A stretch of DNA of 64,000 nucleotides from a phage: the sequence record PZ445451.1. The stretch is one strand, 5' to 3'. The position numbers and the translations under genes were made by a program. The notes beneath the pieces are model-generated. The model saw only the letters and a list, made by a program, of their open reading frames with translations. It did no database searches and was not told where the DNA came from. This document shows positions 1 through 64,000 of this stretch, piece by piece (the stretch's first letter is position 1; every line of letters starts with the position of its first letter).

Positions 1-1282
1 TAAATGTGCAACAGATATCCTTCATATATTGAAGGATGTTTTTACCCATTGCTTTTGGATTGGTGTTATTTGGGTATAAAATCTCCATAGCTTCTGCTAA
101 ACCTACATAACCGATACTAATAGAGGCATAACCACCTTCAAATAGTTTACCAATCTCTTCATTAGCTTCTAGTCGAGCTAAAGCCCCTTCCATAAACAAT
201 GTAGGGTTTTGAGATGCTTTGGTATGTCTAATACGGTTAACACGTAGCATATGTGCCTTATACGCCATCTCCATATGTTGTTCCAGCAGTTCAGTAAATA
301 AGATGCCCTTTTCACGGGATTCTGCTGCAATGATAGGTAAGTTTAAAGAAACTACGCCTAAATTGAAACGACCATCATATTTTTCACCTTGCTCTGTTGC
401 ATAGTATGACAAGAAACTACGGCAACCCATGCTTGTGACGCGACCATCTGAAGATCCTGTAACTTCTTTGTTTAAAGGTACAGAGATAAAATCAGGATAA
501 ATGCGTTCAGCACAACACTCCATTGCCAGTTGCTTCAGATCATAGTTTGGATCGCCAGCTTTCATGTTAACACCATCTTCCAAGAAGAAGATAACTTTAG
601 GAAACACAGGAGTTACCCTATCTTTTCCTAATCCTTGTTTGTGCACCATTAGGTAGTTTTTAGTGATCATTCTACCAAAAGCAGAGGTATCCAAACCTAA
701 ACTAATTGTTATAAAAGGTGACTGACCATTTACACTCATTAGGGTGTTCACCTGGTAGATTAAAGTTTGCATTGCATCATAGACCTGTTTATCTACCATA
801 CGCATAGCAATATCATAATCGCCAACATCGGCATATATTTTATTAAAACTTGCTTTAACGTATTGACTAAGCCCAGTATCAATATGTGCACAAGTTTGTC
901 CACCATATTGGCTAGAAGCTACTGCTTGAATAATTTGAGTTAGGACAGTAGTCGCTACACCGATAGACTTTGGTTTTTCAATATGTGCATTACCAATACG
1001 GAAACCGTTCTCAAGCATATCTTGGTAATTTACCAGGCAACAATTAGTTAGAGGTGAGAGTAAATAATCTAAATCGTGAATGTGACCATACCCACTTTTA
1101 TGCCATTCTGCCAGATCTTCCGGTAAAATATGGGTCATTGCCATGTGCTTGCTTAGGATACCTGCTAGTAAGTCTCGGTGAGTATTAACAATCATTGCAG
1201 GTTTGTTTGCATTTTCACGAGTAAATTCTTCGGATGTTTGTTCGAGGAATCCGATTACATCCTCATATAGTTTTTGGGTCAT
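1..1282 (-). CDS. nrdD: Anaerobic ribonucleoside-triphosphate reductase NrdD (class III RNR), N-terminal ~427 aa; 3' end lies beyond window start
   Basis: Manual minus-strand translation from ATG at ~1282 (GGAGGA upstream) gives RDLLAGILSKH..HIHDLDY..NCCLVNYQDMLENGFRIGNAHIEKPKSIG..SSQYGGQT..DPNYDLKQLAMECC..SMGCRSFL..GRFNLGVVSLNLP..FMEGA..YASISIGYVG, co-linear with E. coli NrdD. Absent from ORF track because it runs off the window. Confidence 0.9.
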   Translation of the reverse strand, partial: MTQKLYEDVIGFLEQTSEEFTRENANKPAMIVNTHRDLLAGILSKHMAMTHILPEDLAEWHKSGYGHIHDLDYLLSPLTNCCLVNYQDMLENGFRIGNAHIEKPKSIGVATTVLTQIIQAVASSQYGGQTCAHIDTGLSQYVKASFNKIYADVGDYDIAMRMVDKQVYDAMQTLIYQVNTLMSVNGQSPFITISLGLDTSAFGRMITKNYLMVHKQGLGKDRVTPVFPKVIFFLEDGVNMKAGDPNYDLKQLAMECCAERIYPDFISVPLNKEVTGSSDGRVTSMGCRSFLSYYATEQGEKYDGRFNLGVVSLNLPIIAAESREKGILFTELLEQHMEMAYKAHMLRVNRIRHTKASQNPTLFMEGALARLEANEEIGKLFEGGYASISIGYVGLAEAMEILYPNNTNPKAMGKNILQYMKDICCTF

Positions 1283-1371
1283 TAATCCTCCGTGGAAAAT
1301 AAAAGCCAGCATTAAGCTGGCTTTAGGGTGGATCTTTATTTTAAATCTTTTTCGTAAGATTGTCCTTGATC

Positions 1372-2322
1372 TTAGTCAAGGTTTTTGGTAATACGTGTAC
1401 AACCATCAGAAGTCAAACCGTCAACTTGAGTTTCCCAAGTGCCATGAATATTTCGGAACAATGTTGTTACACCTTTTGGTTCATTAATAATGATTGCCAT
1501 AACAAGTTTAGGATCGATAACAGACATAATCTTTTCCTCAATACCCTCTGTAATAACATTATTACGCACAATATTAATTACATCTTCTTGTACAGAAAGG
1601 GTACTTACGTTCTTAAGAGTATATACCTGCTGCGTAGTGTAAATGATACGAACATAACTTACAGAACGAGTAGGCACAGGTTTACGCGGTCGGCGAAAAC
1701 GTGGTTTTGGTGAAGATTCAGTCTTACTTTCATTTTTTGAATAATACTCCTCAAACAGTTTAGTAAATGTTTTTACATCAACTACAAACCGATCTTTCCT
1801 ATATGGAGAATTCTTATGTGCACCATTAATACCACTGTTTTCATCGAAGAAAGTAATGTTTTCTTCAGTTGAATACATTAGATAATGATCTGCATTTTTC
1901 CAATGTGGTTGTGGACAATGAGGATTACAAACGGAAAGCAAGTAATTAATATTTTCTTCCGTGGCCTCAGTATCAAGGAAACACGTATTATGCACAGTCA
2001 GTTGTACTTTTTCAGCCATATCTTTTTCTTTATCCTCTTTAGCAAGATATTCAGTACGAATAATCTCCAGAAAACCTTCAGGTGTTACTTCCATAAATTT
2101 ATATTCAGGATGAAGCTCCATATATTCAAATCCACAACCATCTAATTGCTGTAGAAAGTTAGGGTAGAAGAACAAATCATTAACACTGTGAATCAGATCA
2201 TTGATTTCTGCTTCAGTTGTGTAACCAAAACTCTTGTGAATTGCTTCGTTAAGAATATGCAGGATACCCATCTCTTCTGCTGCTTTTTTAACTTCCAGTT
2301 TATTAGCGTAAAATGCAATCAT
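1372..2322 (-). CDS. Hypothetical protein (316 aa)
   Basis: Track ORF with AAGGAG SD upstream of ATG; no recognisable motif. Confidence 0.55.
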   Translation of the reverse strand: MIAFYANKLEVKKAAEEMGILHILNEAIHKSFGYTTEAEINDLIHSVNDLFFYPNFLQQLDGCGFEYMELHPEYKFMEVTPEGFLEIIRTEYLAKEDKEKDMAEKVQLTVHNTCFLDTEATEENINYLLSVCNPHCPQPHWKNADHYLMYSTEENITFFDENSGINGAHKNSPYRKDRFVVDVKTFTKLFEEYYSKNESKTESSPKPRFRRPRKPVPTRSVSYVRIIYTTQQVYTLKNVSTLSVQEDVINIVRNNVITEGIEEKIMSVIDPKLVMAIIINEPKGVTTLFRNIHGTWETQVDGLTSDGCTRITKNLD

Positions 2323-2339
2323 TATGTTCTCCTTCTAAA

Positions 2340-2774
2340 TTAGTTTAAAATTTCTTTTGCAATGGTAGAAGCAAGTTTTCCATCATATTGATTCGGATAC
2401 TCTGCTTTAAGGTGTTTCATCATATCTGGCATTTTCTTGCCTGTCAAGGCAAATTCTTCAGCAATAGCTCGAAGATCATCTTCAGATAGCATTTCTGGTA
2501 AATATTTTTCCAGAATGGTGATATCACGCATAGCTCGCTCACATTTGCTAATGGAGGCATTAACTTTCTTAAGCGAGTCTAGTTCCTCTTTAGCGTGTGC
2601 AATACCAATCTTAACAATGTTAATCATAATATCATCTTCTGATTTATTCAGATTTGCCTTTTGAGTACGAGCAAGGTCAAACTCACCAATAATATTAGTT
2701 AACAAAGCAAAAGCACCCTTATCGGTTGTACGTGCTAAGATACGATCTGCTTTCATTTGTGTCACAATAGACAT
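2340..2774 (-). CDS. GatB/YqeY-domain protein
   Basis: Track ORF; C-terminal ..LEKYLPEMLSEDDLRAIAEEF..GKKMPDMMKHLKAEYPNQYDGKLASTIAKEIL resembles YqeY family signature (..YLP..LSE.E...I.... MG..M....G.ADG..). Confidence 0.6.
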   Translation of the reverse strand: MSIVTQMKADRILARTTDKGAFALLTNIIGEFDLARTQKANLNKSEDDIMINIVKIGIAHAKEELDSLKKVNASISKCERAMRDITILEKYLPEMLSEDDLRAIAEEFALTGKKMPDMMKHLKAEYPNQYDGKLASTIAKEILN

Positions 2775-2786
2775 TCTATTCTCCTC

Positions 2787-3359
2787 TTATTTGCTAATGC
2801 TTTGAATCTTATTTACAACACGGTTTATTGCCAGTGAAGCCCTAGGCTCCGCAATACCTGTTGCATAGATATAAGGATGACCTTTTGGAGACTCCCTCAT
2901 ACCGAATGAACCTAATTCTAAACCATATTCATCCTCTACGTCAACCCCAATATTAGTGGGTACTAAATATGTTTTAACTCCATAATAAGTAGAGAAGAAA
3001 CAGCGCATAGCGTTAGCATACTCTTCAATTGTAGCATCAGGGTAGAACTCAATCAACTCCAATTTCAAGAAAATATTAAAATGGGTATCATCTAAATTTT
3101 CTTCTGTGCGGTAACATGGTGTTAGTGCCATATACGGATTACCTACTGCAAATTCAAAACCATCCTTCTCCATTTGCAGGAAAGATTGTTCTGCACTAGC
3201 TACATAGTATTTACCGTTAGGATGCCCTAATGGGCGATCCTCTTTATTTTCTGGTAGTGTATACGCCAGTATATCAGCATCCACGAGATATGGAACTTCT
3301 AACATTTGTGCAAATCGACCATAGTAATCAATAGCTTGAGCTATTACTGCAACATTCAT
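2787..3359 (-). CDS. Hypothetical protein (190 aa)
   Basis: Track ORF in tightly packed co-directional block; no motif recognised. Confidence 0.55.
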   Translation of the reverse strand: MNVAVIAQAIDYYGRFAQMLEVPYLVDADILAYTLPENKEDRPLGHPNGKYYVASAEQSFLQMEKDGFEFAVGNPYMALTPCYRTEENLDDTHFNIFLKLELIEFYPDATIEEYANAMRCFFSTYYGVKTYLVPTNIGVDVEDEYGLELGSFGMRESPKGHPYIYATGIAEPRASLAINRVVNKIQSISK

Positions 3360-3607
3360 GATCGACCTCCATTGCGGAATGCACGTTTAGTAATGTTTGA
3401 CATAGTGATCAAATCTTGAAGCGTCATACCAGGAAAATGCTGTTCAAGAACACCTTCAACAGCGCCTACAATATCTGATAACTCAATAAGTTGCATCAGC
3501 TTGCAATCTTGATCAATAGCATCTTGAAGTTCATAAAGCTCTTCTTGAATCTTAGCAACAGAACCATATTCCTCTTTGCTAATCTCCTTCAAATGATACC
3601 CTGCCAC
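3356..3607 (-). CDS. Hypothetical protein (83 aa)
   Basis: Track ORF overlapping neighbour by 4 nt (translational coupling). Confidence 0.5.
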   Translation of the reverse strand: MAGYHLKEISKEEYGSVAKIQEELYELQDAIDQDCKLMQLIELSDIVGAVEGVLEQHFPGMTLQDLITMSNITKRAFRNGGRS

Positions 3608-3617
3608 TTTAACCCCC

Positions 3618-6392
3618 TTAGTTTATCAGTTTATTTATGTCTGGTAAAAGATTTATTTCACCTAAGAAATCACCTTCACCTTCCTCTAGCCAACTCTCAT
3701 ATGCTTGTGCATGATTATAGTTACCATCAAAAGAATCTGCAACAAATTTTTCTACAGTTTTTCGAGATGTGCCAGCGCCAAATACACCAAGTTTAATACT
3801 ATTGATCGGTAAAGTGGTGCTTGTTGGTACTTTCTCTGTTGCAACACGGTTGATATCTATAATCTCCTGTACGGTTGTGTTCCATTGTAAGCATTTAACA
3901 CAACGGGTATGCGCTACATACAGTAGGTTTCGCTCTGCCTCTTCCAGTCCTACCCATTCACCAGTTTTTTTATCATAATTGGAAGGAAAATCATTAGCAA
4001 CAATAACCTGATCCCACTCCAAACCTTTAGACTTGTGTGCTGTAGTCAATGTGACTTTTGCTGTAGGAGAATTTCTATGCGTTCTAAGTGTATGTGCTAT
4101 AGTGTTTGCCTTGCCAGAAACTACGATGTTTAACAAGCGTTTAGCATCTGGATCAGCCTCTGCACACTCAACAAATTCATTCCAGTCTGCGTAAGGTAAT
4201 ACAGTTTCATGTTTTACTTTCTCAATATCTCCTCTCCGAAGAGCATTAACACTATCTACCATAGAGATAAAATCCCTGGTATCTACGTTAATAATAATTT
4301 CTTCCCCATCTGCAATACGATCCATTGCCTCCATAAGCAAGGTTAAATTCTTGCGAAAGATGATAGTGTAAGGTTTTGTATAGTCTACAACATCTGATTT
4401 GTAGCTACCTACTACAGTATCAAAGCCTTTACCAACCAAAGGATGACGCAAAGGTTCTTTATCGCTTAAAATCATATTGGCAATGTTTGCCACTTTGGGG
4501 CCAAAACGGAAGCAAGCAGTTAATGGAAGCTCTGCCCCATACTTAGCTGTTTCAATCATCATATTAGAGCTACCTCTAAATTGATAAATGCAGTTGTGGC
4601 TAAGAATTTCATTGCCAAAGAAGTTAGCAGTATCCTCTACTTCAATATCATAATAGATACCCTCACTATCTACAATGTCCACAATCTCTTCTGCCGTTAC
4701 AGTATCACCATCTTTTACCAACACAGACATGCCTTTAAACAAACCCGCTGCCGGAATTAAGTTATATTTGGCACTGTTCACAGAGGACATGCATTCTTTT
4801 AAAGATGCAAACGGAACTATTTCAAGGATCTTTTGTGCAAAACTCAATGCTTCACGATAAGAATTGAAATATTTACGTACACGGTAACGACCTTCCAATT
4901 TAGCAGCACTTACGCTTACACCTGCTTTAATCAGTGAAGAATAGATCGGCATTTCACTTTCTGTCCACTCAAAACTAACTTGTGTTCCTTTACAACCTTG
5001 TGCTCGCAAAGTCACTGTTAGCATTTTTCTTTCATCTACTGCACAATTGATGCTGTGCCAGTGTGGATAAGCAAAATGATAATCTTTATCCTCTAAAAGT
5101 TTAAAACCATTTTGTCCGAATTGTTCAAAGATGTTATTGATCCTTTCTTGATTAATGCCGCGTGAACTTGCTTCAAATACACAAGTAGGAATGCCATATT
5201 GTAAACTGTATGCCATTTCTTTTTCCATAGCAGCTTCACGGTTTTCAACAATATCCAACACCCATAATTTCTGTGCTTTTTCAGAACGTGTACGTTGCCC
5301 CAGTTTAGAAAAACCTTCTTTATCATCGAATTTGTTAGTGATCCCTACTCGGAAACCTAAATCTTTCCTCCACATTAGGTATACCACCATCTGATCATCT
5401 TTCAGAACATAGGATGAAGCCCAAATACGATGGTTATGTGTCATATCTAAAGTTTTACCTGTGGCAGTAATAATATTCCTACCTTTTGTACGTGTAGATA
5501 AAGTCTTATTTGTTACTTTTCTAAATGTAATTTTACCATTAGAATAAGACTCTACCTTATCACCGATTTGTAGGTCTTTCATTGTAACCTGACCATTCTC
5601 GGTATTAAGTACCGTGTTTTCCGACACACATTGGAATTCATCGCCCACTACCACAATTTGTTTTGCAGATTTAGCATTTCGCAGAATAGACAAGAATGCA
5701 GGGTTAACATCCTGGAATTCATCACCAAAAATAATGTCATAACCAAGATCAGCACCTGATAACTCAAACAATTTTACATAGGTGTCATGCGTCATCAAAG
5801 TATCTGTGTTAGGATCAATGCGCTCTCGCCACAATTGTTTTGCATACTTAACTACTTCTGTAATTAGTTTGTGTTCGTTAATACCTTTTCTTTTAATATC
5901 TGCAAGATGTACACCAGGGAAATGTTTACGGCTGATAAAAGGATCATCCGAAAATTCAAACTTACCTACGGTTTGCTTGATCATTAAACCAATCATAGCA
6001 CGAGTTAAAAGTGTTTTCCCTCGTTTATCAATAAGATTATTAATCTTAAATTTCTTTGCTATCTCACTACCTGTACCTGCAACGTTAACATACTGTCCTT
6101 CTGGTCGTGACAGTTTTGCACGTAAACGATGATCCAGGAATTGATAGCAAATGGAATGCAATGTACGGCATTCTACATTTGGTGGCATCTTACGCCGTGC
6201 TTCTTCTGCCATGCTTTTATTGAAAGCTAAGTAAAGAATGCGATCTTCTGTACTGTTAGCCAGCAAATAAAGTGTTGACGTTTTGCCTGATCCAGATTTA
6301 GCTTGGATAGTTAAAAAACGATGGTCTGGAAAAGCCTCCTTAATAGCTGTTTGCTCTTCTGTTGGAGTAAAACTCAACTCTTTCTTAGCCAT
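3618..6392 (-). CDS. SF1 UvrD/PcrA-like DNA helicase, intein-containing precursor
   Basis: Track ORF; start moved to MAKKELSF (ATG 6392). Walker A AKSGSGKTSTL, motif II FGDEFQD, motif III GDEFQ|CIYQFRG split by an in-frame insert, C-terminal TTAHKSKGLEWDQVIV..LLYVAHTRCVK. Confidence 0.85.
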   Translation of the reverse strand: MAKKELSFTPTEEQTAIKEAFPDHRFLTIQAKSGSGKTSTLYLLANSTEDRILYLAFNKSMAEEARRKMPPNVECRTLHSICYQFLDHRLRAKLSRPEGQYVNVAGTGSEIAKKFKINNLIDKRGKTLLTRAMIGLMIKQTVGKFEFSDDPFISRKHFPGVHLADIKRKGINEHKLITEVVKYAKQLWRERIDPNTDTLMTHDTYVKLFELSGADLGYDIIFGDEFQDVNPAFLSILRNAKSAKQIVVVGDEFQCVSENTVLNTENGQVTMKDLQIGDKVESYSNGKITFRKVTNKTLSTRTKGRNIITATGKTLDMTHNHRIWASSYVLKDDQMVVYLMWRKDLGFRVGITNKFDDKEGFSKLGQRTRSEKAQKLWVLDIVENREAAMEKEMAYSLQYGIPTCVFEASSRGINQERINNIFEQFGQNGFKLLEDKDYHFAYPHWHSINCAVDERKMLTVTLRAQGCKGTQVSFEWTESEMPIYSSLIKAGVSVSAAKLEGRYRVRKYFNSYREALSFAQKILEIVPFASLKECMSSVNSAKYNLIPAAGLFKGMSVLVKDGDTVTAEEIVDIVDSEGIYYDIEVEDTANFFGNEILSHNCIYQFRGSSNMMIETAKYGAELPLTACFRFGPKVANIANMILSDKEPLRHPLVGKGFDTVVGSYKSDVVDYTKPYTIIFRKNLTLLMEAMDRIADGEEIIINVDTRDFISMVDSVNALRRGDIEKVKHETVLPYADWNEFVECAEADPDAKRLLNIVVSGKANTIAHTLRTHRNSPTAKVTLTTAHKSKGLEWDQVIVANDFPSNYDKKTGEWVGLEEAERNLLYVAHTRCVKCLQWNTTVQEIIDINRVATEKVPTSTTLPINSIKLGVFGAGTSRKTVEKFVADSFDGNYNHAQAYESWLEEGEGDFLGEINLLPDINKLIN
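4593..5630 (-). mobile_element. Intein (346 aa) inserted in helicase motif III
   Basis: Insert begins CVSENTVLNTENG (block A), has TxxH-like MTHNHRI (block B) and ends ..YYDIEVEDTANFFGNEILSHN followed by extein Cys. Removing it restores GDEFQCIYQFRG. Coordinates derived from track residue numbering (residues 268-613). Confidence 0.75.
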
Positions 6393-6393
6393 T

Positions 6394-6870
6394 TCAACCT
6401 CTCTTAATTTGTTTAACAAGCATAGGAACAAAATCTCGTTTTAAAATTTGTTCAATAATGTGATCAGGTAGCTGTTGGAAATTATAATTAAAAGCTACTG
6501 TCTCACCTTTAGGTGTTTCTACCCGCACATATAACATGTTACGAAGTTTATCCACTTGTGCTGTATATTCTAAACCACGTAATTGATGCATTGCAAACAT
6601 CAAATCATCAGGTTCAGTTTGGAATCTATCACTTGTCTGCATCAAGGATAAGGTAAAAGGTAGATTTTCCCTAAGAGCTACCTTCTTAGGCACTAATGAA
6701 GGGAAATACTCCCCAATAACTTCCTGTGTAAGCTGAATACACTCTTTTTCAAGCTGGTTTTGTTCCTTGAGTTCACAAACACTTTTTTGTAAAGTGTTAA
6801 CCTCTTTTTGCAAGGCTGCTAGTTGAGCATTTAACTTTCTTTTTTGATTACGACCAAAACGTTTAGACAT
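6394..6870 (-). CDS. Hypothetical protein (158 aa), coiled-coil N-terminus
   Basis: Track ORF; stop abuts helicase start. Confidence 0.55.
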   Translation of the reverse strand: MSKRFGRNQKRKLNAQLAALQKEVNTLQKSVCELKEQNQLEKECIQLTQEVIGEYFPSLVPKKVALRENLPFTLSLMQTSDRFQTEPDDLMFAMHQLRGLEYTAQVDKLRNMLYVRVETPKGETVAFNYNFQQLPDHIIEQILKRDFVPMLVKQIKRG

Positions 6871-6878
6871 ATTTCCCC

Positions 6879-7394
6879 CTAGTAAAACCCCTTAACAATT
6901 TGTATTAACTCGGCACAACGATTGACCAACTTTTCCTCGTACAATACACGTTGTGGCATATGTTGTATAATATACTCCATTTGCTCATGCCATGTCCACT
7001 TTTCTTTTTTGTCCGGGATAACATCACTAGCACGAGAATTATCTTTTAATGTTTGTATAATCCAATTGCTTGGAAAGTGCTCTCCACCTTTCTTAAATGG
7101 TTTATAGTGGCCTAGAGTGAATTGAGAATCCCCTGTTAGAGCACCCAATTTATTTAGATGGATAATCAAACTACGAAACACGTAGTATTCATAGATGTTA
7201 TCCACCGTATAGCAAGCATAATATTTCAAGATGCCCTTATCTCGCGGATACTTACCAACATCCAGATTGCACCAGTTGACATTTTCTGGATCATAGTGGT
7301 GTTCCTTAAGCCATATTTCTCTTTCATCAAAGTCTGGATATATTACCGCCCTGCTTACAGAGTCAACAAGTGGAGATTGAGCATCAAAAAACAT
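6879..7394 (-). CDS. Hypothetical protein (171 aa)
   Basis: Track ORF in tightly packed co-directional block. Confidence 0.55.
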   Translation of the reverse strand: MFFDAQSPLVDSVSRAVIYPDFDEREIWLKEHHYDPENVNWCNLDVGKYPRDKGILKYYACYTVDNIYEYYVFRSLIIHLNKLGALTGDSQFTLGHYKPFKKGGEHFPSNWIIQTLKDNSRASDVIPDKKEKWTWHEQMEYIIQHMPQRVLYEEKLVNRCAELIQIVKGFY

Positions 7395-7415
7395 TATATT
7401 TTCCTTATTGGTTTG

Positions 7416-7781
7416 TTAAACGTTTTCTAAATCTTTTAAGGCATTACCCAACGTTAGAACAATAACATCGTTTGCTGCCTCTTCCCCATTGATATTGGTG
7501 AAATTTGGTGTGACAAAAGTAACCATATAAAACTCGTCCACCTGGAAGATAGCAATAACACCATCCATCTTAACATCTTGACGAAAGGAAAAACCAATCA
7601 TCTTCTCTTGCAAAGGCATCTCCCCTTCCTTCATTACCGCTAGGGAGTTTTCAGGAATGTTATATTTATCTGCTCCGATGTAGATGTACGTAATGTTATC
7701 TTTATCGTGATGATACAGGGTTGCTTTTTCCATATCTAAACCTGACAGATCAAATACGTTAATTTCTTGTGTAGTCTTCAT
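7416..7781 (-). CDS. Hypothetical protein (121 aa)
   Basis: Track ORF; start moved to MKTTQ (ATG 7781) which has GGGAGGA SD and removes overlap with upstream gene. Confidence 0.5.
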   Translation of the reverse strand: MKTTQEINVFDLSGLDMEKATLYHHDKDNITYIYIGADKYNIPENSLAVMKEGEMPLQEKMIGFSFRQDVKMDGVIAIFQVDEFYMVTFVTPNFTNINGEEAANDVIVLTLGNALKDLENV

Positions 7782-8145
7782 AAATATCCTCCCAAATCCA
7801 ATAATCATCTGTGTAAGTAGGATGCCTTTTATCCCACTCTGTTCTAGCCCAAGCAACCGCTGCTACCAACACATCACCATGACAAGGTTGAGGTGAGCAG
7901 AAGCAAACTAAGTCTTTCCCTTCTAATTCTAACAAATCCTCAAGAGTGATTTTACCACAACGAATTTGTTCCCACAACCACTCTTTATATCTTTGTATAG
8001 TTGATCCTCGTGGTTCATCATCCTTTAACTTGAAAGGATTTGCAAACTTTGAGGCTTTTAACCCCATATGAGGCATAGCTCTGCCAATGTACACTGCACC
8101 TTCAGGTATTACTTTACCTAAGTGGTAAAAATTTAATACTTTCAT
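7759..8145 (-). CDS. DUF4326-like protein
   Basis: Track ORF; ..ANPFKL..YKEWLWEQI..GKDLVCFCSPQPCHGDVL resembles DUF4326 pattern (recalled, not searched). Confidence 0.5.
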   Translation of the reverse strand: MKVLNFYHLGKVIPEGAVYIGRAMPHMGLKASKFANPFKLKDDEPRGSTIQRYKEWLWEQIRCGKITLEDLLELEGKDLVCFCSPQPCHGDVLVAAVAWARTEWDKRHPTYTDDYWIWEDIYEDYTRN

Positions 8146-8146
8146 A

Positions 8147-8497
8147 TTAACCCAAACACATCTGCGCGATCAAGCCTTGTATAAATTTATTAGCTTCTTT
8201 ACTGTCGTAGTCAGTCTCTTCTGGATATCCATCTTCATCGTACACAACTGTACCTTCAATATACCCTGCCTCAATTAAGGCGCGGATCATATCAAATTGC
8301 CAGCATGAGTTACCAAATGGACGTTTACCATTAAAACACTCTTCTTCTCTCCATAACGTAGAGAGTAGTTGTCGGAAATATTCCCGTACAGTGACAGTAC
8401 CAAGATCTGAATCCTCAAACATAACATCCAGGGCATCAGGATTGCTTTTCTCTACATAAGGAATATATTTAACACCATTAATAGTTACATCAAGCAT
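8147..8497 (-). CDS. Hypothetical protein (116 aa)
   Basis: Track ORF in tightly packed block. Confidence 0.5.
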   Translation of the reverse strand: MLDVTINGVKYIPYVEKSNPDALDVMFEDSDLGTVTVREYFRQLLSTLWREEECFNGKRPFGNSCWQFDMIRALIEAGYIEGTVVYDEDGYPEETDYDSKEANKFIQGLIAQMCLG

Positions 8498-8869
8498 TTA
8501 TTTCTCCTTATCATCATATTCTAGGAACATATCTGCACGATATGCTTTACGCTCTTCAAACTTAGCAGGATCTACAACAATAAGCAATACAAGGTTAACA
8601 TCTAAATACTTTTTAACAAATAGAAATAAATCTTTTCCACAGTTAAAACCTACACCAGTATAGGCATCCCCATATTGATCTACTGATTTAATCTTCTTAC
8701 TAACCGTACATTCTATGCTATTCTTTTCTTCTTGGTATAAGGCTTTCCCACCCCAATATGTAAAGAATTTAGTACCGTCAGCACCAAGTTTAAAACCCTC
8801 TGTTGCATGTCCCGCAAATGAAAGTAAGCATAACCAAGTGATCATCAGGTACTTTAGCATTTTAACCAC
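8498..8869 (-). CDS. Putative secreted/periplasmic protein (123 aa)
   Basis: Track ORF; N-terminal MVKMLKYLMITWLCLLSFAGHA looks like a signal peptide. Confidence 0.5.
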   Translation of the reverse strand: MVKMLKYLMITWLCLLSFAGHATEGFKLGADGTKFFTYWGGKALYQEEKNSIECTVSKKIKSVDQYGDAYTGVGFNCGKDLFLFVKKYLDVNLVLLIVVDPAKFEERKAYRADMFLEYDDKEK

Positions 8870-9344
8870 CTAATTGCAAATGTTTAGAAAGAACAATATC
8901 CCACTGATCACCACAACCGTTATCTATGCGGAACATAATGTACGTATCATCTTCTTCTACGACATATAATACCTCATAGGAATTACAACAGCCTTCCCAA
9001 TTTTTAACAGCCTCTGGTGTATCATGTGTAAAAATTTCATTACCATCATATGACCAAAACAAAGGAGTAAGGTTTTCGAACGTCAGTGAAGTAGGGTTCA
9101 CTTCGTCTTTAACTGCTTCCTCATATTCCTTATGCGTTTGTACTGCTTTAGTTAGTGTACTCATGTCTATCTCCTTTTCTCCTTCTTGACTATGGAGGAT
9201 AGCGAACTCTCTAAACTCCACCTCACGCCATGTTTTCAGGTAGTGCTTTATAATTTGATCAACATCTGCCTGTTCAACGTTACTTTTCAAGCAATAGTAG
9301 TCATGGTCTTCACCCATTCTACCCCATATGCTATACATTGTCAT
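8862..9344 (-). CDS. Hypothetical protein (160 aa)
   Basis: Track ORF in tightly packed block. Confidence 0.5.
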   Translation of the reverse strand: MTMYSIWGRMGEDHDYYCLKSNVEQADVDQIIKHYLKTWREVEFREFAILHSQEGEKEIDMSTLTKAVQTHKEYEEAVKDEVNPTSLTFENLTPLFWSYDGNEIFTHDTPEAVKNWEGCCNSYEVLYVVEEDDTYIMFRIDNGCGDQWDIVLSKHLQLGG

Positions 9345-9612
9345 CTGATTGATCCTTCACATTGTTCTTGGCATACACAGGAATAACATCATGGTGATCT
9401 TTATTACTTTCGTCTGTTAAAGCCCAAAACAACTTACCTGCCGGATGTTTAAAGATGTAAGCAATAGGTTCCTCTTCCTGTGCTTCTTTGCTACGGATGC
9501 CATCCCGCCAGGCAAGCCAAGTGTAGATCATCATCTCTTGACGTTCTTCTTCATTAGGCCACAGATGGGGTAGAAAGTTTTTATCAAACCATTGCTTAAA
9601 CTCTTCAGTCAT
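9331..9612 (-). CDS. Hypothetical protein (93 aa)
   Basis: Track ORF in tightly packed block. Confidence 0.5.
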   Translation of the reverse strand: MTEEFKQWFDKNFLPHLWPNEEERQEMMIYTWLAWRDGIRSKEAQEEEPIAYIFKHPAGKLFWALTDESNKDHHDVIPVYAKNNVKDQSDDNV

Positions 9613-9622
9613 AGTCTACTCC

Positions 9623-9787
9623 TTAGCGTACAAAGTTAACTTCTGCTTCTTTCAGCTTTGACACTTCTACATAACCACCATGATCATCTTTAATCCATTC
9701 TTTTCCTTTACGGATGATAACAGGATATGTAGAGTGAGTAAGTTTAGGTACAGATCTTTTTGTTTTAGTGATAGAAATGTTTTGCAT
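9623..9787 (-). CDS. Small hypothetical protein (54 aa, MQNISITKTKRSVPKL..)
   Basis: Manually found ORF below track size cut-off; TAAGGAG SD 7 nt upstream of ATG; fills gap between neighbouring genes. Confidence 0.4.
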   Translation of the reverse strand: MQNISITKTKRSVPKLTHSTYPVIIRKGKEWIKDDHGGYVEVSKLKEAEVNFVR

Positions 9788-9847
9788 AGTAATCTCCTTA
9801 GTAAATTTTACATAGAGTCTAGATTATTTAGTAGGTAGAGTCAATAA

Positions 9848-10114
9848 CTAATTACTGTTAGATCTGTACTCTGTCTTCCATTCACAATGGTAAACTTCAA
9901 CAGGTTCTAACTTCCAGTGTTCAGGAACTAGTTCAGGACAATATCTACAAAAGAGAAATAGATAGATAACTAAGACAGGTATTAAATAGTAAAATGGTAT
10001 ACGATCATAACCATACTTACGAGATAACATGTAGACATATAGATAGGGTATAACAATTAATCCTATAACTATAAGTAAGAAGAGAAGTATAAACCTTAGT
10101 GTAGTAACATCCAT
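9848..10114 (-). CDS. Small membrane protein (88 aa)
   Basis: Track ORF; two strongly hydrophobic segments. Confidence 0.5.
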   Translation of the reverse strand: MDVTTLRFILLFLLIVIGLIVIPYLYVYMLSRKYGYDRIPFYYLIPVLVIYLFLFCRYCPELVPEHWKLEPVEVYHCEWKTEYRSNSN

Positions 10115-10278
10115 AGTATTCTCCTATACAGTAATATACTCTGTTCCTGCCCCTCCATGAGTGACAGGAACAATATCTATAGAGAATACTAACTCGCTTC
10201 GCTCGTCACCTTTCAGGTTTAGGGTAGCATGTTTTTCTGAAAAAGTCAATACTCTCCACAAAACTTTACAAAATACTT

Positions 10279-10551
10279 TTACATAGGTACAACAGAGTCT
10301 GTTTTGAAGTCGTACATATGATTTACACCTGTGATTTTTGACATAGAGATCGCACGTTTAGCACCTGCAATTACCTGGTCTGTCTTCTTAATCTCTTCAC
10401 GGAACTTACGCACAGTTAGAGAGAAGAAACGATGATCCATCCATTGACGATTCACACGATCACGCTTGAAGTGACGGAAATCTTCAATCTGTTTATTGCG
10501 CAATCGGCGCAGTACATGCAATAATTTATAGTAAGGGTGTTTATTTTTCAT
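10279..10551 (-). CDS. Hypothetical basic protein (90 aa)
   Basis: Track ORF. Confidence 0.5.
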   Translation of the reverse strand: MKNKHPYYKLLHVLRRLRNKQIEDFRHFKRDRVNRQWMDHRFFSLTVRKFREEIKKTDQVIAGAKRAISMSKITGVNHMYDFKTDSVVPM

Positions 10552-10554
10552 AAT

Positions 10555-10983
10555 TTATTCTCCAAATCGAAAATCGTCAATATCATCAAACCATACACAA
10601 TGGCGAGTCCTTTCTTTTTCTGTTGCAGACATTGTTTCAACAGCTTTAGGACTAAGCACAACAGGAATGTAACGAACAGGTCGTTCATAGTAGTAGCCAT
10701 ACTTTTCTGTATTAGCTGCCTCAAAGACTTTACGGCGTTCTTCAAGATCTTCTATGGTGAATCCTACCATATAACCATCATGTTTGCTACCCCATCCTTC
10801 CTCACTTTCAACAATCGGGATATAAAAGCCGTTACGCGTCCCTGACGCTGGTTTTTCTTGAGCCTGAAGGCAAGCCTCCCATCCTGCTTTAAAGACGTTA
10901 TAGAGCGATTTACGCACGTTATGAGTGCCGCTTTCGCTTGCTGGATAGAGTTCATTAAATTTATCTTGGATTTGTTGTGTCAT
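10555..10983 (-). CDS. Hypothetical protein (142 aa)
   Basis: Track ORF. Confidence 0.5.
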   Translation of the reverse strand: MTQQIQDKFNELYPASESGTHNVRKSLYNVFKAGWEACLQAQEKPASGTRNGFYIPIVESEEGWGSKHDGYMVGFTIEDLEERRKVFEAANTEKYGYYYERPVRYIPVVLSPKAVETMSATEKERTRHCVWFDDIDDFRFGE

Positions 10984-11126
10984 ACTCGCCCCTTAGTGAT
11001 TATTTGACCAGCTAAACAAATAGCTTGTAGTACAATAAAGAAGTAGCCTAATTTTACACTACCCAATACCCAGAATGCAATGTTTGCAAACAAACAAAAA
11101 GCAATATTAAGTCTAAAGAATAACAT
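10980..11126 (-). CDS. Small hydrophobic peptide (~48 aa)
   Basis: Manual ORF MLFFRLNIAFCLFANIAFWVLG.. whose ATG follows AAGGGG at the stop of the upstream gene and whose stop overlaps the downstream ATG (ATGA). Confidence 0.35.
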   Translation of the reverse strand: MLFFRLNIAFCLFANIAFWVLGSVKLGYFFIVLQAICLAGQIITKGRV

Positions 11127-11327
11127 TTAATCCCCTTCATATTTAGGTAAAGGCATATATGCCACAATAGGAGGGTAATCAAAGTGAAAATGATGGTTCA
11201 CCACAATAATCTTACCAGACATACTTTTATGCACTTCACAATACCCTTTTTCACCATCTTCCATTACCACCACATACTCACCTAGTGGGATATCGTATGG
11301 ATCTTCTACTTTTACCCATTCTGTCAT
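11127..11327 (-). CDS. Hypothetical protein (66 aa)
   Basis: Track ORF. Confidence 0.5.
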   Translation of the reverse strand: MTEWVKVEDPYDIPLGEYVVVMEDGEKGYCEVHKSMSGKIIVVNHHFHFDYPPIVAYMPLPKYEGD

Positions 11328-11593
11328 TTTGGAAATACCTCTTGTCCATCTTCATGCATTTGTAGTAAAGTTTCACAGATTTCATACACATTCTGGTATG
11401 TTACAACTGAGAGATCAGATTCTTGATCTTCGACAAGCATAGCACAAAGAGCTTTAATGTCAATACCTTTACAATGTTCCGTAGCTACACGGTACATTTC
11501 ACCATCCTCCCAAACAATTGGTTGCGGGAGCAAAACATCTGTACCATCTTCACAAGTTACAATGTAGTCTGCAATATTATCACGAATTTTCAT
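11324..11593 (-). CDS. Hypothetical protein (89 aa)
   Basis: Track ORF, 4-nt overlap with neighbours. Confidence 0.5.
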   Translation of the reverse strand: MKIRDNIADYIVTCEDGTDVLLPQPIVWEDGEMYRVATEHCKGIDIKALCAMLVEDQESDLSVVTYQNVYEICETLLQMHEDGQEVFPK

Positions 11594-11847
11594 TGTACTA
11601 CCCCCTTAAATCCAGATGTACTGCCAGTTTTAACTTTTGCTTTAAGATGTTCCAACTCTACCATAGGTGTTGCTACTTGTATAGGATTTTCCTCAACCTC
11701 ATAAATATAATATTCATAATAAGCATACTTACCAATAGAGTGCAGATACTTAATTGCATGTTCAGGCGAATCTGCTTCAACATACCCTAAATCTTTTGTG
11801 GTACGACCTTCGCAATCACCTTCGGTAGTTACATGATAAAGTGTCAT
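11590..11847 (-). CDS. Hypothetical protein (85 aa)
   Basis: Track ORF. Confidence 0.5.
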   Translation of the reverse strand: MTLYHVTTEGDCEGRTTKDLGYVEADSPEHAIKYLHSIGKYAYYEYYIYEVEENPIQVATPMVELEHLKAKVKTGSTSGFKGVVQ

Positions 11848-11996
11848 AAAACCTCCTCATAGTAAGGTAAAGCCTTGATCAGTTGTTCTGAAGTGCCATT
11901 TTGCACCCACGTAACACCATTGTCAACAGAAACATACCCTTTTTTGTCAATAAATTTACGCAGACAGTCAGTGAACTTGTTTTTGTAGATAACCAT
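11844..11996 (-). CDS. Small hypothetical protein (50 aa, MVIYKNKFTDCLRKF..)
   Basis: Manual ORF below size cut-off; AAGGAG SD upstream; stop overlaps downstream ATG (ATGA). Confidence 0.45.
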   Translation of the reverse strand: MVIYKNKFTDCLRKFIDKKGYVSVDNGVTWVQNGTSEQLIKALPYYEEVL

Positions 11997-12010
11997 GTTT
12001 ACTCCTTTGT

Positions 12011-12196
12011 CTATTGTTCTTTCTCAACTTTACGCAGTTCATCTCGGCAATTGTTTTGATATTTTTGATCATTTAGTTCCTCCTTTGTAAGGACTGTAAT
12101 TAGTAGTTCATTAACAAGTTTTGGAATTGATTTCCCTTCTGCCTTTGCGCGATTTAACAACGCGTTATAAGTTGCAGAGTCAAAATTAATATTCAT
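12011..12196 (-). CDS. Small protein, possibly ribbon-helix-helix DNA-binding
   Basis: Track ORF; 61 aa, N-terminal beta-strand-like segment then helices (..NRAKAEGKSIPKLVNELL..); fold assignment is a guess. Confidence 0.45.
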   Translation of the reverse strand: MNINFDSATYNALLNRAKAEGKSIPKLVNELLITVLTKEELNDQKYQNNCRDELRKVEKEQ

Positions 12197-12211
12197 TTGG
12201 TTTTCTCCTTA

Positions 12212-12568
12212 TTACATCCACAGATTATGGAAATACTTAGCAAACAAAATACGACCTTCTAAACGATCTTGCCGTTGTTTTTCATTAACTTCTTCCGGTG
12301 GAGTTGAGTCCTTAAAAGAAGACTCCATTTTTTCAAGAATTTCTAACCAGTGTTCTGCTGCTCGTTCTTCCATATAAGGTAGATAGTCACCTTTAGCGTG
12401 TGGGTACATCCGACGAAGTAACCCACTAGGAATTTTAATATTGTTTGTGGCTATCACTTTTGCACGATACGCAGAAAGTGCATTGTAGATCAGTTTACTT
12501 AGTGTCACATCTAGATCAAGAAGATCACTCTCTTCAAATTGAATTTCATCGTGTACAATTTTCATCAT
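12212..12568 (-). CDS. Hypothetical protein (118 aa)
   Basis: Track ORF. Confidence 0.5.
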   Translation of the reverse strand: MMKIVHDEIQFEESDLLDLDVTLSKLIYNALSAYRAKVIATNNIKIPSGLLRRMYPHAKGDYLPYMEERAAEHWLEILEKMESSFKDSTPPEEVNEKQRQDRLEGRILFAKYFHNLWM

Positions 12569-12849
12569 GCCTTCTCCCGATCTGCGTCTAATTTCAACAA
12601 GAAAGCTGTATACTCTTCCGAACCTTGGTGTAAAAACATGCGATAAGAGCTTACCAGTTTTTTCGTTGTTGTATAACGTTCCATTTCCCCAACAATACCT
12701 CCACCCAGTGTGTAGAGCACAACACCCTCAAACCCAACATGAGTTACTACTTCAACCAAATCTGTGTTATCCCAATGGTAGTTAGGTGACACAATAAGAT
12801 CGCCAACTGTCAGTTTAATGTTTGCTGCTTCGTCTTGTGAATAGTACAT
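12565..12849 (-). CDS. Hypothetical protein (94 aa)
   Basis: Track ORF. Confidence 0.5.
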   Translation of the reverse strand: MYYSQDEAANIKLTVGDLIVSPNYHWDNTDLVEVVTHVGFEGVVLYTLGGGIVGEMERYTTTKKLVSSYRMFLHQGSEEYTAFLLKLDADREKA

Positions 12850-12861
12850 TTTGTTCTCCTC

Positions 12862-13152
12862 TCACATTAAGACACGTTTTGTACCGATGGGAGCATTGTC
12901 GAACATGTTTATCACTTTGTCAAGTTTGTGTACTAACTCGTTCGTAATGTTCCACTCTTTGTATGATCTCCATTGTTTCTTATTCTCACCTACCTGGTGT
13001 AAAACTTTGATTGGTGCATTCAAACGTACATTGCGTTCTTTGTCCTCTTCAAAAGAGGCTAACCATTTTTCGTTATGCCCATGAACAGCAATAATAATGC
13101 CAAAACCATCAAAAGTTTCTGTAATATTCTTAGTTGCTAGTGTGATGTTCAT
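12862..13152 (-). CDS. Hypothetical protein (96 aa)
   Basis: Track ORF; first gene of the minus-strand block, divergent from 13272. Confidence 0.5.
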   Translation of the reverse strand: MNITLATKNITETFDGFGIIIAVHGHNEKWLASFEEDKERNVRLNAPIKVLHQVGENKKQWRSYKEWNITNELVHKLDKVINMFDNAPIGTKRVLM

Positions 13153-13271
13153 ATCTAACCTCTTTTGTTACGATACACACAGAGTACCAGAAATTAATTT
13201 CAGATCAAGTATTGACATACTGTTTTATTGTGCTAATCTTAATGCATACACAAACGAGAGGAGATAAACGA

Positions 13272-13823
13272 ATGCAAAACACCGATCTGACTTGGATAGA
13301 AGCTAAAGAAGCCATGTTAAAAGGCAAACGCGTTAAACATAAATACTTTTGCGAAGGAGAATGGTTTGAAATGCGTAACCGATCCCTTGTAGATGAAAAA
13401 GGGAATGACATGGGACAATGGTTCAAAAATGAAATTTGGCAGGGAACAGGTTGGTCTATAGTTGAAGAGCAGCCTAGCCCAAGCGCACTGTTTAGCCCTA
13501 TTATGTATCGCGTTATCGGTGCTTTAGTTGTTGATCACGGGATTGCAGTGGAAAAAGAATGCTGGGAAGAGGTATCTTTTTTCAACCTGGCTTCTTATGC
13601 AAAAAGCCATATGCACTTGTTTGAAGAAGGGGATGAATTTGTTCTTCGTATGCGATATGGCAAAGAATTCAGATTACCACTTGATAATGATGTAGACACT
13701 GTTGTAAAATGGTTAGCAGAGCATTACGCTTACGATGCAATTTGTGGTCGCAGCTTCGGCAACGAACGCTGGGACATGATTTGTGAAAAATATGATTTTG
13801 AGCCGGAGTACGGAGTTTTATAA
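13272..13823 (+). CDS. DUF2829 (Tad2-like) domain protein with extra C-terminal domain
   Basis: Track ORF; start moved to MQNTDLTW (GGAG SD). N-terminal ..WIEAKEAMLKGKRVKH..W(5)..GTGWSIVEE matches the DUF2829 pattern (..EAL.LLK.GKKV.R.GW ... DWEVVE) recalled from Thoeris anti-defence Tad2. Confidence 0.55.
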   Translation: MQNTDLTWIEAKEAMLKGKRVKHKYFCEGEWFEMRNRSLVDEKGNDMGQWFKNEIWQGTGWSIVEEQPSPSALFSPIMYRVIGALVVDHGIAVEKECWEEVSFFNLASYAKSHMHLFEEGDEFVLRMRYGKEFRLPLDNDVDTVVKWLAEHYAYDAICGRSFGNERWDMICEKYDFEPEYGVL

Positions 13824-14074
13824 TGTTAAGTATCAAACCTAAAATGATAACAGCAGATGAAGCAGACTTTATTTTCAAATGTGGACGTGTATGGAGAGAA
13901 TTCACAAAAGGGAATGAAGTGGTGGTTGTTGTCGAACACAAGATATCTATCCAGGATCTGTTTGGACAATATGTTGATGTTATTAAATTAGGTATTGACA
14001 AGGGTTTAGTTGAGGTGTTAACATTAGATCAAGTTGAAGCAGAGCACCTCGATAAAGTGGTGGTTGAATTTTAA
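13823..14074 (+). CDS. Hypothetical protein (83 aa)
   Basis: Track ORF, start overlaps upstream stop. Confidence 0.5.
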   Translation: MLSIKPKMITADEADFIFKCGRVWREFTKGNEVVVVVEHKISIQDLFGQYVDVIKLGIDKGLVEVLTLDQVEAEHLDKVVVEF

Positions 14075-14094
14075 AATACAGACGGGAGAAAGGT

Positions 14095-14268
14095 ATGAGT
14101 TTCTTTGTTACAGTATTTATGGCTATCTGGATTGTAGTCTCACTCGTTCTTTTCCTGGTGGGTTGTCTGGAAGAGATTAAGAAAGCGGTTATTTGCGGTT
14201 TCTTTGGCTTTATTATCTCTCCTGCCTGGATGTGGTTCTTCATTATGATTGGTTTCCTTAAAAGGTAA
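14095..14268 (+). CDS. Small membrane protein (57 aa, MSFFVTVFMAIWIVVSLVLFLVG..)
   Basis: Manual ORF below size cut-off; GGGAGAAAGG SD; two hydrophobic helices. Confidence 0.4.
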   Translation: MSFFVTVFMAIWIVVSLVLFLVGCLEEIKKAVICGFFGFIISPAWMWFFIMIGFLKR

Positions 14269-14282
14269 GTGAGGAATAAAGA

Positions 14283-14720
14283 ATGAGTAAAACAAACGCA
14301 ATCGCAGATAAAGCAACGGATGTACTTCTGAACATGGTTAACGTCACTATTCAAACAATGAGTGATGTTGTGGAGTTTGGAAAACAACAAATTCCAGAAG
14401 TAATCCATCAATTATTAGTGTGGAAAGCAGTATCCGCAGGTTTATGGCAACTTTTTAGTATTTGCTTTATGCTTATTACTTTTATTGCTGTGCGGAACAT
14501 CGTAAAAGCAATTAAAGATAAAGAATGCCTGTGGTCACGAGATCGTTATGGTGAAGTATCTGCTTTACCTATTGTTGGTCTTGTTGTCTGTGCTTTCTTT
14601 TTCTTTTTAGGGTTTGTTATTTTCTTTTCGAATTTTGATTGGCTAAAAATCATTATTGCACCAAAAGTGTATCTGATTGAATTTGCTGCTGATTTAATTC
14701 GTTCATCTCAACAAAGATAA
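14283..14720 (+). CDS. Membrane protein (145 aa)
   Basis: Track ORF; several hydrophobic segments. Confidence 0.5.
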   Translation: MSKTNAIADKATDVLLNMVNVTIQTMSDVVEFGKQQIPEVIHQLLVWKAVSAGLWQLFSICFMLITFIAVRNIVKAIKDKECLWSRDRYGEVSALPIVGLVVCAFFFFLGFVIFFSNFDWLKIIIAPKVYLIEFAADLIRSSQQR

Positions 14721-14732
14721 AAGGAGTTTAAA

Positions 14733-15860
14733 ATGAAATACACGATTTATGGTGATATTGTAAGTGTAAATAAAGATATGGGCGTGGAATCTAACTATCT
14801 TCCACCTGGATTCTATACTGTTAGTCGTGATCCCCTTGGCAATTATTTTTTAAGCCGTGGTAATCTGACAGGTGTACCGGATGTTCTGTATGGTGAAACA
14901 GAAAAACGAGCAAATCACGTTATTCGTACATTCCATCGCCGGAGTGCACAAGGTAAAAATACAGGCTTGCTTCTGACAGGAACTAAGGGCAGTGGTAAAA
15001 CTATGTTAGCCAAACTCATTAGTCGTGACCTTGTAGAAGAAGGTATTCCAACTATTATGGTTACTCAAGCCTACAGTGATGCTAATTTCATTGAACTTAT
15101 TAGCAAGATCACAGACAAAGCAGTCATTATTTTTGACGAGTTTGATAAAGTATATGAGAAGAAACAAGATCAAGAAGCACTTCTCACTTTATTAGATGGT
15201 ACTGGCAGTGGTAATAAACTGTTTATTCTGACTAAAAACAGTGGTTTTATCTCTGAATTCTTTTTAAATCGTCCTAGTCGTGTGTTTTATAATTTTAATT
15301 ATGATAAAATCTCACTAGAAACTATGATTGACTATTTAGATAAAAACCTGGATAACAAAGCACACTTTGATAATTTCCAAAGACTTTGGGATGTAAGTTT
15401 AGAGTTGTCCTTTGATGTGATCCAAGGTATAGTAGAAGAACTTAATTTCTATCCTGATTTATCCTTTAAAGAATGCATCTCTATGATGGGCGTTTCTTTG
15501 GGTGGTGGTAATAAATGGGATATCAGCAGCGTTGTTATTAATGGAAAACTTCAGAAAGTTAGCTGGGTATCTAGTTGGCATAACTTCACACCTGCAATCT
15601 TTTTAGGTGGTTCGTGCACACTAGACGTGTACTTGTCATCTCCAAGTGATGCAGACTCTAAAGAAGCCCTTGCTAATAGCTCTTACGTGGTTTTTGATGA
15701 TGAAGGCGATGCTCGAATTCCATTGAATGCGACAAAAATGAAAGCAGATCTTATTACAGGCGGTAAAATAGTTGTGTTTAGTGATGATCCAGAAGATTCT
15801 TTCCGTATTGTTCTGGAACCAACTATCACCAATGGTGCAACTTTGGCAAGTGTGTTTTAA
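14733..15860 (+). CDS. AAA+ ATPase
   Basis: Track ORF; Walker A LLLTGTKGSGKTMLAK, Walker B VIIFDEFDKV; followed by rho-independent terminator. Confidence 0.7.
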   Translation: MKYTIYGDIVSVNKDMGVESNYLPPGFYTVSRDPLGNYFLSRGNLTGVPDVLYGETEKRANHVIRTFHRRSAQGKNTGLLLTGTKGSGKTMLAKLISRDLVEEGIPTIMVTQAYSDANFIELISKITDKAVIIFDEFDKVYEKKQDQEALLTLLDGTGSGNKLFILTKNSGFISEFFLNRPSRVFYNFNYDKISLETMIDYLDKNLDNKAHFDNFQRLWDVSLELSFDVIQGIVEELNFYPDLSFKECISMMGVSLGGGNKWDISSVVINGKLQKVSWVSSWHNFTPAIFLGGSCTLDVYLSSPSDADSKEALANSSYVVFDDEGDARIPLNATKMKADLITGGKIVVFSDDPEDSFRIVLEPTITNGATLASVF

Positions 15861-15876
15861 GTAAGCCAGCAAATAA

Positions 15877-15900
15877 AAACCCGCTTCGGCGGGTTTTCTT
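15877..15900 (+). terminator. Rho-independent terminator (CCCGC-TTCG-GCGGG-TTTTCTT)
   Basis: Seen directly after AAA+ ATPase gene. Confidence 0.7.
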
Positions 15901-15934
15901 GTATTAATACCAGATTTAATAAGAGGAGTAATAG

Positions 15935-17338
15935 ATGACAGCACCAAAATCATGGGAACAATATAAAGAAGAATTAACACCCCTTGCTAAAAATCACAAT
16001 ATTCAAATCCTGGGTTATGTTGGGGAATGGAAAGGGAGCAAGACTAAACTTAAACTATCTTGCCCTGATCATGGAGAGTGGGAAAGTACCACAATCGCTA
16101 AATTTAAAACTAAAGGCAGTAAATGTTGCCCCGATTGCAATGGTCGTAGAAAAGTAACAGAAGAAAAGGAATGTATTTCCCTTGTTGATATTGCTAAAGA
16201 AAGAGGGTTTACTTTTATAGGTCTTGCCGAGGAGTGGCGAGGTGTGCGAACAAAAATTCGCATAGTTTGCCCTAAACATGGAGAGTGGAACACCACGCAC
16301 ATTATTGATTTTAGGAATGGACGTGGTTGTCCTATCTGTTCTGGTAAGAAGCCGTTAACATGGGAAACAGAATTACCGATCTTGGCAGAGATAGCACAGA
16401 AGAAGGGGTATCAGGTGTTAGGGTACGTTGGAAAATGGAAAGGGTGTTACACAAAACTTGATTTGTTGTGTCATTGTGGGAACAGATGGGATACTACAAG
16501 TATTAACAGTTTTAAAAATGGCAATGGTTGTCCTTTATGTAGGAGGGAGAATATAAGGAAGGCAAAAACAATATCCGACGATCAACATATTGCAGATTTC
16601 TTTTCTACAGGGAAATTTAAGGAAGGCACTATCTTCACCAATACAGGGAAACGTAGTTGTAGTAAATCAGGAGATATTATCTGGATGATCGAGTGTCCTG
16701 TTTGCTCCCATGATGAATATGTTCAAGCAGGTGTTTGCGATGGTAAATTTTACTCTAGAGGAAGTGATCTTAAACAAGGAAGTATCCCTTGCCGCTGTGC
16801 AACTAGCTATCATTATACAGAAAATCAGATTACCTACAAAGTGAGAAAGGAAATAGAAAAGAAAGGGTATGTCTGGGTAGATTGGATTACCAAACCATCT
16901 TCTATAGGTAAGTTTAAATATCTTTGTCTTGTACATGGGGAGCAGATAGGGAGTGCTCGTAACTTATTAACTCAAGGGTGTGGGTGTTCACAGTGTGCTG
17001 GTCATAGTCAACAGCAATTATATATTAATATTGTTAAAGATAATGATATTACAGTTGCTCTTAAGTTTGGCATAGCTAAAGATAGTGACAGGCGATTAAA
17101 CAGTCAAAATAGCCGTAATCTGTTTTTTATGGAGCGTATTTGTTTATATGATTTTAGTACAGTGAAACAGTGTAAGGCTGCTGAAAGAGCTATAAAGAAA
17201 AAATTAAAAACTGGTATCTTAACAGCAAGAGAGTTGAAAGATGGTTATACAGAAACAGTAAGTGTTTCTGATTTGGAAAATCTTCAAAAAATTATTACAC
17301 AATATGGTGGCAAATTAGTATACAGTAAGGAGATGTAA
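15935..17338 (+). CDS. Multi-zinc-ribbon repeat protein with C-terminal GIY-YIG/T5orf172-like putative nuclease domain
   Basis: Track ORF; about 6 tandem repeats of CP.HGEW.TT.I..F..G.GCP.C.G; C-terminus ..LYINIVKDNDITVALKFGIAKDSDRRLNSQN..FMERI..AERAIKKKL..GYTETVSVS resembles the GIY-YIG-like T5orf172 fold (inference). Confidence 0.6.
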   Translation: MTAPKSWEQYKEELTPLAKNHNIQILGYVGEWKGSKTKLKLSCPDHGEWESTTIAKFKTKGSKCCPDCNGRRKVTEEKECISLVDIAKERGFTFIGLAEEWRGVRTKIRIVCPKHGEWNTTHIIDFRNGRGCPICSGKKPLTWETELPILAEIAQKKGYQVLGYVGKWKGCYTKLDLLCHCGNRWDTTSINSFKNGNGCPLCRRENIRKAKTISDDQHIADFFSTGKFKEGTIFTNTGKRSCSKSGDIIWMIECPVCSHDEYVQAGVCDGKFYSRGSDLKQGSIPCRCATSYHYTENQITYKVRKEIEKKGYVWVDWITKPSSIGKFKYLCLVHGEQIGSARNLLTQGCGCSQCAGHSQQQLYINIVKDNDITVALKFGIAKDSDRRLNSQNSRNLFFMERICLYDFSTVKQCKAAERAIKKKLKTGILTARELKDGYTETVSVSDLENLQKIITQYGGKLVYSKEM

Positions 17339-17890
17339 ATGCGGATTACTGATAAGTATGTGTTCTTCTTTTCAGCAAAAGATGAATTTAGCAACTGGTA
17401 TCTATCATCTTTTATTGAACCTTTAGCACCCAAGTATAATAATTCTATTACAAGTTCTGTTGAATTTACTTGTGTGGAACAATATATGATGTGGAGAAAA
17501 GCATGTTTGTTTTATGATTACAGTATTGCATCTTCTATTTTAACCGGAGATCTAAGATATACAGGAGAAAAAGAACAAGCATATTATAAGCGACTAGGCA
17601 GATTAGTTAAAGATTATGATGAAGATACCTGGACTTCTTTACGGGAGAAGATTGTCAAACGTGGTTTGTATCTTAAATACACACAAAATGAAGATCTCAA
17701 AAATAAACTTATAGCCTACGCAGATAAGGAGTTCGTAGAGGCAAGCCCCTATGATTCTATTTATGGTATCAAAATGGGGATGTGGGATCGTGATGTGGAA
17801 AATAAGGACTGTTGGAAAGGACAAAATCTTTTAGGAAAATGGCATACAGACCTTGCTGTTTATCTAAAAACACAATCTGATATTTCCTGA
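17339..17890 (+). CDS. NADAR (YbiA/DUF1768) family protein
   Basis: Track ORF; FFFSAKDEFSNW..EQYMMWRKA..W..REKIVKRGLYLKYTQNEDLKNKL..EFVEASPYDSIYGIK..CWKGQNLLGK matches NADAR signature. Confidence 0.8.
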   Translation: MRITDKYVFFFSAKDEFSNWYLSSFIEPLAPKYNNSITSSVEFTCVEQYMMWRKACLFYDYSIASSILTGDLRYTGEKEQAYYKRLGRLVKDYDEDTWTSLREKIVKRGLYLKYTQNEDLKNKLIAYADKEFVEASPYDSIYGIKMGMWDRDVENKDCWKGQNLLGKWHTDLAVYLKTQSDIS

Positions 17891-18101
17891 TATTTTGAAA
17901 ATTTTTATTTTTATAAAAAGGGGTGTGGGTTTCATGTACGGAAATTCACCCTCTGCACAGTATATCCAGAGTAAGTAGTATTCTACACCCTGTTAATAAA
18001 GTATTTAATTTGTTTGTTGGACTATGGTATCTGATCTTTAAAAGGCATACTATCTCTTAACTACTACTTATAACAAAACAGTAAAATCATTTTTATAAAA
18101 A

Positions 18102-18307
18102 GGACAAAATTATTTAAAGTTTTTACAGATTTTTGGATACAAATTTTGAAAATGAAAAGTTCAAGTTTGGTCAAAATTATTTAAAGTTTTTGTACGTATT
18201 TCTATCCAGATTTTGAAAATGAAAACTTCAATTTTTTAAAAATTCCCCAGTTTATTTAAAGTTTTTTTGCCTTTTTCCGTAGAAAAATCAAAAATGAAAA
18301 GTTCAAT
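18102..18307. repeat. Three tandem ~65-70 bp direct repeats (TATTTAAAGTTTTT ... TTTTGAAAATGAAAAGTTCAA)
   Basis: Seen directly: copies start near 18109, 18176 and 18249, in a convergent intergenic region. Confidence 0.7.
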
Positions 18308-18330
18308 TTCGTGTTTTTATAGGTGTGCGT

Positions 18331-18442
18331 ATGATAATCATTCTCATTTGTAAATGAGAATCATTATCATTTAATTATGTAAGTGATAATCATTCTCAGT
18401 AAGAGAATGAGAATCATTAGCAAATGAGAATTTTTCTCATTT
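18331..18442. promoter_or_regulatory. Array of 5 alternately oriented Fur-box-like palindromic motifs (TGATAATCATTCTCATT / AATGAGAATCATTATC)
   Basis: Seen directly; motif shares GATAATCATT core with the Fur box consensus GATAATGATAATCATTATC. Confidence 0.55.
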
Positions 18443-18703
18443 AGAGAATAACGCGCAGGGGCGGTGTTTGTCTCGCGCTCCCGTGTCCCCTCGCCATACA
18501 ATAAGAATAGCATAACCAACAACAAAAGCAAGCGATTATTTTTATCTTTACATTTCTTTACAAATTTATTTTAGACGAGCTACCGGCGATCAACCTTCCA
18601 ACCAGTGCCCCCTGGTATGTTAGCCCCGCCTTTACGCCGTGGGGGTGGCGTTTCCTCTTCTGTATGTAAAACAGTATAAGCCCGATCCCTGGGCTTGTCA
18701 AGA

Positions 18704-18970
18704 TTATTTTTTGTTTTCTTGCCAGGAAAGGACACCTAACCAAAAATACATATCGCCCCGCGCCCCTGGCGGGATCTTGCTTTCCCCGCCGCCACTGCAA
18801 GCCCATAAATAACCATCAGCGAACGGATCAAAATGTTCTATCTCTTCCACCTTATGATCGCCCAGGTTGAGAACGGTTTCAATCTTTAAGCCCGTTGCGC
18901 TTGCTACCTGGTGCACCGTGCCGCCTTGCCAGCCCAATGAGTGCATGAGATGTAAAGGAGTATTTGTCAT
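18704..18970 (-). CDS. Hypothetical protein (88 aa) in a GC-rich segment
   Basis: Track ORF with AAAGGAG SD; local GC content clearly higher than the rest of the window. Confidence 0.45.
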   Translation of the reverse strand: MTNTPLHLMHSLGWQGGTVHQVASATGLKIETVLNLGDHKVEEIEHFDPFADGYLWACSGGGESKIPPGARGDMYFWLGVLSWQENKK

Positions 18971-19234
18971 GGTATCGCCCTTTCTTTGATGTGCGCCCTG
19001 GTTGGCGCGGTAGAAAGATAATAGCCGTTTCCTTTATAGATAGCAAGCAAAAAAGAAATGAAAAAAGATTAAAAATGGTTGACGTTACCAGGATAATAAC
19101 ATATTATTCATCTTGTCGAGGGGGGCAAGGCACAACGACAATAAATAAAAGGCGGGTGCAATGCAGGACGGGCAAAGGTGAGGATCTCCATAATCCACCG
19201 TCACAATAACATTACTTATAAAAGGTTGATAACG

Positions 19235-19330
19235 ATGATCAAGAAAGAAAACAGCTTGACGGTTGGAACGATTAACGCTATCATTCTAGCCGTTCCATTT
19301 TGGATTGTAGTAGCGGTTGTTATTTTCTAA
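19235..19330 (+). CDS. Small hydrophobic peptide (31 aa, MIKKENSLTVGTINAIILAVPFWIVVAVVIF)
   Basis: Manual ORF; single TM-like segment; weak SD. Confidence 0.3.
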   Translation: MIKKENSLTVGTINAIILAVPFWIVVAVVIF

Positions 19331-19339
19331 AAAATATTC

Positions 19340-19397
19340 TTGACAACGTTTTTTAATCTGATAAGATGTATCACATAGGGCGGCAATAGTGCCGCTC
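19340..19397 (+). promoter_or_regulatory. sigma70-like promoter (TTGACA/TAAGAT) plus conserved 5' leader hairpin (GGGCGGCAATAGTGCCGCTC)
   Basis: Seen directly upstream of gene 19420. Confidence 0.6.
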
Positions 19398-19419
19398 ATA
19401 ACAGAAGAGAGAAATAATC

Positions 19420-19692
19420 ATGGCATCATATAGCGCATCAATGATCGTAACGGGCATGACTGGTAAACCTATGCGCGGTGGCGGATCTTTCGCTAACATC
19501 AATATTGATGGGCGTTTATCCCTGGATGCAGCGATCACCGTGGCACGGGAAACATTTAAAAAAGAATGTAATTTCAATAAACAAGATTATCTCGGCTTCG
19601 TTATTGAAAAAACAGCGCGCTTTGTTGATTATAAAAGCCCGAAAATGATCGACACTACACTAAAAGCGCAAGATGTAGCATTTTTGCTTTAA
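19420..19692 (+). CDS. Hypothetical protein (90 aa)
   Basis: Track ORF preceded by promoter-hairpin-SD (AGAAGAGAG) unit. Confidence 0.55.
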   Translation: MASYSASMIVTGMTGKPMRGGGSFANINIDGRLSLDAAITVARETFKKECNFNKQDYLGFVIEKTARFVDYKSPKMIDTTLKAQDVAFLL

Positions 19693-19695
19693 GGC

Positions 19696-19755
19696 TTGAC
19701 ACTGAAAAATAATTTAGTAATATATACCACATAGGGCGGGAAATGGTTTCCCGCC
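19696..19755 (+). promoter_or_regulatory. sigma70-like promoter (TTGACA/TAATAT) plus conserved leader hairpin (GGGCGGGAAATGGTTTCCCGCC)
   Basis: Seen directly upstream of gene 19778. Confidence 0.6.
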
Positions 19756-19777
19756 AAATCAAAGAAAGGGTAACACA

Positions 19778-20140
19778 ATGAGCAAGCAAATCAATACTAT
19801 CATGTTAAACCTGGTATCTTTCCGCGATGACGTGAAAAATCTTTCGCGTGATGCAGTGGATGCACGGATCGAAAGCTATCGCACACAGATCGCAACATTA
19901 CCGTTAAAACGTGATCAACATGCCGCTAATATGATGCTTGGTGCTATGATTAAAAAGATGATTCAGTGTGATCTTACCCTGGCTTATGAATATGCTGGCG
20001 ATCTCTTTGTAACGTATAATAAGCCCGTTCCAGGTATGAGCACCACGGAAGAATTGCATGCCTTAAATTTGCGACAAGATGCATGGGATAACATGCGCCG
20101 TGTTATGGTATGGGCCGAAAGCGGTAAAATTTACGAATAA
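19778..20140 (+). CDS. Hypothetical protein (120 aa)
   Basis: Track ORF after promoter-hairpin unit. Confidence 0.55.
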   Translation: MSKQINTIMLNLVSFRDDVKNLSRDAVDARIESYRTQIATLPLKRDQHAANMMLGAMIKKMIQCDLTLAYEYAGDLFVTYNKPVPGMSTTEELHALNLRQDAWDNMRRVMVWAESGKIYE

Positions 20141-20146
20141 AAACGG

Positions 20147-20200
20147 TTGACATTGCACTAAAACCTGATAAGCTATCTTAAAGCGGGAATTGTTCCCGCT
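20147..20200 (+). promoter_or_regulatory. sigma70-like promoter (TTGACA) plus leader hairpin variant (AGCGGGAATTGTTCCCGCT)
   Basis: Seen directly upstream of small gene 20219. Confidence 0.55.
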
Positions 20201-20218
20201 TACATAGGATAAAACTTT

Positions 20219-20365
20219 ATGAAACAATATGTAATGAGTATCCACACCAAAAACGGCGCTACTGTTACGACTCCGGCACGGTTTGCACTTGTAAACCGTT
20301 GCAAGAGACTAAAACGAGAGTTAAAAAATAACCGTGCAACGGGCTTTAAACGCTGGGGAGGATAA
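20219..20365 (+). CDS. Small basic protein (48 aa, MKQYVMSIHTKNGATVTTPARFALVNRCKRLKRE..)
   Basis: Manual ORF below size cut-off; follows promoter-hairpin unit; stop 2 nt before next start. Confidence 0.4.
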   Translation: MKQYVMSIHTKNGATVTTPARFALVNRCKRLKRELKNNRATGFKRWGG

Positions 20366-20367
20366 TC

Positions 20368-20628
20368 TTGTTTTTTCTAAAAGTTTGTGATAATGTGATC
20401 GCTTTTGAACATGCTACAACGTTCGACCTGGCGAGATACGCTATCAGGTTTAAAGATAATGTTTATCCCCGTGCTGGCGGCGGTTACACTATTTTTAATC
20501 ACCGTAACGCTCAATTAACGGATATAACTAATCCAGATCCTGGAGTGTATCGGATAGGCTGGCTACCGTCAAAAGACGCTGCAAGCATGTTTAAGGTGTG
20601 TAAACTACTAACAGAAGAGGCGAACTAA
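20368..20628 (+). CDS. Hypothetical protein (86 aa), probable TTG start
   Basis: Track ORF; start codon TTG preceded by GGGGAGGA SD. Confidence 0.45.
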   Translation: MFFLKVCDNVIAFEHATTFDLARYAIRFKDNVYPRAGGGYTIFNHRNAQLTDITNPDPGVYRIGWLPSKDAASMFKVCKLLTEEAN

Positions 20629-20629
20629 C

Positions 20630-21184
20630 ATGGGGCGTGAATATGTGATCCAGTCCTGGGTAAAGCATGATGCTAATGATCCGCGCATAATACCAGATGA
20701 CATGATCGATCACATGGTAGGGTATAGCGGGGAGCAGATAGGAAATCGAGCGGCAAAGAGCAACGGCAACACCAGGACGCGATCCGTTCGTCCTGGATGG
20801 CTGGCGAATGGTAACGCTGACATTGCAAGCGCCGCAGATCCAAGCGATGACGCTAAAAATAATCCCTTGTACAGCATTGATCCGGCTTTTAAGGTGTTGG
20901 AAGAGTATCCCGCTAAATTAGCCGCACTAGATAAGGCATACGAAGAAAAGCGCATGGCCTGGACTGTATACAACACCGCTAAAATGGTGCTAGATGCAAA
21001 ACTAATTAAAGCCCAGGAGAAGATCAATAAACTTGTTACCATAGCGCAAGAGGAAGACCAGGGCGACCAGGAGGAAGAGGAAGAAATCATGCCTACCCTG
21101 GAAGAGGAAGAGATCCAGCCATACATGCCGACAGAAGAGGAAAAAAGACAAGCCCTAAAAAATTATGAAAATTGCATTGTGTAA
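20630..21184 (+). CDS. Hypothetical protein (184 aa) with acidic C-terminal tail
   Basis: Track ORF; C-terminus EEDQGDQEEEEEIMPTLEEEE. Confidence 0.55.
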   Translation: MGREYVIQSWVKHDANDPRIIPDDMIDHMVGYSGEQIGNRAAKSNGNTRTRSVRPGWLANGNADIASAADPSDDAKNNPLYSIDPAFKVLEEYPAKLAALDKAYEEKRMAWTVYNTAKMVLDAKLIKAQEKINKLVTIAQEEDQGDQEEEEEIMPTLEEEEIQPYMPTEEEKRQALKNYENCIV

Positions 21185-21187
21185 GGC

Positions 21188-21244
21188 TTGACATATGCAA
21201 ACAAGCCCCGTAATATGTACCACATAAAGCGGGGCAACGCCCCA
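21188..21244 (+). promoter_or_regulatory. sigma70-like promoter (TTGACA-N17-TAATAT) plus leader hairpin variant (GCGGGGCAACGCCCC)
   Basis: Seen directly. Confidence 0.55.
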
Positions 21245-21265
21245 TAAGGTGAAATAAAAAATCAC

Positions 21266-21293
21266 TTGACACCTGAAATCAGTAAGCTATAAT
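21266..21293 (+). promoter_or_regulatory. Near-consensus sigma70 promoter (TTGACA-N16-TATAAT), second of a tandem pair
   Basis: Seen directly, about 40 nt upstream of gene 21331. Confidence 0.6.
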
Positions 21294-21330
21294 GCTTATA
21301 TAGATTGAAACATTACTAAGGAATAAAAGC

Positions 21331-21510
21331 ATGGCTATTATTGCAAAGACTGAGATCGTAGGTTTAGATTCTATCATCCTGGCATATGAGGAAGCTATAG
21401 AAATGTATGTGGTTTCCTATGGTGATTATATCCGTGAATATAAATCTATTGATCTAGCTTTTGAATGCTATATTCGCCAGGTCAATAAAGCATATGATGA
21501 TTATCGTTAA
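21331..21510 (+). CDS. Small hypothetical protein (59 aa)
   Basis: Manual ORF just below size cut-off (MAIIAKTEIVGLDSIILAYEE..), downstream of tandem promoters. Confidence 0.45.
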   Translation: MAIIAKTEIVGLDSIILAYEEAIEMYVVSYGDYIREYKSIDLAFECYIRQVNKAYDDYR

Positions 21511-21529
21511 AAGTTTTAGTCTTGTGCTA

Positions 21530-21558
21530 TTGACAACGAACGATAGTACAAGCATAAT
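21530..21558 (+). promoter_or_regulatory. sigma70-like promoter (TTGACA-N17-CATAAT)
   Basis: Seen directly upstream of gene 21606; no leader hairpin in this copy. Confidence 0.5.
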
Positions 21559-21605
21559 AACTTTTATCGGGAATACTCCTAACTAATCAAAAGAGATTAA
21601 AGACT

Positions 21606-21971
21606 ATGGCTAAAAATATCAATGTTTCTGCTTATGCTACCCTGGCTAACACTGCTAAAATTGAACTATCCAGCATTGAAGCGGTACATATTAGCGCCCG
21701 TCGCTGGTTTCAAAAGTCTTATGGTAATACTTATTTCTCTTTGATGGTTGACGTTGAGATCGGCGGTAAACTGATCGAAGTAGTTAACGTTCCGTTTCAA
21801 TATGGTTATGGGGATCATTTTGATACCGTTGCCCTAGAAGAGTTTAGCAAGGTTATCAACCTGGAAGGTAAAGAGTTTTCAAATTATGCTTACCTTTCCC
21901 GCTTTTGCCGTGATAATGGGATCGCTGTATACAGTCATGCAAGCGATGTAAAACGTAAAAAAGATTTATAA
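21606..21971 (+). CDS. Hypothetical protein (121 aa)
   Basis: Track ORF. Confidence 0.55.
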   Translation: MAKNINVSAYATLANTAKIELSSIEAVHISARRWFQKSYGNTYFSLMVDVEIGGKLIEVVNVPFQYGYGDHFDTVALEEFSKVINLEGKEFSNYAYLSRFCRDNGIAVYSHASDVKRKKDL

Positions 21972-21977
21972 AAAGCA

Positions 21978-22036
21978 TTGACAGCACGAATAAAAAGCAT
22001 ATAATACTTATATCGAGAGCGGGAATAGTTCCCGCC
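21978..22036 (+). promoter_or_regulatory. sigma70-like promoter (TTGACA/TATAAT) plus leader hairpin (GCGGGAATAGTTCCCGC)
   Basis: Seen directly upstream of gene 22060. Confidence 0.6.
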
Positions 22037-22059
22037 TCACTGAAAAAGAGATTAACATC

Positions 22060-22299
22060 ATGGCTAAATCTAAAATGTACAACGGTCACAAAAATAAAAC
22101 TCATTGGAATGTAAGCCTTTGGATTAATAATGATGAATCGTTATACTTATACGCTGTAGGTTTAATAAATGAGTGCGGCAATAAAGATAAAGCGGCGGAT
22201 CTGATGTGCTACAGATTAAAACAGGATGGAATCACTCATACACCTGATGGTTTCAAGTATAGTAAAACTGCAATCCGTGCCGCTATGGTAGGAATGTAA
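22060..22299 (+). CDS. Hypothetical protein (79 aa)
   Basis: Track ORF after promoter-hairpin unit. Confidence 0.55.
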   Translation: MAKSKMYNGHKNKTHWNVSLWINNDESLYLYAVGLINECGNKDKAADLMCYRLKQDGITHTPDGFKYSKTAIRAAMVGM

Positions 22300-22308
22300 T
22301 AAAAGCAG

Positions 22309-22368
22309 TTGACAACGTTTTTTAATCTGGTATAGTTTATCGCATAGGGCGGGAAATGGTTTCCCGCC
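22309..22368 (+). promoter_or_regulatory. sigma70-like promoter (TTGACA/TATAGT) plus conserved leader hairpin (GGGCGGGAAATGGTTTCCCGCC)
   Basis: Seen directly; identical hairpin to 19734 copy. Confidence 0.6.
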
Positions 22369-22390
22369 AAATCAAAGAAAGGTTATCATT

Positions 22391-22618
22391 ATGGCTATCG
22401 TTATTGTTCGCGTATCCGGCACGGTTGGAATCTCCCAGGTAGTAGCAGTTATCACCGAGAAGAAAGGGGATGATCTTCACTCCTCATTGAATAGCTGGGC
22501 GGTCGCTAACTTTGGGCAATGGTCGAGCGTTGAGTACATCGAATCCTACCAGGTGCCAACGATTAGCCTGACCGATCTCAACGTTGATCGTCTGTTATGC
22601 CTGGATCAATTAAACTAA
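22391..22618 (+). CDS. Hypothetical protein (75 aa)
   Basis: Track ORF after promoter-hairpin unit. Confidence 0.55.
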   Translation: MAIVIVRVSGTVGISQVVAVITEKKGDDLHSSLNSWAVANFGQWSSVEYIESYQVPTISLTDLNVDRLLCLDQLN

Positions 22619-22626
22619 AAATAATA

Positions 22627-22684
22627 TTGACAAGACAACTAAAATTAGTAAAATGTAATTCATAGGGCGGCAATAGTGCCGCCC
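22627..22684 (+). promoter_or_regulatory. sigma70-like promoter (TTGACA/TAAAAT) plus leader hairpin (GGGCGGCAATAGTGCCGCCC)
   Basis: Seen directly; perfect 8-bp stem. Confidence 0.6.
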
Positions 22685-22705
22685 CTAGTAAGAGAGATTA
22701 TCAAA

Positions 22706-22921
22706 ATGGCTAATATCCGCACCTTGTTAAAAAATGCAAAGCAAGTTTTATTTTCAGATGACGAGTATTTCAACAAAGACATTACAGGCGTGAAAAATTT
22801 AAAAGACGTGAAGGATGTTATCGGTATCCGTGGATCTTTACGTAAAGGTGACATATACGGTAACAAGGTGCAATATAAACTGTCAAAAGATTATGATTTT
22901 ACTTTGACAATTATTTCATAA
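22706..22921 (+). CDS. Hypothetical protein (71 aa)
   Basis: Track ORF; start moved to MANIRT (ATG 22706) because the track start lies inside the leader hairpin. Confidence 0.55.
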   Translation: MANIRTLLKNAKQVLFSDDEYFNKDITGVKNLKDVKDVIGIRGSLRKGDIYGNKVQYKLSKDYDFTLTIIS

Positions 22922-22927
22922 AACTAC

Positions 22928-22988
22928 TTGTAAACCTGGTAAAATAAAGTAAACTATATTCATCAAGGCGGTGGAATAGCCCACCGCC
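22928..22988 (+). promoter_or_regulatory. Weak promoter-like sequence plus leader hairpin variant (GGCGGTGGAATAGCCCACCGCC)
   Basis: Seen directly; stem arms co-vary relative to other copies. Confidence 0.5.
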
Positions 22989-23012
22989 TAACAAAGAGAA
23001 GAGGAAAACATC

Positions 23013-23183
23013 ATGATCACTTTCACTACCCGTGAAGCCGCTCGCAACGTTGCACGTAAAGTTAACGCCGCCAACCTGGGCGCTACGCTTAAAGCCCCGG
23101 TGAAAGATGAATCAGGAAAATGGATCTTTCCTGGTCTGCGTCACGCTGATAAGCTGGGAACATTAACGTTAAAAAATAAATAA
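23013..23183 (+). CDS. Small hypothetical protein (56 aa, MITFTTREAARNVARKVNAANLGATLKAP..)
   Basis: Manual ORF below size cut-off; AGAGAAGAGG SD after hairpin. Confidence 0.45.
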   Translation: MITFTTREAARNVARKVNAANLGATLKAPVKDESGKWIFPGLRHADKLGTLTLKNK

Positions 23184-23190
23184 TATCCGC

Positions 23191-23249
23191 TTGACAGTAG
23201 CATCGTTTATAAGTAAAGTAACAACAACGGCGGGAAATGGTTTCCCGCC
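23191..23249 (+). promoter_or_regulatory. sigma70-like promoter (TTGACA/TAAAGT) plus leader hairpin (GGCGGGAAATGGTTTCCCGCC)
   Basis: Seen directly upstream of gene 23270. Confidence 0.6.
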
Positions 23250-23269
23250 ATCAATAAAGAGATAAGATT

Positions 23270-23629
23270 ATGAAATCAGTAAAAGCAATTAAAACTTACA
23301 TTGTGTCGGCTATTTCTTTTGATGGTACTACAACCGAAAAAGAAAAAATCACCGAACTGATGCGCCGTTTTAACTCTGAATACTGGTATCAATCTAATCG
23401 TGATCGTTATAATAACAATATGGTACAAGCTGTTAAAAGCTGGTTACAAGGTTTACCGTCAGATATCAATATCGCTTTTAATTATAACGAGATCGATCAA
23501 TTATTAATTGAATGGAAGTACATAAAAGAAACAAGCAAAGAAACAACCGTTACCCGTGAGCGGGAAAATTATTGGTTATATATTGCAAGCATGATCGTAA
23601 CTTTGGCAAAATATCATAACGTAGCGTAA
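23270..23629 (+). CDS. Hypothetical protein (119 aa)
   Basis: Track ORF after promoter-hairpin unit. Confidence 0.55.
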   Translation: MKSVKAIKTYIVSAISFDGTTTEKEKITELMRRFNSEYWYQSNRDRYNNNMVQAVKSWLQGLPSDINIAFNYNEIDQLLIEWKYIKETSKETTVTRERENYWLYIASMIVTLAKYHNVA

Positions 23630-23643
23630 TCGAGAGGAAAAAC

Positions 23644-23781
23644 ATGAACGCATCACAGCAGATCGAAAAATTCAACCGCAACAAAGCGAGTAAAGATTGG
23701 AACGAAGAGATCACCAAGAAAGGCGACAAGCGGAACAAAACAAAAAGAGATCGCAGCAGCAAAAGATACTGGAACGAATAA
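23644..23781 (+). CDS. Small basic protein (45 aa)
   Basis: Manual ORF; GAGAGGAAAAAC-ATG SD; followed directly by terminator. Confidence 0.4.
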   Translation: MNASQQIEKFNRNKASKDWNEEITKKGDKRNKTKRDRSSKRYWNE

Positions 23782-23782
23782 C

Positions 23783-23809
23783 AAAAAAGGGCGCAATAAG
23801 CGCCCTTTT
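23783..23809 (+). terminator. Rho-independent terminator (GGGCGC-AATAA-GCGCCC-TTTT)
   Basis: Seen directly. Confidence 0.65.
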
Positions 23810-23899
23810 AGCTTATATAGAGGCTTGTTGCTTATAGGCAAGGGTAACGCCAGGATAAGCCTATAAACCACGTTAGACGGCTTTACAGGAGCTTTAAAA

Positions 23900-24082
23900 A
23901 TGAAATTAGAGGAAATAAGCAAGGCACTAGCCCAGGGGCAAAGGTTATGCGCCCGATATCGTGATCAATATGGCTTCATAACTAGCGGCGTGATCCTGGG
24001 GATGGAAGGCAATAAGATTTTTATTGACACGTTGAAAAACGTTGTATATAGTGACAATATAATCTCAATAAAACATATATGA
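23900..24082 (+). CDS. Hypothetical protein (60 aa)
   Basis: Track ORF; GGAG SD. Confidence 0.45.
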   Translation: MKLEEISKALAQGQRLCARYRDQYGFITSGVILGMEGNKIFIDTLKNVVYSDNIISIKHI

Positions 24083-24090
24083 GGCAAGAA

Positions 24091-24492
24091 ATGAAAAAAT
24101 TATTGATCGCTGGTTTACTCTCTTTTGGCATGGTTGGAACATCTAGCGCGGCGATATCCTCCACAGTAGCAGAATTAAGCGCCGTTGATGCAATGGAAAA
24201 CGTCATGATCATTAATAATGCGATCCCCGATGAAATCATGGAGGATTCACACATGATCGCTTATGGTGCTGTTACACAACTAACGGCAAAAATAGATAAA
24301 TCTATTGTTAATGGCTTAAATGAAGATGTACCATGTGAAATTATTACCAGTGTGCTCACTACTCAAAATTTTACGCCGTGGCTAAAAAGTATTCAAAAAG
24401 TACACAGTACAGCCGCAGATCGTAGCAATGAAAAACTAGTGTCAGCACTTGCAACGTATACCCTAGCAAAATGCACCGAAATAAAAGATTGA
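24091..24492 (+). CDS. Putative secreted protein (133 aa)
   Basis: Track ORF; start moved to MKKLLIAGLLSFGMVGTSSA (signal-peptide-like) with GAGG SD. Confidence 0.55.
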   Translation: MKKLLIAGLLSFGMVGTSSAAISSTVAELSAVDAMENVMIINNAIPDEIMEDSHMIAYGAVTQLTAKIDKSIVNGLNEDVPCEIITSVLTTQNFTPWLKSIQKVHSTAADRSNEKLVSALATYTLAKCTEIKD

Positions 24493-24517
24493 CAACATAG
24501 AAAGCACGTTATAAGAT
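24489..24517 (+). promoter_or_regulatory. sigma70-like promoter (TTGACA-N17-TAAGAT)
   Basis: Seen directly; -35 overlaps stop of upstream gene. Confidence 0.5.
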
Positions 24518-24539
24518 ACACACAACAAAGGAGAACTAC

Positions 24540-24842
24540 ATGAACGGCATAGCTAAAACGTTTTTTCTTTTTTCTGGTGTAAATGATCCATCAATAAAAG
24601 TCGATAGCGTAAAAGAAAACAATACTATCACCGCTAAATTGTTTCAAGATGAAACAAATAACGTGCTAATCATTAATCTTAAAGAAATAACAAAAGGTTA
24701 TTATACTATTGCTTACCATGCGATCTATAATGCTGGTACTAGTGAGGAAGTGCAAACAAGCAACAACGAAAGCGCGGCGCTACCTGGTGATCTGGTGCTG
24801 GGCGTTATCAGTTTAATTGTCAATGATTTTTTTAAGGAGTAA
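24540..24842 (+). CDS. Hypothetical protein (100 aa)
   Basis: Track ORF; AAAGGAG SD. Confidence 0.5.
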   Translation: MNGIAKTFFLFSGVNDPSIKVDSVKENNTITAKLFQDETNNVLIINLKEITKGYYTIAYHAIYNAGTSEEVQTSNNESAALPGDLVLGVISLIVNDFFKE

Positions 24843-25100
24843 AACCATGCCCTATTTACATTTATTTTTCGGTATCTTATTGACAGGATCTTTTTTCTTC
24901 TGTATGCTTGTTTCTATTGTAAACCACGTTTTAAAACATTAAGGAAACAGCATGAAAATTATTCCCGTACAGTATAGCGTAATAAATCCAGCATATGAGG
25001 AAGGAAGGAAAACAAGCATGGCTTTATGTTGTATTGCTACTATAGCCATGTTATTATACACTGTGTTTTAATAGGTTTTATAGTTGTACGCTTTAAAGGC

Positions 25101-25153
25101 TTGACAATTTTTTGTTATGCTTTAAAATATATCTTGAAAACGGCAAAGGCCGC
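25101..25153 (+). promoter_or_regulatory. sigma70-like promoter (TTGACA/TAAAAT) plus short leader hairpin (CGGCAAAGGCCG)
   Basis: Seen directly upstream of gene 25172. Confidence 0.5.
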
Positions 25154-25171
25154 AAACAAAAGGGTAAAATT

Positions 25172-25495
25172 ATGAAATCTGTGATCGGTGTTTATTTGGA
25201 TAATTCTGATTTTTTCTATCATCGCGCTCGTTTCCTTGATGCTATTGATATGATAGAATCAGGCTTTAAAGAATACCGCCTTGCACATGATGACCTGGAA
25301 GCATTACAGGGCAATAGTGTTTTTACATTGCAAGCGAAAGCACTATGTAAAAGCCGGATCGACATTGCGAGCAAAAAGATAGAACGCGGCATGTCCTGGT
25401 TGCGCACCGCAGAAATCAACATGGGGCAATGGTACGGCAAAAACTTAGAAAATAAACATACCTTTGTCAATGTAGAAAATATTGAAGATTATTGA
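25172..25495 (+). CDS. Hypothetical protein (107 aa)
   Basis: Track ORF; start moved to MKSVIGVY downstream of the promoter. Confidence 0.55.
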   Translation: MKSVIGVYLDNSDFFYHRARFLDAIDMIESGFKEYRLAHDDLEALQGNSVFTLQAKALCKSRIDIASKKIERGMSWLRTAEINMGQWYGKNLENKHTFVNVENIEDY

Positions 25496-25558
25496 TTGAC
25501 AGCACATCTAACGAGTAGTATATTGTATCTCATAGAGCGGGGAAATGGTTTCCCCGCC
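25496..25558 (+). promoter_or_regulatory. sigma70-like promoter (TTGACA-N17-TATATT) plus leader hairpin (GCGGGGAAATGGTTTCCCCGC)
   Basis: Seen directly; stem lengthened by one compensated G-C pair. Confidence 0.6.
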
Positions 25559-25577
25559 TTAAAAGAAGAGATAAGCT

Positions 25578-25862
25578 ATGAAGATCACAAAAGCACTTTC
25601 CAACTATGCAGCACGTCGCGGATTATGCTTATCCGTTGAAAACTTAGGGAAAGAAGATTTTTTGTGTTTTTGGGAGCTTGAAAATGAAAGTGAATGGTTG
25701 TTCTCTTATTCTATCTGCGAAGATCAAAACGGTTGTTTGTTAACCTGGCGCGGTAATATCTATCTACCGGAAGAAATCAAAGAAGAATTGCCAGGCACGA
25801 TCATGACTGAGAAACAGCTTAAGGAAGTGATTAATTTTGTAGGGCAAAACATTAAAAAATAA
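25578..25862 (+). CDS. Hypothetical protein (94 aa)
   Basis: Track ORF after promoter-hairpin unit. Confidence 0.55.
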   Translation: MKITKALSNYAARRGLCLSVENLGKEDFLCFWELENESEWLFSYSICEDQNGCLLTWRGNIYLPEEIKEELPGTIMTEKQLKEVINFVGQNIKK

Positions 25863-25863
25863 T

Positions 25864-25922
25864 TTGACACTAGGCAAACAACGTAGTAAAGTTTATCACA
25901 TAGGGCGGCAATAGTGCCGCTC
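25864..25922 (+). promoter_or_regulatory. sigma70-like promoter (TTGACA-N17-TAAAGT) plus leader hairpin (GGGCGGCAATAGTGCCGCTC)
   Basis: Seen directly; same hairpin variant as 19379. Confidence 0.6.
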
Positions 25923-25943
25923 ATAACAGAAGAGAAACAAATC

Positions 25944-26114
25944 ATGATCCCGACTATGTTTTATGTATCGCGCAAAGGTCACAATATTTTTTGGTCTGAA
26001 GATTTAAATGAAGCCATGACGTTTGCCCGTGATCGTGTTGCTATCGGTGGCGTTAACATTACTGTAACCGATGAAAACGGCATTGAATACTATAACGGCG
26101 ACGATGAAGAGTAA
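25944..26114 (+). CDS. Hypothetical protein (56 aa)
   Basis: Track ORF; start moved to MIPTMFYV because the track start lies in the hairpin. Confidence 0.5.
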   Translation: MIPTMFYVSRKGHNIFWSEDLNEAMTFARDRVAIGGVNITVTDENGIEYYNGDDEE

Positions 26115-26121
26115 TTAATAA

Positions 26122-26142
26122 GGCGGGGGAGTATTCCCCGCC
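26122..26142 (+). promoter_or_regulatory. Leader-type hairpin (GGCGGGGGAGTATTCCCCGCC) without an upstream promoter
   Basis: Seen directly between genes 25944 and 26162. Confidence 0.5.
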
Positions 26143-26161
26143 GTCAATAAAGAGGTAAATC

Positions 26162-26431
26162 ATGAAAATATCTTTGGACGTTGCAATCAAGGCCATCGAA
26201 TCCGGTTACACCCTGGTAAAAGATGATAAGGCTAAAATAGTGCATCATGTTAACAAGGAAACAGGCGAAAGCATGATCACATATAAAGCCGCCTACTTTC
26301 TCCAATCAGTAGCAGATCCGCGCGTACAACGCCAGGTTACAGCGGCTATTGCTAAAAAATTATGTGCTTTACAGGGCACAAGTTTTAACGAGATCGCCCC
26401 GTGTTTTGACTGGTCGAGCTTGAAAAAATAG
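26162..26431 (+). CDS. Hypothetical protein (89 aa)
   Basis: Track ORF; AAAGAGG SD after hairpin. Confidence 0.55.
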   Translation: MKISLDVAIKAIESGYTLVKDDKAKIVHHVNKETGESMITYKAAYFLQSVADPRVQRQVTAAIAKKLCALQGTSFNEIAPCFDWSSLKK

Positions 26432-26432
26432 T

Positions 26433-26494
26433 TTGACAATATGCTGTTATCTGGTAAAGTGTACGACATAGGGCGAGGCAATAAGGCAACGCCC
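26433..26494 (+). promoter_or_regulatory. sigma70-like promoter (TTGACA/TAAAGT) plus divergent leader hairpin (GGGCGAGGCAATAAGGCAACGCCC)
   Basis: Seen directly. Confidence 0.5.
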
Positions 26495-26513
26495 ATTAAT
26501 GAGGGGTAGAATC

Positions 26514-26618
26514 ATGTTAGAGAAAATTTTCACGGTTGTAATAGTGGGCCTGGCGTTATCGGTTGGATTGGTTGCAACTATGGCTAACATGATCCTATCT
26601 TCCCACGGTATTGGATAA
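26514..26618 (+). CDS. Small hydrophobic peptide (34 aa, MLEKIFTVVIVGLALSVGLVATMANMILSSHGIG)
   Basis: Manual ORF; GAGGGG SD; first ORF after the promoter-hairpin unit. Confidence 0.3.
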   Translation: MLEKIFTVVIVGLALSVGLVATMANMILSSHGIG

Positions 26619-26628
26619 GGTGAATCAA

Positions 26629-26844
26629 ATGATCACGAATAAGACAGGTAAAACAGAATTTTTACGCAGCTTGCAAATAGGTAAACCTGAGATCTGGCAT
26701 TGCACTAAATCCGCGCATAATGAAATGAAAGATTTTACCGCTACTTTACAACGTGTTAAAATATCTATCACACAGAAAAAAGCCTTGTTAGTAGTAGAAA
26801 ACGAGATCCCGCAAACCATTATTATTGTCGAGCGTACAGCATGA
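26629..26844 (+). CDS. Hypothetical protein (71 aa)
   Basis: Track ORF; start moved to MITNKTGK (AAGGTGA SD). Confidence 0.5.
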   Translation: MITNKTGKTEFLRSLQIGKPEIWHCTKSAHNEMKDFTATLQRVKISITQKKALLVVENEIPQTIIIVERTA

Positions 26845-27227
26845 AAACTGAAATCATTAACGAAATGATCAACGGCTATAAAGAAGCCTTTATTTTTGCC
26901 GAACCAGCGACGGATCACAATGGGGAATATATTGAGAATCTAGACGATTATGATTTTTCTCCTAGCGCCCTGAAACGTATTACCAGCGATGTGACCGCCT
27001 TTTGTAGTGCCAATGTTGCCGCTATCTCTGAGGCAATGAGCGACGGCGCTACAGCAAACCAGATCGGGAATGATTTACATTTTACCCGTAACGGTCACGG
27101 CGTAGGTTTTTGGGATCGCCCTGAAATATACACTACTAACACCGCCAACCGTTTAACTGATGCAGCTAAATTAATGCCATTGGTGCATGCTTACATTGGT
27201 GAAGATAATTTGATTTATATTGACTAA
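26841..27227 (+). CDS. Hypothetical protein (128 aa)
   Basis: Track ORF; ATGA overlap with upstream gene. Confidence 0.55.
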   Translation: MKTEIINEMINGYKEAFIFAEPATDHNGEYIENLDDYDFSPSALKRITSDVTAFCSANVAAISEAMSDGATANQIGNDLHFTRNGHGVGFWDRPEIYTTNTANRLTDAAKLMPLVHAYIGEDNLIYID

Positions 27228-27232
27228 AAGTG

Positions 27233-27291
27233 TTGACACCGATCCCCAATATGTTATTATTTACCACGTAAGCGGGAAATGGTTTCCCGCC
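27233..27291 (+). promoter_or_regulatory. sigma70-like promoter (TTGACA/TATTAT) plus leader hairpin (GCGGGAAATGGTTTCCCGC)
   Basis: Seen directly. Confidence 0.6.
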
Positions 27292-27314
27292 AGGTAATCA
27301 AAAAGGTAAATACT

Positions 27315-27704
27315 ATGCGCAACCTGGTTTCTGTTTCTAACGTTGAAAAATTTCAATCTTTACAGGGTATCGTTAACAACGTAGCGCCTTTTTTAGTCAA
27401 CGGCTTGATTGCAAAGATGAAAAATAAACATCATGCGGCATGGTCTGCTTACTGCTTTGATAATGATGAAAAAGCGGCTGAAATGATGCTAAATATGCTG
27501 TTAGACAGTGTAGAATCATCTTTACCGGAAAACATCGCAGAAGAGATCACCTATCGTTATAATATGGCGATCACTTACCAGGAGGTTGCGCAATTTAATA
27601 TGATGGACGATGACGAACAACAGGATCAGGAAATGTTTTGGGAGTATGCTGATCGTCAATCGGCTTTTGATGAAAAATTAGCGATGTATTATAACGAATA
27701 TTAA
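27315..27704 (+). CDS. Hypothetical protein (129 aa)
   Basis: Track ORF; start moved to MRNLVSVS downstream of hairpin. Confidence 0.55.
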   Translation: MRNLVSVSNVEKFQSLQGIVNNVAPFLVNGLIAKMKNKHHAAWSAYCFDNDEKAAEMMLNMLLDSVESSLPENIAEEITYRYNMAITYQEVAQFNMMDDDEQQDQEMFWEYADRQSAFDEKLAMYYNEY

Positions 27705-27714
27705 TACACGGTAA

Positions 27715-27745
27715 AAGAAAGGGGCGCACTAAGCGCCCTTTTTTG
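27715..27745 (+). terminator. Rho-independent terminator (GGGGCGC-ACTAA-GCGCCC-TTTTTT)
   Basis: Seen directly. Confidence 0.7.
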
Positions 27746-28089
27746 TATTCTTTTTTCACGATGGAAACAACACGTAAAGAATAGGCGTAAAGGTGGCGTA
27801 AAACCATCTAAAACCGACTGTAACCGCTTAAACAAGGTAGGAATGATTAATCACCTTACCAGGGTGAAAAAGCTGTTATAAAGCTACCTAGAGCGTTTAA
27901 AGCACATAGGGAATAATTTGCTTTTTATCTTGCCTTTTATCCTGCTTTTGATTATTATTATGGAACGGGCGGCACCTGGGGACAGGGGAAGATAATCACC
28001 GGAAGATCCCGCTATATATTGATAGCTAATACCTATTAAACAACAAAACATCAAAGGAATAAACTATCAAATCTTTACAATCCTACCTA

Positions 28090-28150
28090 TTGACACAGGA
28101 TCACCCTTATACTAATATGTATCCCGTAGGGCGGGAAATGGTTTCCCGCT
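28090..28150 (+). promoter_or_regulatory. sigma70-like promoter (TTGACA-N17-TAATAT) plus leader hairpin (GGGCGGGAAATGGTTTCCCGCT)
   Basis: Seen directly. Confidence 0.6.
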
Positions 28151-28168
28151 TGATATAGGAATCATACC

Positions 28169-28402
28169 ATGATCGAACAAATTAAAAGCACTACACCAAA
28201 TGTTAACGGCAATGTTTCACACTTTATCGGTGATAATGAAAGGGGCACACCATACGCCGCCGTAACCGTGCAACCTAATGGCGATTATTGGTTTACCGTG
28301 TACGGATCATACTCTTTCGGACGCCCGGCACATGATAAGATCTTGCAAGCGGTTAAACCTGCGGGGAAGAATATCACAGCAGAAAAATTTTATAAAAAAT
28401 AG
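28169..28402 (+). CDS. Hypothetical protein (77 aa)
   Basis: Track ORF after promoter-hairpin unit. Confidence 0.55.
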   Translation: MIEQIKSTTPNVNGNVSHFIGDNERGTPYAAVTVQPNGDYWFTVYGSYSFGRPAHDKILQAVKPAGKNITAEKFYKK

Positions 28403-28403
28403 C

Positions 28404-28432
28404 TTGCTTTATTTCTTCTGTTAACTTATAGT
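28404..28432 (+). promoter_or_regulatory. sigma70-like promoter (TTGCTT-N17-TATAGT)
   Basis: Seen directly; leader hairpin degenerate here. Confidence 0.45.
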
Positions 28433-28477
28433 TATCGCGTAGGGCAAACAATTTTAAACGGTAAACGAGGAATCACC

Positions 28478-28861
28478 ATGAGCAATATCATCAACCTGGC
28501 AGCGACTGTAAACGGTAAAGATTTTAACGGCGCTGTAGACCGTGATCCTATGTGGTGCTTATCAGTGTTTAAAGGCGACCTGGTTGAAGTTAGAACAACC
28601 GAAGGCTATAGCGATGATTATAAATGCGAGATCCATTTACATAACTGGTACACGGGGAAAACTTATGCGCTGAATCACGCATTTATCGGGAAAATTGAAT
28701 ATCGCGAAATGATCGACGAAGAAACGGGGCAAGATTTTAGCGATTATGTTTATATCCGTTCAGAAACATTAGCCGAACGCTTGATCGAGAAAATGAAAGC
28801 AAAAAATAAAATTAATTTAGCTCATTGGCTTGATATAACAAATGATCCGGCTTACAAGTAA
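28478..28861 (+). CDS. Hypothetical protein (127 aa)
   Basis: Track ORF; ACGAGGAA SD. Confidence 0.55.
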   Translation: MSNIINLAATVNGKDFNGAVDRDPMWCLSVFKGDLVEVRTTEGYSDDYKCEIHLHNWYTGKTYALNHAFIGKIEYREMIDEETGQDFSDYVYIRSETLAERLIEKMKAKNKINLAHWLDITNDPAYK

Positions 28862-28876
28862 ATAACATTTCACACC

Positions 28877-28903
28877 AGGGCGCACAAAGCGCCCTTTCTT
28901 TTT
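28877..28903 (+). terminator. Rho-independent terminator (AGGGCGC-ACAAA-GCGCCCT-TTCTTTTT)
   Basis: Seen directly; ends the small-gene array. Confidence 0.7.
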
Positions 28904-29106
28904 ACCTAAATAAAGATGATAGCTTTTACCTATCAAAAACGTTCACCGAAAAAAGTGAATAGATCGCGGTATCGAGCTAATCAAGGAGCAGATGAACAAC
29001 CATACCATGAAGATCATAAGGCGCTTACAACGTGTTTTAGACCGCTTATTTTTAATTTCTCAATGTAACTATCGGGCAAAAACAGCCTTTTTCTTGTCTT
29101 TCCTCT

Positions 29107-29184
29107 TAAATGATAATCATTCTTATTTATAGCTGATTATTTATGCAATAAACTGCATAATGCAATAATGATAATCATTCTTAA
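29107..29184. promoter_or_regulatory. Two Fur-box-like sites (AAATGATAATCATTCTTA; ATAATGATAATCATTCTTA)
   Basis: Seen directly; second copy matches 16 of 18 positions of Fur consensus ATAATGATAATCATTATC. Confidence 0.55.
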
Positions 29185-29542
29185 CTTATGACCATCTAAC
29201 CTATAAAATAATAAGTTATCTAACTAAATTAAAACTAATTATCCCACCTTTATTTATAACTTACTTTTACTATCTCATTGATAACCTTATATTAAACAAC
29301 AATAACCAATATAAATCATTACTAAGCTAACTATAATCTATCTAACCCTTAAAACTATAACTATAATCTATCGAATTGTTGCACAAAGTAACTATTAAAT
29401 TGTTAGTAACTTTACTAAATAATTAATATCCTATCTATTTATGATCTAATCTTTACCTTACTATCTATTACCTAAATAACCATTTCATACAGAAATTATT
29501 TCATACAATAACTATAACAAGAAATATAATTCGCAAGCGTAT

Positions 29543-29703
29543 CATTAGCAGCCTATGCCGGACACATAGGCGGCTAATAATAACGCAACTACACACCCCA
29601 CATAATAACCATCACCGATAGTTATTATTTGTGCTTATGTAGCTTGCAACAATTGCAAGCGCAACAATATACATGGTATATTGTATCCCTTACATTGTTG
29701 CGG
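29543..29703. repeat. Cluster of nested inverted repeats (13-bp stem ATTAGCAGCCTATG/CATAGGCGGCTAAT; CTTGCAACAATTGCAAG; CGCAACAAT...ATTGTTGCG enclosing ATATAC-ATG-GTATAT)
   Basis: Seen directly in the 1.8-kb non-coding region. Confidence 0.6.
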
Positions 29704-30042
29704 TGCGTTATTATTAGCTAATGTTTGGAACATTGGCTATAATATAAGCTACATATAATAAGCTATACAATAATAAACATAATGAATAATGACACTGATG
29801 ATCATAATGCGCCACCTTCCAGGGGGCGCTATGTGAACACAAAGAAATCTTTCTTGTCAAGAAAAATATCACCATTATTGCGCAAAATTATTTATATCTG
29901 AACAGATGATTTTTCATACTATTGCCCCCTATAGTATCCCTATTTGTTGTAATGTATTCCCCTATTTGTTGAGCCTACTCTCTTAAAAGCGCAATAAATT
30001 AGAATTATCTTGATTTTTAGGTAGTTTTATAGTATAGAAAAT

Positions 30043-30066
30043 ATGCAAATGATAATCATTATCAGC
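30043..30066. promoter_or_regulatory. Fur-box-like site (GCAAATGATAATCATTATC)
   Basis: Seen directly; AATGATAATCATTATC is a 16/16 match to the 3' part of the Fur consensus. Confidence 0.6.
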
Positions 30067-30229
30067 TATCTTCCACAGGTGGCACTATTTCACGCCAGAT
30101 CATTTCATTTGGCAAGGTGTATATAGATGTTTAGAAATGCCAAGCCATTGATTTACTTAGAATTTATCTGTTTTGTTGTGAGTAGTGCCTTTCTTGCTCA
30201 GAAAATAATCAAAAGTCTTATAAGTCATT

Positions 30230-30264
30230 GAATGATAATGCAAATGATAATTATTCTCATTGAT
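30230..30264. promoter_or_regulatory. Fur-box-like site (GAATGATAATGCAAATGATAATTATTCTCATT)
   Basis: Seen directly. Confidence 0.5.
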
Positions 30265-30378
30265 ATTTGAGGGGGACGGTCGGCAGAAATCGGGGGCGCT
30301 AAAAATCGCGTTAAGCACCTCTCGCAAGCGAGCAGTATTTTGCGGCAAGTTATTGATATTATTGGCTTTACGCTTATG

Positions 30379-30485
30379 GAAAGGGGGTGTGTCGAAATAA
30401 ATCGGGTATACCGGAAAATTTTTGTGGCATAGATATTTATTTGTCTATATTATGTACAAAGGGGTGTGTTAAAAATAATAGGTAT
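30379..30485. repeat. Two copies of AAAGGGGTGTGT..AAATAA..GGTATA motif about 73 bp apart
   Basis: Seen directly; third partial copy at ~17919. Confidence 0.45.
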
Positions 30486-30717
30486 ATATAGAATAATTGA
30501 TAGGGAAATCCTATACTAATCCCTCCATTAATGATGTTCCTAGGTTGCTGTTCTTGTAACAGATGAAAAGACGCTGTATGATGTGTGGCATGAGACGTAA
30601 ATTTATAAGATGCAAATAATGCTTGCATTGAATAGAAATGTCTGTATAGTGGTTTGCATACCGCGCACGACGCGTTTCCATTTTCAATAAAATGTTAGCA
30701 TTATGGGGAGGTAGAAA

Positions 30718-31179
30718 ATGAGACAACTATCTATACTGGAAGCACATGTGCAATGTGTTGCAGATTATGTCAAAGAACACTCAAGTTTGTTGGATGTAAC
30801 CTGTGCAGTGCAAAATGATGTAGGTATTGTCTGTGTGCGACATATCTTATCTGAAACTCGTTATGAAGTATTTCGTGCCAAGTTGTTTGGATGTGATCAA
30901 GTGCATGTAAACTTCTTGGATTCCAATTTTCGTTATGCTTTAGAAAATATTGATGATTATCTTCCTTGCTCTCCGACCGGATATGTGATGATAGCAGCAA
31001 ATGAAGTAACACCAAACAACAGTGAGCGGGAAACTTTGTTACGGAAGAAAATACGCCAACTGCAAGTGTTGAATGAACTGAAAGAAGAGATTGAAAAAGA
31101 ACTGAAAGAAGATTTTGGTATGCTTCCAAAAGACGCTTTGAAATGGTTTGATGAACTAGGAGAGGAAAGTTATGAATAA
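30718..31179 (+). CDS. Hypothetical protein (153 aa); N-terminus paralogous to 36932 gene
   Basis: Track ORF; GGGGAGG SD; shares ..H.SLL.V...V....G.V.V.H.LS.T.Y.VF....... with 36932..37183. Confidence 0.55.
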   Translation: MRQLSILEAHVQCVADYVKEHSSLLDVTCAVQNDVGIVCVRHILSETRYEVFRAKLFGCDQVHVNFLDSNFRYALENIDDYLPCSPTGYVMIAANEVTPNNSERETLLRKKIRQLQVLNELKEEIEKELKEDFGMLPKDALKWFDELGEESYE

Positions 31180-31348
31180 AGAAACTACTGTGTACTTAGT
31201 AACAAAGAATACCCCAGGCTGGAGCCAATGCAGCACTGTCCCTTACAAGATCTGTGCAACATTAGAACTAGCACAACGTGCAGAAGCAGAAGTGAATGCC
31301 ATGCAATACAGCTATGGTGAAATCATTCCTTTTACTCTTGAACAATAA
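31172..31348 (+). CDS. Small hypothetical protein (58 aa)
   Basis: Manual ORF below size cut-off; GGAGAGGAAAG SD; overlaps upstream stop. Confidence 0.4.
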   Translation: MNKETTVYLVTKNTPGWSQCSTVPYKICATLELAQRAEAEVNAMQYSYGEIIPFTLEQ

Positions 31349-31359
31349 GGAGTTGTGTA

Positions 31360-31812
31360 ATGTTTGAAATTGGTAAAGTGTATCGTTTTAAAAACCCATC
31401 TTATATCCGTAAGTTTGCTAACGTGTCTGAGTGCAATAGCAGGATTGCTTCTTTTTTAGGTGATTCATATTTTCGTGTATTAGATGTGGATGATTGGTAT
31501 GGTGTCACTGCTTTGCAATCCTTAGCAGGAGAACAAGAAATTATCGCTCAAAATGAAGGAGACTTTCTTCAGTGTTACACGTTGCTTGCAAAAAGTGAGT
31601 TTGAGTATTTTGTAGAAGTCTTAGAGGAAGCACCAAAAAGTAAACACGAAGAGAAATACCTGCTTGTAGTGGATGGAGTTCCGATCATGGAAACCATCTC
31701 CCGTGAGGAAGTTGAAAAAGAGGCGAAACGTTACAAGCTGGATCGTACACAGAGTGTAGTTGAAGTCTATTCTCTTGTTGGTGTTGCAGATATTAGTGTG
31801 AACATCGTATAA
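31360..31812 (+). CDS. Hypothetical protein (150 aa)
   Basis: Track ORF; AAGGAG SD. Confidence 0.55.
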   Translation: MFEIGKVYRFKNPSYIRKFANVSECNSRIASFLGDSYFRVLDVDDWYGVTALQSLAGEQEIIAQNEGDFLQCYTLLAKSEFEYFVEVLEEAPKSKHEEKYLLVVDGVPIMETISREEVEKEAKRYKLDRTQSVVEVYSLVGVADISVNIV

Positions 31813-31815
31813 TAT

Positions 31816-32028
31816 ATGTGTAATGACAGATACATTCTTCGTGTATCTGATAAGTCTCCTATGTTTGACTGGCGGGGTTGGTGGCTACTAGCTCCGATGC
31901 AAGGTCTGACAGACGTGGAAAAGGAGGCTTATGTGTATACAAAAGAAGAGATAGAAGATAGCCTTTATTTGACAGATAACATTAAGAATGGTATCTTTGA
32001 GTGTAAATTGAAAGGAGAGGAAGAATGA
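31816..32028 (+). CDS. Hypothetical protein (70 aa)
   Basis: Track ORF. Confidence 0.45.
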   Translation: MCNDRYILRVSDKSPMFDWRGWWLLAPMQGLTDVEKEAYVYTKEEIEDSLYLTDNIKNGIFECKLKGEEE

Positions 32029-32324
32029 CTATTACAGAAAAACTGCGCTGTATTGCAAAGCAAAGTGGAGAAGGTTTATGGTTTCCTATTGAGGAAATTA
32101 TTCAGGACTGTTATGATCAGGCTAAGACTGGCAAATACTCCAAAGCATTTAAACCATCTGTTTTCGGTTTGGATGACTATCCAAAAAATGAACAAGCAAA
32201 GAAACGACAAGTTGATTTGATTGATCTTGCTATGGAAGCACTACGAGAGCATGGGCTTAGTAAGGTGTATGCTTTAAACACCAAAGAGGGCTTTGTAGAT
32301 TCAGTGATCGTAGACTGGTATTAA
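32025..32324 (+). CDS. Hypothetical protein (99 aa)
   Basis: Track ORF, ATGA overlap. Confidence 0.5.
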   Translation: MTITEKLRCIAKQSGEGLWFPIEEIIQDCYDQAKTGKYSKAFKPSVFGLDDYPKNEQAKKRQVDLIDLAMEALREHGLSKVYALNTKEGFVDSVIVDWY

Positions 32325-32333
32325 GGAGAAGTC

Positions 32334-32702
32334 ATGCAAGAAAATAATAAAGTGTGTAGCATGAAAAGCAGCCCATATTTGCTACAATTTTATGAGTGGT
32401 GGTTAGAACAAGAAGATACAAACTTTAGCAAAAAGCATTATGGTCTTTGCACGTGTCTTGTAGACTTCTTATACAATATTGCTTGGATAAAAGATGTTGA
32501 GAATGTATCAAAGCTCCAATCCTCTGTACGAGAGGAAATGAAGGAACAATTTAAGAAAGCGGGTTTGAACCATTTACATCCGTTTAATACGGATTTCTCG
32601 CACTACTTTACGGAAACAGAGCTAGGCATTGCACACCTTAATAAAGAACGTGTACAATGGGTGATTGATCGTATTCGTGATATGGAGGAATACAATGGTT
32701 AA
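32334..32702 (+). CDS. Hypothetical protein (122 aa); paralog of 33326 gene
   Basis: Track ORF; shares LLQFY..W, LHPFN and HLNKERV.WV motifs with 33326..33910. Confidence 0.55.
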   Translation: MQENNKVCSMKSSPYLLQFYEWWLEQEDTNFSKKHYGLCTCLVDFLYNIAWIKDVENVSKLQSSVREEMKEQFKKAGLNHLHPFNTDFSHYFTETELGIAHLNKERVQWVIDRIRDMEEYNG

Positions 32703-32913
32703 GTTTAAAACTTTCTGTGCAATCACTGTTTGTCTTATTCTTGCATACGTGTTATTCTCTGGTATCGTTCGTTTAGGTGAGTATATGGCAAGAGAAGCTC
32801 GTGAAAGTGCAGCTAAAAAAGAACAGTGTATTGTGTTCAAGCATCAAAGAGATGCTGAAAAGTTTCTCGCACTTGATTGCAATCGTTATGTATCATATCA
32901 AATGTATGAGTAA
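32698..32913 (+). CDS. Small membrane-anchored protein (71 aa); paralog of 37407 gene
   Basis: Track ORF; start moved to MVKFKTF (GGAGGAA SD); shares KE.CI..KH.R.AE.FL...C..Y..Y with 37407..37631. Confidence 0.5.
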   Translation, partial: VKFKTFCAITVCLILAYVLFSGIVRLGEYMAREARESAAKKEQCIVFKHQRDAEKFLALDCNRYVSYQMYE

Positions 32914-32922
32914 GGAGAATTT

Positions 32923-33147
32923 ATGGTAAAACGTTTGGAATGGGATGCGTGTACTGCTCACGCTTGTCACTGCGATATTGTTGAAGATCCTAATGGAGAA
33001 ATGGTGTATTATGAAGATTACGAAGCATTGCACAATGCTGTGATTGCTTTACTGGATGATATTAGCTCACGCTATCCAGGACAACAATTCACGTGTCCAC
33101 ATATCCAACTATTAGCCGAACTTACGGAGTATCCAAGTGTTCCATAA
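32923..33147 (+). CDS. Hypothetical protein (74 aa); weak paralog of 38292 gene
   Basis: Track ORF; shares CDIV.DP.G..V...DY..L. Confidence 0.5.
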   Translation: MVKRLEWDACTAHACHCDIVEDPNGEMVYYEDYEALHNAVIALLDDISSRYPGQQFTCPHIQLLAELTEYPSVP

Positions 33148-33148
33148 T

Positions 33149-33316
33149 ATGGGTGTCCCTGAACAACTGCTCTTTATTGTAGGATTAGTAGGCTTATTGG
33201 CGGCTGGCGCTAAAGCCGCTTCTCACACGCATCACATAATGTTAAGATTTCTATTCCTGCTCCCTTCTATCCTCGTACTACTAGTCATACTGATCGATAA
33301 CATTTTGCATAATTAA
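33149..33316 (+). CDS. Small membrane protein (55 aa)
   Basis: Manual ORF (MGVPEQLLFIVGLVGLLAAGAKAASH..); two hydrophobic helices. Confidence 0.35.
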   Translation: MGVPEQLLFIVGLVGLLAAGAKAASHTHHIMLRFLFLLPSILVLLVILIDNILHN

Positions 33317-33325
33317 GGAGAGGTT

Positions 33326-33910
33326 ATGAGTAAAATTATACCAAGCAGTTATGAATTATTACAGTTTTATGTGTATTATATAGACTGGGTTAGTAGATTG
33401 AATGTTAAAGACAATGCGATGTTTAGTAAAAACATCTGTTTAACAGAAAGTATCTTCCGTTACTGGCACACAGGTAGAAAGTGTACACACAGTGAAGCTA
33501 TGCGCATTGTAGGAGAATATCTGGAGCAATTGCAAAAAGCAGAACTTCCTGTCCTTCACCCATTCAATGAATCTAAAGAAGAATTAGAACAAGAATGTAG
33601 GGAAGGTAAGTGCCATTTGAATGAAAAACGTATCGAATGGGTGAGGCAACGTTTAGCCGATGCAGGGAATCCTCCTAGTGACTCTGACTATACGTGGTAT
33701 GATGTAGAGGGTTTAGTTCAAGGTTTTGAGGCTTGTGCTATAGGTAATACCAACTTTGCCAAAGTTTTATGCGAGGTTTATGATCTGGCAGATAAAATCC
33801 GAAATCACGGATGGAAACAAGAGCATAAAGAATCATATGAACGCCTTGACAAGATTTTCAAACAGATCTATTCTAACCACAAAGAGATGTTCCAAATGGA
33901 GGATGTGTAA
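33326..33910 (+). CDS. Hypothetical protein (194 aa); paralog of 32334 gene
   Basis: Track ORF; AAGGAGAGG SD. Confidence 0.55.
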   Translation: MSKIIPSSYELLQFYVYYIDWVSRLNVKDNAMFSKNICLTESIFRYWHTGRKCTHSEAMRIVGEYLEQLQKAELPVLHPFNESKEELEQECREGKCHLNEKRIEWVRQRLADAGNPPSDSDYTWYDVEGLVQGFEACAIGNTNFAKVLCEVYDLADKIRNHGWKQEHKESYERLDKIFKQIYSNHKEMFQMEDV

Positions 33911-34596
33911 TGAAAGAGATTATGTTTGAAGGGCATCGTTACGAAGTTCCAGACAATGCAAATTTCATGGCTCGTGATATCACTGGAGATGTGTTCTGGT
34001 TTGAAGATGAACCTGTGTTTTCTTCGAACAAACACTGGTTTTCACAACAATCTTCTTCGGAAAATATGACTTTTGGTTATGTAGAACCTAAAGTACGTTG
34101 CAAAGCAGCTTCTTCTTTGGTAAAAATTTCCCAAGATGACCAAGAAAATACTCAAGATGTTGTTAGTGCACTACTGAAGTACATTGCAGAACTTGAAAAT
34201 AAAATTAAAGAAGCAGAAACTAAGGTGAAAGCACGATCAGCAATCATTGAAGCTATGTCTGAACGTATTTTAGAACTAGAAGATTTGTGTGGAGAGGCTT
34301 ATCAAGTGGTTGGGGCACTGGCTTGTGAAGCACAAATGTTTGAAACTTCAGAACAAGTTTCACATATGTTAGATAATTTGAGTGAATGTAAAATGATTCA
34401 TGATGATGTATTGCCATTTTGTTGCAATGTTAACAAAACAGAGCAAACAGAAGATTCAGAAACAGTTTATGTTCCGCTAATGTGTGTTCCAGATCATCTG
34501 AAAGGTGTATTCTCTTGTAAATGGTCACTGTTGAGCGTTAATAATTGTGGTGAAAACTATTCTGCTAACATTGAATTGCTAAAACACGTTAAATAA
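33910..34596 (+). CDS. Hypothetical protein (228 aa) with central coiled coil
   Basis: Track ORF. Confidence 0.55.
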   Translation: MKEIMFEGHRYEVPDNANFMARDITGDVFWFEDEPVFSSNKHWFSQQSSSENMTFGYVEPKVRCKAASSLVKISQDDQENTQDVVSALLKYIAELENKIKEAETKVKARSAIIEAMSERILELEDLCGEAYQVVGALACEAQMFETSEQVSHMLDNLSECKMIHDDVLPFCCNVNKTEQTEDSETVYVPLMCVPDHLKGVFSCKWSLLSVNNCGENYSANIELLKHVK

Positions 34597-34606
34597 GGAG
34601 AGTGAT

Positions 34607-35011
34607 ATGTGGTCTGTTAAAATCAAATATAATGCGCAGTATTATGGTGGAAAACCTTACGAAGTTGTTATTTGTGATTGTATCTCTGAAGAAGTTGCAC
34701 AGCTTTGTGGCGCTGGTGTTAGTGAAGCTATGAACAAAATGCATAACTCGACTGTGCGTTACCTGGATCAAGATATTCCAGAAGATGTAAATGACTATGC
34801 TTACGAAGTTATTTATAGTGAAGGTAAGAAGCTCTCTATTGAAGATGCACTTAAAGCACTACCTGCTATGTGCAACCCGACACCAGAAGCAGTTAAAGAG
34901 ATTTTACCAGAATCCAACCCCGATGAATATGCTGCTATGGTTGCTTCAGACATGTGGAATCTCTGTCGAGAAACTATGATTAAAAATCTGGTGGAAATGG
35001 CACATGAGTAA
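34607..35011 (+). CDS. Hypothetical acidic protein (134 aa)
   Basis: Track ORF; AAGGAGAG SD. Confidence 0.55.
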   Translation: MWSVKIKYNAQYYGGKPYEVVICDCISEEVAQLCGAGVSEAMNKMHNSTVRYLDQDIPEDVNDYAYEVIYSEGKKLSIEDALKALPAMCNPTPEAVKEILPESNPDEYAAMVASDMWNLCRETMIKNLVEMAHE

Positions 35012-35222
35012 AACGCACTTTATACATCCGTTTGATCCAAGGAACAAGGCGGTTATACACCGCCGTTGGACTGAAACGCGCATTACAAAATGTCCTGTGC
35101 CAGCAGCACAGGAATATAACAAAACATATAAAGCAGAATTTGTGGAGTACACCTTTGTAAATAACAAAGGGAAGGAGGTTTATGTTCCAGAATACTGCCT
35201 TTGGATAAAATGGGAGGAATAA
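35004..35222 (+). CDS. Hypothetical protein (72 aa)
   Basis: Track ORF. Confidence 0.5.
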   Translation: MSKTHFIHPFDPRNKAVIHRRWTETRITKCPVPAAQEYNKTYKAEFVEYTFVNNKGKEVYVPEYCLWIKWEE

Positions 35223-35389
35223 TGCAAACATTTTTTATCGACAAGTTCAATAAAAATATGAACACGTGGATGGCAACATTCACTATGCAATTTGCATCGT
35301 TTAAAGAAGCTCAAGAATGGTGCGATCAACACAAGGATTTTGACTTTTACTATCAAATCAATCCGAATCTCTCTCCAGAGGAGAAATAA
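35222..35389 (+). CDS. Hypothetical protein (55 aa)
   Basis: Track ORF; start moved to MQTFFIDKF (GGGAGGAA SD). Confidence 0.45.
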   Translation: MQTFFIDKFNKNMNTWMATFTMQFASFKEAQEWCDQHKDFDFYYQINPNLSPEEK

Positions 35390-35390
35390 T

Positions 35391-35735
35391 ATGTTGGCTG
35401 ATATTGAAATCCTTATGTACCGACAAGGTATGATCAAAATGTGGCTAGATTCTTTTAGCAACATATACTGCACAGTACGATCAGCAGACGAGCGTAAAAC
35501 GCTTATTTTATCTGCTATTGTTGATAAACAACGTTTCTTCAAAGAAATTTTGCAAACAGGCTTCTCCGATGCAGGAGTAGAGATTGCAACGCTTAGTCTT
35601 GGAGTGCTGTCTTACTTGGAATCCGTTGTTTTATATGTCTTCTCTTTAGAAGAACACTTGCAATTTGAAGCATTAAAACTTATCTTAGATGCTGCAATTG
35701 ACATAGAACAAAATCGAATTGATTCTTTTGAATAA
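35391..35735 (+). CDS. Hypothetical protein (114 aa)
   Basis: Track ORF; start moved to MLADIEIL (GAGGAGAAA SD). Confidence 0.5.
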   Translation: MLADIEILMYRQGMIKMWLDSFSNIYCTVRSADERKTLILSAIVDKQRFFKEILQTGFSDAGVEIATLSLGVLSYLESVVLYVFSLEEHLQFEALKLILDAAIDIEQNRIDSFE

Positions 35736-35751
35736 AAATAAGGAGGAAACT

Positions 35752-36210
35752 ATGCAAGAGGTTAAACATTATCCACATGGTCGTAGTTTTGTAGCTGTAT
35801 GGCATGTTCCTGCTCGTAATGAACTATTTTGTGCATCTTTTCATTACAAAGATGGACAATATTTCACCTATGACGAGACGATGGATGATTTTATCCCAGA
35901 GTGCGATCATGGGTATACACCAATGTTCTTTAAACGTATGAAAGCTCGTTTCTTCGTTACAGATGTTGATGGTGAACCTACTTGGCACATCGAAGAAGAT
36001 TGGCAAGATTCTGTGGATATTAAAGAAGCCCCAGAATGGGCTACATTACTGGTACACGTCAAAACCCCTACTCTTGACGTTATGGCGTGGGTTAATCATG
36101 ATGATACCCATTACCAATACATAAATGGTAGCACAGAGATTTCTGGTGAGATTATTGGTCGTTGGAAGCCTACGAATCAGGTTGCTATTGTCGGGTATAA
36201 GACAGTATAA
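35752..36210 (+). CDS. Hypothetical protein (152 aa)
   Basis: Track ORF; start moved to MQEVKHYP (AAGGAGGAA SD). Confidence 0.55.
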   Translation: MQEVKHYPHGRSFVAVWHVPARNELFCASFHYKDGQYFTYDETMDDFIPECDHGYTPMFFKRMKARFFVTDVDGEPTWHIEEDWQDSVDIKEAPEWATLLVHVKTPTLDVMAWVNHDDTHYQYINGSTEISGEIIGRWKPTNQVAIVGYKTV

Positions 36211-36211
36211 T

Positions 36212-36406
36212 ATGAAAAAGAGTGTAGATTGGGATGATTTATCCGATTTTGAAAAATGGTTCTTAGGTAGTGGTTGTTATGCAGATGGGGATCTCGAAAG
36301 AGATCCTTCTGGAAACTACACTATGCCATTAACCCAAGGTTTTTATGAGTGCTGGTGCGCAGCACAAAACAACGTACTGAATAAGGAGACAACACAATGC
36401 AATTAA
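36212..36406 (+). CDS. Hypothetical protein (64 aa)
   Basis: Track ORF; start moved to MKKSVDWDD to remove overlap with upstream gene. Confidence 0.45.
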   Translation: MKKSVDWDDLSDFEKWFLGSGCYADGDLERDPSGNYTMPLTQGFYECWCAAQNNVLNKETTQCN

Positions 36407-36636
36407 ACATCGGACAACCAATTTTTGATGCAGATACTGGTCAATATGCAGTGATTGTTGCTCGTATGAGCGGTGATGACCTTATTGTTTCAGAACTACT
36501 CGGATCCGATCCGCAACTGCGCGTAGTATGTGACCTATATCTTCGAGACGAAAGTGATCGCATTGCACTGAAAGAAGATGGTATGCTCTACTACACCTGG
36601 ACTAGAGATCCTGGGGTAACGGAGGTAGAGGTATAA
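36397..36636 (+). CDS. Hypothetical protein (79 aa)
   Basis: Track ORF. Confidence 0.5.
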   Translation: MQLNIGQPIFDADTGQYAVIVARMSGDDLIVSELLGSDPQLRVVCDLYLRDESDRIALKEDGMLYYTWTRDPGVTEVEV

Positions 36637-36935
36637 TGGTAAGGAATAGGGGTTTACATAAAAGAAGACACCTTACTTACTGGCATCGTAAAGTACATGA
36701 ACCTGTATCAAAGAAAGAATGGCAATATCTGCCTTATGGGAAGGAGCGAAGAAAGTATTTGTTAGCTCATTTAAGGGTACATGGTTCTCTTCCTGTTAAC
36801 AGTAAGTGGCAATTGCAAACAGCTTATGACGAAGATATGAAATATCTGTTAAAGAGAGGCATTATTTGCCTTGTTAAGATTGGACGATGGAAATCTCGTC
36901 AATCTTATATCGTACTTAAACAGGAGAAACGATGA
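36636..36935 (+). CDS. Hypothetical basic protein (99 aa)
   Basis: Track ORF. Confidence 0.5.
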   Translation: MVRNRGLHKRRHLTYWHRKVHEPVSKKEWQYLPYGKERRKYLLAHLRVHGSLPVNSKWQLQTAYDEDMKYLLKRGIICLVKIGRWKSRQSYIVLKQEKR

Positions 36936-37183
36936 ATATCAAAGATGTTGTAGCATACGTAGAAGATGAAGTTAAAAACCATACAAGTTTACTGAAAGTA
37001 ATGGTTGTGGTTAAAGATGGTATTGGACAAGTAAACGTACAACATGTCTTATCTGACACTGTATATAATGTGTTTGAATGTAAAGAAACACCTCATGGAG
37101 TACGTGTGGTTTATATTGATAACAATTTCAAAGAATGTGTGAGACATACCTTAGAAAATGAACTAAGGATCACAATCTTATGA
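36932..37183 (+). CDS. Hypothetical protein (83 aa); paralog of N-terminus of 30718 gene
   Basis: Track ORF. Confidence 0.5.
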   Translation: MNIKDVVAYVEDEVKNHTSLLKVMVVVKDGIGQVNVQHVLSDTVYNVFECKETPHGVRVVYIDNNFKECVRHTLENELRITIL

Positions 37184-37353
37184 GTTATTATGTTGTACCT
37201 TATGCCAATAAGTGGAGAGTAAGAGAAACTTGTTTTCTATTCTCCTGGTGGGCTACGTTCGGAGATGGTTGTGGGAATGATACAGGAAAGCCTGTAGAGT
37301 ACGACACAAAAGAAGAATGTGAACAGTGGATAAAATTAACACAAAGATGTTGA
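37180..37353 (+). CDS. Small Cys-containing protein (57 aa)
   Basis: Manual ORF (MSYYVVPYANKWRVRETCFLFSWWATFGDGCGND..); ATGA overlap with upstream stop. Confidence 0.35.
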   Translation: MSYYVVPYANKWRVRETCFLFSWWATFGDGCGNDTGKPVEYDTKEECEQWIKLTQRC

Positions 37354-37406
37354 CACGATCTTAACTTCTTGTTAGTATCAATGTGTACTAACGATAAGGA
37401 GGGTTT

Positions 37407-37631
37407 ATGAAGTCTGTAAACAAGTTGCAACAATTTTTGTTATCAACAGCAATCTTTTTGCTTTTGTTGATTGGTATTCTGTATGGTGCATCTAATTTGT
37501 ACAATCTACATAATGATGTAGAACAGAACAAAGAGAAGTGCATCATTCTGAAACACAAGAGACAAGCAGAAGATTTCTTAAAGAATAAGTGTTACAACTA
37601 CATTGATTATGAGGAGACAAACAATGATTAA
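37407..37631 (+). CDS. Small membrane-anchored protein (74 aa); paralog of 32698 gene
   Basis: Track ORF; AAGGAGGG SD. Confidence 0.5.
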   Translation: MKSVNKLQQFLLSTAIFLLLLIGILYGASNLYNLHNDVEQNKEKCIILKHKRQAEDFLKNKCYNYIDYEETNND

Positions 37632-37866
37632 AGAATTAGGTATGCGAGTATACAGTGAGTGGACTCCAAGCAATGGCCCAGGAGTTGTTGCAGCTAAATG
37701 TATCAATGGTCGTATTGAGTACCTGGAAGGGTATGAAGATAATGAAGAGTTAGTAGATTATGCTAAATCTTTTATTGAAGATGATACAGACTTTATTGTG
37801 TTATATGATACAGGAGAGTTAGAGTATGGATATGATGGAGATGGGGATATCTTTGAACTTCAATAA
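37624..37866 (+). CDS. Hypothetical acidic protein (80 aa)
   Basis: Track ORF; start moved to MIKELGMRVY. Confidence 0.5.
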   Translation: MIKELGMRVYSEWTPSNGPGVVAAKCINGRIEYLEGYEDNEELVDYAKSFIEDDTDFIVLYDTGELEYGYDGDGDIFELQ

Positions 37867-38073
37867 GAGTAGTAAGTAAGGTATAAAGAGTATATAGTTA
37901 GTTATAGAGTTAGTAACATTACATATACTCTTTCCATGTATAACATGGAATATTCTCTACCTCGCTATCGCTCGGTATATAAGATTAGGGTAGCATGTTT
38001 TTTACGAAAAGTAAAACTGTTTATACCGATTGATAGCAGGTTTTTAATAGATTCTATCTATGAGGAGTAGAAA

Positions 38074-38292
38074 GTGTACAAATTATATAAAGGAAAAGAT
38101 AAGTTTACGGGTAATACATCTGGTTTCTATGTAACACCACGTGGTGTTGCTGTGTTCGATTGGATCTCTGGTACGCCAGATCGTGAAATGATCTCTCTTG
38201 TAAAACTGTCAGAACAAGATTATACTTACGGTGACATTACAACATTCTATTCTCGTGCAGAAAATCCAAAACTGATTGCGGAGTGGGAATAA
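38074..38292 (+). CDS. Hypothetical protein (72 aa), GTG start
   Basis: Track ORF; GAGGAG SD before GTG. Confidence 0.5.
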   Translation: MYKLYKGKDKFTGNTSGFYVTPRGVAVFDWISGTPDREMISLVKLSEQDYTYGDITTFYSRAENPKLIAEWE

Positions 38293-38555
38293 TGGTTACA
38301 CGATATGATTTAGAGGTGTACAGCCAAGGTGCTGCTGGTCAATGTGATATTGTACCAGATCCAGAAGGAGACTATGTTCTTCTTGCTGATTACAACAAGC
38401 TAGAAGAAAGACTTCTGGCTGTGTATGCTAAAGAGAACAAAACAATCTGCCCTTATTGCAATGGAATGGGTTGGGTGGTTGCAGATGTTGGACAAATGTA
38501 TGAATGTGTACCGTGTAAAACCACAGGATTTATTGAAAAGGATACTGACAAATGA
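38292..38555 (+). CDS. Cys-rich hypothetical protein (87 aa); weak paralog of 32923 gene
   Basis: Track ORF; start moved to MVTRYDLEV (ATG 38292); CPYCNG..C..C motif. Confidence 0.5.
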   Translation: MVTRYDLEVYSQGAAGQCDIVPDPEGDYVLLADYNKLEERLLAVYAKENKTICPYCNGMGWVVADVGQMYECVPCKTTGFIEKDTDK

Positions 38556-38800
38556 CTGTAGCAGATAAAATGAGAGAACTGGCAGAAAACGCAGAACTTA
38601 ACAAAGCAAAAGAGAGTTTACAAAGCATCTACGCGTATATTGAAAGAGCAGCTAAAGATGGAGACAGAGAAGCTGCTATATACACGCTTTATCCAACTTT
38701 CGTAAAAGTTAGCTTGGATGCTGAAGGTTTTTCAACTTTTATTGATACAGAAACATCTCATTACGATGAAAACTTTACTCGAATAGTTATTCGATGGTAA
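38552..38800 (+). CDS. Hypothetical protein (82 aa)
   Basis: Track ORF. Confidence 0.5.
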   Translation: MTVADKMRELAENAELNKAKESLQSIYAYIERAAKDGDREAAIYTLYPTFVKVSLDAEGFSTFIDTETSHYDENFTRIVIRW

Positions 38801-38905
38801 ATTTCTGATATTTATGCGCCCTGGCTACCTGGGCGTAATAAATTCAGCTTATATTTGATCCGCGCCTTCGGCGCTTAGGCAAAGCCACGCCACACAGGAG
38901 AGTTT

Positions 38906-39316
38906 ATGTTCAAATGGTTAAAAGAGTTTCTAACATCTTTGGCAGAACCTAAGCAAGATGTTATTAAAAGCTCTATCACAGGAAAACCGCTTGTTATAGT
39001 TACAGGCGGCTTTGGTCATGGGTTTTCTCTTAAACAAACAGATATAGGTTTACAGGGATCTTTGATTAGTTTTAGAATCACCCAACTAGGAGATAATAGA
39101 CAAACAATCTTAGACCTTTTCAATGGGGAATTTGATGACTATTTATCTAAGAGTGGTAAAGAACGTCTGATCGAGCATATAAAACACCGCTATGAGCATG
39201 GTGGTTACTACTTAGATACAAAACGTAATGCACAAGGTGATCTTGACATAGTTCGTATAGCGTGGGATAATGAATTTAAAACTAAACTTGGTAAACTTCT
39301 GGAGGAGTTATGGTAA
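38906..39316 (+). CDS. Hypothetical protein (136 aa)
   Basis: Track ORF; GGAGAG SD. Confidence 0.55.
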   Translation: MFKWLKEFLTSLAEPKQDVIKSSITGKPLVIVTGGFGHGFSLKQTDIGLQGSLISFRITQLGDNRQTILDLFNGEFDDYLSKSGKERLIEHIKHRYEHGGYYLDTKRNAQGDLDIVRIAWDNEFKTKLGKLLEELW

Positions 39317-39492
39317 ATATTAAAACAGGTGATATTGTACGTCTTGCCAGTGAAGAAATGTTAATGACTGTAATGGTATCTACTTACGATACTTGCGAAG
39401 TGGTGTGGTTTGATGTTAATGAGCAACTACAGAAAGCTACATTTGATAAACGTATGCTTCGTAAAGTTGAAGAAGTGAAGGAGGAAGAATAA
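39310..39492 (+). CDS. Hypothetical protein (60 aa)
   Basis: Track ORF. Confidence 0.5.
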   Translation: MVNIKTGDIVRLASEEMLMTVMVSTYDTCEVVWFDVNEQLQKATFDKRMLRKVEEVKEEE

Positions 39493-39493
39493 T

Positions 39494-39706
39494 ATGGGAA
39501 TGTTGCTTCGTGTTTTTGTGTTTCTTATGTTCTGGATTATCGTTGGTAACGGTATTGTATTTTTGATTTTTCCTGAAGTGATGACAGGTAATGAAAATAA
39601 GGCAGTGCCTTACATTATGCTTATCGGTTACGGTATTGGTACACTTGGACTACTGTTTGCTGATTGGTTAATCAATACTTTGTTCTCTAAGTACAGGAAC
39701 AACTAA
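39494..39706 (+). CDS. Small membrane protein (70 aa)
   Basis: Track ORF; two hydrophobic helices. Confidence 0.5.
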   Translation: MGMLLRVFVFLMFWIIVGNGIVFLIFPEVMTGNENKAVPYIMLIGYGIGTLGLLFADWLINTLFSKYRNN

Positions 39707-39707
39707 T

Positions 39708-39980
39708 ATGTCGGAAAACTTACCTAATGTTTTCTTTTGTTTTGTAGATTGTGTTACACAAGAAATTATAGTTGACGAAGAAGGTATGTTTACTTATTTT
39801 GCATCTGAAGAAGAGGCAAAACTATCAGTTATGAAATGTATAAGCCAACTATCAGTACCTGCTGTCAACAGGTTCGGTATTGCACAGGTGTATAAAACAG
39901 TAACAGAGTTTACACCAGATCGAAAACTAACTTTTCTTAACGTTCACTTTGTTTGTAAGTTTAGTGAACTACGACATTAA
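39708..39980 (+). CDS. Hypothetical protein (90 aa)
   Basis: Track ORF. Confidence 0.5.
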   Translation: MSENLPNVFFCFVDCVTQEIIVDEEGMFTYFASEEEAKLSVMKCISQLSVPAVNRFGIAQVYKTVTEFTPDRKLTFLNVHFVCKFSELRH

Positions 39981-39993
39981 ATCAGGAGTAAAA

Positions 39994-40593
39994 ATGAAAG
40001 AATATTGGAGTGGTGAGAAGGGCTTACTAAAGCCAGGAATGCTTTTACGAGTAAAGAACATGTTGATCACACAAGATTACATAATGCCTAATCCTGGAGC
40101 ATTAGTAGAATTCCTTACTGCGCGAGATCAACCTGGGATTGGTGAAATGTGGATTGTAACGTGGATATCTCTCGATGGTAAATTGCGCGTTGCTCCTATT
40201 GACCCAAAACACTTAGAATCTCCTTACGCCAGTATTGATCCTCGGATCATAGATTTGGCTAGAGTTTATAAAGCTCGGACTGGTGTAGAATTAAATGTGG
40301 AAATTTTAAATCAATGTATTGACTTCTTACCGGAAAAAGTGCATAATGCTCAACAAGAAGGTAACGGTTTAGAAGTTGTTCTTCTTAATGATGGGATGTT
40401 CTCTGGTTTGGCATCCGTAGATTTTCCAATAACATTAAGATTGTTACCTGGAGAATATGTACTGGATGAAGATACTATTGCTATATCCTCTAAAATTTTA
40501 GAACTCATTCCAGGTGCAAGGTGTGTTGGTGATACATCTTCCTTGCTGTTTACTCTGAATGAAGAAGCCATTATAGTTAAAAAGGAGAAGTAA
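39994..40593 (+). CDS. Hypothetical protein (199 aa)
   Basis: Track ORF; start moved to MKEYWSGEKG (CAGGAG SD). Confidence 0.55.
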   Translation: MKEYWSGEKGLLKPGMLLRVKNMLITQDYIMPNPGALVEFLTARDQPGIGEMWIVTWISLDGKLRVAPIDPKHLESPYASIDPRIIDLARVYKARTGVELNVEILNQCIDFLPEKVHNAQQEGNGLEVVLLNDGMFSGLASVDFPITLRLLPGEYVLDEDTIAISSKILELIPGARCVGDTSSLLFTLNEEAIIVKKEK

Positions 40594-40698
40594 ATGATGA
40601 CGTTTATTGTTGGTGTTGTTGTTGGTTATTTTGGTCACAAGTACCAAGATGTTATCATCGATAAAGTTGACGAAGTAATCGAAAAATTTAAACACTAA
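40594..40698 (+). CDS. Small hydrophobic peptide (34 aa)
   Basis: Manual ORF (MMTFIVGVVVGYFGHKYQDV..); AAGGAGAAG SD. Confidence 0.3.
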   Translation: MMTFIVGVVVGYFGHKYQDVIIDKVDEVIEKFKH

Positions 40699-40748
40699 TT
40701 TTTAAAAGGCTGTACTGCTGTGCAGCCTATCTTTCAAAGGAGAGTAAA

Positions 40749-40922
40749 ATGTTCAAAGATACCCATTATAAATGTGTACATTGTGGTAAATCTTTTGGTG
40801 ATCACAAAGCTAAAACATTCAATTGTCCACGAAAAGGGCGAGGTAGCTTTAAAGGTTTTAATCCATCCCACGTTTATTCTCCCAACTACGAGAAACCAGA
40901 AGAAGAAAAATTTGTAATCTGA
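40749..40922 (+). CDS. Small zinc-ribbon-like protein (57 aa)
   Basis: Manual ORF MFKDTHYKCVHCGKSFGDHKAKTFNCPRKG.. with AAAGGAG SD; preferred over overlapping track ORF 40720..40917 in another frame. Confidence 0.45.
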   Translation: MFKDTHYKCVHCGKSFGDHKAKTFNCPRKGRGSFKGFNPSHVYSPNYEKPEEEKFVI

Positions 40923-40931
40923 GGAGGCAAT

Positions 40932-41219
40932 ATGGAACTAGTGCAAGAAGTTTATGAAAAACTGAAAGAAGAGAATCTTGATTGGCCTGAACATGCTCTT
41001 ATTGTCGTCAAAGATACTAATGGTGAAATAAAATTCTCAAGTGTAAGTGAAGATGATGTTGTTTTAAGTCCTACAGGATATTATATGAGAGGTGTTACGT
41101 GTCTATTCAACACCAAAGTGTATCCTGAAATTAAACTTAGTTACGGTGAACCTGATCATCCAGAAATCGTTACACGTAATGAATATGAAAATTATTATTT
41201 TGCTCGTGAAAGCAAATAA
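40932..41219 (+). CDS. Hypothetical protein (95 aa)
   Basis: Track ORF; GAGGAGG SD. Confidence 0.55.
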   Translation: MELVQEVYEKLKEENLDWPEHALIVVKDTNGEIKFSSVSEDDVVLSPTGYYMRGVTCLFNTKVYPEIKLSYGEPDHPEIVTRNEYENYYFARESK

Positions 41220-41227
41220 GGAAAACT

Positions 41228-41551
41228 ATGCAAAAAATAAACACTGGTTCTCGTCCTAAACAGAAGCAAACAAAAGCAAGGGTATCTTATGTTGACAACT
41301 CTTGTTATAATTTCAAAAATGTTAAAGAAGTTATCATTGATGAAAAAGAAGGTTTGATTCACATTTCATCTGAACGTTTGAAAGGTAGTGTTACTCTTCG
41401 TGAGAATGTATCTATACCTATGAAATTTGTGGCTACACTCTGTGTTGATAAACCAGATGTTGTTAACTACTATGTGTTCCGTGATAGTTGTATTTCATTA
41501 CATAATAAGATTTTTAAATCTTCGCACGTTAAAACAAAACACATTGTATAA
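41228..41551 (+). CDS. Hypothetical protein (107 aa)
   Basis: Track ORF. Confidence 0.55.
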   Translation: MQKINTGSRPKQKQTKARVSYVDNSCYNFKNVKEVIIDEKEGLIHISSERLKGSVTLRENVSIPMKFVATLCVDKPDVVNYYVFRDSCISLHNKIFKSSHVKTKHIV

Positions 41552-41556
41552 CACAT

Positions 41557-41580
41557 AAACCCGCTTCGGCGGGTTTTCTT
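41557..41580 (+). terminator. Rho-independent terminator (CCCGC-TTCG-GCGGG-TTTTCTT)
   Basis: Seen directly; same ~26-nt sequence as terminator at 15877. Confidence 0.7.
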
Positions 41581-41625
41581 GTATATGTGTTTTTATTTGT
41601 CTTAGCCTAAATAATAGGAGGTATT

Positions 41626-41847
41626 ATGTCTGTAGTTGTAGAAGGTAGTATTGGTTTCTTAGTAGATAACCCTCACCCTTTCGTGGTTAAGGTTCATATT
41701 CAAGAAAAGGTAAGCAACAATACGTGGTTGTGCTTGTTAGATAGTAAGATACACTCTTATACAGAGGTTTATCTTCATACTTGGCAAATTGGTACGATAA
41801 CAGCAGAGGATGAATTGATAATTGAATTATATGAACGAGATCTATAG
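41626..41847 (+). CDS. Hypothetical protein (73 aa)
   Basis: Track ORF; AGGAGG SD. Confidence 0.5.
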   Translation: MSVVVEGSIGFLVDNPHPFVVKVHIQEKVSNNTWLCLLDSKIHSYTEVYLHTWQIGTITAEDELIIELYERDL

Positions 41848-41926
41848 ATGACTTTACTAGAGAGTATCGTAGTGTTAATCATCTTTATCATTGTTGTCAT
41901 AGGATATTTTACAGAAGACTAAAATA

Positions 41927-41960
41927 AAGCCCCTAGAATCGCTTCTAGGGGCTTTTGTTT
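41927..41960 (+). terminator. Rho-independent terminator (AGCCCCTAGAA-TCGC-TTCTAGGGGCT-TTTGTTTG)
   Basis: Seen directly; end of plus-strand block. Confidence 0.65.
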
Positions 41961-42022
41961 GCATTAGATAGGGAAACGTATTACTAAAATAAAAAGTGCG
42001 TTAGAATTCGTTACAGGAGGTT

Positions 42023-42280
42023 TTAGGAATGCATAAAATCTTCTTCAGGGCAGGTTGAGAGATAAGAGATGCACGTTGGGACAACAACAACATTGTCTTT
42101 AAGGTTTTCAACCAAGCCTTTTGTAATCCCAGCCACTGCCCCGTTAATATCTGCTTGACGGATACCAAAGCCTTGTTGTGCGGATAGATAACAAAATCCC
42201 TCACCTTTCTGTTGATTGTTATTGAAGTAATAAACGTAGTGCATCATAAAATGGTCTTTAACGATTTGTTCTGTGGTCAT
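42023..42280 (-). CDS. Hypothetical protein (85 aa)
   Basis: Track ORF. Confidence 0.5.
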   Translation of the reverse strand: MTTEQIVKDHFMMHYVYYFNNNQQKGEGFCYLSAQQGFGIRQADINGAVAGITKGLVENLKDNVVVVPTCISYLSTCPEEDFMHS

Positions 42281-42286
42281 AATATT

Positions 42287-42312
42287 CTCCTATAAGAAAA
42301 GGGGCTTTCGCC
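42287..42312 (-). terminator. Rho-independent terminator (GGGGGCGAAAGCCCC-TTTTCTT on minus strand)
   Basis: Seen directly downstream of Sir2-like gene. Confidence 0.6.
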
Positions 42313-42324
42313 CCCTTGGTTAAG

Positions 42325-43137
42325 TTATTTAGTCAAATGATCTTCTATCATTTTTATGAAAGCAGGATTGCTAAAAGCATCTGCGGCCTTTTCTCGATAA
42401 ACAAAAACTCCTCTATCTTCGTAAAGAAGAGTTTCTTCGTAATTAATTCCTGGGTTAACAACAATCATTTTTGTACCCATACTAAGTGCAGGGAATAATT
42501 CCCAATTAAAATTGATAACTTGGTTTGAACATCCTACTACAACAACCAAATCTTGCATGGTCAAAGTATCAAACAAGTGAGCCATATCTGCATACAAAGG
42601 TGCAGCCTCACCAAAAAATACAACATTAGGCTTCACCCAGTTGTAATCATCTATGTTTATACTGTTGTAACCAATATCTACCAGTGTTTTGTAGTCCCCA
42701 GGATGCATACGGTAAACTACTTCAGGAAGATATCCGTGCACGTGGATAACAGAATCCCTGTCTACACCTGCTCGCTCTAGTAGATCATCAACGTTTGTTG
42801 TCAAGTTTACTACTTGGTTAGGATATTCCTTAAACCACTTTGCTATTTGAATATGTGCAGCATTAGGTTGTACATCTTTAAGCTCAACACGTCTTTTGTT
42901 ATAAAATTCGTGTGTTTTGGCATACAAATCCATACCGTTTTCGTCTACACCACCAACCACTGGAAGATCTGGTGATGTTCTCACACGATAACCTGCTTGG
43001 AAAGCTCCAATATCGCAGATCTCTTCTAAATCCCATTCTTCCCATAGGGCACGACCACTATCTGTGTCTGTTCGGAATGTTCGAATCCCACTGTCTGCAC
43101 TTAAACCAGCTCCACTAACAAAAATTACTCTTCGCAT
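42325..43137 (-). CDS. Sir2-family (sirtuin-like) NAD-dependent deacylase/ADP-ribosyltransferase, zinc-less
   Basis: Track ORF; VIFVSGAGLSADSGIRTFR (GAGIS..SGIP.FR), TTNVDDLLERAG (QN.D.LH..AG), IHVHG (catalytic His), KPNVVFFGE, VVVGCS; no CxxC zinc ribbon between HG and FGE. Confidence 0.75.
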   Translation of the reverse strand: MRRVIFVSGAGLSADSGIRTFRTDTDSGRALWEEWDLEEICDIGAFQAGYRVRTSPDLPVVGGVDENGMDLYAKTHEFYNKRRVELKDVQPNAAHIQIAKWFKEYPNQVVNLTTNVDDLLERAGVDRDSVIHVHGYLPEVVYRMHPGDYKTLVDIGYNSINIDDYNWVKPNVVFFGEAAPLYADMAHLFDTLTMQDLVVVVGCSNQVINFNWELFPALSMGTKMIVVNPGINYEETLLYEDRGVFVYREKAADAFSNPAFIKMIEDHLTK

Positions 43138-43694
43138 TCAATATCCTCTTCGTAATCATCATCCCAAGAAGATGCGTCGTAACGCTCTTCCTCTTCGAAA
43201 TCCCAGTTAATTTCTACCCCAAAATCTAAAAACAATTTAACAATGTTTTCTGTAGAGTAGTATTTATCATAAGCATTAGCTAGTTCCCAATACTTATCAC
43301 TCAATTTTTTATAAGTAGGATCATTATAGTCATAATCTACTTTATAACTATAGTCATACATCTCTTGTTCAGCTTTAAGCATAGCTTCTGGTGTAAGAAG
43401 ATTAGGGGACGGACGATTTCTTTCTTTTAACTTAGAAGCGATCCAGTTTGCAACATTCGCCACTTCACCATCTCGATTATCACCTAAACAACTTGCATAA
43501 TCTCCATCTTCGTAAGTGCCTAAATCCCCATTTACTTCATGTACAATAGATGAATACGATCCACACGTTTCACAATCTGAAAAAGTGTCTACTGTTGTAA
43601 TATCAATAGATAAAACTGGTAAAGCCATAGCTTCTTTCACACAAGCCTCCTCATATAATAACATATCATCAAAACCCATATATCCTCCACACAA
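43125..43694 (-). CDS. Hypothetical acidic protein (189 aa)
   Basis: Track ORF. Confidence 0.5.
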   Translation of the reverse strand: MCGGYMGFDDMLLYEEACVKEAMALPVLSIDITTVDTFSDCETCGSYSSIVHEVNGDLGTYEDGDYASCLGDNRDGEVANVANWIASKLKERNRPSPNLLTPEAMLKAEQEMYDYSYKVDYDYNDPTYKKLSDKYWELANAYDKYYSTENIVKLFLDFGVEINWDFEEEERYDASSWDDDYEEDIECEE

Positions 43695-43733
43695 ATAAAG
43701 CCCCTGATTGGGGCTTTGGTTAAGTTTTACGGA

Positions 43734-44342
43734 TTATACCAGACTTTTAAGGTACTTGTCAAGGGCTTCTTGATCACCTTGACAAACATAGCAACGGAAG
43801 TCTTGAGCAGAAGGTTCTTTGTCCTCGTCCCAATCCCAATAAACCGTACCTTTATAACGTGAACCTGGGAACTCGAAATATGCTGTATGAGTAATATGAT
43901 GTGGGCCACCCCAAAACTGTGTAAAAGTAAATTGAGGATACGCTGCTTTAACTGTATTTTCAAACCAAGTTTTACGATCTAATGCTTCGTTTATAAAATA
44001 AGCATGGCGTTCCATTTCATCCCAGTTTTTCCAAACGCATTTTTCATCCAGAGAAAAAACAAAATCTTCACTGTTGAATTCATCTGTATCTTCCAAAGTA
44101 TCATAATCATGTGCACTAGGTATCCACCATCCAGCTTCTAATAGTGCTTTCACGGGTACAAAACCTTTTTCAGCATATTGATCAAATTCTTTTACTCTAC
44201 GTACAGTGCAGTATTCATCTTCACCACCAATGTCCAGTAGACAAGCGCCTCTGCGTCTTGCTGCAAGACCATGTGTATCAAAAACTACAACGCTACCTTC
44301 ACCATCTTCACGATCTACTTGATATGCAACTTTTTGAGTCAT
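43734..44342 (-). CDS. Hypothetical protein (202 aa)
   Basis: Track ORF. Confidence 0.55.
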   Translation of the reverse strand: MTQKVAYQVDREDGEGSVVVFDTHGLAARRRGACLLDIGGEDEYCTVRRVKEFDQYAEKGFVPVKALLEAGWWIPSAHDYDTLEDTDEFNSEDFVFSLDEKCVWKNWDEMERHAYFINEALDRKTWFENTVKAAYPQFTFTQFWGGPHHITHTAYFEFPGSRYKGTVYWDWDEDKEPSAQDFRCYVCQGDQEALDKYLKSLV

Positions 44343-44343
44343 A

Positions 44344-44466
44344 TTACCCCCAATGTATATGGGAAATTACCCAAAAGATAAATTCCCAAAAACACCAACC
44401 AAGAAAAGTTAATGGAATTATAAAAGCTATCAGAGCAGTCTTCCAGCCTTTCCACAATGTTTCCAT
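44344..44466 (-). CDS. Small hydrophobic peptide (40 aa, METLWKGWKTALIAFIIPLTFLGWCFWEFIFWVISHIHWG)
   Basis: Manual ORF; start overlaps stop of methyltransferase gene (TAATG), stop 2 nt before next ATG. Confidence 0.35.
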   Translation of the reverse strand: METLWKGWKTALIAFIIPLTFLGWCFWEFIFWVISHIHWG

Positions 44467-45455
44467 TATTCCCCCATAGATTTAAGAATATGTGCAATGA
44501 CAGGTATAGTCCAACCGTTGCCTAACATCTTATATGCTTGTGTGTTACTACTCACTTTAAAGTAATCATCTGGAACACCTTGTAAGCGGCAACACTCTTT
44601 AACCGTTAACTTTCTATAATGTACGCCTTCACTCAATTTTTCAAAGGCATCTAGATATTTTCCAGGTGGAATGTAAGCTAGTAGTACGTCTTTAGGCACA
44701 GTCGTGAGGCAACGAGTTTTTTCACTGTCCTGAACTTCCAAACAATGTACCAAACGATCAGTTTTAGATGTACTACGTTTGCCATTTTCATTAATTCTAC
44801 GCCCATATATTGCTGCCGGATAAAAAACCAGTTGTCTGCGACTCTTTTCAAAATACTGTTCTATATTACCACCTTTGGCATAATTTGCATCTATGCAATA
44901 AGCCTTATCTCTGTCTACAATACTATCATCTTCAATGATATCTTGCAACACTTCATTGGTAATATTCCAAGGTTTTATTTCCCAATTGCACCAGTATAAA
45001 CGTTGCCTATTCTGTGCAGTGAAATCTGCGGAGTTAATGAATACGGGATCAACACCTAAGTAACTTGTGATCACGTTTTCCCACTCCACCTTCATCTTAA
45101 CGTTCTCAAGCATGAACTTAACATTAGGGTTAAACTTTTTAATATGTTCAAGAATTTCAACATACTCAAAGAACAGTTTAGATCGCGGATCTTGAAAGTT
45201 CAAACCCTTACCAGAAGAAGAGAAGCCTTGGCACGGGCTACCACCTAACAAAAGATCAATTTCTCCCCACGGGATATTCCATTCTCTCCATTTTGTAACA
45301 TCACCTAATTGAACAATATCTGGAAAATTGGCTTGGCTTTCAGCTATGGCAAATTTGTCTAATTCTGAAGCATAATACTTATCTACTTCAATACCTGCGC
45401 TTTTTAGTGCAAGCATTCCTCCTGACATACCATCAAAAAGACTTAAAACTTTCAT
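44466..45455 (-). CDS. DNA (cytosine-5)-methyltransferase
   Basis: Track ORF; motif I LSLFDGMSGG, motif IV GGSPCQGFS, motif VI FMLENVK, motif VIII QNRQR, motif X GNGWTIPVIAHI. Confidence 0.85.
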   Translation of the reverse strand: MKVLSLFDGMSGGMLALKSAGIEVDKYYASELDKFAIAESQANFPDIVQLGDVTKWREWNIPWGEIDLLLGGSPCQGFSSSGKGLNFQDPRSKLFFEYVEILEHIKKFNPNVKFMLENVKMKVEWENVITSYLGVDPVFINSADFTAQNRQRLYWCNWEIKPWNITNEVLQDIIEDDSIVDRDKAYCIDANYAKGGNIEQYFEKSRRQLVFYPAAIYGRRINENGKRSTSKTDRLVHCLEVQDSEKTRCLTTVPKDVLLAYIPPGKYLDAFEKLSEGVHYRKLTVKECCRLQGVPDDYFKVSSNTQAYKMLGNGWTIPVIAHILKSMGE

Positions 45456-45868
45456 TATTGCTTCTTCTCCTTAACACTAGCTGGTAACTCTACCTTGAGG
45501 CAGAAGTTTAAACGGTAAGCCTCATTCTCATTTAAAAGTACAGATTCACACGATAACCAGAACAAGAGATCCTCAATACCAGGGCTGTTAAGCCAACAGT
45601 GCAGAAGAGAATGTTGTTCTATATCAATGTAATTTAGTAACAAGGCTTGTAAGGCATAACTAGTTCCTGTCGTTTTTGCTTTTTCAAGGATGATATTGTG
45701 TTTACTAACAACTTTCTTCCTAAGACCAAACCATTTATTAACAACAACAGTCTCCTCTTGTAGTTGTTTTCTTATTTTCTCACATTCTTTAACTACAATC
45801 TGCATCTTATCCACTGCTGATTGAAGTTGTTCTTTTGTTGGGTTTACAAAATAGTCACTATAGTACAT
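45455..45868 (-). CDS. Hypothetical protein (137 aa)
   Basis: Track ORF. Confidence 0.5.
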   Translation of the reverse strand: MYYSDYFVNPTKEQLQSAVDKMQIVVKECEKIRKQLQEETVVVNKWFGLRKKVVSKHNIILEKAKTTGTSYALQALLLNYIDIEQHSLLHCWLNSPGIEDLLFWLSCESVLLNENEAYRLNFCLKVELPASVKEKKQ

Positions 45869-45925
45869 GCTAATCTTCTCCTCTTCTGTTTTTCTGTAGT
45901 TTATTTGAAAAAACTGGTCTTGTCA

Positions 45926-45952
45926 ACAAAAAACCCGCCGAAGCGGGTTTAT
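45926..45952 (-). terminator. Rho-independent terminator (CCCGC-TTCG-GCGGG-TTTTTTGTT on minus strand)
   Basis: Seen directly. Confidence 0.6.
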
Positions 45953-45953
45953 A

Positions 45954-46211
45954 TTATTCTACAGGAACTTCTTCACCAAGAGAAACTTCTAAACGGAATG
46001 CTTTACTTTCAATACACTCACTACCTTTTAGAAAATCAAATTGCACTATAGACTGACTTAATAGAATAGATAGAATCACATCGCAATCTTCACTAGGAGC
46101 TAGATGTTTGTATTCTTCCTTCAAGGTAACATCATAAAAACATAAATCCCCTACTCCTAGTTCATCCCATCCTTCCCACGCATCTACAAAGTTAAACTCT
46201 AAACCTTTCAT
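45954..46211 (-). CDS. Hypothetical protein (85 aa)
   Basis: Track ORF. Confidence 0.5.
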   Translation of the reverse strand: MKGLEFNFVDAWEGWDELGVGDLCFYDVTLKEEYKHLAPSEDCDVILSILLSQSIVQFDFLKGSECIESKAFRLEVSLGEEVPVE

Positions 46212-46732
46212 ACAACCTCCTCGTAATTGTTATTGTGTTTTACTGTCTCAACATACAATAAAGATTCCATCTGTAATACATTACCAGAAATAATAAACCC
46301 ATAAGCCATTTCAGATGTGTCTATATCATATGCCCCGTCTTCCGGTTTAGCAAAGTGTAAAACTATTTCATCTGGGTTTTCTTCATCCCATATTTTAGAA
46401 ATTTTTCGAACCAGAATATTAGCTAAAATAGTTGACATTCGGGATAAAGCTGTATCCTCGTATCTTTTAAAACCTAACCAATAGAGGTTAAGAATTTCTA
46501 CTTCTTCTTGTGTTAAGTTTTTGTCTAAAGTAATCAGATCTGTAGGATACATCGTTTTTGTTGAACCTACTATTACAAAACCTGGAGTGTTATGAAAAAC
46601 AATCTTAACTTTATCACGTATGAAGTTTAAACCTTGTGCCTCAACTATATATTGTATTGTAGGTACAATATCGTTTGTTACATCAATAAAGCTATCTTTA
46701 ATGACGCTTATATTATTTCTGGACAAGACCAT
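46208..46732 (-). CDS. Hypothetical protein (174 aa)
   Basis: Track ORF. Confidence 0.55.
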   Translation of the reverse strand: MVLSRNNISVIKDSFIDVTNDIVPTIQYIVEAQGLNFIRDKVKIVFHNTPGFVIVGSTKTMYPTDLITLDKNLTQEEVEILNLYWLGFKRYEDTALSRMSTILANILVRKISKIWDEENPDEIVLHFAKPEDGAYDIDTSEMAYGFIISGNVLQMESLLYVETVKHNNNYEEVV

Positions 46733-47291
46733 TCTCCTCTAAAATAGGTTTAATAAATTCGAAGATTTGTTTTTTACTTTTACCTCGAATATTAAAACAA
46801 GGAACATTAAACTTTTTAGCCAACATCCAAGCTGTTCTTGTACCACCTAAAGGATCTCCATTTTTATCTGTATTTGCACAAGCTAAAAGAAAACAAGATG
46901 GTTTTGGATTCTCAAGATCTCTGCCAAGAACTTGGTGGATATTTCTTTGATGTAATTTTTTAGCACCTTGAGATAATCTGTCCCAAGCTGGATGCAATTC
47001 TTTTGCATATTGCAAGGTTAGAGCATAGTTTACACTATCTGGTCTGTCAAGAACAATAACCTCTCCTTCTATCTCATTACCTTTAAACGAAGGCCAAGGA
47101 ATGTATATTTCTTTCTTTGTATTGTTTCCACTATCATATACCCCGCATTCAAATGCGGAATCTGCACCTTCTGCTTTACCAGATCGCAAAATGAACCATG
47201 TAGATAACCATTTTGCAACAGCTACCATAGTGTCCCATTCTTCGTCTGTAATATCTCTGCTACCAACACCTGTGTAGAATAAATCGCTCAT
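46713..47291 (-). CDS. DprA/Smf-like (SLOG superfamily) Rossmann-fold protein
   Basis: Track ORF; start moved to MSDLFYTGVGSRD (AAGGAG SD). YTGVGSRDIT..LRSGKAEGADSAFECG resembles DprA core (GSR..Y...SG.A.GID.A.H). Confidence 0.55.
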   Translation of the reverse strand: MSDLFYTGVGSRDITDEEWDTMVAVAKWLSTWFILRSGKAEGADSAFECGVYDSGNNTKKEIYIPWPSFKGNEIEGEVIVLDRPDSVNYALTLQYAKELHPAWDRLSQGAKKLHQRNIHQVLGRDLENPKPSCFLLACANTDKNGDPLGGTRTAWMLAKKFNVPCFNIRGKSKKQIFEFIKPILEENGLVQK

Positions 47292-47301
47292 GGTTTTCTC
47301 C

Positions 47302-47622
47302 TTAACAAGTAATATTGGGAATAATACTGGGAGTAACAATTGGAGTAATAGGGTACGTAAACCAAGGGCTTCCAATTTCCCAAGGACTATAAGGTGTACG
47401 AGGATCAAATGGAGGCGTTACTTGAGGCTTTTTCCAAATCTCCGCTAGTTGTTTCTTCCATTTATCCCTTGCTGTATCGTTATCTTCATCCAACTGTTCG
47501 TCATTATCTTTTATTTCTGATTTTGGAAATAAAAGCTCTTTGACTAACTCAACGTCTTCCGTTTCAATAGTAGTTTCTTTCGTAATATTCCCTACCGTCT
47601 CTTTAATTGTGACTTTATACAT
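47302..47622 (-). CDS. Hypothetical protein (106 aa)
   Basis: Track ORF. Confidence 0.5.
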   Translation of the reverse strand: MYKVTIKETVGNITKETTIETEDVELVKELLFPKSEIKDNDEQLDEDNDTARDKWKKQLAEIWKKPQVTPPFDPRTPYSPWEIGSPWFTYPITPIVTPSIIPNITC

Positions 47623-48368
47623 TAGTCCTCCTCTAAAGTAGAATAAAATTGTAACGTATTTGAATCATCAAAATATGCAAAGGTTAAATTACCATTGAAG
47701 CAAGATCCTGTATCCATATATACCCTATTACTGCTAATTACAGGTTTAGGAACATAAGAATGCCCGTGAAATACATAATCTACTCCTGAAACTCTAGGAA
47801 GAAGAATCCCTTCAAGGGCGCAATCTATCATATCACGATCCCACATTAAAGATTCTGTGAATCGAGATACTTGCTCTTTATTCATATTCAAACAAAATGG
47901 CAAAACTTCTGTCACTGGTAAATGTTCCAAAACTGAAGGATACCCACCGTGAATAAAGCCTAGTTTCATATCACGATAATTGACAACAAGTACAACAGGT
48001 AAATCTTCTAGCATCAAAGCAAGAGCAGTTGCACCCTCTTCTCCACACTCGTCTAGAACTGTATGGCCTCCGTTCTGAAACCAACATTCGTAATATCGTC
48101 TATCACCTTCTAGCAACCCTTTAATCATCATATCTTCATGATTTCCACGAATACCATAACGATTTAGCTTTCTGGTGAATTCAACAACACAACGAAAATT
48201 CTGCTTGCCGCGATCTGTAAGATCTCCTAAAGATACAACAACATCTTGATCTCGGATACCTAAAGTATTAACACCTTTCTGGTACAAATCAAAGCAACCA
48301 TGTAAATCACCAATAATAAACAGGTCTTGATCATCTTTTACACTAATTTCTTGATATACTAGCATCAA
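47622..48368 (-). CDS. Ser/Thr protein phosphatase (PPP/metallophosphoesterase family, lambda-PPase-like)
   Basis: Track ORF; GDLHG, GDLTDRG, GNHE motifs in canonical order. Confidence 0.8.
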   Translation of the reverse strand: MMLVYQEISVKDDQDLFIIGDLHGCFDLYQKGVNTLGIRDQDVVVSLGDLTDRGKQNFRCVVEFTRKLNRYGIRGNHEDMMIKGLLEGDRRYYECWFQNGGHTVLDECGEEGATALALMLEDLPVVLVVNYRDMKLGFIHGGYPSVLEHLPVTEVLPFCLNMNKEQVSRFTESLMWDRDMIDCALEGILLPRVSGVDYVFHGHSYVPKPVISSNRVYMDTGSCFNGNLTFAYFDDSNTLQFYSTLEED

Positions 48369-48691
48369 CTCTCCTCAAAATCCATAAGTATAAAGATATT
48401 AACTTTACCTTCTATATTATGTTCTACAACAAGATCTGCAAATTCTTTGTAGGCTTTTTCTTCTATTTGTTCAATGTGAGACGCTACATCTTTGTATATA
48501 GCGTCACCATCTACTTTAACAAGGAGGAATAGAGATCTTACTTCAATCTCTTTATTTTTACGGGGTAGAAAATCGACGGCTTCTTGTATACGCCAGCCGA
48601 GATACCCTGGAGTCCTTTGAATATCCTCCAAATGACTTTCTAAGATTTCCCTTCCTTTGTCTATTAAAGCCTGTTCTGTCGTTATTTTCAT
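48365..48691 (-). CDS. Hypothetical protein (108 aa)
   Basis: Track ORF. Confidence 0.5.
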   Translation of the reverse strand: MKITTEQALIDKGREILESHLEDIQRTPGYLGWRIQEAVDFLPRKNKEIEVRSLFLLVKVDGDAIYKDVASHIEQIEEKAYKEFADLVVEHNIEGKVNIFILMDFEES

Positions 48692-48701
48692 CCCCTTCTC
48701 C

Positions 48702-49274
48702 TTAATGTGTTAATGAAACTGCATAACTAAACACAGGTTCAGATATTACATCGGCTACAGTAATAAAAACGTCCTCGTCTTGCGTTGTTTCTACACGACA
48801 TACAGTTACACCATTTACCACGAATTCAACGCAATGTGGAATATCTTCACAAACGAAGGTAGTGTAAGTAACACCCAAAGCATCATACAAAGATTTAACA
48901 GTGTTTGCAAGTGCCGCAGTTTCTTCTTTTTCTGAGACAATGAATGCTGTAACAATAAGATTGTTTGCATAGTTTAGACTGTCCTCTATAGCCAATGATT
49001 TACAAGGTAGTAATGCAAAATATTTACCTGGTTTAATCAGACCTGCTTCCCATTGATTCAAAATTGCCTGGGATGGTTTAGTAATATAAAATAGATTTTC
49101 ACTTGGGTTATCAATATTACTTCTGGCGATACAACGTGAAGGATTATTAATATCAAATACATGATCAAAATCTACACAAACAGGTAAACTGAAAGGTGTA
49201 AATTTTTTACCTAATAATCCTATGGCTGATAATATGTTTGCTGTGCTTATCTTCCCGTTAAAAGCTAAACGCAT
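48702..49274 (-). CDS. Hypothetical protein (190 aa)
   Basis: Track ORF. Confidence 0.55.
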   Translation of the reverse strand: MRLAFNGKISTANILSAIGLLGKKFTPFSLPVCVDFDHVFDINNPSRCIARSNIDNPSENLFYITKPSQAILNQWEAGLIKPGKYFALLPCKSLAIEDSLNYANNLIVTAFIVSEKEETAALANTVKSLYDALGVTYTTFVCEDIPHCVEFVVNGVTVCRVETTQDEDVFITVADVISEPVFSYAVSLTH

Positions 49275-49285
49275 ATTTAACTCCT

Positions 49286-49489
49286 TTAACTAGCGACCGT
49301 AACTTCCGAACTTTCTTCTTTCGTACTGTCTACGATATGCCTGGTGGCAATATACGAGACTTGCCAGTTACCATCTGGTGTAGTCTCAATAAGTACCCTA
49401 TCTACTTCGAGAAAATGCAAAAATTCCACCATCGCTCGCTTCGATAGGAATTGTTTTTTAACAGTCTCCTCAAAAGATTGAACTGCCAT
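49286..49489 (-). CDS. Hypothetical protein (67 aa)
   Basis: Track ORF. Confidence 0.5.
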   Translation of the reverse strand: MAVQSFEETVKKQFLSKRAMVEFLHFLEVDRVLIETTPDGNWQVSYIATRHIVDSTKEESSEVTVAS

Positions 49490-49498
49490 GTTTCCTCC

Positions 49499-50161
49499 TT
49501 ATTTAATATTCAATTTTGCACAAAGACGTTGTACCGCTTTGGCATCGAACAAACTCCCACGAATAGTTCTCTTTCCTGATTCATTCAGATGCTTTGCAAT
49601 CGTCATATATGGCGTTTTACAAGCTCTGTATGCAACTAAAGAATCTTTTAAAGAAAGCGCAAACTCTCTTGAGCGTTTTGCTTCTTCCGTTTTCGTATAG
49701 TCTGTTCTTTTGTATTTAGGGTTTGCTGCACCAAGAAGCGTTCCCTTCGCTTTTGCTACCTTAAGGCTCTTCTTAACACGATCAGATATTGCACGAGCCT
49801 CTTCTTCTGCCAGAACTGCTAAAATATTTATTATCATATTTTCAGCGGAGGGCATAGTTGCTATTCGTACATTAATCATCTCTAACAAGGTTGCAACAGA
49901 AGCTGTGTTACGTCCAAGACGGTCAACCTTAGCAACAACAAGTGTAGCACCTGTTTCTTTGCAAAGATTAACAGCTTTTACAAGCTCTCTACGTTGCTTC
50001 CAATCGCCTTTACCCGAATAAAACTCTGCAAAGCTACCTACAATAGTATAATTTTCTTGTGAATCCAGGAAGCGTTGAATATCTGCTTCCTGTGATTCTA
50101 TACCATACTGGTTGCCTTGTTGTTTCTTCTTAGAAAGTCGATGATATAGTACAAACTTCAT
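49499..50161 (-). CDS. Small serine recombinase (resolvase/invertase family) with C-terminal HTH
   Basis: Track ORF; N-terminal YHRLSKKKQ (catalytic Ser), VAKVDRLGRN, EEEARAISDRVK, C-terminal HTH ..YMTIAKHLNESGKRTIRGSLF. Confidence 0.8.
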   Translation of the reverse strand: MKFVLYHRLSKKKQQGNQYGIESQEADIQRFLDSQENYTIVGSFAEFYSGKGDWKQRRELVKAVNLCKETGATLVVAKVDRLGRNTASVATLLEMINVRIATMPSAENMIINILAVLAEEEARAISDRVKKSLKVAKAKGTLLGAANPKYKRTDYTKTEEAKRSREFALSLKDSLVAYRACKTPYMTIAKHLNESGKRTIRGSLFDAKAVQRLCAKLNIK

Positions 50162-50218
50162 AATACCCTCCTGTTCTGTTACAGGAAGTATGCACTACCT
50201 TAATGTTAAAGTCAACAG

Positions 50219-50434
50219 TTAAGTAGTGGTAATATCATCCTCTTGAATACCAGGGTCAACTTCTGCAAAGATAGCCTCTACAGGAATTTCTTCACCTGCT
50301 ATTCTAGAAAGAAGCACTGAACCAATAGCTTTTGCGTGTTCTTCGGATTCCGCATAAACATTAGTTCCTGTGTCTTTTTTCTTAGTTTCGTTAAAATATA
50401 CCAGATAGTAATTGTATGCCATTATTCTTCCCAA
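50219..50434 (-). CDS. Hypothetical protein (71 aa)
   Basis: Track ORF. Confidence 0.5.
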   Translation of the reverse strand: MGRIMAYNYYLVYFNETKKKDTGTNVYAESEEHAKAIGSVLLSRIAGEEIPVEAIFAEVDPGIQEDDITTT

Positions 50435-50673
50435 TCGTTGTTACGAGCACTTTCAAGAACCTTGACAACTTCTGCATACTCTACAGCTAAACCAGCACAC
50501 ACTTCAGCTTGTTTTGCAATTGCTTGTTTAAAGAACATAGCGATTGCAACACTCTGTGTTGTGTGAATGTTATCTGCTTTAGTTGATACATGAAGATCAA
50601 AATCTTCTTCATCAAAGGTGAGTTCCATAGTAACAATAAATTTCTCGGTCATAAAAATGCTCCTCTTAAACAA
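50422..50673 (-). CDS. Hypothetical protein (83 aa)
   Basis: Track ORF. Confidence 0.5.
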   Translation of the reverse strand: MFKRSIFMTEKFIVTMELTFDEEDFDLHVSTKADNIHTTQSVAIAMFFKQAIAKQAEVCAGLAVEYAEVVKVLESARNNDWEE

Positions 50674-51175
50674 AATAGAAAGGTTGAGTTAAACCCAGCC
50701 TGTTTTTTGGGTCGTAGACGTACCAAGCATATGCTGTCTTATCAGTACCACCTGCAACAAAAGATGGTCGTTCAGCAAGAACAATCAAATTTGTTGGTGG
50801 ATTCTGTTTATGGAATTCCCTTCGTTTAATAGACTCTAGGAACCCAAGACGCAACAAGTATATGCAAACGTCTGCTTCTTTTAAGCTCTTTTGCAAGAAC
50901 TCAAGTGCAAGTCTGAATGGTGGATTTGTGATTATAATATCCGGCTTAGTATGCCATTCGTGGTTAAAATAATCCTTCCCTTCTTCTAACTCACAATATT
51001 CTGATCCTTCTGGAAAATGTTGATAAATTGCAGCAGCAGCGCCTTTACACGGTTCTGCAAAAATAAAACCTTCTTCTTTAAGGTTATTAAAATCTATTAC
51101 ACTAAATAATGCATTTATACATTTTTGTGGAGTAGGATAGTAATCAGTTGGTGGACGATCATACTTATTTGCCAC
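50666..51175 (-). CDS. Putative DNA amino-methyltransferase (N6-adenine or N4-cytosine)
   Basis: Track ORF; DYYPTP near N-terminus, AdoMet-like FAEPCKGAAAA, catalytic IIITNPPF (D/N-PP-F/Y) motif. Confidence 0.65.
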   Translation of the reverse strand: MANKYDRPPTDYYPTPQKCINALFSVIDFNNLKEEGFIFAEPCKGAAAAIYQHFPEGSEYCELEEGKDYFNHEWHTKPDIIITNPPFRLALEFLQKSLKEADVCIYLLRLGFLESIKRREFHKQNPPTNLIVLAERPSFVAGGTDKTAYAWYVYDPKNRLGLTQPFYFV

Positions 51176-51593
51176 TATTTAAAATCTCCTCTTTTGTGAT
51201 TTCAGGGTTTTCTTCAAAAACCATAATATCTCTTAAGAACGTTAATTCTTCCATAGATACTGGTATTGTATCTTCTTCTGTTTTTCGTTTACATAAATCG
51301 TCAAGAAAGTTTTTAACGCTTTCTGACACATCGTAAAATTTCAACAGTTGATAATCACAGGAGAAGATCCTATCTAGTTCTAACATTCTTTCTAAGATAT
51401 TTTCTGTGTTGCCGTACAACACACGAACCTCTCCGAAAGGGTTGACTAAATATTGTGAATTTCTGAACCATCCCTTTTTAGATACAGTGTAACGCTGTTC
51501 TGCTAAACTTTCAATAAAATTTTTAGCCCTTTTACAGTTTTGTTCTAAAGAGTAGTAGGCTTTTTCTACAAAGATTACAGGTACTGGTAACAT
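51165..51593 (-). CDS. Hypothetical protein (142 aa)
   Basis: Track ORF. Confidence 0.5.
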   Translation of the reverse strand: MLPVPVIFVEKAYYSLEQNCKRAKNFIESLAEQRYTVSKKGWFRNSQYLVNPFGEVRVLYGNTENILERMLELDRIFSCDYQLLKFYDVSESVKNFLDDLCKRKTEEDTIPVSMEELTFLRDIMVFEENPEITKEEILNSGK

Positions 51594-51633
51594 ATCTCCT
51601 CCTAATAACCCCCGTGAGGGGGTTTATGTTAGA

Positions 51634-52287
51634 TTAATTATCAGAGGATACTTTATCAAGTTTTTCAGAGACTGTCAATACTTTTTCTTGTGATTCTTTC
51701 ATTTCTGCTAAAATACTTTCAGCTTCATCACTATCAGGATCACCAGTCAACAGCATACTAATTAGTTGCTCCTTGCTGAAGTTCAGAATATCTTCCGCTG
51801 TTAGCTCCAGTTGTTCTTCAATCTCTTCGACAAAAGTTTCACCGCCTGAAAAAGCATCTCGTAGTTTTGCAACTTCCATCGCTTCTTCTGGGGTTGCCCC
51901 AGCGTCTAAAGCTGCTAAAGCAAAATCTGCCCCACTACCAACAGCATAGTAATCTTCAGTTAAAGGATATGCTCGCGTTGGATTATTACCCTCGTGCATA
52001 TAAATTTTACCGTCTGGGTGAACAACCAATGCCACAAACTCTTCATCTTCTTTATCAGGATCTGACTGGATCACCAAACCTGGGATTGTCTCTTGTGCTG
52101 CCTGGCACTGTAAGTTTTGTTCGAACCAAGAAAAGAAAGTCAGGATAGAAGACAGACGTCCTGCACCACCAACAAGGTAATCCCCAATTTTACGCACTTT
52201 CTTAAAATTTAAAGTGTCTACTCGATTACCTACTGTTACTTTACCGTCAGATAGAATTTTGTTATGTGTTGCAATAATTGTTGTCAT
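51634..52287 (-). CDS. HslV-like / proteasome beta-type Ntn-hydrolase peptidase with acidic C-terminal extension
   Basis: Track ORF; MTTIIATHNKILSDGKVTVGNRV..KKVRKIGDYLVGGAG..AVGSGADFALAALDAG parallels E. coli HslV (MTTIVSVRR..GDGQATLGNTV..KKVRRL..AGFAG..AIGSGGPYA), N-terminal Thr after Met. Confidence 0.7.
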   Translation of the reverse strand: MTTIIATHNKILSDGKVTVGNRVDTLNFKKVRKIGDYLVGGAGRLSSILTFFSWFEQNLQCQAAQETIPGLVIQSDPDKEDEEFVALVVHPDGKIYMHEGNNPTRAYPLTEDYYAVGSGADFALAALDAGATPEEAMEVAKLRDAFSGGETFVEEIEEQLELTAEDILNFSKEQLISMLLTGDPDSDEAESILAEMKESQEKVLTVSEKLDKVSSDN

Positions 52288-52778
52288 TGTACTTCCTCCT
52301 GTAGTGTTTTAAGGACTGCTTTACCACCGCTTACATACTTACGGAGGTAATCAATAGCTCTTAGTGTTTCTTTATCCACAAGAATTTTATTAGTTCTTGT
52401 CAATGGATGATTCAGTAAGTCACTGCAATTTCTTACTAACATAGATTTCTTGTGAAAGATACTGCTAAGAAAAAGAAGTTTAGAATCTTCTTCATCAATC
52501 AGGAGTAATTCTGAATTAGACCCAGCTACATTTATTATACACTCAAACAAGCCTTCTTGACTATCAGATAATTCCTGGTAATATTTAGTTAGCCAATCCT
52601 CTCCTTTTAACCAACTAAAAAACATCTGAACTTTTTGCAAAGTTGTCATGTTCTCTAAACGAAGAGATATTTCTTTTTCAATCTTGTCAATATAAATCTG
52701 TCTAAACTCATTCGGCTTAACTAAGCCAGCTTGATAGCATTCATCAATACCATTGCGATCAATCTCAATTAGCGTCAT
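52284..52778 (-). CDS. Hypothetical protein (164 aa)
   Basis: Track ORF. Confidence 0.5.
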   Translation of the reverse strand: MTLIEIDRNGIDECYQAGLVKPNEFRQIYIDKIEKEISLRLENMTTLQKVQMFFSWLKGEDWLTKYYQELSDSQEGLFECIINVAGSNSELLLIDEEDSKLLFLSSIFHKKSMLVRNCSDLLNHPLTRTNKILVDKETLRAIDYLRKYVSGGKAVLKTLQEEVQ

Positions 52779-52814
52779 TTAACCTCCATAATAGGCATCC
52801 TTGCCTTGTAATTA

Positions 52815-53567
52815 TTAATATACTTCCGTGATGAACTGAGACAAACGGGAACGTTGGTTATCAGCAGTTGTCATTTCAACATAACCAATAAAATCTACAA
52901 TAGCTTCCCTTTCTCCTTCTTCGTTAATAGGAACAACACGATCTAACAAATCACCTAACCCGTTAGCTCTTCGTTTAATTGCATATGTTTGATTAACATC
53001 GCCCATAATGACAATACGTGTATTAAGACCTGCTCGCTCAAGGAGAAGTTTTACTGTGTTTGGTGACATAAGTTGAACTTCATCAATAAGAATAATGCTG
53101 TTATCCCACGTAGCACCTAGTGCATAGTTCGGAATATTAAGTTCAATTTTGCCACTTGCAATATCGTTTTCCAATTTATTTGCAGTCATAAACTGTTGGA
53201 AAATTCTTTTAGTTGACTCGTAGTGTGCTGCTAGTTTATCAGTCTTATCTCCAGATAAGAAACCGATTTGGTCATCACCTACTTCTGTCGGGTTTTTAAG
53301 GAAAATCAACTTTCTGAAGTCACCAGCTTTAAGCATTTGCAATGCTTTCCATAGTGCTGTTGTCGTTTTTCCTGTTCCTGCTGGGGCATTAACAATGGTT
53401 AAATCATTCCAAACCATGCTTCTTACAATAGCTTCTTGATTCCCAACAGGGGTAAATTCATCAAGACGGTAATCATCATTTCCTACTGCTTTAGCCGCAT
53501 AACGACTGGCACGTTTGTCATCATTGGCTGCTGATTGACGACGAGCCTTTGCGGTTTTATTTCCCAT
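52815..53567 (-). CDS. phoH: PhoH-like ATPase
   Basis: Track ORF; Walker A NAPAGTGKTTTA, Walker B/PhoH motif IILIDEVQ..RIVIMGDVNQT. Confidence 0.8.
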   Translation of the reverse strand: MGNKTAKARRQSAANDDKRASRYAAKAVGNDDYRLDEFTPVGNQEAIVRSMVWNDLTIVNAPAGTGKTTTALWKALQMLKAGDFRKLIFLKNPTEVGDDQIGFLSGDKTDKLAAHYESTKRIFQQFMTANKLENDIASGKIELNIPNYALGATWDNSIILIDEVQLMSPNTVKLLLERAGLNTRIVIMGDVNQTYAIKRRANGLGDLLDRVVPINEEGEREAIVDFIGYVEMTTADNQRSRLSQFITEVY

Positions 53568-53583
53568 GTTTGCACTCCTTATA

Positions 53584-53606
53584 AAAGGGGCTTTCGCCCC
53601 TTTGTT
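53584..53606 (-). terminator. GC hairpin plus T-run (AGGGGCGAAAGCCCCT-TTTAT), bidirectional terminator-like
   Basis: Seen directly between lysozyme and phoH. Confidence 0.5.
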
Positions 53607-54106
53607 TAGTTATAAGCGTCTAATGTTCCAGTTTTAAGCACCTGAATTACACGCTCTGCGCGATTAGGCGTTTGGCGATACCATTTACTTTTACGTAAAT
53701 TTATAGAGGCTTGAGTATAATATGAATTACTCACTAAAGTCAAGCTATTTTTGAAAGATTCTGCACCTTTCAATCCCATTTGAAATACCATATTAATAAT
53801 AGCCATTTTACGATTAGAACTTACTTTATCGTAAATAGGAGATAATATGGTGCTTGAATGGATTTGTTGTATCGCTTTCTTTACGTCACTCTCAAAGATT
53901 CTTCTAGCTTCCGCTTCAGTAATAACTCCATTGGTTTTTCTACCTACTAAGTTATCAAGAATGCGTATAGCTTCTGCTTTATCTTTGAGTTTTGTCAGAA
54001 GGTGTCCAATACCAACTGTCCAATACCCTTCGGTATCAGGATATACAGTTAGCTTTAGTCCTTCATCAAAACGTAACATATCAAACACATCAACTACTTT
54101 AGCCAT
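53606..54106 (-). CDS. e: T4-type lysozyme (endolysin, glycoside hydrolase family 24)
   Basis: Track ORF; [66 protein letters not shown] is near co-linear with T4 gpe ([32 protein letters not shown]...NQTPNRAKRVI..GTWDAY). Confidence 0.9.
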   Translation of the reverse strand: [166 protein letters not shown]

Positions 54107-54118
54107 GTTTTCCTTATA

Positions 54119-54262
54119 TTAGTCGCCATCCCCATGATCTAGCTCTTGAAACAGTAGGTGTTCAGGAGACATTTCACGTTTAGGCTTCGTCTTTTTAGTT
54201 TGGGACTTAAGCTCTGTTGCCAAAGCACGAGAAAAGATCTTACGTTTCTGTTTACCTTTCAT
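54119..54262 (-). CDS. Small basic protein (47 aa)
   Basis: Manual ORF MKGKQKRKIFSRALATELKSQTKKTKPKREMSP..; GGAG SD. Confidence 0.35.
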   Translation of the reverse strand: MKGKQKRKIFSRALATELKSQTKKTKPKREMSPEHLLFQELDHGDGD

Positions 54263-54266
54263 ATTG

Positions 54267-54533
54267 TTACTCCGCAATCTGAGCCATGAATTCACGTAGT
54301 TCAGAAAAACCTCCTACGTGGGTTAGCTGTTCACCATCTTCCACAAAAATCTGAGGAAATGTGCGTGGTAGAACACCTGTTTTCTCTAAAACCAGATTCT
54401 GAATCTGATCTAAAGAATAGTCTTCATCTAAGGTAAGGTATTTAAAATCCTGTTCACGCTGTTCCAGTAGAATCTTAGCGTTAGTGCAGAAAGGACAATT
54501 TGGTTTACCGTAGATAATAAAATTCATTTTCAC
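54267..54533 (-). CDS. nrdC: NrdC-like thioredoxin/glutaredoxin
   Basis: Track ORF; 88 aa, IIYGKPNCPFCTNAKILL..FPQIFVEDGEQLTHVGGFSELREF parallels T4 NrdC (VYGYD..CVYCDNAKRLL..QVFAPDGSHIGGFDQLREY). Confidence 0.8.
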   Translation of the reverse strand: MKMNFIIYGKPNCPFCTNAKILLEQREQDFKYLTLDEDYSLDQIQNLVLEKTGVLPRTFPQIFVEDGEQLTHVGGFSELREFMAQIAE

Positions 54534-55360
54534 TCCTTGTTTAAAAGTATAGTTAAAGTTCTTACAATACCGCTATCAACACTTCGCGGATTTAAAGTAG
54601 GATCTGTTTTTAAATAAGATGTTGCTGGTCTGACTGCTTTGGAATTATAGGTTGAAGCAGATACAGGATTAACTGTAACAGACAAATCTATAACAAGAAA
54701 TATCTTTCGTGCAAAATCATACCAAGAAATATAATCTGCACCTGCATAGTGTACAATTTTACTATTTACACCATCTTTTACAAGTTTAAAAATTGTTTCT
54801 GCAAGATCAGGTGCATAAGTAGGACATGATAAATGATCACATACTACATTAAATTCTTTTTGACCACCGTTGTAGCGTTCCAACATAGTTTTCAAAAAGT
54901 TATGTCCAAATTCACTATAAACAGAAGCTGTTCTGATAATAAGTGCTGTAGGACAAACTGCTTGTACTAAAGTTTCACCTAATTGTTTACTGTAACCGTA
55001 GGTGTTCAAGGGGTTTGTTTTACTCTCTTCTGTGCCAGCAACATGTCCATCAAAAACATAGTCTGTTGAAATATGTACAAACTGTATCAGTAAATCATTA
55101 CATGCTTTGGCAATGTTTGTTGCACCGTATGCATTAACATTTATACAGGTGTTAACATCTTCTTCAGCTTTATCTACTGCCGTGTAAGCCGCACAATTCA
55201 CAACAACATCAGGCACGTGCTGTACAAGACTATTCATAACATCTTTAAAGTTGGTAATGTCTATATCACTTGCTTCAATCAAAATAACATCTTCGGGCGC
55301 AACTTTTGCCAAAGACTGTCCTAATTGACCTTTTGAACCAAAGACTAAAAATTTTGTCAA
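54530..55360 (-). CDS. rmlD: dTDP-4-dehydrorhamnose reductase
   Basis: Track ORF; N-terminal LVFGSKGQLGQSL Rossmann motif, size and operon position after rmlC. Confidence 0.8.
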   Translation of the reverse strand: MTKFLVFGSKGQLGQSLAKVAPEDVILIEASDIDITNFKDVMNSLVQHVPDVVVNCAAYTAVDKAEEDVNTCINVNAYGATNIAKACNDLLIQFVHISTDYVFDGHVAGTEESKTNPLNTYGYSKQLGETLVQAVCPTALIIRTASVYSEFGHNFLKTMLERYNGGQKEFNVVCDHLSCPTYAPDLAETIFKLVKDGVNSKIVHYAGADYISWYDFARKIFLVIDLSVTVNPVSASTYNSKAVRPATSYLKTDPTLNPRSVDSGIVRTLTILLNKE

Positions 55361-55911
55361 AATATGATCTCCTTTAGTGTTTTGGCTTCCTGATCTTTTT
55401 GTGACAAGATAGGTTTAAAATTAATATCATTAAAGATTAAATCAAAACCCCAATCTATATTGATATCTGGATCATTCCACGCAAGACTACACTCTGAAGT
55501 CGGATCGTAATATTCCGTACATTTGTATTCAAAATCAGCAATATCACTAATCACAACAAAACCATGAGCGAAACCAGGAGGAATCCAAAATTGTGTTTTA
55601 TTCTTTTCAGATAAGAGAACACCTACCCATTCTCCAAATGTTGGACTACCAACTCTAATATCTACAGCAACATCATAAACTTCACCACGAACACAACGTA
55701 CTAACTTCCCTTGTGGGTTTTTCTTTTGAAAATGAAGCCCACGTAGAACTCCTCGGATAGAACGTGAATGGTTATCTTGGACAAAGTTTTGTTTACCTAT
55801 GTATTGATCATATAAAGCCTGATTAAAACTTTCTAAGAAAAAGCCACGTTCATCTCCGTAAACGTCAGGTTGAATGATCAACAAATCTTCGATTTTTGTT
55901 GCTTGAATCAT
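55357..55911 (-). CDS. rmlC: dTDP-4-dehydrorhamnose 3,5-epimerase
   Basis: Track ORF; ..DERGFFLESF..RGLHFQ..QGKLVRCVRGEVYDVAVDIR..PPGFAHGF typical RmlC cupin motifs. Confidence 0.85.
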   Translation of the reverse strand: MIQATKIEDLLIIQPDVYGDERGFFLESFNQALYDQYIGKQNFVQDNHSRSIRGVLRGLHFQKKNPQGKLVRCVRGEVYDVAVDIRVGSPTFGEWVGVLLSEKNKTQFWIPPGFAHGFVVISDIADFEYKCTEYYDPTSECSLAWNDPDINIDWGFDLIFNDINFKPILSQKDQEAKTLKEIIF

Positions 55912-55923
55912 TTAATTCCCCCT

Positions 55924-56793
55924 TTATTTTAATTTAAGTAAATACTTACCGTAGTCTGTTTTACTTAAAACCTCTCCAGAACTTTTTACAGAGTCTAAAG
56001 TAATCCATTCATTTTTAAAAGCAATCTCTTCCAGGCATGCAACCTTCATACCTTGTTGCTTCTCTATTGCATGAACAAATTGAGATGCTTCCATAAGACT
56101 TTCATGTGTTCCTGTATCCAGCCAAGTGAAACCTCTTCCTAGTTTACAGACACGTAAAGTCTTTTCTTTCCAGTACATCTCATTTATATCCGTAATCTCT
56201 AACTCCCCTCTAGCAGAAGGTTTAACGCTCTTAGCTTTCTGTATAACAGAATTATCGTAAAAGTACAAGCCTGTGATTGCGTAGTTGCTTTTTGGTGTTT
56301 TTGGTTTTTCTTCAATACTCACCACTGTACCTTCAGAATCAAACTCAACAACACCAAATCTTTCAGGATCATTTACGTGATACCCAAAAATATTAGCTCC
56401 ACCATTCTTTTCAATATGTTCTTTAGCAGAATCTAAAATGCTACCAAAACTCTGACCAAAGAACAAATTATCACCTAGAACAAGTGCTACAGAATCTTCA
56501 CCAATAAAGTTCTCACCAATAATAAATGCTTCTGCTAAACCTTTTGGGCTGTTCTGTACTGCATACTGTAGGGAAATACCAAAAGAAGAACCATCACCTA
56601 AAAGATTTACAAAATTAATTTGATCTTCTGGTGTTGTAATTATTAGTATTTCCCTAATTCCAGAAAGCATTAGGACAGAGAGTGGATAATAAATCATAGG
56701 CTTATCGTAAATTGGTAATAGTTGTTTACTAACCCCTTTAGTAACTGGGTAAAGTCTTGTTCCGCTACCACCTGCTAAGATAATACCTTTCAT
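55924..56793 (-). CDS. rmlA: Glucose-1-phosphate thymidylyltransferase
   Basis: Track ORF; [36 protein letters not shown]. Confidence 0.9.
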
Positions 56794-56801
56794 ACTCCTC
56801 C

Positions 56802-57791
56802 TTAAACTTTATTTTCCCACCACTCTTTGTTATCTACATACCAATCAATGGTTGAATAAAGTTTTTCTTCAAATGTGCCTTTAGCTTTCCACCCTAATTC
56901 CTTTTCAATCTTATAAGGATTCACTTCATATCTTAGATCATGTCCAGGTCTATCTGTAACCATCTCAATTAGGCTACAAGCATCTGTTTCAGATGGATAC
57001 ACCGCATCCATATAATCACAAATCATATAGATTACATCAATATTAGTTCTAGGGTTTCTGCTCCCAATATTATATGTTTCTCCAGATTTGCCTTTAGTTA
57101 CTACTAGGTGTAATGCTTCTGCGTGATCGTCAACGTATAACCAGTCTCTTACTTGAAGACCATTGCCATAAACAGGGATTGGTTTATTCATCAAGATATT
57201 TGTTATCGTTTTAGGTATCAGTTTTTCTGGATGATGATATGCTCCAAAATTATTTGAACAATTTGTTATAACTGTCGGAATACCATAAGTACGATGCCAC
57301 GCTCTTACCAAATGATCGCTTGCTGCCTTAGATGCAGCATATGGACTACTTGGCTTATAAGGATTCTGTTCTGTAAACGGATAATCCCCTTCTTCCATAT
57401 CACCATACACTTCATCTGTTGAAATATGATGAAACATTTTAAGATTTGATTTATCTCCCATTAAACGAACAGCTTCTAGAAGATTAAATGTTCCAACAAT
57501 ATTTGAATTTATAAAAACACTCGGTGATGCTATTGAATTATCTACGTGACTTTCTGCTGCAAGATGCATTATATAATCTGGGTTAACATCTGCCACAATC
57601 TTAGCAGTTAACTGAGCATTTGTCAAGTCAACACGACAAAACTTTACATTAGGTGTTTCTGATAAATTTCTAGGGTCTGAAGCGTAACCCCATTTATCTA
57701 TAACGTAAATATCATTCTTAGTATTTTTAGCCAGGAAACGAACTACTGCACTTCCAATAAAGCCTAAACCACCTGTTACTAAGTATTTCAT
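56802..57791 (-). CDS. rmlB: dTDP-glucose 4,6-dehydratase
   Basis: Track ORF; [31 protein letters not shown] (YxxxK), HISTDEVYG. Confidence 0.9.
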
Positions 57792-58078
57792 TTAGTCTCC
57801 TTCCAATTATTCCCTTCAGTAAAAATAATACCTTCATAAAACAACCATCTGGAACCTTTTTCAACAGGAACAGGAATCTCTTCTTCAGTAAAGTTATAAA
57901 CCTCTCTAGCATCTTCTAAAAGTGATGCAAATGTTTTTGGACTTACTGTTACGCGAGGAGCATTGATCAGTTGATCTAGCATCATTCTACTATCCTCCTT
58001 ACCAAACGTGTTGAGAAATAATAGTTTCCGTTTCAATGTTATATTTTTCAAGAAGTTGTGCGTAGGCTTCTTTTGCAT
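57788..58078 (-). CDS. Hypothetical protein (96 aa)
   Basis: Track ORF. Confidence 0.5.
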   Translation of the reverse strand: MQKKPTHNFLKNITLKRKLLFLNTFGKEDSRMMLDQLINAPRVTVSPKTFASLLEDAREVYNFTEEEIPVPVEKGSRWLFYEGIIFTEGNNWKETK

Positions 58079-58325
58079 TCTTATTTAGTTGCTCAAGATC
58101 TACAGCTATACTTCCTTCGCCACCTTCTAAATAAATGCCATATATGCAATAAGATTCATCAGCATCATAGAAAGGAGAGATACGGCTTAAATCAAGACCT
58201 TCTTGTAAGAACCAATTAAAATCTCCATCAAATTCTTCTTCAATTCTAGGATCTTCTCCTACAGCCTCTTCCCATTTATTAAAAGGTGCACCCTGTAACA
58301 TACGCCATTCAGTGGCAACTCCCAT
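57999..58325 (-). CDS. Hypothetical protein (108 aa)
   Basis: Track ORF; GAGGAGG SD 5 nt upstream of ATG 58325. Confidence 0.5.
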   Translation of the reverse strand: MGVATEWRMLQGAPFNKWEEAVGEDPRIEEEFDGDFNWFLQEGLDLSRISPFYDADESYCIYGIYLEGGEGSIAVDLEQLNKNAKEAYAQLLEKYNIETETIISQHVW

Positions 58326-58461
58326 TATCTTCCTCCTCTTCTTTTTCTTCCGTGTGAACGAAGCCTAAACCGTTACAATTCCAACACGGAATAAATTGTT
58401 CCATACTAACAATAAAATTCCCAGTACCACCGCAGATAGGACAAATACTTACATCATCCAT
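58309..58461 (-). CDS. Mini zinc-finger protein with DnaJ-type CxxCxGxG repeats (50 aa)
   Basis: Manual ORF MDDVSICPICGGTGNFIVSMEQFIPCWNCNGLGFVHTEEKEEEEDNGSCH; GAGGAG SD; overlaps next gene by ~17 nt in another frame. Confidence 0.45.
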   Translation of the reverse strand: MDDVSICPICGGTGNFIVSMEQFIPCWNCNGLGFVHTEEKEEEEDNGSCH

Positions 58462-58463
58462 TA

Positions 58464-58646
58464 TTAAAGCTCCTCAATCTTTTCTAACATCTGTTTTAAC
58501 TCATTCTCTGTTAACAGAATTTCTGTGATACCATCATAAGTTTCTACCATCAGAGTAAAACATTTTTCTCCATCTGAACACACAAAAGCACCACCTTCAT
58601 CTTCTGTTAAGTCAGAATTAATATCCACATCAACAAAATCAATCAT
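58464..58646 (-). CDS. Hypothetical acidic protein (60 aa)
   Basis: Track ORF; start moved to MIDFVDVD (AAGGAG SD). Confidence 0.45.
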   Translation of the reverse strand: MIDFVDVDINSDLTEDEGGAFVCSDGEKCFTLMVETYDGITEILLTENELKQMLEKIEEL

Positions 58647-58857
58647 CTTTTTCTCCTTTGATAATTTCAAACTTGGCTACACCATTAACTATAATGTGAC
58701 CGCAAGACATAACTCCTAGCCAATGATCACCATTCTTTTTTAAACGTTTACCGTAAACATCACAGAAACCATTCTGTAATTCGGAAGCCTCATAAGAGGC
58801 TCCCTTTTCGAAAACGTCTTTGAAGTCAGAAATTAATCCAACACAAAGTAGTTTCAT
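58639..58857 (-). CDS. Hypothetical protein (72 aa)
   Basis: Track ORF immediately downstream of nrdB. Confidence 0.5.
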   Translation of the reverse strand: MKLLCVGLISDFKDVFEKGASYEASELQNGFCDVYGKRLKKNGDHWLGVMSCGHIIVNGVAKFEIIKGEKDD

Positions 58858-59942
58858 TAGAAGTCTAACTCCTCGTCATCACTTACATCTTTATTTGCTG
58901 AATTCAGTTTGTAAGCTGTAATTTGGATCTCCTGTGCTGCTGCTTGAATTTGATCTGGATTTAACCAAACATCCATCCAAGGCAGTGGACTTTTCTTCGG
59001 TGCACGGAATTTGTGTTTCATTTTCAGTCTGCGATAGATAGGCGCGGCATTGAAGTAAACCCAAAGTTTGAACAACTCTGCGTTACCACCAACGATAACC
59101 CTTCCTTCACTAAACAGATAGTCACACCAATCTTCCTCTTGTCCAACTACCGTATCAAGAATTTCTGTCAGAACGTCGATATTATCTTCGTATACTTTTC
59201 TCCAGACAGGATCTTTCAGCAGTGCATCAATAATAGCATAATCCATTTTAACGTGCAATAGTTCATCCAACATAATTTTTTGAATAAGTTTAGCTGCACC
59301 TACAAACAGTTGCTGCTCTGCTAAGGCAAATGTTGCAGCAAAAGATGATATGAATTGAATGCCTTCCAGACCGATAAGTGCAATCATTCCTTTCAGAATC
59401 AGTAGACGAAGGTTATCATCCTTCTCAATCAGACCTAGAGCATATTTATGTCCTGCCTCTGCCAGATCACTCATTATCTCTTCAACTATACCCATCCTCT
59501 GGAAGATTCTTTCGTTCTCCATAATCTGATCGATAACTTCATTTGGATTAGGGATACACTGACGAATAATTTCAGAATATGTCAAAGCGTGTAAAACTTC
59601 CATTTCTGATTGCTTCATCATCATTGCACATGCTTCGTTGTTGCTTAAAAATGGTGCAAACAAAGTGATGATTGATTTAGCAAGTGAATCATTTTCCCAC
59701 TGGAAAGATAGGTTTTTGATCATAACATCATAGTTGCTTTTAGAACAAGCTACGAAATCTTTTCGTGTCTGATCTAAGTTTACTTCGTTTTCATCCCAAT
59801 CTTGCTGTTTTTGTAGTTTGTACAGGCGATGCATTTCTGGGTATGTTACGTTAATAGAATCAAAAATACCTAACTGTTCGCCCAAAAATACAGGGTAGAA
59901 ACCTTCTTTGTAAGTGTCGTTGTATAAATTAATTGCTGCCAT
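58857..59942 (-). CDS. nrdB: Ribonucleoside-diphosphate reductase small subunit (class Ia NrdB)
   Basis: Track ORF; 361 aa, ferritin-like di-iron ligand helices (..EVLHALTYSEII.., ..LEGIQFISSFAATFAL..), acidic C-terminal tail DDEELDF; continuous ORF with no intron. Confidence 0.9.
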   Translation of the reverse strand: MAAINLYNDTYKEGFYPVFLGEQLGIFDSINVTYPEMHRLYKLQKQQDWDENEVNLDQTRKDFVACSKSNYDVMIKNLSFQWENDSLAKSIITLFAPFLSNNEACAMMMKQSEMEVLHALTYSEIIRQCIPNPNEVIDQIMENERIFQRMGIVEEIMSDLAEAGHKYALGLIEKDDNLRLLILKGMIALIGLEGIQFISSFAATFALAEQQLFVGAAKLIQKIMLDELLHVKMDYAIIDALLKDPVWRKVYEDNIDVLTEILDTVVGQEEDWCDYLFSEGRVIVGGNAELFKLWVYFNAAPIYRRLKMKHKFRAPKKSPLPWMDVWLNPDQIQAAAQEIQITAYKLNSANKDVSDDEELDF

Positions 59943-60264
59943 TTAAATCCTCCACAATATCACACATTGCTTTTATTGTATCAATGTGTTCTCTCTCCAT
60001 ACCATTCTCTATGTAAGCCTTCTCTAATGCGTTCCATACACTCTTTGTGAGTAGTACAGTAACCTCTCCCTCATATCTTGCCCTGGTTAAAGCATACCAG
60101 GTAGCTTCGGGATCATTGGAAGCCCATATTTCAACACTGGAAAATTGAAAACCTGCAATATGATGACAACACCAATCGAATGTAAAATCTTTACTATCTA
60201 CCAGTGTATAATTGCCCCAACGCCTTTGTGGTGTTGCCCCAGGTAATACAACTAATGTAGGCAT
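59929..60264 (-). CDS. Hypothetical protein (111 aa)
   Basis: Track ORF; start moved to MPTLVVLPG (AAGGAGG SD) so that the GC hairpin after nrdA is not coding. Confidence 0.5.
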   Translation of the reverse strand: MPTLVVLPGATPQRRWGNYTLVDSKDFTFDWCCHHIAGFQFSSVEIWASNDPEATWYALTRARYEGEVTVLLTKSVWNALEKAYIENGMEREHIDTIKAMCDIVEDLNGSN

Positions 60265-60305
60265 ATTCCTCCTTAAGAAATGGGGGACAAAGCCCCCTAG
60301 CTTCA

Positions 60306-62567
60306 TTACATCTTACAAGACTCACAACCGGATTCTTCATCCTCTTGAGCGAGTGAGGTTGCTGATTTTGTTCGACTATTTAGATAGTACAAAGATTTAC
60401 CACCAAGTTTTGCAAACTGAAGGATATATTGCATTTCTGATTTAATGGATAAACGACCACCTTCCATCTTAGAATAGTCAATCCACTTGTCACATGATGC
60501 ACCTTGATCTAAGAATTTAGTCAACAGTCCATATGCTTCAGCCATATCTTTATCTGGCGTATCCCAAGCCGATTGGTAAATATCTTTTAGTTTATCGTAA
60601 TCTGGCACAATAAACAAGACATTACCTTTTTGGCTTTGTTTATAAACTATAGTATCACGTACAGGATACACAGAGTTAGTCGTATTACTTACAAGACTAC
60701 TGGACTCATTCGGAGCAATAGCTGCTAATACACTATTTCGGATACCACCTTGTGCAATTATATCTTGTCGTAAACCTTCCCAATCCATTTTAAGTTTAAA
60801 ATTGCCAATATCGTCTACAGCTTTAGCGTAGGTATCAATAGGCAACCATCCTTCAGGCCATTTGGTTTTATGCATCCATTCTGCATTACCTTTCTCTTTT
60901 GCCAAACGAAGAGAAGCTCTTGCTAACCAGTAATAATGTATTTCTGCTAATTCGTGAATTAGTTTTTTGCCGTAAGGATCTGAATAAGTAACAAAATTAC
61001 TTGCCAGATAATGTGCAAGGTTTGTAATACCTACACCGATAGACCTACGTGCTTTAGCAGTGATTTCGTTATGTTTAAACGGATACTGCATTGTTTCAAT
61101 CACATTATCAATAGTTAGAACGGTATAATATGCAACATCTTCATATTCTTCTGGTGTAACACGACCAGCTACAATAGAAGACAGGAAGCATAATGCCAAT
61201 TCTTGGTCTTCTGTATTCTCACCTGTGAAAAGATCAGTCATATTGTGAAATGCTTTCGTAGGTAAGAAAATTTCTTGGCACAAGTTTGACTGGTAAATAA
61301 CATCCTTAAACGGAGTATGCTTATTAACATTATCCGCAAAGAACATATAAATACGTCCTGTTTCTGCTCTTTGTGTAATAATTTCTGCCAGAAGATCTCG
61401 TGCTTTTACAAACTTCTTCTTAATTCGTTTGCGACTAACTTTTTCATATACTTCTTCAAACTCTTCCTCGCTTTTATAAAGCGCCTCATAGAGTTCTGGT
61501 GCTTCGTCATAACTGACTAGCATCCAATCTTTACCTTTTGCTGCACGGCGCAGGAAAGCATTGTTTACTACAATAGAGTAATCAAGTTTATCTACTCGTT
61601 TTTCACTAACAGTAGTTGGATTTTTCAAACGTACCAGATCTTCAAAATCAGGTTCCAATATTGTAAACGTTACTGTTGCACTTCCACCACGGCTTGCTTG
61701 TTTTGATGCTCCAACACTTGTTTCCATCCATTTCAGATATGGTAAAAGACCACCGTGAACTATACGGTTGTTCTTAACACCTTGTCCTGTAGCACGGGTT
61801 TGGAGGTTAACACCAATACCTGCATTATTCAATGTATATTCATGAGCAAGATAGTTAGCAATTGCTAAAGATTCTGCTGTATCATCTGCTCTAAACAGAC
61901 AACAAGAAGCACTACCTTTAATCTTAGTACGCAAAGTTGTTAAATAAGGTGATGGTAAATTAATCTTAAGATCACTTACGTAGGTATATAGACGTTTAAT
62001 GTCTTCTACTCTGCGATCTTTTGGTTGAATTTCCATTACCTTCATTGCTACACCAATGAATAAAAACTGTGGTGATTCAAAAACCACATCATTGATCGCA
62101 TCTTTCACAAGATACTTATCAACCATCTGGCGCAGTACGGAATAACCATAAGTTAGGTTTTTATCATGATTGATAATTTTACCAATCTCAATAATTTCTT
62201 CTTCTGTATAATCCATTTTCCCCCAATAGCCTTTACTTACAGACATATTGTAGAAATCCAGGAGGGAGGGGATATTGTGATATCCCCCATGAGCCTGTTT
62301 ATAGATCATACCAAGAAGTAACCGACCTGCCATATCACTATATGCCTGATCTTTCTTATCAATACATGCTGCTATCATAGCTTTATGTAAATCACGAGTA
62401 GGCACACCGTCGTAACAACGTTTAACAGCTTCGAGTTCAATTTCAGACCAATTTAATTTACCAGCAGCAAACTCTGACCATTTACGAAGTTTTTCTGGAT
62501 TAAATTCTTCTTTCTTGCCGTTTGTTTTTGTTACATAACGGATAGATTTGCTTAGATACTGAGTCAC
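60306..62567 (-). CDS. nrdA: Ribonucleoside-diphosphate reductase large subunit (class Ia NrdA)
   Basis: Track ORF; 753 aa, N-terminal ATP-cone-like segment, C-terminal Cys pair ..SGCESCKM, gene order nrdA-nrdB. Confidence 0.9.
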   Translation of the reverse strand: MTQYLSKSIRYVTKTNGKKEEFNPEKLRKWSEFAAGKLNWSEIELEAVKRCYDGVPTRDLHKAMIAACIDKKDQAYSDMAGRLLLGMIYKQAHGGYHNIPSLLDFYNMSVSKGYWGKMDYTEEEIIEIGKIINHDKNLTYGYSVLRQMVDKYLVKDAINDVVFESPQFLFIGVAMKVMEIQPKDRRVEDIKRLYTYVSDLKINLPSPYLTTLRTKIKGSASCCLFRADDTAESLAIANYLAHEYTLNNAGIGVNLQTRATGQGVKNNRIVHGGLLPYLKWMETSVGASKQASRGGSATVTFTILEPDFEDLVRLKNPTTVSEKRVDKLDYSIVVNNAFLRRAAKGKDWMLVSYDEAPELYEALYKSEEEFEEVYEKVSRKRIKKKFVKARDLLAEIITQRAETGRIYMFFADNVNKHTPFKDVIYQSNLCQEIFLPTKAFHNMTDLFTGENTEDQELALCFLSSIVAGRVTPEEYEDVAYYTVLTIDNVIETMQYPFKHNEITAKARRSIGVGITNLAHYLASNFVTYSDPYGKKLIHELAEIHYYWLARASLRLAKEKGNAEWMHKTKWPEGWLPIDTYAKAVDDIGNFKLKMDWEGLRQDIIAQGGIRNSVLAAIAPNESSSLVSNTTNSVYPVRDTIVYKQSQKGNVLFIVPDYDKLKDIYQSAWDTPDKDMAEAYGLLTKFLDQGASCDKWIDYSKMEGGRLSIKSEMQYILQFAKLGGKSLYYLNSRTKSATSLAQEDEESGCESCKM

Positions 62568-62578
62568 TTCCTCTCCTA

Positions 62579-62839
62579 TTAATTGTGCATGTTTAGAACA
62601 TCTACATCATAACCGCCACGCATCTCATTATATAAGCCATTTGCGTATAGAAAACCTTCAAAATGATCTATACCTTCAAAACCTTTTGCCTTTGCTTTGC
62701 GGTCTGCTTCTTGTCTTTTTGGGGATAATCTTTTAGATGTATCAAGGATAACTGTTACATTGCAACCTAATGTTTCATCAAAATAGACTTCAATTTCACA
62801 GCCTTCATATTTATTACTTTCTGTCATTTGGCCTCTCAA
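62579..62839 (-). CDS. Hypothetical protein (86 aa)
   Basis: Track ORF. Confidence 0.5.
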   Translation of the reverse strand: MRGQMTESNKYEGCEIEVYFDETLGCNVTVILDTSKRLSPKRQEADRKAKAKGFEGIDHFEGFLYANGLYNEMRGGYDVDVLNMHN

Positions 62840-63250
62840 TTAGAATTCAGAATCATCATCTCGTGATGGATCATGTTCATTTCCGAAGTCTTCCATTTTG
62901 ATATGAGAGCTACCCCAACCTGTAAAATCTTCTTCTCCAAAGTGCAAAATATCTACACCTTGATAGATTCGCTTATATTTATAGTCTTGTCGAACTGGGA
63001 AAGTATACAATGTAGTATTTGCAAACACCACACGTCGATTGTTGTTACTACGAATATTAACACCACGTTCTACTGTATAATGTCCATCGGTAGACATACC
63101 AAGCATTACTAATGCTGCTCGCAATGTAGTGTTATGATACTCGTGAGGAATTTTTCCTCCGTGTTTTTTAGCCATTTCTTTCCAGATCGGTGTAGCCTTA
63201 ATGGTAGACATACTTACGGTCGCCCAAACGGTTGTATTAATTAGTGACAT
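62840..63250 (-). CDS. Hypothetical protein (136 aa)
   Basis: Track ORF. Confidence 0.5.
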   Translation of the reverse strand: MSLINTTVWATVSMSTIKATPIWKEMAKKHGGKIPHEYHNTTLRAALVMLGMSTDGHYTVERGVNIRSNNNRRVVFANTTLYTFPVRQDYKYKRIYQGVDILHFGEEDFTGWGSSHIKMEDFGNEHDPSRDDDSEF

Positions 63251-63348
63251 AAATTCTCCTTCTCTCTTTTTAAGGAGAGCTACGCTCTCCTAACGTTAGC
63301 CTATACTACACGAATCTCAATTAAAAGTCAACTATAATTTTAAGTTGA

Positions 63349-64000
63349 TCACCATTTTGTATGGTTAGTCAAAAGTTGACGATGTTGAATCCAACCACAG
63401 AAGTTTCCACTCCACAAACGATGTTTACGATCCATATGTGTAATACCTTCTTCCCAAGAGGTAGGGAACGGAGGAATATTAATACCACCTTTCTGTTGTT
63501 TTAATCCTGACAAATCCATTTCTTTCATTGGCGTTGCCTGGTGTTCAAACGGAGATGCATGTACCTTTTGTCCAGACAGCAAACGAGAATAGATATCCAA
63601 TGCTTTATCTTTGGTATCATTCAATTTACGATAACTTACCTGAGCGCAACAAGAAGCTGAAATAGCTTTTGCTTCCTCTTCTGTCAACATTTTCTCGTTG
63701 GAGAAGGTTTCACCCAAGAAATAACGGATCATACCAGTTTCTGGATCTCGATCACGATTAACGTAAGGTGTATGCCATTCCCCTGGGAAAAGAAGATATG
63801 GTTCAGAAGATTCATACAGTTTTTTAATTTCTTTAGCAAGAGCCTCAATAGTAGGATCTGCATCAGCATCTACGCGCAACCACAAGAAGTTTTCTAGCTC
63901 TGTAGTGGTTACTACAGTCTTCATACGCTGGAATGGTTCTAGTAGGCGGTTTGCAACCTGTTTATGATAACCAGCAAGGGCAAACTCTTCTGCAAAACGT
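63349..64000 (-). CDS. Putative flavin-dependent thymidylate synthase (ThyX-like), 5' end beyond window
   Basis: Track ORF stays open in-frame to the window edge (..RFAEEFALAGYHKQVANRLLEPFQRMKTVVTTTELENFLWLR..). Segments resemble ThyX motifs (ANRLLEP..TVVTT..NFLWLR; HASPFEH; RKHRLWS) but order and spacing are atypical; no ThyA motifs. Confidence 0.4.
   Translation of the reverse strand, partial: RFAEEFALAGYHKQVANRLLEPFQRMKTVVTTTELENFLWLRVDADADPTIEALAKEIKKLYESSEPYLLFPGEWHTPYVNRDRDPETGMIRYFLGETFSNEKMLTEEEAKAISASCCAQVSYRKLNDTKDKALDIYSRLLSGQKVHASPFEHQATPMKEMDLSGLKQQKGGINIPPFPTSWEEGITHMDRKHRLWSGNFCGWIQHRQLLTNHTKW

Follow-up and report, generated by a model that had tools for sequence, protein, structure and literature searches.

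Twenty-two new proteasome homologues have been described by Fuchs, Alva and Lupas (Bioinformatics 2021; PMC8665760). In that account PPH and RPC are the "phage-type" homologues of group I. PPH proteins measure about 140 residues and miss helix H2, and the related RPC proteins add a C-terminal extension or domain and have been reported only from proteobacterial genomes. Occurrence in phages has been noted for AAH and CPH homologues, too. Neither PPH nor RPC has a known unfoldase, and no member of the two groups has been characterised by experiment (PMC8665760). The same authors describe the HslU-gated HslV as carrying a very short pore loop, and BPH as having a pore loop which is long and acidic, and apparently no unfoldase. 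HslV-like proteins are also encoded by jumbo phages. Two of them, the products of ORF1 and ORF116, are found in the Salmonella phage pSal-SNUABM-04, the genome of which carries no HslU (PMC7823757). A third, gp116 of the Erwinia phage RAY, co-localises with phage DNA; it may help against host defence, as suggested in that study. A literature search retrieved no study in which a phage proteasome homologue had been characterised by experiment.

The DNA analysed in this work, called here the window, is a stretch of 64,000 nucleotides which matches Escherichia phage PaulScherrer (MZ501100.1; Justusliebigvirus, phi92-like) at 100% identity. The features discussed are collected in the table. The gene of interest, bas60_0204, is a minus-strand ORF of 217 aa labelled "putative proteasome component" in MZ501100.1; in sister GenBank records the homologues are labelled "peptidase HslV family", "HslV family peptidase" or "putative 20S proteasome". 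The protein starts with MTTIIATHNK, and the MTTIIAT start given in a previous sequence-only reading of the same DNA was thus correctly read. The start codon lies 7 nt downstream of an AGGAGG sequence, and overlaps the stop codon of the preceding gene, ORF164, as ATGA. The GC-rich hairpin found right after the stop codon is followed at its 3' side by TTATT, and then by the Shine-Dalgarno sequence and the ATG of the next ORF. This hairpin was not called by the terminator scan. Since the promoters and terminators counted in the interval 50600-54300 were no more than expected from shuffled sequences, no transcription unit is proposed. bas60_0204 resides in a non-structural block which includes nucleotide-metabolism and lysis genes. 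A separate prohead protease, bas60_0005, is encoded by the PaulScherrer genome, hence bas60_0204 is not the capsid maturation protease. PADLOC found no defence or anti-defence match for bas60_0204 or either of its neighbours.

Table. Features of the bas60_0204 locus and of the PaulScherrer ATPase discussed in the text (positions in the window)
Feature	Position	Strand	Evidence
bas60_0204 CDS, proteasome/HslV-superfamily Ntn peptidase	51634..52287	-	ORF list, PHROG 1040, PF00227, AlphaFold, Foldseek
Shine-Dalgarno AGGAGG of bas60_0204, inside the 3' end of ORF164	52295..52300	-	direct sequence reading
GC hairpin CCCCC-TCAC-GGGGG right after the bas60_0204 stop	51609..51622	-	direct sequence reading
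Thr2 codon (putative mature Thr1 nucleophile)	52282..52284	-	T2 in 59/60 family members
Asp14-to-Lys30 codon region (~ proteasome Asp17, Lys33)	52198..52248	-	D14, K30 in 59/60
Gly117-Ser118-Gly119 (~ proteasome Gly128-Ser129-Gly130)	51931..51939	-	invariant in 60/60
Residues 66-84 (ETIPGLVIQSDPDKEDEEF), acidic segment at the HslV H2/pore-loop place	52036..52092	-	DSSP on model, alignment
C-terminal extension, residues 156-217	51637..51822	-	three predicted helices, acidic
ORF164 (bas60_0205, phrog_14834), candidate partner/regulator	52284..52778	-	ATGA overlap, translationally coupled (from sequence)
PhoH-like P-loop ATPase, not an AAA+ unfoldase	52815..53567	-	Pfam PhoH E=1.4e-35; syntenic with peptidase
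bas60_0109, "FtsH-like protease", 375 aa, the genome's only AAA-family ATPase	14733..15860	+	Pfam PF00004, phrog_2376

The existence of such a gene is not a novelty, since bas60_0204 had been already annotated in GenBank, and phage proteasome homologues lacking an unfoldase have been reported in bioinformatic studies (PMC8665760; PMC7823757). bas60_0204 is an ordinary member of a known, experimentally uncharacterised family. The new details are the coupling to ORF164, a gene found in 134 phage records, and a deletion in phage VEcB which destroys the module formed by the two genes.

The assignment of bas60_0204 to the N-terminal-threonine peptidases of the proteasome/HslV superfamily, already made in the sequence-only reading, is supported by sequence matches, by the conservation of the active site and by structural comparisons run with Foldseek. 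The protein matches PHROG 1040 ("peptidase HslV family") at E=1.5e-62, and the Pfam family Proteasome (PF00227) at 24.4 bits, a score which passes the gathering cut-off of 22.4 bits and is restricted to residues 11-63. A phmmer search of PDB sequences retrieved the HslV proteins of T. maritima (E=2.4e-7) and E. coli (E=6e-6), the similarity extending over residues 8-131. As judged from these alignments, the likeness to HslV is real and well past chance, but distant. Structure prediction, which had been indicated as a way to check the assignment, points in the same direction. The AlphaFold2 model, built on an alignment of 60 sequences, has a mean pLDDT of 86.1, with values above 90 in the core. 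When compared to PDB structures by Foldseek, the model matched HslV, the archaeal 20S beta subunit and BPH, with E-values ranging from 1e-9 to 1e-10, probability of 1.00 and target-normalised TM-scores of about 0.65. The predicted structure is that of a proteasome-beta/HslV fold. Viral structural models matching the fold at E<1e-3 are 51, and the best matches outside the family are Caulobacter phage proteins 131-146 aa long, with TM-scores of 0.83-0.89. Homologues of bas60_0204 were found in 167 phage records, in 134 of which identity is at least 60%. The family resides in phages of Proteobacteria, including phages of Vibrio (12 records), Aeromonas, Shewanella and Klebsiella, and the protein surface is divergent among its members.

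The conservation of catalytic residues was scored over 60 family sequences, sharing down to 31% identity. No variation, or almost none, is seen at T2, D14, K30, G40/G41/G43, G117-S118-G119, D144, S147 and G148-G149. The only sequence missing T2 is an N-terminally truncated fragment, and D14 and K30 align to D17 and K33 of HslV. The catalytic residues, the loss of which would have spoken against the sequence-only reading, are thus kept. The specificity of methionine aminopeptidase is such that the initiator Met is removed before Thr, and E. coli HslV, which has no propeptide, similarly begins with MTT. Because of the conserved catalytic set, the predicted removal of Met and the start shared with E. 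coli HslV, bas60_0204 is very probably, on sequence grounds, an active Thr-nucleophile hydrolase. The conserved positions correspond to Thr1, Asp17, Lys33, Gly47, Ser129, Asp166 and Ser169, the residues listed as the catalytic set of the proteasome (PMC8665760).

Though resembling HslV, bas60_0204 is not an HslV orthologue. Scores of 34.5 and 32.2 bits were obtained with the NCBIfam HslV equivalog models NF003964 and TIGR03692, the cut-offs of which are set at 137 and 157.75, respectively. The "HslV" identity assigned in the previous reading does not hold in the orthologue sense, as the protein fails both cut-offs and the profile derived from the family core prefers compact phage homologues. 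This core profile gives 78-109 bits to compact phage-type proteins and 44 bits to E. coli HslV, the sequence of which, as used here, agrees in its central part with the phmmer alignment. The family profile was searched exhaustively against 1.84 billion cluster representatives, and 8,169 of them were matched at E<1e-3, 58 at E<1e-30. The proteins ranking next after the bas60_0204 family are mostly 135-155 aa long. A second nearby class, made of proteins of 172-182 aa, is also below the HslV cut-offs, with scores of 22-31 bits. According to a cluster look-up, the nearest outgroup clusters carry only unnamed metagenomic entries, or generic "HslVU peptidase subunit" labels.

HslV and bas60_0204 have in common the fold, as far as the latter is predicted, the mature Thr-Thr-Ile N-terminus, and the equivalents of Asp17, Lys33, Gly45 and the GSG motif. 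The oxyanion Gly and GSG are separated by a similar distance, too (78 residues against 79). However, the two proteins are only 22-27% identical in sequence. HslV is encoded next to its partner gene hslU in the hslVU operon, whereas no linked hslU accompanies bas60_0204. HslV features helices H1 and H2; only H1 is present in the model of bas60_0204, and an acidic loop is found at the place of H2. Finally, bas60_0204 ends with an acidic tail of 62 residues which is absent from HslV. The "block by block" alignment with HslV claimed earlier is correct as to the similarity, and fails at the helix-H2 block, where a non-helical acidic segment (residues 66-84) is found instead.

In the model, one long helix H1 (residues 45-67) is followed by a loop (68-83) located where H2 is found in HslV. 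DSSP assigned no helix between H1 and strand S5, and pLDDT values in the loop vary from 79 to 87. The 19 residues of the acidic segment are rich in Pro and Gly as well, and include 7 acidic residues and 1 basic residue. In the 60-sequence alignment Asp81 is invariant, E82 is at least 90% conserved, and a PDKxDE motif is conserved. In the compact phage-type class the linker at the H2 place is only 10-12 residues long. Since the Gly-to-GSG spacing is close to that of HslV, the H2 segment has been replaced, rather than deleted, in bas60_0204.

The core of bas60_0204 spans about 155 residues, and is followed by a C-terminal extension of 62 residues, 17 of which are acidic and 5 basic. The acidic extension had been noticed in the sequence-only reading; its presence stands, yet its length had been underestimated at about 40 residues. 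The three helices in the model of the extension span residues 164-169, 172-181 and 188-210, and pLDDT drops along the extension from 84 to 46. Conservation is similarly graded, being on average 0.52 in the interval 156-183 and 0.25 in the interval 184-217. A motif in the proximal tail, ELTxExxxxxSKEQLLxLL, is conserved, and is kept in an Aeromonas phage orthologue at 36% identity, while the distal tail is variable. Some homologues have additional C-terminal modules, and reach a total length of 379 aa. A Pfam scan of whole long homologues found no domain match. The hypothesis that the tail pattern ELTxExxxxxSKEQLLxLLxxG denotes a SAP/HeH-type motif was rejected, as nothing relevant was retrieved from Pfam with isolated tails at E<=10.

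The closest described relatives of the bas60_0204 clade are probably the PPH and RPC groups, according to the published descriptions of the two groups, represented by WP_042125023.1 (PPH) and WP_140207863 (RPC), on which the comparison was based. Like PPH and RPC proteins, bas60_0204 is borne by phages or prophages, lacks a propeptide before the N-terminal Thr, and combines a full catalytic set with the absence of H2. It shares with RPC also the overall plan, a PPH-like core without H2 plus a C-terminal extension. There are differences, too. PPH proteins have about 140 residues and no extensions, and hence differ from bas60_0204 in size. The H2 region is truly deleted in the compact PPH-type class, whereas a conserved 19-residue acidic segment is present in bas60_0204. 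RPC proteins have been reported from proteobacterial genomes and not from phages; the bas60_0204 family is found in phages infecting Proteobacteria. BPH (PDB 5ovs/5ovt) is another Thr peptidase of the proteasome type for which no unfoldase is known, and its pore loop is long and acidic. The structural match to bas60_0204 is significant (E=1.7e-9), but identity is limited to 19%. BPH keeps helices H1 to H4, is bacterial, and has not been reported from phages (PMC8665760), in contrast to the phage-borne bas60_0204, which is devoid of H2. The HslV-like proteins of pSal-SNUABM-04 and gp116 of RAY resemble bas60_0204 in being HslV-family proteins encoded by phages which have no HslU in their genomes. 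Yet they come from other (jumbo) phage lineages, and probably belong to other subfamilies.

The sequence-only reading had pointed out that no HslU-like unfoldase adjoins the peptidase gene. This is true of the window, and the annotation of the whole 150-kb PaulScherrer genome contains no HslU, ClpX or Lon. Six related contexts were compared, namely the window, phAPEC8, two metagenomic contigs (L007 and L008), Aeromonas phage 4L372D and Vibrio phage 1.193.O. Gene order is kept in all of them, the peptidase being preceded by genes for RNR, glutaredoxin, lysozyme, PhoH and 1-2 small ORFs, and followed by a methyltransferase/phosphatase and a resolvase gene. In none of the six does an AAA+ gene adjoin the peptidase. 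ORFs residing within four genes of the peptidase were clustered in 35 more distant viral loci, and no family extended beyond about five near-duplicate contigs. When 111 non-redundant ORFs neighbouring the distant relatives were scanned with Pfam, no AAA+ unfoldase family was found, and the "AAA_xx" matches corresponded to PhoH proteins only. PhoH is syntenic with the peptidase in phAPEC8, L007, L008, Aeromonas 4L372D and Vibrio 1.193.O. In L027 and L028 it is found at most two genes upstream of the peptidase, and in L057 directly upstream.

The gene pair formed by ORF164 and the peptidase is conserved. In phAPEC8 the gene immediately preceding the peptidase is an ORF164 homologue with 67% identity. 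The same arrangement is seen in two distant contigs, where identity is 34-38% and E-values range from 1e-23 to 1e-29. The 134 phage records hosting ORF164 equal in total number those hosting the peptidase at 60% identity or more. The product of ORF164 is modelled as a helical domain (pLDDT 94). Structure and sequence searches found no informative relative of this protein, and no relation to bas60_0204. ORF164 may regulate the peptidase, act as its adaptor or be its substrate.

In one GenBank record of phage VEcB (MT932211.1) much of this module is removed by an in-frame deletion of 1,122 bp. The deletion corresponds to positions 52102-53223 of the window, has its junction in an 8-bp direct repeat, and fuses residues 1-113 of PhoH to residues 64-217 of the peptidase. 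ORF164 is lost entirely and PhoH by half, and the peptidase is deprived of its Thr1, Asp and Lys. A second VEcB record is intact, and either an assembly artefact or a minority variant might explain the deletion. If genuine, the deletion suggests that lytic growth in the laboratory can do without the module. Dispensability fits an accessory role, and the module appears to serve an accessory function, either host takeover or conditional fitness, rather than essential morphogenesis.

How the peptidase may work is best framed as a model. We lean, with moderate confidence, towards the view that bas60_0204 is a catalytically competent, unfoldase-independent and self-assembling Thr peptidase, acting in the infected cell and representative of a phage-specific clade. 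Upon removal of Met, Thr1 would serve as the nucleophile. By analogy, the protein may self-assemble into rings, or anyway self-compartmentalise, and may need no ATP-dependent unfoldase, a mode of action proposed for BPH; the analogy would be with BPH rather than with HslUV. Plausible targets in the infected cell would be peptides or unfolded proteins, or else a defined group of proteins. The acidic loop at the place of H2 and the acidic tail would control access or the binding of partners, and ORF164 possibly helps to control access or targeting. The notion of unfoldase independence stems from negative evidence, that is from the lack of a linked unfoldase gene, combined with the remodelled surface. 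HslU, ClpX or ClpA of the host, or a phage AAA protein, could act in trans, and the loss of H2 might block the assembly of rings instead of substituting for gating. A bolder version of the model sees ORF164 and the peptidase as a two-component, ATP-independent "mini-proteasome", in which ORF164 or the acidic tail would recruit host defence or stress-response proteins to a ring of Thr peptidases. We regard this version as a long shot.

Other explanations have been considered. bas60_0204 may be a site-specific processing enzyme or transpeptidase, working as a monomer or a small oligomer in a connectase-like manner, and cleaving or ligating one phage or host protein. This is unlikely, although several data fit. 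The loss of H2 and the added C-terminal module may not suit stacked rings, several of the new homologues have probably a new quaternary structure, and connectase, which shares the catalytic set, acts as a monomeric ligase (PMC8665760). The tight translational coupling to ORF164 is also what is expected for an enzyme and its substrate, or specificity factor. However, the S3-S4 strand insertion, signature element of connectase, is missing in bas60_0204, the best structural matches (HslV, 20S beta, BPH) are all ring-forming proteins, and no substrate candidate has been identified. A possible target of such an enzyme would be ORF164 itself, or a defence or regulatory factor of the host. The sequence-only reading had listed, among other options, a takeover of the host HslU by the phage protein, in which rings of the phage peptidase docking on E. 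coli HslU hexamers would redirect ATP-dependent degradation. E. coli, the host, encodes HslUV, and the HslV-like fold and the N-terminal Thr with no propeptide, as in E. coli HslV, are compatible with docking. The hypothesis is nevertheless improbable. Identity to HslV is as low as reported above, equivalog scores are far under the cut-off, and helix H2 is predicted to be absent. Members of the family are found also in phages of Vibrio, Aeromonas, Shewanella and Klebsiella, and differ at the surface. Lys28 of HslV is reported to anchor the C-terminal carboxylate of HslU (Sousa et al. 2000), and its position aligns to the variable Thr25, a point to which little weight is given.

The peptidase may alternatively be one half of a split ATPase-peptidase pair, the other half being encoded away from it by bas60_0109. 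The AAA domain of the latter is of the classic type (PF00004, E=1.5e-9), weak PDB matches to the D2 domain of p97/Cdc48 were obtained, no other AAA-family protein is encoded by the genome, and the ATPase is found in both Stephanstirmvirinae genera which have the peptidase. Yet the two genes are about 36 kb apart, lie on opposite strands and belong to different gene blocks. Homologues of bas60_0109 occur in 380 phage records, many of which are from Gram-positive hosts and lack the peptidase; they include phages of Enterococcus, Bacillus, Staphylococcus and Lactococcus with no peptidase match. Conversely, the top genera for the ATPase do not include Vibrio, in which the peptidase is found in 12 records. 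As its distribution fails to track that of the peptidase, bas60_0109 is not a consistently co-occurring partner. By eye, moreover, the protein exhibits neither an aromatic-hydrophobic-Gly pore loop nor an HbYX-like C-terminus (it ends with ...ASVF). As a cognate unfoldase bas60_0109 was discarded, and the pair is retained only as a rival of low probability. Least probable by far is the hypothesis, also contained in the sequence-only reading, that bas60_0204 is a catalytically dead decoy poisoning the HslUV of the host; mixed or non-productive complexes would be the means. It may appeal to a general resemblance to the HslV fold, and to nothing further. The 60-sequence alignment speaks against it, as the whole catalytic set (Thr1, Asp, Lys, oxyanion Gly, GSG, Asp/Ser) is kept in every full-length member, and a decoy would have no reason to keep it. 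The surface predicted to face HslU is, in addition, remodelled.

The value of these observations resides mainly in the functional question raised and in the concrete experimental handles available, and not in the discovery itself. PaulScherrer is a tractable phage of E. coli K-12 included in the BASEL collection (locus tag prefix bas60), the peptidase has a catalytic residue which can be mutated, and ORF164 is a further entry point. The natural deletion variant of VEcB suggests that knock-outs may be viable. Phage-encoded proteasome homologues are widespread, as documented by the thousands of cluster representatives and the tens of viral structural models retrieved. Should the bas60_0204 clade consist of unfoldase-independent proteases serving host takeover or counter-defence, it would define a new class of phage effectors, and a minimal proteasome would be at hand which bears on the evolution of gated proteolysis.

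The module formed by bas60_0204, the 217-aa proteasome/HslV-superfamily peptidase, ORF164, the gene upstream overlapping it by an ATGA, and the PhoH-like ATPase gene is interrupted in one record of phage VEcB. In MT932211.1 (compared over positions 19000-25000), 1,122 bp corresponding to window 52102-53223 are missing in-frame, and the deletion is flanked by 8-bp direct repeats (GTGCTGC). ORF164 and the catalytic N-terminus of the peptidase are lost, which leaves vecB_055 (267 aa), a fusion in which the N-terminal part of PhoH is followed by the C-terminal part of the peptidase. The module is intact in a second VEcB record, OZ035773.1.

Downstream of the peptidase lies a GC hairpin (CCCCC-TCAC-GGGGG), followed by TTATT, after which come the SD and the ATG start codon of the neighbouring ORF (51165-51593). 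The hairpin, not called by the consensus scan, might act as a weak terminator or else stabilise RNA. The rmlA-D homologues, an auxiliary metabolism set unusual in phage, are found a short way upstream of the glutaredoxin-lysozyme-PhoH-peptidase block.

Features in the window and in a compared phage locus
Feature	Location	Strand	Remarks
UvrD/Rep-family helicase with intein	window 3618-6392 (record 68293-71067)	-	record annotation
bas60_0109, classic-type AAA ATPase, 375 aa	window 14733-15860	+	phrog_2376
467-aa protein, four CapR-homology repeats and T5orf172 domain	window 15935-17338	+	phrog_681, 'endonuclease'
190-aa protein	window 48702-49274	-	phrog_4806, 'histidyl tRNA synthetase'
Serine recombinase/resolvase	window 49499-50161	-	adjoins 190-aa phrog_4806 gene
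GC hairpin	window 51609-51622	-	directly 3' of peptidase stop codon
dTDP-rhamnose biosynthesis genes, full set (rmlA, B, C, D homologues)	window 54530-57800	-	
gp163, Aeromonas phage 4L372D, second Ntn-type paralogue, 183 aa	L005 4432-4983	+	

The lone AAA-family ATPase of the genome, bas60_0109, is labelled 'FtsH-like protease', yet a protease domain was not detected in it. The family is common in large phages infecting Gram-negative and Gram-positive hosts alike. The adjoining CapR/T5orf172 gene is probably a homing-endonuclease-like mobile gene. An intein is annotated in the UvrD/Rep-family helicase; the DNA polymerase, encoded beyond the limits of the window, carries one too. The phrog_4806 protein falls far short of the length of a genuine synthetase; several such 'aminoacyl-tRNA synthetase-like' genes are annotated in the genome. 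The serine recombinase/resolvase is carried by a phage described as lytic.

Relatives of the peptidase occur in other arrangements as well. In Aeromonas phage 4L372D, gp163 is located immediately upstream of the peptidase orthologue. It is very divergent, is translated from a TTG start, has the N-terminus LTCIIAL, and carries VGCG where the peptidase family has GSG. Two different proteasome-like genes are therefore found in tandem in some phages. In a distant viral contig (L057 4318-5533), a PhoH gene immediately precedes a 159-aa proteasome homologue, with a 20-nt overlap; the proximity of PhoH and peptidase, which may stem from common descent or from a link in function, is thus found again beyond the phi92/phAPEC8 lineage.

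Follow-up and report, generated by a model that had tools for sequence, protein, structure and literature searches.

An intact dTDP-L-rhamnose operon in Escherichia phage PaulScherrer and its possible connection with phage-encoded glycosyltransferases and virion glycosylation

The question raised by the stretch of DNA analysed here (the window, 64,000 nucleotides of sequence record PZ445451.1) is what purpose is served in a phage by a block of genes for the synthesis of an activated sugar, rhamnose, that lies amid genes of nucleotide metabolism. The window comes from Escherichia phage PaulScherrer (Bas60), a phi92-like member of Justusliebigvirus, whose rml genes are annotated in GenBank. The pathway is in fact already part of the annotation and the literature of the phage subfamily Stephanstirmvirinae as a whole: Olsen 2020 described it in these phages and proposed that it serves the rhamnosylation of DNA, and this proposal is repeated as an assumption in PMC10844046, so that neither the observation nor the DNA hypothesis of the preliminary description is novel. 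What is added here is an analysis of selection on the genes and of their distribution, a clade that keeps rmlCD only, the absence of detected base-hydroxylating enzymes, and a glycosyltransferase cassette with its relatives.

The identity of the four genes, which all lie on the minus strand, is straightforward to establish, since each product exceeds the curated NCBIfam equivalog cut-off that was used as the threshold, with Pfam in agreement. These are rmlB (dTDP-D-glucose 4,6-dehydratase, bas60_0213, 56802..57791, 329 amino acids; TIGR01181, 443.3 bits, cut-off 365.1), rmlA (glucose-1-phosphate thymidylyltransferase, bas60_0212, 55924..56793, 289 amino acids; TIGR01207, 473.7 bits, cut-off 360.65), rmlC (dTDP-4-dehydrorhamnose 3,5-epimerase, bas60_0211, 55357..55911, 184 amino acids; TIGR01221, 259.8 bits, cut-off 155.75) and rmlD (dTDP-4-dehydrorhamnose reductase, bas60_0210, 54530..55360, 276 amino acids; TIGR01214, 253.8 bits against a cut-off of 224.05, a modest margin). 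The catalytic motifs are kept as well. RmlB, for which the closest solved structure is Salmonella RmlB 1g1a (394 bits in the alignment), has GxxGxxG, T133-D134-E135 and Y167xxxK171 in 1g1a numbering, its PYAASK aligning to Y167/K171; RmlA, closest to Salmonella RmlA 1iim (419 bits), has the nucleotide-binding motif GGSGTRL; and RmlC, closest to Salmonella RmlC 1dzr (219 bits in the alignment), has in RGLHFQ, QGKLVRC and FEYKCT the equivalents of the catalytic His63, Lys73 and Tyr133 of 1dzr. The top solved structures for RmlD are those of Clostridium (1vl0) and B. anthracis (3sc6, 154 bits), with Salmonella 1kbz lower at 124 bits, and the structure alignment places its catalytic Thr and YxxxK in ISTDYVF and YGYSK. 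The claim of four intact, co-oriented genes at 54530-57791 is thus exact, and rmlBACD of this E. coli phage is, as judged from sequence, a real and intact pathway for dTDP-L-rhamnose.

In such a pathway RmlA would join glucose-1-phosphate and dTTP, RmlB would dehydrate the product to dTDP-4-keto-6-deoxy-D-glucose, RmlC would epimerise C3 and C5, and RmlD would reduce C4. The stereochemistry of the product is probably that of dTDP-L-rhamnose, as opposed to that of, for example, dTDP-6-deoxy-L-talose, which would arise through a reductase of opposite stereochemistry; the alignment of RmlD to characterised RmlDs is a distant one (124-154 bits). Activated rhamnose would then be available in the infected cell regardless of the serotype of the host, which would suit a phage whose host range is very broad, as that of PaulScherrer is.

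The arrangement of the locus is as the preliminary description had it, with gene order and Pfam or annotation in agreement: nrdA (60306-62567), nrdB (class I ribonucleotide reductase small subunit, 58857..59942, minus strand, PF00268, E 1.5e-33), five small ORFs, rmlBACD, a glutaredoxin gene (bas60_0209, 54267..54527, minus strand, PF00462, E 9.4e-12) and the endolysin gene (53606-54106). Both nrdB, upstream, and the glutaredoxin gene, directly downstream of rmlD, belong to the same co-directional block. Spacing in the rml block consists of gaps of 12 nt or less or of 4-nt overlaps: the stop of the small ORF bas60_0214 (57788..57985, minus strand, phrog_27883, with no Pfam or NCBIfam match) overlaps the start of rmlB by 4 nt, and rmlD overlaps the stop of rmlC and the start of the glutaredoxin ORF, as given in the ORF list, by 4 nt each. 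This tight spacing suggests that the rml genes are co-transcribed with the nucleotide-metabolism block, and no minus-strand terminator is predicted between nrdB and the endolysin gene. The order nrdB, small ORFs, rml genes, grx, lysozyme, phoH is kept across genera, and the position of the glutaredoxin gene is the same in phi92, ESCO5 and KP13-26.

The rml genes are under strong purifying selection. Within the genus, dN/dS is 0-0.02 for RmlB (against phi92 and outra) and 0.06-0.09 for RmlA, with an overall range of 0-0.09 for RmlB, RmlA and RmlC, and the RmlC protein is 100% identical to that of phi92 despite a dS of 0.046. Their GC content is phage-like, at 34.5-35% compared to 37% for the window. 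The operon would accordingly be regarded as functional and long resident in its nucleotide-metabolism block, with a 6-deoxy-L-hexose donor, dTDP-L-rhamnose, as its likely output.

The distribution of the genes bears on whether it is the end product that matters. RmlC is present in 170 of 50,697 phage records, so that the description of the pathway as unusual stands for phages at large, but about 132 of these records belong to PaulScherrer's own subfamily, of which the pathway is a constant and published trait. Within it, the Klebsiella phages KP13-26, FKP3, KP2025 and phi1_175008 have rmlC-rmlD alone at the syntenic site, and eight Klebsiella-phage records carry RmlC, compared to at most two among the 139 records that carry RmlA. 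This rmlCD-only variant is absent from the papers on these phages that were read. The expected source of the 4-keto intermediate for such phages is host RffH/RffG of the enterobacterial common antigen pathway. Since it is the committed, product-forming steps that this clade retains, it is the end product that matters.

This makes it unlikely that the purpose is a diversion of the dTTP pool, one of the options first raised. In its general form that explanation, in which dTTP, glucose-1-phosphate or 4-keto-6-deoxyglucose is drained, to the detriment of common-antigen or O-antigen synthesis in the host, and rhamnose is never transferred, is highly improbable. It would fit the location of the rml genes inside a nucleotide-metabolism block, and the rmlCD-only enzymes must tap the host pool of dTDP-4-keto-6-deoxyglucose; but the phage encodes NrdAB, NrdDG, thymidine kinase and ThyX, which raise the supply of dTTP and make its waste unlikely, and RmlA and RmlB add flux to the intermediate rather than drain it. 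Bacterial RmlA is normally feedback-inhibited by dTDP-rhamnose, and a sink with no consumer would therefore be self-limiting. Diversion also leaves unaccounted for the strict co-occurrence of the pathway with a cassette of glycosyltransferase genes.

That cassette lies outside the window, about 14-17 kb before its start and about 70 kb from rml, where it adjoins the primase/helicase gene. The statement that no glycosyltransferase is visible in the window holds at the Pfam level for the larger window proteins that lack a firm annotation, and a search of the remaining genome found four predicted glycosyltransferase genes, bas60_0051-0048, two encoding small GT-A-type proteins and two GT-B/GT4-type proteins. 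Their products would be the most likely users of the dTDP-rhamnose donor, although donor specificity is not readable from glycosyltransferase sequence, and UDP-sugars could also be donors. In phage records RmlC at an identity of at least 60% is found 132 times, bas60_0051 132 times and bas60_0050 127 times, with the same organism make-up, a co-occurrence that falls within one monophyletic subfamily and is phylogenetically non-independent. PaulScherrer also encodes SIR2, macrodomain, NADAR and PRTase enzymes, and Ter-like genes adjoin the cassette.

The acceptor of the sugar could in principle be DNA, as in the published proposal: rhamnose would be moved onto a hydroxylated base in the manner of the T-even phages, perhaps only at restricted motifs, for example by way of a Dcm-like C5-methyltransferase. 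Such an interpretation draws on the setting of rml amid nucleotide-metabolism genes and of the cassette beside the primase/helicase and DNA polymerase genes, on a C5-cytosine methyltransferase (PF00145, E 4e-44), and on weak Pfam matches to TAGT in 12 of 18 members of the bas60_0050 family. The first member of the family scores 23.3 bits, below the gathering score of 27.5, however, with no better E-value in any member; the match spans only a generic nucleotide/DxD stretch covering 60 of the 205 profile positions, and the family aligns to the genuine T6 TAGT, a DNA glucosyltransferase, with an hhalign probability of 1%. Searches by tblastn with T6 gp42, gp56 (dCTPase), alpha-GT and TAGT were negative in the genome and in 29 further loci, 27 of them with the cassette. 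Among the 76 genome proteins scanned with Pfam there is no TET/JBP, 2OG-oxygenase or ThyA-type hydroxymethylase/5-hydroxylase, in whose place a novel class of enzyme could act, and the thymidylate synthase is ThyX-like. Phages Bas60-62 have moreover been found "exceptionally susceptible" to attack by restriction-modification systems, and this "despite a putative dTDP glycosylation machinery" (Maffei 2021, PMC8594841). No report of rhamnosylated phage DNA, and no nucleoside mass spectrometry of the virion DNA of these phages, was found in the literature. Rhamnose hypermodification of the DNA, with neither a base-hydroxylating enzyme nor a DNA-type glycosyltransferase match detected and with restriction-sensitive phages, is thus unsupported and must be considered very unlikely.

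Structural models of homologues of two of the cassette proteins were compared with known folds. A homologue 78% identical to bas60_0050 models as GT-A (pLDDT 88.6), the family having the invariant motifs FxFDDD and YGxED, and a homologue 99% identical to bas60_0048 models as GT-B/GT4 (pLDDT 94); the T4 DNA glucosyltransferases are absent from the Foldseek top 50 of either model. The fold matches of the GT-A model include WrtF, TarP and the Listeria rhamnosyltransferase RmlT, and those of the GT-B model include PglA, PimA and TarM. These matches, and the fact that GT4-type GT-B enzymes are the commonest class in the synthesis of LPS and polysaccharides, would be in keeping with a remodelling of the host envelope, in which the phage enzymes use dTDP-rhamnose to alter LPS, O-antigen, enterobacterial common antigen, NGR glycan or capsule so that superinfection is blocked or progeny stick less to debris. 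Surface glycans (NGR, O-antigens, LPS core) are recognised by these phages through their many tail fibres, and a bacterial homologue in Burkholderia adjoins a gene for an invasin-like surface protein. This explanation is nevertheless unlikely for a strictly lytic phage, since the turnover of surface glycans is slow relative to one infection cycle; PaulScherrer is a virulent myovirus with one small site-specific recombinase and no lysogeny module in its annotation, and serotype conversion by phages is a property of temperate ones. In the Pfam scan of 76 proteins there are also no membrane proteins of the Gtr type, and there is no flippase, no polymerase and no initiating phosphoglycosyltransferase.

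The top TM-scores of the GT-B model belong to the protein-glycan transferases GtfC and Gtf3, with SdgB also among the protein-acting enzymes matched. A protein acceptor need not be structural: a host protein or a non-structural phage protein might be rhamnosylated, as EarP rhamnosylates an arginine of EF-P, or a small molecule or lipid might be the target, in the service of takeover or counter-defence. The acceptor of bas60_0048-0051 is not assignable, and the genome is rich in enzymes of this kind (SIR2, macrodomain, NADAR, PRTase, Ter-like). Against it, no match is seen to EarP or to a characterised family of protein rhamnosyltransferases, the presence of four glycosyltransferases suggests that an oligosaccharide is made and not a single regulatory sugar, and there is no precedent in coliphages, so that a target of this type is quite improbable.

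The interpretation preferred here, which is held tentatively and at a little less than an even chance, is that the rml operon supplies the rhamnose donor to the phage glycosyltransferases and that the acceptor is something other than DNA, the leading candidate being a virion protein, as in mycobacteriophage Che8 and the giant viruses. Two points in this are inferred, namely that rml feeds the glycosyltransferases and what kind of acceptor receives the sugar; among the options originally listed, virion glycosylation fits best, with support that is indirect. The bas60_0050 family matches gp107 of mycobacteriophage Taj (hhalign probability 99.1%, E 6.7e-19), which holds the position of gp108 in the glycosyltransferase cassette of Che8 (cluster F), with no significant match of the family to Che8 gp108, gp109 or gp110 themselves. 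The bas60_0051 domain also occurs in gp39 of Cellulophaga phage phi18:2, within the head module and beside a Methyltransf_24 gene. In IMG/VR contigs with differing terminase and portal families, relatives of the cassette lie 1-5 kb upstream of terminase, portal or capsid genes, and in two related contigs an RmlB-like NDP-sugar dehydratase is located inside the cassette. The terminase-side context is ambiguous, because the DNA methyltransferases of small phages typically occur directly upstream of terminase as well.

Virion glycosylation has evidence against it as well. About 70 kb separate the rml cluster from that of the glycosyltransferases, and the location of the cassette in a replication module would be compatible with a DNA-directed role as well. 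Ser/Thr-rich C-terminal extensions are reportedly the glycan acceptors in Che8, and in PaulScherrer the major capsid protein, the decoration protein and the tail-tube protein have unremarkable C-termini that lack such extensions; Ser/Thr-rich C-termini occur only in the portal and in the sheath (…NRTANSQNSNSSTVSS), the latter being Ser/Asn-rich. A wider proposal, put forward with considerable doubt, would make the Stephanstirmvirinae the first phages of Gram-negative bacteria shown to cover their virions with a glycan that contains rhamnose, by means of a portable GT-A/GT-B cassette that recurs, in many viral contigs unrelated to one another, beside genes of head morphogenesis, the donor being phage-made through rmlBACD in the E. 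coli phages and through rmlCD with a host common-antigen precursor in the Klebsiella-phage clade.

Comparison with known systems places the PaulScherrer genes among several partial likenesses. No GtrA, Glycos_transf_2 or membrane glycosyltransferase family, as would be expected of GtrABC-type serotype conversion, is found in the 76 Pfam-scanned proteins. In the glucosylation of the T-even phages and the arabinosylation of RB69, too, a large lytic myovirus carries genes for glycosyltransferases (in RB69 also for a sugar-nucleotide pathway) within its early or nucleotide-metabolism region, but PaulScherrer is restriction-sensitive and has no detected ThyA-type hydroxymethylase/hydroxylase, dCTPase, alpha-GT or TAGT homologue. 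Che8-type phages glycosylate their capsid proteins, as cited in PMC11256854. The likeness to the Che8 cassette (gp108-110) lies in phage-encoded soluble glycosyltransferases, with a link through Taj gp107 by homology and gene position; PaulScherrer differs in its Gram-negative host, in carrying the full donor-sugar pathway, in having no sugar O-methyltransferase, in enzymes with no significant similarity to those of Che8, and in a capsid and tube with no obvious Ser/Thr-rich C-terminal acceptor. The giant viruses (chloroviruses, mimiviruses) likewise encode nucleotide-sugar synthesis together with glycosyltransferases; theirs is a host-independent glycosylation in eukaryotic hosts that includes rhamnose synthesis by a UDP-rhamnose route, whereas PaulScherrer, a 150-kb tailed phage whose virion glycosylation is putative, has the bacterial dTDP route. 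The rml (rfb) operons of the Enterobacteriaceae, such as rfbBDAC of Salmonella and E. coli, share with the phage the same four families and catalytic residues, but their order is B-D-A-C and not B-A-C-D, and the GC content of the phage genes is 35% compared to about 50% in E. coli; phage RmlA, RmlB and RmlC are nearest to the Salmonella structures, while RmlD is nearer to Firmicutes-type ones, and the phage genes, unlike operons of polysaccharide loci, are embedded, in a lytic phage, between genes for ribonucleotide reductase on one side and for glutaredoxin and endolysin on the other. The closest counterparts are the orthologous rml genes, in identical synteny, of phi92, phAPEC8/ESCO5 and other Stephanstirmvirinae, with protein identities of 99.3-100% to phi92 and 55-71% to ESCO5, and PaulScherrer is one more member of this group.

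The four genes that the preliminary description read as a complete, co-oriented rmlB-A-C-D set at window positions 54530-57791 are confirmed, and the coordinates are exact, since all four proteins pass curated family cut-offs, retain their catalytic residues and are encoded in a closely packed, co-directional block. By megablast, window positions 54000-58500 match at 100% the genome of Escherichia phage PaulScherrer (Bas60 of the BASEL collection; MZ501100.1, 150,425 bp; Stephanstirmvirinae, Justusliebigvirus, phi92-like), for which a window position equals the record position minus 64,675. The genes lie on the minus strand and encode RmlB (bas60_0213, 56802-57791), RmlA (bas60_0212, 55924-56793), RmlC (bas60_0211, 55357-55911) and RmlD (bas60_0210, 54530-55360). 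The NCBIfam equivalog cut-off is exceeded by RmlB (443 bits against 365), RmlA (474 against 361), RmlC (260 against 156) and RmlD (254 against 224), and Pfam is consistent for all four. Alignment to solved structures finds conservation of T133-D134-E135 and Y167xxxK171 in RmlB, the GGSGTRL loop in RmlA, His63, Lys73 and Tyr133 in RmlC, and the Thr and YxxxK in RmlD; the nearest such structures are the Salmonella enzymes for RmlA, RmlB and RmlC, and Firmicutes-type enzymes for RmlD. Successive rml genes have 8 or 12 nt between them or share a 4-nt overlap, and the block runs in the order nrdA, nrdB, five small ORFs, rmlBACD, glutaredoxin, endolysin. Consensus promoters and terminators between window positions 47000 and 64000 occur at the counts expected from shuffled sequence, and the scan therefore delimits no transcription unit; it found no minus-strand terminator inside the nrdA-endolysin block. 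The 38-nt gap between endolysin and PhoH holds a perfect GC-rich palindrome (window 53584-53603, AAAGGGGC-TTTC-GCCCCTTT), a hairpin within the long minus-strand block that may serve as a processing site or as a terminator in both directions.

That these genes constitute a genuine dTDP-L-rhamnose pathway maintained by selection can be held with high confidence; the product would be some 6-deoxy-L-hexose, presumably rhamnose. The dN/dS values of RmlB, RmlA and RmlC relative to phi92 and outra are 0-0.09, and the RmlC protein is 100% identical to that of phi92 despite a dS of 0.046. The GC content of the genes, 34.5-35%, is phage-like (37%); that of E. coli is about 50%. The Rml proteins of Phapecoctavirus ESCO5 are 55-71% identical, with conserved synteny. 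RmlC is found by tblastn in 170 of 50,697 phage records, 132 of them at 60% identity or more, and among the matches listed the records at this level are 130-156 kb genomes of Stephanstirmvirinae; the remainder are scattered among Synechococcus phages, Sphingomonas phage PAU, an Acinetobacter jumbo phage and gut metagenome phages. Escherichia records with RmlC number 106, and those with RmlA 88. The locus is also carried by five records labelled as the C. jejuni phages Campylobacter phage A150, A145, C3, A110a and B15 (MG065639, MG065645, MG065656, MG065689, MG065650), four of which are 98.4% identical to the PaulScherrer locus, B15 being recognized solely through RmlA (71.2% identical); these records may be mislabelled or derived from contaminating coliphages.

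A partial version of the pathway bears directly on the question of what is selected. Klebsiella phage KP13-26 (OP617743.1; positions 4483-5891 of the locus L010) carries rmlC and rmlD alone at the syntenic site, without rmlB and rmlA, in the order nrdB, two small ORFs, rfbC, rmlD, grx, lysozyme, phoH, and FKP3, KP2025 and phi1_175008 have the same junction, likewise with rmlC and rmlD alone. Klebsiella-phage records make up at most 2 of 139 RmlA-bearing records, versus 8 RmlC-bearing ones, and it is for this clade that the absence of rmlBA at the locus was verified. In enterobacteria, RffH and RffG make dTDP-4-keto-6-deoxy-D-glucose for enterobacterial common antigen. The arrangement implies that the rmlCD-only phages depend on host dTDP-4-keto-6-deoxyglucose, and the retention of just the two committed steps, together with this host supply, therefore argues that selection acts on the end product and not on the manipulation of nucleotide pools. 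Diversion of dTTP, one of the purposes suggested in the preliminary description, is thereby opposed, and a purely metabolic role for the pathway is highly improbable. The clade also provides a clean genetic handle on the pathway's role.

No glycosyltransferase is detectable in the window, as had been noted, and the search of the remaining genome that was then proposed finds four predicted glycosyltransferase genes in a row, bas60_0051 to bas60_0048 (MZ501100.1 50756-47580, minus strand; positions 2580-5756 of the retrieved stretch L004), directly upstream of an 89-aa ORF, the primase/helicase and the DNA polymerase. The cassette comprises two GT-B paralogues, bas60_0048 and bas60_0049 (phrog_7162, with a weak Glyco_trans_1_2 match), and two small GT-A-type proteins, bas60_0050 and bas60_0051, which are members of glycosyltransferase PHROGs. 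FxFDDD and YGxED motifs are invariant in the bas60_0050 family, and a homologue 78% identical to bas60_0050 is modelled by AlphaFold (pLDDT 88.6) as a GT-A fold, distantly similar in structure to STIV A197, WrtF, chondroitin synthases, Listeria RmlT and TarP. For bas60_0048, the model of a homologue with 99% identity (pLDDT 94) is a GT4-like GT-B. Ranked by E-value, the structural matches of this model are led by GlgM, a mannosyltransferase, BshA and MshA, with PglA next; ranked by TM-score, they are led by GtfC, and Gtf3 and SdgB, both protein-glycan transferases, are among them as well. When bas60_0050, bas60_0051 and the A2 profile were searched against the sequences of solved structures, no informative match emerged, and the GT-B profile A4 yielded weak generic GT4 matches only. 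At 60% identity or more, bas60_0050 is found in 127 records, bas60_0051 in 132 and RmlC in 132, with the same distribution, a co-occurrence that is weak evidence when taken alone because it is confined to one clade. The cassette is likely to be the user of the rhamnose donor. Its use in remodelling the host envelope is unlikely though credible, and its action on some other protein or on a small molecule is rather unlikely.

Several other observations concern relatives and neighbours of these genes. The genomic context of the GT-A paralogue in Klebsiella phage phi1_175008 is uninformative. The sole named bacterial homologue of the phage GT-B (P0062, 411 aa) lies in Burkholderia dolosa (contig JAIMDN010000082.1, 3025-8440), downstream of genes for an intimin/invasin-like surface protein and a 571-aa unknown, a context that hints at adhesin glycosylation. 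Adjoining the cassette in PaulScherrer is a Ter (tellurite-resistance-like) gene set (MZ501100.1 about 52762-62103; L004 7762-17103), with TerD and a vWA-TerF-like protein beside it and a macrodomain (MZ501100.1 59888-60622), a ComF-like PRTase and an HAD protein farther along; TelA and TerC matches also occur in the genome, and the set resembles the Ter-associated "nucleoside-like metabolite" modules predicted in bacteria. The macrodomain, a sirtuin (SIR2, window 42325-43137), a NADAR/YbiA-like protein (window 17339-17890), a nicotinamide phosphoribosyltransferase and a PRPP synthetase suggest a theme of counter-defence or NAD salvage that has nothing to do with the rml genes.

The existence of the pathway and its leading interpretation are both already in print. 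The rml genes have been annotated since phi92 and phAPEC8 (2012), bas60_0213 to bas60_0210 are so annotated in MZ501100.1, and discussion began in 2020, when Olsen et al. termed the location within the DNA-metabolism region "peculiar" and hypothesized rhamnosylation of hydroxymethylated nucleotides. A 2024 paper (PMC10844046) repeated "rhamnose modification" as an assumption, and noted the restriction sensitivity of these phages that had been reported by Maffei et al. 2021 (PMC8594841), who found Bas60-62 exceptionally sensitive to restriction-modification systems even with their putative dTDP glycosylation machinery. No experimental test of the pathway's role was found in the literature, and further papers on these phages do not mention rhamnose or glycosylation. 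New here are the rmlCD-only clade, the failure to detect any base-hydroxylating enzyme, the cassette of four genes with its relatives in mycobacteriophages and a Cellulophaga phage, and a portable GT-A/GT-B module near head genes; together these leads make the pathway's role directly testable.

Rhamnosylation of the phage DNA, which the preliminary description also proposed, would require a hydroxylated base. No TET/JBP, 2OG oxygenase or ThyA-type enzyme (the last produce 5hmC, 5hmU and, in RB69, 5-hydroxy-dCMP) occurs among 76 PaulScherrer proteins scanned with Pfam, nearly all of the proteins without a firm annotation that reach about 100 aa. As its thymidylate synthase the phage has a divergent ThyX of 323 aa (minus strand, window 63349-64000, running off the end; full gene at 28024-28995 of the retrieved stretch L001; Pfam Thy1 36.9 bits) with a THRxxSxxxxSSR motif, THRLFSRNAASSR, a long C-terminal extension and no phmmer match in the PDB. 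T6 gp42, gp56, alpha-GT and TAGT-family glucosyltransferase have no tblastn match either in the PaulScherrer genome or among 29 additional loci, of which 27 carry the cassette, and T4 DNA glucosyltransferase is absent from the top 50 structural matches of the bas60_0048-homologue model. A weak Pfam match had suggested bas60_0050 as a TAGT-type enzyme performing motif-specific 5hmC glycosylation with a Dcm-like methyltransferase; this lead was rejected because TET/JBP is lacking, because the match (23.3 bits, below the gathering score of 27.5) is restricted to a generic nucleotide/DxD stretch, with no family member giving a better E-value, and because the hhalign probability against the genuine T6 TAGT is 1%. 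The lack of detectable base-hydroxylating enzymes, the failed TAGT relation and the published restriction sensitivity together make DNA rhamnosylation improbable, though a motif-restricted modification by a novel enzyme class is conceivable. Modification of either DNA or the host envelope would represent a new counter-defence or exclusion mechanism.

The reading preferred here, tentatively and with a little less than even confidence, is that the rml genes feed the phage's own cassette and that the acceptor is not DNA, a virion protein being the best single candidate. An IMG/VR scan with the GT-A alignment yields 25 loci. The GT-A/GT-B pair moves as a unit, often with a bas60_0051-like gene, and two related contigs (L030, L006) have an RmlB-like NDP-sugar dehydratase inside the cassette. 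In six divergent contigs (L035, L038-L042) terminase, portal or capsid genes of different Pfam families lie 1-5 kb downstream of the GT-A gene, which is accompanied by the GT-B in four of the six. This recurring neighbourhood fits head-protein glycosylation, although it is non-specific, because DNA methyltransferases also tend to occupy sites just upstream of terminase genes. In PaulScherrer, Ser/Thr-rich C-terminal tails are absent from the capsid, decoration and tube proteins; among the virion proteins checked, such C-termini occur only in sheath and portal. The tail sheath (positions 10170-11576 of the retrieved stretch L002) has a Ser/Asn-rich end, …NRTANSQNSNSSTVSS, and the portal (L002 2858-4426) a Ser/Thr/Ala-rich C-terminus, both of which are possible glycan acceptors.

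Parallels are found in phages of other hosts. The bas60_0050 profile matches mycobacteriophage Taj gp107 (hhalign 99.1%, E 6.7e-19, 187 columns, with FLFDDDCYP aligned), and 341 Mycobacterium phage records are matched by tblastn. Taj gp107, an alternative cluster F allele, holds the position of gp108 in the right-end glycosyltransferase cassette of Che8, and capsid proteins of Che8-type phages carry glycans, as cited in PMC11256854; direct homology to Che8 gp108, gp109 and gp110 was sought, and only the Taj allele matches. The bas60_0051 domain, which does not match the C-terminal half of Taj gp107, is the C-terminal domain of Cellulophaga phage phi18:2 gp39, whose gene lies between the portal/minor capsid and prohead protease/major capsid genes and adjoins a Methyltransf_24 gene; Che8 gp108 has a domain of the same methyltransferase family. 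A complete nucleotide-sugar pathway and four glycosyltransferases are kept under strong selection in a broad-host-range coliphage subfamily of therapeutic candidates. If the virions are decorated, self-sufficient viral glycosylation would reach enterobacterial phages, beyond giant viruses and actinophages, and would affect immunogenicity, stability and pharmacokinetics in therapy, as for glycosylated mycobacteriophages.

Follow-up and report, generated by a model that had tools for sequence, protein, structure and literature searches.

Can a reading frame of only 50 codons, wedged between two other small phage genes, encode a real protein, and what would a protein do that consists of little more than one zinc knuckle of the DnaJ type? 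The question is raised by positions 58309-58461 (minus strand) of the 64,000-nucleotide stretch of phage DNA (PZ445451.1) analyzed here, which is called the window throughout. A preliminary description, made from the letters alone, had pointed to an overlapping mini-gene with two CxxCxGxG motifs and an acidic tail at this locus.

Identity of the locus and its public annotation

Around the mini-gene, a 3.6-kb stretch matches Escherichia phage PaulScherrer (Bas60, MZ501100.1; Justusliebigvirus, Stephanstirmvirinae) at 100% identity and about 55 phi92-like phages at 98%. Window coordinates equal MZ501100.1 coordinates minus 64675. The ORF had been described as not in the track of reading frames, a statement that does not hold for the public record, where it is present as the CDS bas60_0216 (QXV83951.1) with the label “hypothetical protein.” Using tblastn, the ORF was recovered in 104 phage records, and a CDS is annotated over nearly all of them. 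For gp070, the ortholog in phi92, the record notes “putative DnaJ chaperone” and annotates an RBS AGGAG, and the SKA64 ortholog is named “chaperone protein DnaJ.” With bas60_0216 and the note on gp070, the mini-gene and its DnaJ-like motif are already public knowledge. The mini-gene is an ordinary finding that carries little weight for discovery, and its value is mainly corrective. In the literature on phi92 gp070, on CxxCxGxG motifs in phages and on small phage zinc-finger inhibitors, we found no functional study of this mini-protein family.

Reading frame and translation signals of the mini-gene

The ORF list, the GenBank record, the orthologs and a pN far below pS all support a CDS at 58309-58461 on the minus strand. 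It is ATG-initiated and encodes a product of 50 aa, MDDVSICPICGGTGNFIVSMEQFIPCWNCNGLGFVHTEEKEEEEDNGSCH, of which MDDVSICPICGGTGNFIVSMEQFIPCWNCNGLGFVHTEEK is an example peptide. Both motifs were found as claimed. Knuckle 1, CPICGGTG (C7, C10, G12, and G14), is encoded at 58420-58443 (minus strand), and these four residues are invariant across the 11 orthologs as well as an alignment of 29 sequences. Knuckle 2, CWNCNGLG (C26, C29, G31, and G33), lies at 58363-58386 (minus strand) and is likewise seen in the ortholog and 29-sequence alignments. The linker NFIVSMEQFIP between them (58387-58419, minus strand) is predicted to form a beta-hairpin of strands 15-19 and 22-25, with an AF2 pLDDT of about 96. 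As a control for chance we used 60 mononucleotide shuffles. The six-frame translation of the window contains three CxxCxGxG motifs, compared to a shuffle mean of 0.1 (maximum 1), and a pair of them in one open frame occurs once in the window, in the mini-gene, and in none of the shuffles. On the opposite strand, no ORF of at least 30 aa covers the region.

A strong Shine-Dalgarno (SD) sequence, GAGGAG, also part of the preliminary description, was confirmed at 58470-58475 (minus strand), 8 nt upstream of the ATG. It lies in the last codons of the upstream gene (58464-58646, minus strand), which encodes a 60-aa acidic protein (bas60_0217, phrog_22146) and whose stop TAA (58464-58466) is followed by the mini-gene ATG after 2 nt. 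At the other end, the last 17 nt of the mini-gene (58309-58325) are shared in a different frame with the start of the downstream gene at 57999-58325 (minus strand), an overlap that had been given correctly as about 17 nt. This downstream gene, called translationally coupled, encodes a 108-aa acidic protein with a pI of 4.06 (bas60_0215, phrog_15453).

Conservation and selection

Orthologs with 45-59% identity were found in Phapecoctavirus and in phiWec181-like phages, and an exhaustive profile search extended the range among uncultured relatives down to 38%. Across 11 orthologs (38-98% identity), M1, C7, C10, G12, G14, P25, C26, C29, and G33 are invariant, and G11, T13, and G31 are near-invariant in the same alignment. 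Conservation of the cysteines in related phages had been named as a check on the ORF, and all four are indeed kept down to 38% identity. Residues 15-24 of the linker are among the most variable positions between lineages, and they are followed by the invariant P25. Within the core (residues 1-36), PaulScherrer differs from alia by six synonymous and no non-synonymous substitutions, and from phi92 by three synonymous and no non-synonymous ones. Distant pairs of the mini-gene reveal a pN of 0.24-0.50 versus a pS of 0.57-0.92, the latter being saturated. At every orthologous locus, the start codon has an SD-like element (AGGAG, AGGAGG, or AAGGA) ahead of it. The invariant Cys and Gly residues, the synonymous excess and the conserved SD-like element bear out the proposal of a real overlapping mini-gene, and we conclude from these sequence comparisons that it is a genuine protein-coding gene under selection.

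The family appears to be narrow, since protein searches returned few matches: one in the first, word-index version, seven in the profile version, and three loci in IMG/VR. When the distant variants P0009 and P0047 served as tblastn queries, no further isolated phages were added. The remote single-knuckle mini-proteins P0086, P0088, and P0031 lie on short contigs with uninformative neighbors; a weak Redoxin match adjoining P0086 is the one exception among these contexts.

The acidic tail houses the start signals of the next gene

Residues 38-50 and the stop codon (58309-58350, minus strand) form an acidic C-terminal tail that is dual-coding, as judged from its codon layout and a pLDDT of about 55. 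Its codons read GAA GAA AAA GAA GAG GAG GAA GAT AAT GGG AGT TGC CAC TGA. The stretch GAGGAGGAA (58330-58338, minus strand), identified from sequence and codon layout, comprises the codons E42-E43-E44 and is the SD of the 108-aa gene, whose ATG (58323-58325) lies within the codons D45-N46-G47 (GAT-AAT-GGG). An SD-like element is found 2-11 nt before the start of the next gene at 11 of the 12 orthologous loci, and at the twelfth, in phiWec181, GAGGAGGAA likewise precedes the ATG at the annotated start. At most of the 12 loci examined the two genes overlap by 11-17 nt with the SD inside the tail; in alia the start codon of the next gene is GTG. The end of the tail differs in length and sequence even among near-identical phages (DNGSCH, DNGD, DSGG, and MKNGY). 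Klebsiella phage phi1_175008 and its Salmonella counterpart SSBI34 have unrelated, knuckle-free small genes in the same slot, upstream of the 108-aa homolog, and these too end in ...EDGN and ...KNGD.

The richness in glutamate and the terminal D-(N)-G are therefore largely explained by the overlapping ribosome binding site and start codon of the next gene. Since the tail consists mostly of signals of another gene read in a different frame, it should not be taken for a functional DNA-mimic or interaction tail. The acidic residues that the preliminary description had seen are there, and residues 38-50 are predicted to be disordered; as an independent feature of the protein the tail does not stand, because it houses the SD and start of the next gene at 12 of 12 loci. 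We also weighed a programmed frameshift that would fuse the mini-gene with the 108-aa gene and rejected it as unnecessary: the -1 frame runs into a stop (RKRRGGR*), and the +1 frame is open but has no canonical slippery site, while an SD with an ATG (GTG in alia) accounts for the overlap.

Family matches and predicted fold

The mini-protein scored below every curated threshold of Pfam and NCBIfam. The best Pfam match was DUF5351 (PF17302) with 22 bits and an E-value of 2e-4, spanning both knuckles, against a cut-off of 27. DnaJ_CXXCXGXG (PF00684) reached 18.9 bits (gathering score 32.7), Anti-TRAP (PF15777) 17.9 bits (cut-off 32), the NCBIfam model RtpA (NF058604) 19.4 bits (cut-off 65), and the Lar restriction-alleviation protein (PF14354) 17.9 bits (cut-off 28.6). 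The weak match to PF00684 recurred in all 11 orthologs (best E-value 1.5e-4), those to Anti-TRAP and DUF5351 in 10 of 11 and that to Lar in four of 11. The sole clearly significant family was PHROG 8027 (E-value 1.2e-11), in which residues 1-46 align to profile positions 2-50 of 153. Neither DUF5351 nor PHROG 8027 has an assigned function, so they provide no mechanistic information on the mini-protein. A profile search of the PDB placed the cysteine-rich domain (CRD) of E. coli DnaJ (1exk) on top. Scanning metagenomes with the first motif as the seed gave 38 loci confirmed by tblastn, of which nine are orthologs; the other 29 are mostly full-length DnaJ proteins containing a J domain, along with a few other multi-knuckle or unrelated proteins. 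The DnaJ loci are 33-50% identical to the mini-protein over about 30 residues.

Structure prediction by AF2 was unusable with a six-sequence alignment (pLDDT 52.9). Using 29 single-module mini-proteins, the pLDDT rose to 83.7, and 32 residues score 90 or higher. The model contains strands at residues 4-6, 15-19, 22-25, and 34-36 and no predicted helix. Foldseek searches against the PDB returned anti-TRAP (3ld0, 2bx9, 3lcz, and 2zp9), BSD2 and the DnaJA2 CRD on top, with probabilities of 0.95-1.0, and UvrA zinc modules and lambda Q further down. In BFVD, at least 158 viral proteins match the model (E-value up to 10); most are small and uncharacterized, and phi92 gp070 and the phAPEC8 ortholog are among the top matches.

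At the level of the superfamily, the two CxxCxGxG motifs with invariant Cys and Gly residues and the structural model place the mini-protein within the DnaJ-CR-type zinc knuckle fold. According to the model it is a lone zinc center of this type, a predicted four-strand beta mini-domain, in which the four cysteines probably hold one Zn(II). The assignment as a zinc finger of the DnaJ cysteine-rich-domain type had been made from the motifs, and it is now supported by the weak PF00684 matches in all orthologs, the DnaJ-rich metagenome scan and the fold matches to DnaJ, BSD2, and anti-TRAP. We are highly confident that this is a real zinc-knuckle mini-protein.

The mini-gene occupies a variable slot between nrdB and the rml genes

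The genes around the mini-gene form a packed row on the same strand, comprising nrdA, a 125-aa ORF (annotated as 111 aa), nrdB, the 72-aa and 60-aa genes and the zinc finger, followed by the 108-aa and 65-aa genes and rmlB, rmlA, rmlC, and rmlD. nrdB (58857-59942, minus strand) encodes the beta subunit of a class Ia ribonucleotide reductase (RNR). Scans for promoters and terminators gave counts no higher than those in shuffled sequence, with none flanking the mini-gene, and Rfam gave no matches; this fits a mini-gene internal to a long operon. The mini-gene start lies no more than about 14 nt from the nrdB stop in six uncultured relatives. All these contigs belong to one phage lineage, with NrdB proteins that are 84-100% identical, so the adjacency of the two genes reflects inherited synteny.

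The content of the slot varies. The 72-aa, 60-aa, and 65-aa genes are present in some relatives and missing in others. The zinc finger is missing from Klebsiella phage phi1_175008 (88% identity in NrdB), where an unrelated small gene takes its place, and L016 has the zinc finger without the 108-aa gene, a 60-aa gene following it. On these patterns of presence and absence across relatives, we rejected an obligatory tie of the mini-gene to RNR or the 108-aa gene. Where NrdB retains 84-89% identity between lineages, the mini-protein retains 43-59%. Its identity in Phapecoctavirus is 45%, compared with 84% and 93% for its neighbors, and an ORF of 53-54 aa lies between the mini-gene and the 108-aa gene. 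Judged from these sequence comparisons, the mini-gene is a fast-evolving accessory gene that is restricted to certain lineages and sits where gene content varies, after nrdB and before the rml genes. Its fast divergence could stem from weak constraint instead of an arms race.

Possible functions of the mini-protein

The gene row from nrdA and nrdB to rmlBACD would be transcribed as one transcript, and the mini-protein translated from it would be a small, zinc-stabilized protein-binding module. Its variable hairpin (residues 15-24) may be shown to a protein partner, as in anti-TRAP and BSD2. A host protein that is blocked or modulated would be a likelier partner than a phage enzyme that is assisted; the host partner is favored because of the analogy to anti-TRAP and the fast divergence. 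For this combined reading, a real zinc-knuckle gene whose product is a small protein-binding module with a host protein as the likelier partner, we estimate a probability of about 0.6. That the mini-protein is in fact a binder or inhibitor of a host protein, the role that the preliminary description ascribed to such phage mini zinc fingers, is suggested by analogy and stays tentative, at less than even odds. Anti-TRAP offers one structural precedent for binding and inhibition, and it is bacterial, not from a phage. We strongly doubt a more specific form of this idea, in which the mini-protein would be a decoy of a single DnaJ zinc center that docks on host DnaK/DnaJ or on another oligomeric host protein. 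In DnaJ, productive hand-over to DnaK depends on the center that repeats two and three make up. If the decoy reading were true, the phage would redirect or block a host machine during takeover, and the fast divergence among phages that are nearly identical elsewhere would represent host-specific tuning.

Other functions were weighed against a host-directed binding module. The mini-protein might help RNR, either in the assembly of NrdB or as its holdase, similar to BSD2 for Rubisco, or as a redox or metal partner resembling the YfaE ferredoxin or a rubredoxin-like Cys4 protein. The short distance to the nrdB stop in the six uncultured relatives, a glutaredoxin gene at the end of the same row in those relatives, the rank of BSD2 among the best structural matches and a first knuckle that is weakly rubrerythrin-like (E-value above 1) all point in this direction, and the steady position beside nrdB could still signal an RNR-related role. 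However, the loci represent a single lineage and hence no independent cases of adjacency, two small genes separate nrdB from the mini-gene in PaulScherrer, and both phi1_175008 and SSBI34 (which has nrdAB) carry a gene other than a zinc finger in the slot. Moreover, no rubredoxin or ferredoxin family matched at E-values up to 1, and the mini-protein diverges far faster than NrdB, so that we regard a role as RNR helper as unlikely. The mini-protein could also form a two-gene module with the 108-aa protein, as a complex or as a regulator/effector pair. Both proteins are acidic and without assigned function, the 108-aa gene follows directly at nine of 12 loci, and at most loci the genes overlap by 11-17 nt with the SD in the tail. 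Yet such overlaps are the norm throughout the gene row, the 108-aa gene occurs without the zinc finger in phi1_175008 and SSBI34, and L016 reveals the converse arrangement. In Phapecoctavirus, the 53-54-aa ORF intervenes and the divergence of the two proteins does not co-vary (45% versus 93% identity). A dedicated pair is thus quite unlikely.

Binding of nucleic acids, as by a small regulator of transcription or DNA repair with a module like those of lambda Q or UvrA, would be in line with the presence of UvrA zinc modules and lambda Q in the Foldseek matches, with weak PHROG matches to Q-like antiterminators and with a paralogous module in bas60_0172, annotated as “putative DNA-binding protein.” That label is annotation only, though, and Q and UvrA rank below anti-TRAP, BSD2, and DnaJ and cover the knuckles only. 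Because the mini-protein has a net charge of -9.4 (-3.4 for the core alone) and a single basic residue (K+R = 1), we consider nucleic acid binding very improbable. Least credible of all is a spurious or untranslated ORF, with motifs that arose by chance or remain from a decayed larger gene. The ORF is very short, and the literature on the ortholog gp070 and on phage CxxCxGxG motifs yields no expression evidence; against this stand the motif pair (one versus none in 60 shuffles), the Cys and Gly residues that are invariant across 38-98% identity, the strong synonymous excess, the conserved SD-like element and the confident fold prediction.

Further zinc-finger-like ORFs in the window

A second copy of the module is present in the same phage. 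The 87-aa protein bas60_0172 (38292-38555, plus strand; phrog_22955), annotated as “putative DNA-binding protein,” carries it in its C-terminal 35 residues, ICPYCNGMGWVVADVGQMYECVPCKTTGFIEKDTDK (CPYCNGMG ... CVPCKTTG). This module is 32% identical to the mini-protein over 34 aa, with a pairwise E-value of 6e-7. The preliminary description had instead named a second small zinc-ribbon ORF at 40749-40922. An ORF of 57 aa does exist there, but a four-Cys zinc ribbon does not, since the product has three cysteines (C9, C12, and C26) and a histidine. It corresponds to bas60_0180, “putative transcription factor,” and gave weak C2H2-type Pfam matches only. bas60_0180 is a member of phrog_10623, and PBECO4-like jumbo phages have homologs of it; bas60_0172 is nearer to the module of the mini-protein than this ORF.

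The module is recurrent, occurring in bas60_0172 of the same phage and in the set of at least 158 viral proteins from BFVD. Solving a single case by experiment would therefore supply an annotation for many phage “hypotheticals,” and Bas60, a BASEL phage able to grow on E. coli K-12, is convenient for this.

Comparison with known systems

The closest known counterpart is anti-TRAP (RtpA/YczA) of Bacillus (PDB 2bx9, 3ld0, and 2zp9), the best Foldseek match with a probability of 0.99, a TM score of about 0.5 and 32% identity over 37 residues. Both are free-standing proteins of about 50 aa, and both have, in the mini-protein by prediction, one Zn(Cys)4 center formed by two consecutive CxxCxGxG motifs with a beta-hairpin in between. 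The inter-knuckle spacing differs, with 15 residues in the mini-protein (C10 to C26) compared to 10 in anti-TRAP. E. coli is not known to have TRAP, and the two proteins can therefore not have the same target. Anti-TRAP blocks TRAP by binding to it; its active form is a trimer held together by a three-helix bundle of the C-terminal alpha-helix, residues 38-50, and its strands form an outer two-strand sheet and an inner hairpin, a layout with which the model of the mini-protein agrees (PMC11255114). In the mini-protein, the trimerizing helix is replaced by the E/D-rich tail, which is predicted to be disordered (pLDDT about 55). As judged from the model, the analogy is incomplete because the trimerizing C-terminal helix is missing. 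The mini-protein stays outside the anti-TRAP family, with PF15777 and NF058604 below threshold and no such helix.

The signature CxxCxGxG and the knuckle fold are also common to the CRD of DnaJ (PF00684; PDB 1exk and 2ctt). The CRD has four repeats and two zinc centers, whereas the mini-protein has two repeats and one center, i.e., half of it. The J domain, the G/F region and the C-terminal substrate-binding domains of DnaJ are all missing: no Pfam or NCBIfam match to a J domain with its HPD motif was found in the mini-protein, and only six residues precede the first knuckle. Having neither a J domain nor a second zinc center, the mini-protein is not a DnaJ chaperone, and the labels to that effect on the orthologs in phi92 (gp070) and SKA64 are over-annotations of a single zinc knuckle. 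The plant Rubisco assembly factor BSD2 (PDB 6ekb and 6ekc) matches in fold only, with no family match at the sequence level; BSD2 has two zinc centers and is targeted to the chloroplast. No Pfam rubredoxin match was obtained at E-values up to 1, the alignment with rubrerythrin reaches only the first knuckle (E-value 1.3), and the mini-protein remains below the threshold of the Lar family (PF14354).

Partial DnaJ modules are known from other phages. A partial DnaJ central domain with two CxxCxGxG motifs occurs in gp45 of Acinetobacter phage Loki (PMC5313236), and a partial DnaJ-type module is also found as an insertion in DNA polymerases of the HMO-2011 type (PMC9038755). In these proteins, as in lambda Q and the Q-like antiterminators, the module is embedded in a larger multidomain protein. 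Unlike in lambda Q, Loki gp45, and the HMO-2011-type polymerases, the module in the mini-protein is essentially the whole protein.

A second two-knuckle gene and the ORF at 40749-40922

The two-knuckle module that characterizes the 50-aa zinc-finger protein bas60_0216 (58309-58461, minus strand) recurs at the C-terminal end of bas60_0172 (38292-38555, plus strand; phrog_22955), an 87-aa product annotated as a putative DNA-binding protein. Here the knuckles read CPYCNGMG and CVPCKTTG and are followed by an acidic end, and the two proteins share 32% identity across 34 aa. The module is thus present in no fewer than two PaulScherrer genes. The copy in bas60_0172 was not listed in the preliminary description, which had instead named 40749-40922 as a second zinc-ribbon ORF. 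An ORF does exist there on the plus strand (bas60_0180, 57 aa, annotated as a putative transcription factor; phrog_10623), but its product contains only three cysteines (C9, C12 and C26) plus histidine, and its family matches are weak and of the C2H2 type. Conservation of bas60_0180 extends over 170 phage records, and the homologs in PBECO4-like jumbo phages, which are among these, share about 45% identity with it.

A variable slot between nrdB and rmlB

The zinc-finger gene lies in a slot between nrdB and rmlB (57788-58857, minus strand) that holds small acidic genes of 72, 60, 50, 108 and 65 aa. These genes are gained and lost from lineage to lineage, while NrdB remains 84-89% identical (the window and loci L004, L006, L010, L014-L016, L023, L060 and L061). 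In Phapecoctavirus the zinc finger shows 45% identity, compared with 84% and 93% for its two neighbors, a contrast in sequence that suggests allelic replacement or fast evolution.

For the gene upstream of the zinc finger (58464-58670, minus strand), a mechanical ORF list gives a TTG start at 58670 (68 aa), whereas GenBank uses ATG at 58646 (60 aa). Since the PHROG profile matches residues 9-68 of the longer form, the shorter GenBank form is supported. The downstream 108-aa protein (57999-58325, minus strand; phrog_15453) has a pI of 4.06 and a net charge of -16, and searches of Pfam and NCBIfam returned no matches. It occurs in 133 phage records, a wider range than that of the zinc finger, extending to Klebsiella, Salmonella (Vequintavirinae) and Acinetobacter phages. 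In phage alia (locus L002, region 2016-2026) the start codon of this gene is GTG rather than ATG and the zinc-finger frame reads GAT AGT GGG, so that the zinc-finger C-terminus becomes DSGG and the overlap is reduced to 11 nt. An 11-nt overlap with the zinc-finger gene end is also seen in phage SKA64 for a 54-aa ORF with its own Shine-Dalgarno sequence (locus L006, 1637-1801). The SKA64 record lacks an annotation for this ORF; its 53-aa counterpart in a metagenomic contig (L013) is called as a gene.

Host labels of matching records

Searches with the DNA and protein of the zinc-finger region also retrieved records labelled "Campylobacter phage", with C. jejuni as the host, as well as "Pseudomonas phage PsgM04F" (MG065639, MG065645, MG065656, MG065689, MG065650; OR584014). 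These host labels look doubtful, possibly owing to contamination or mislabelling. In the zinc-finger region the Campylobacter and Pseudomonas records match phi92-like or phAPEC8-like E. coli phages, with DNA identity of about 98% for four of those labelled Campylobacter.
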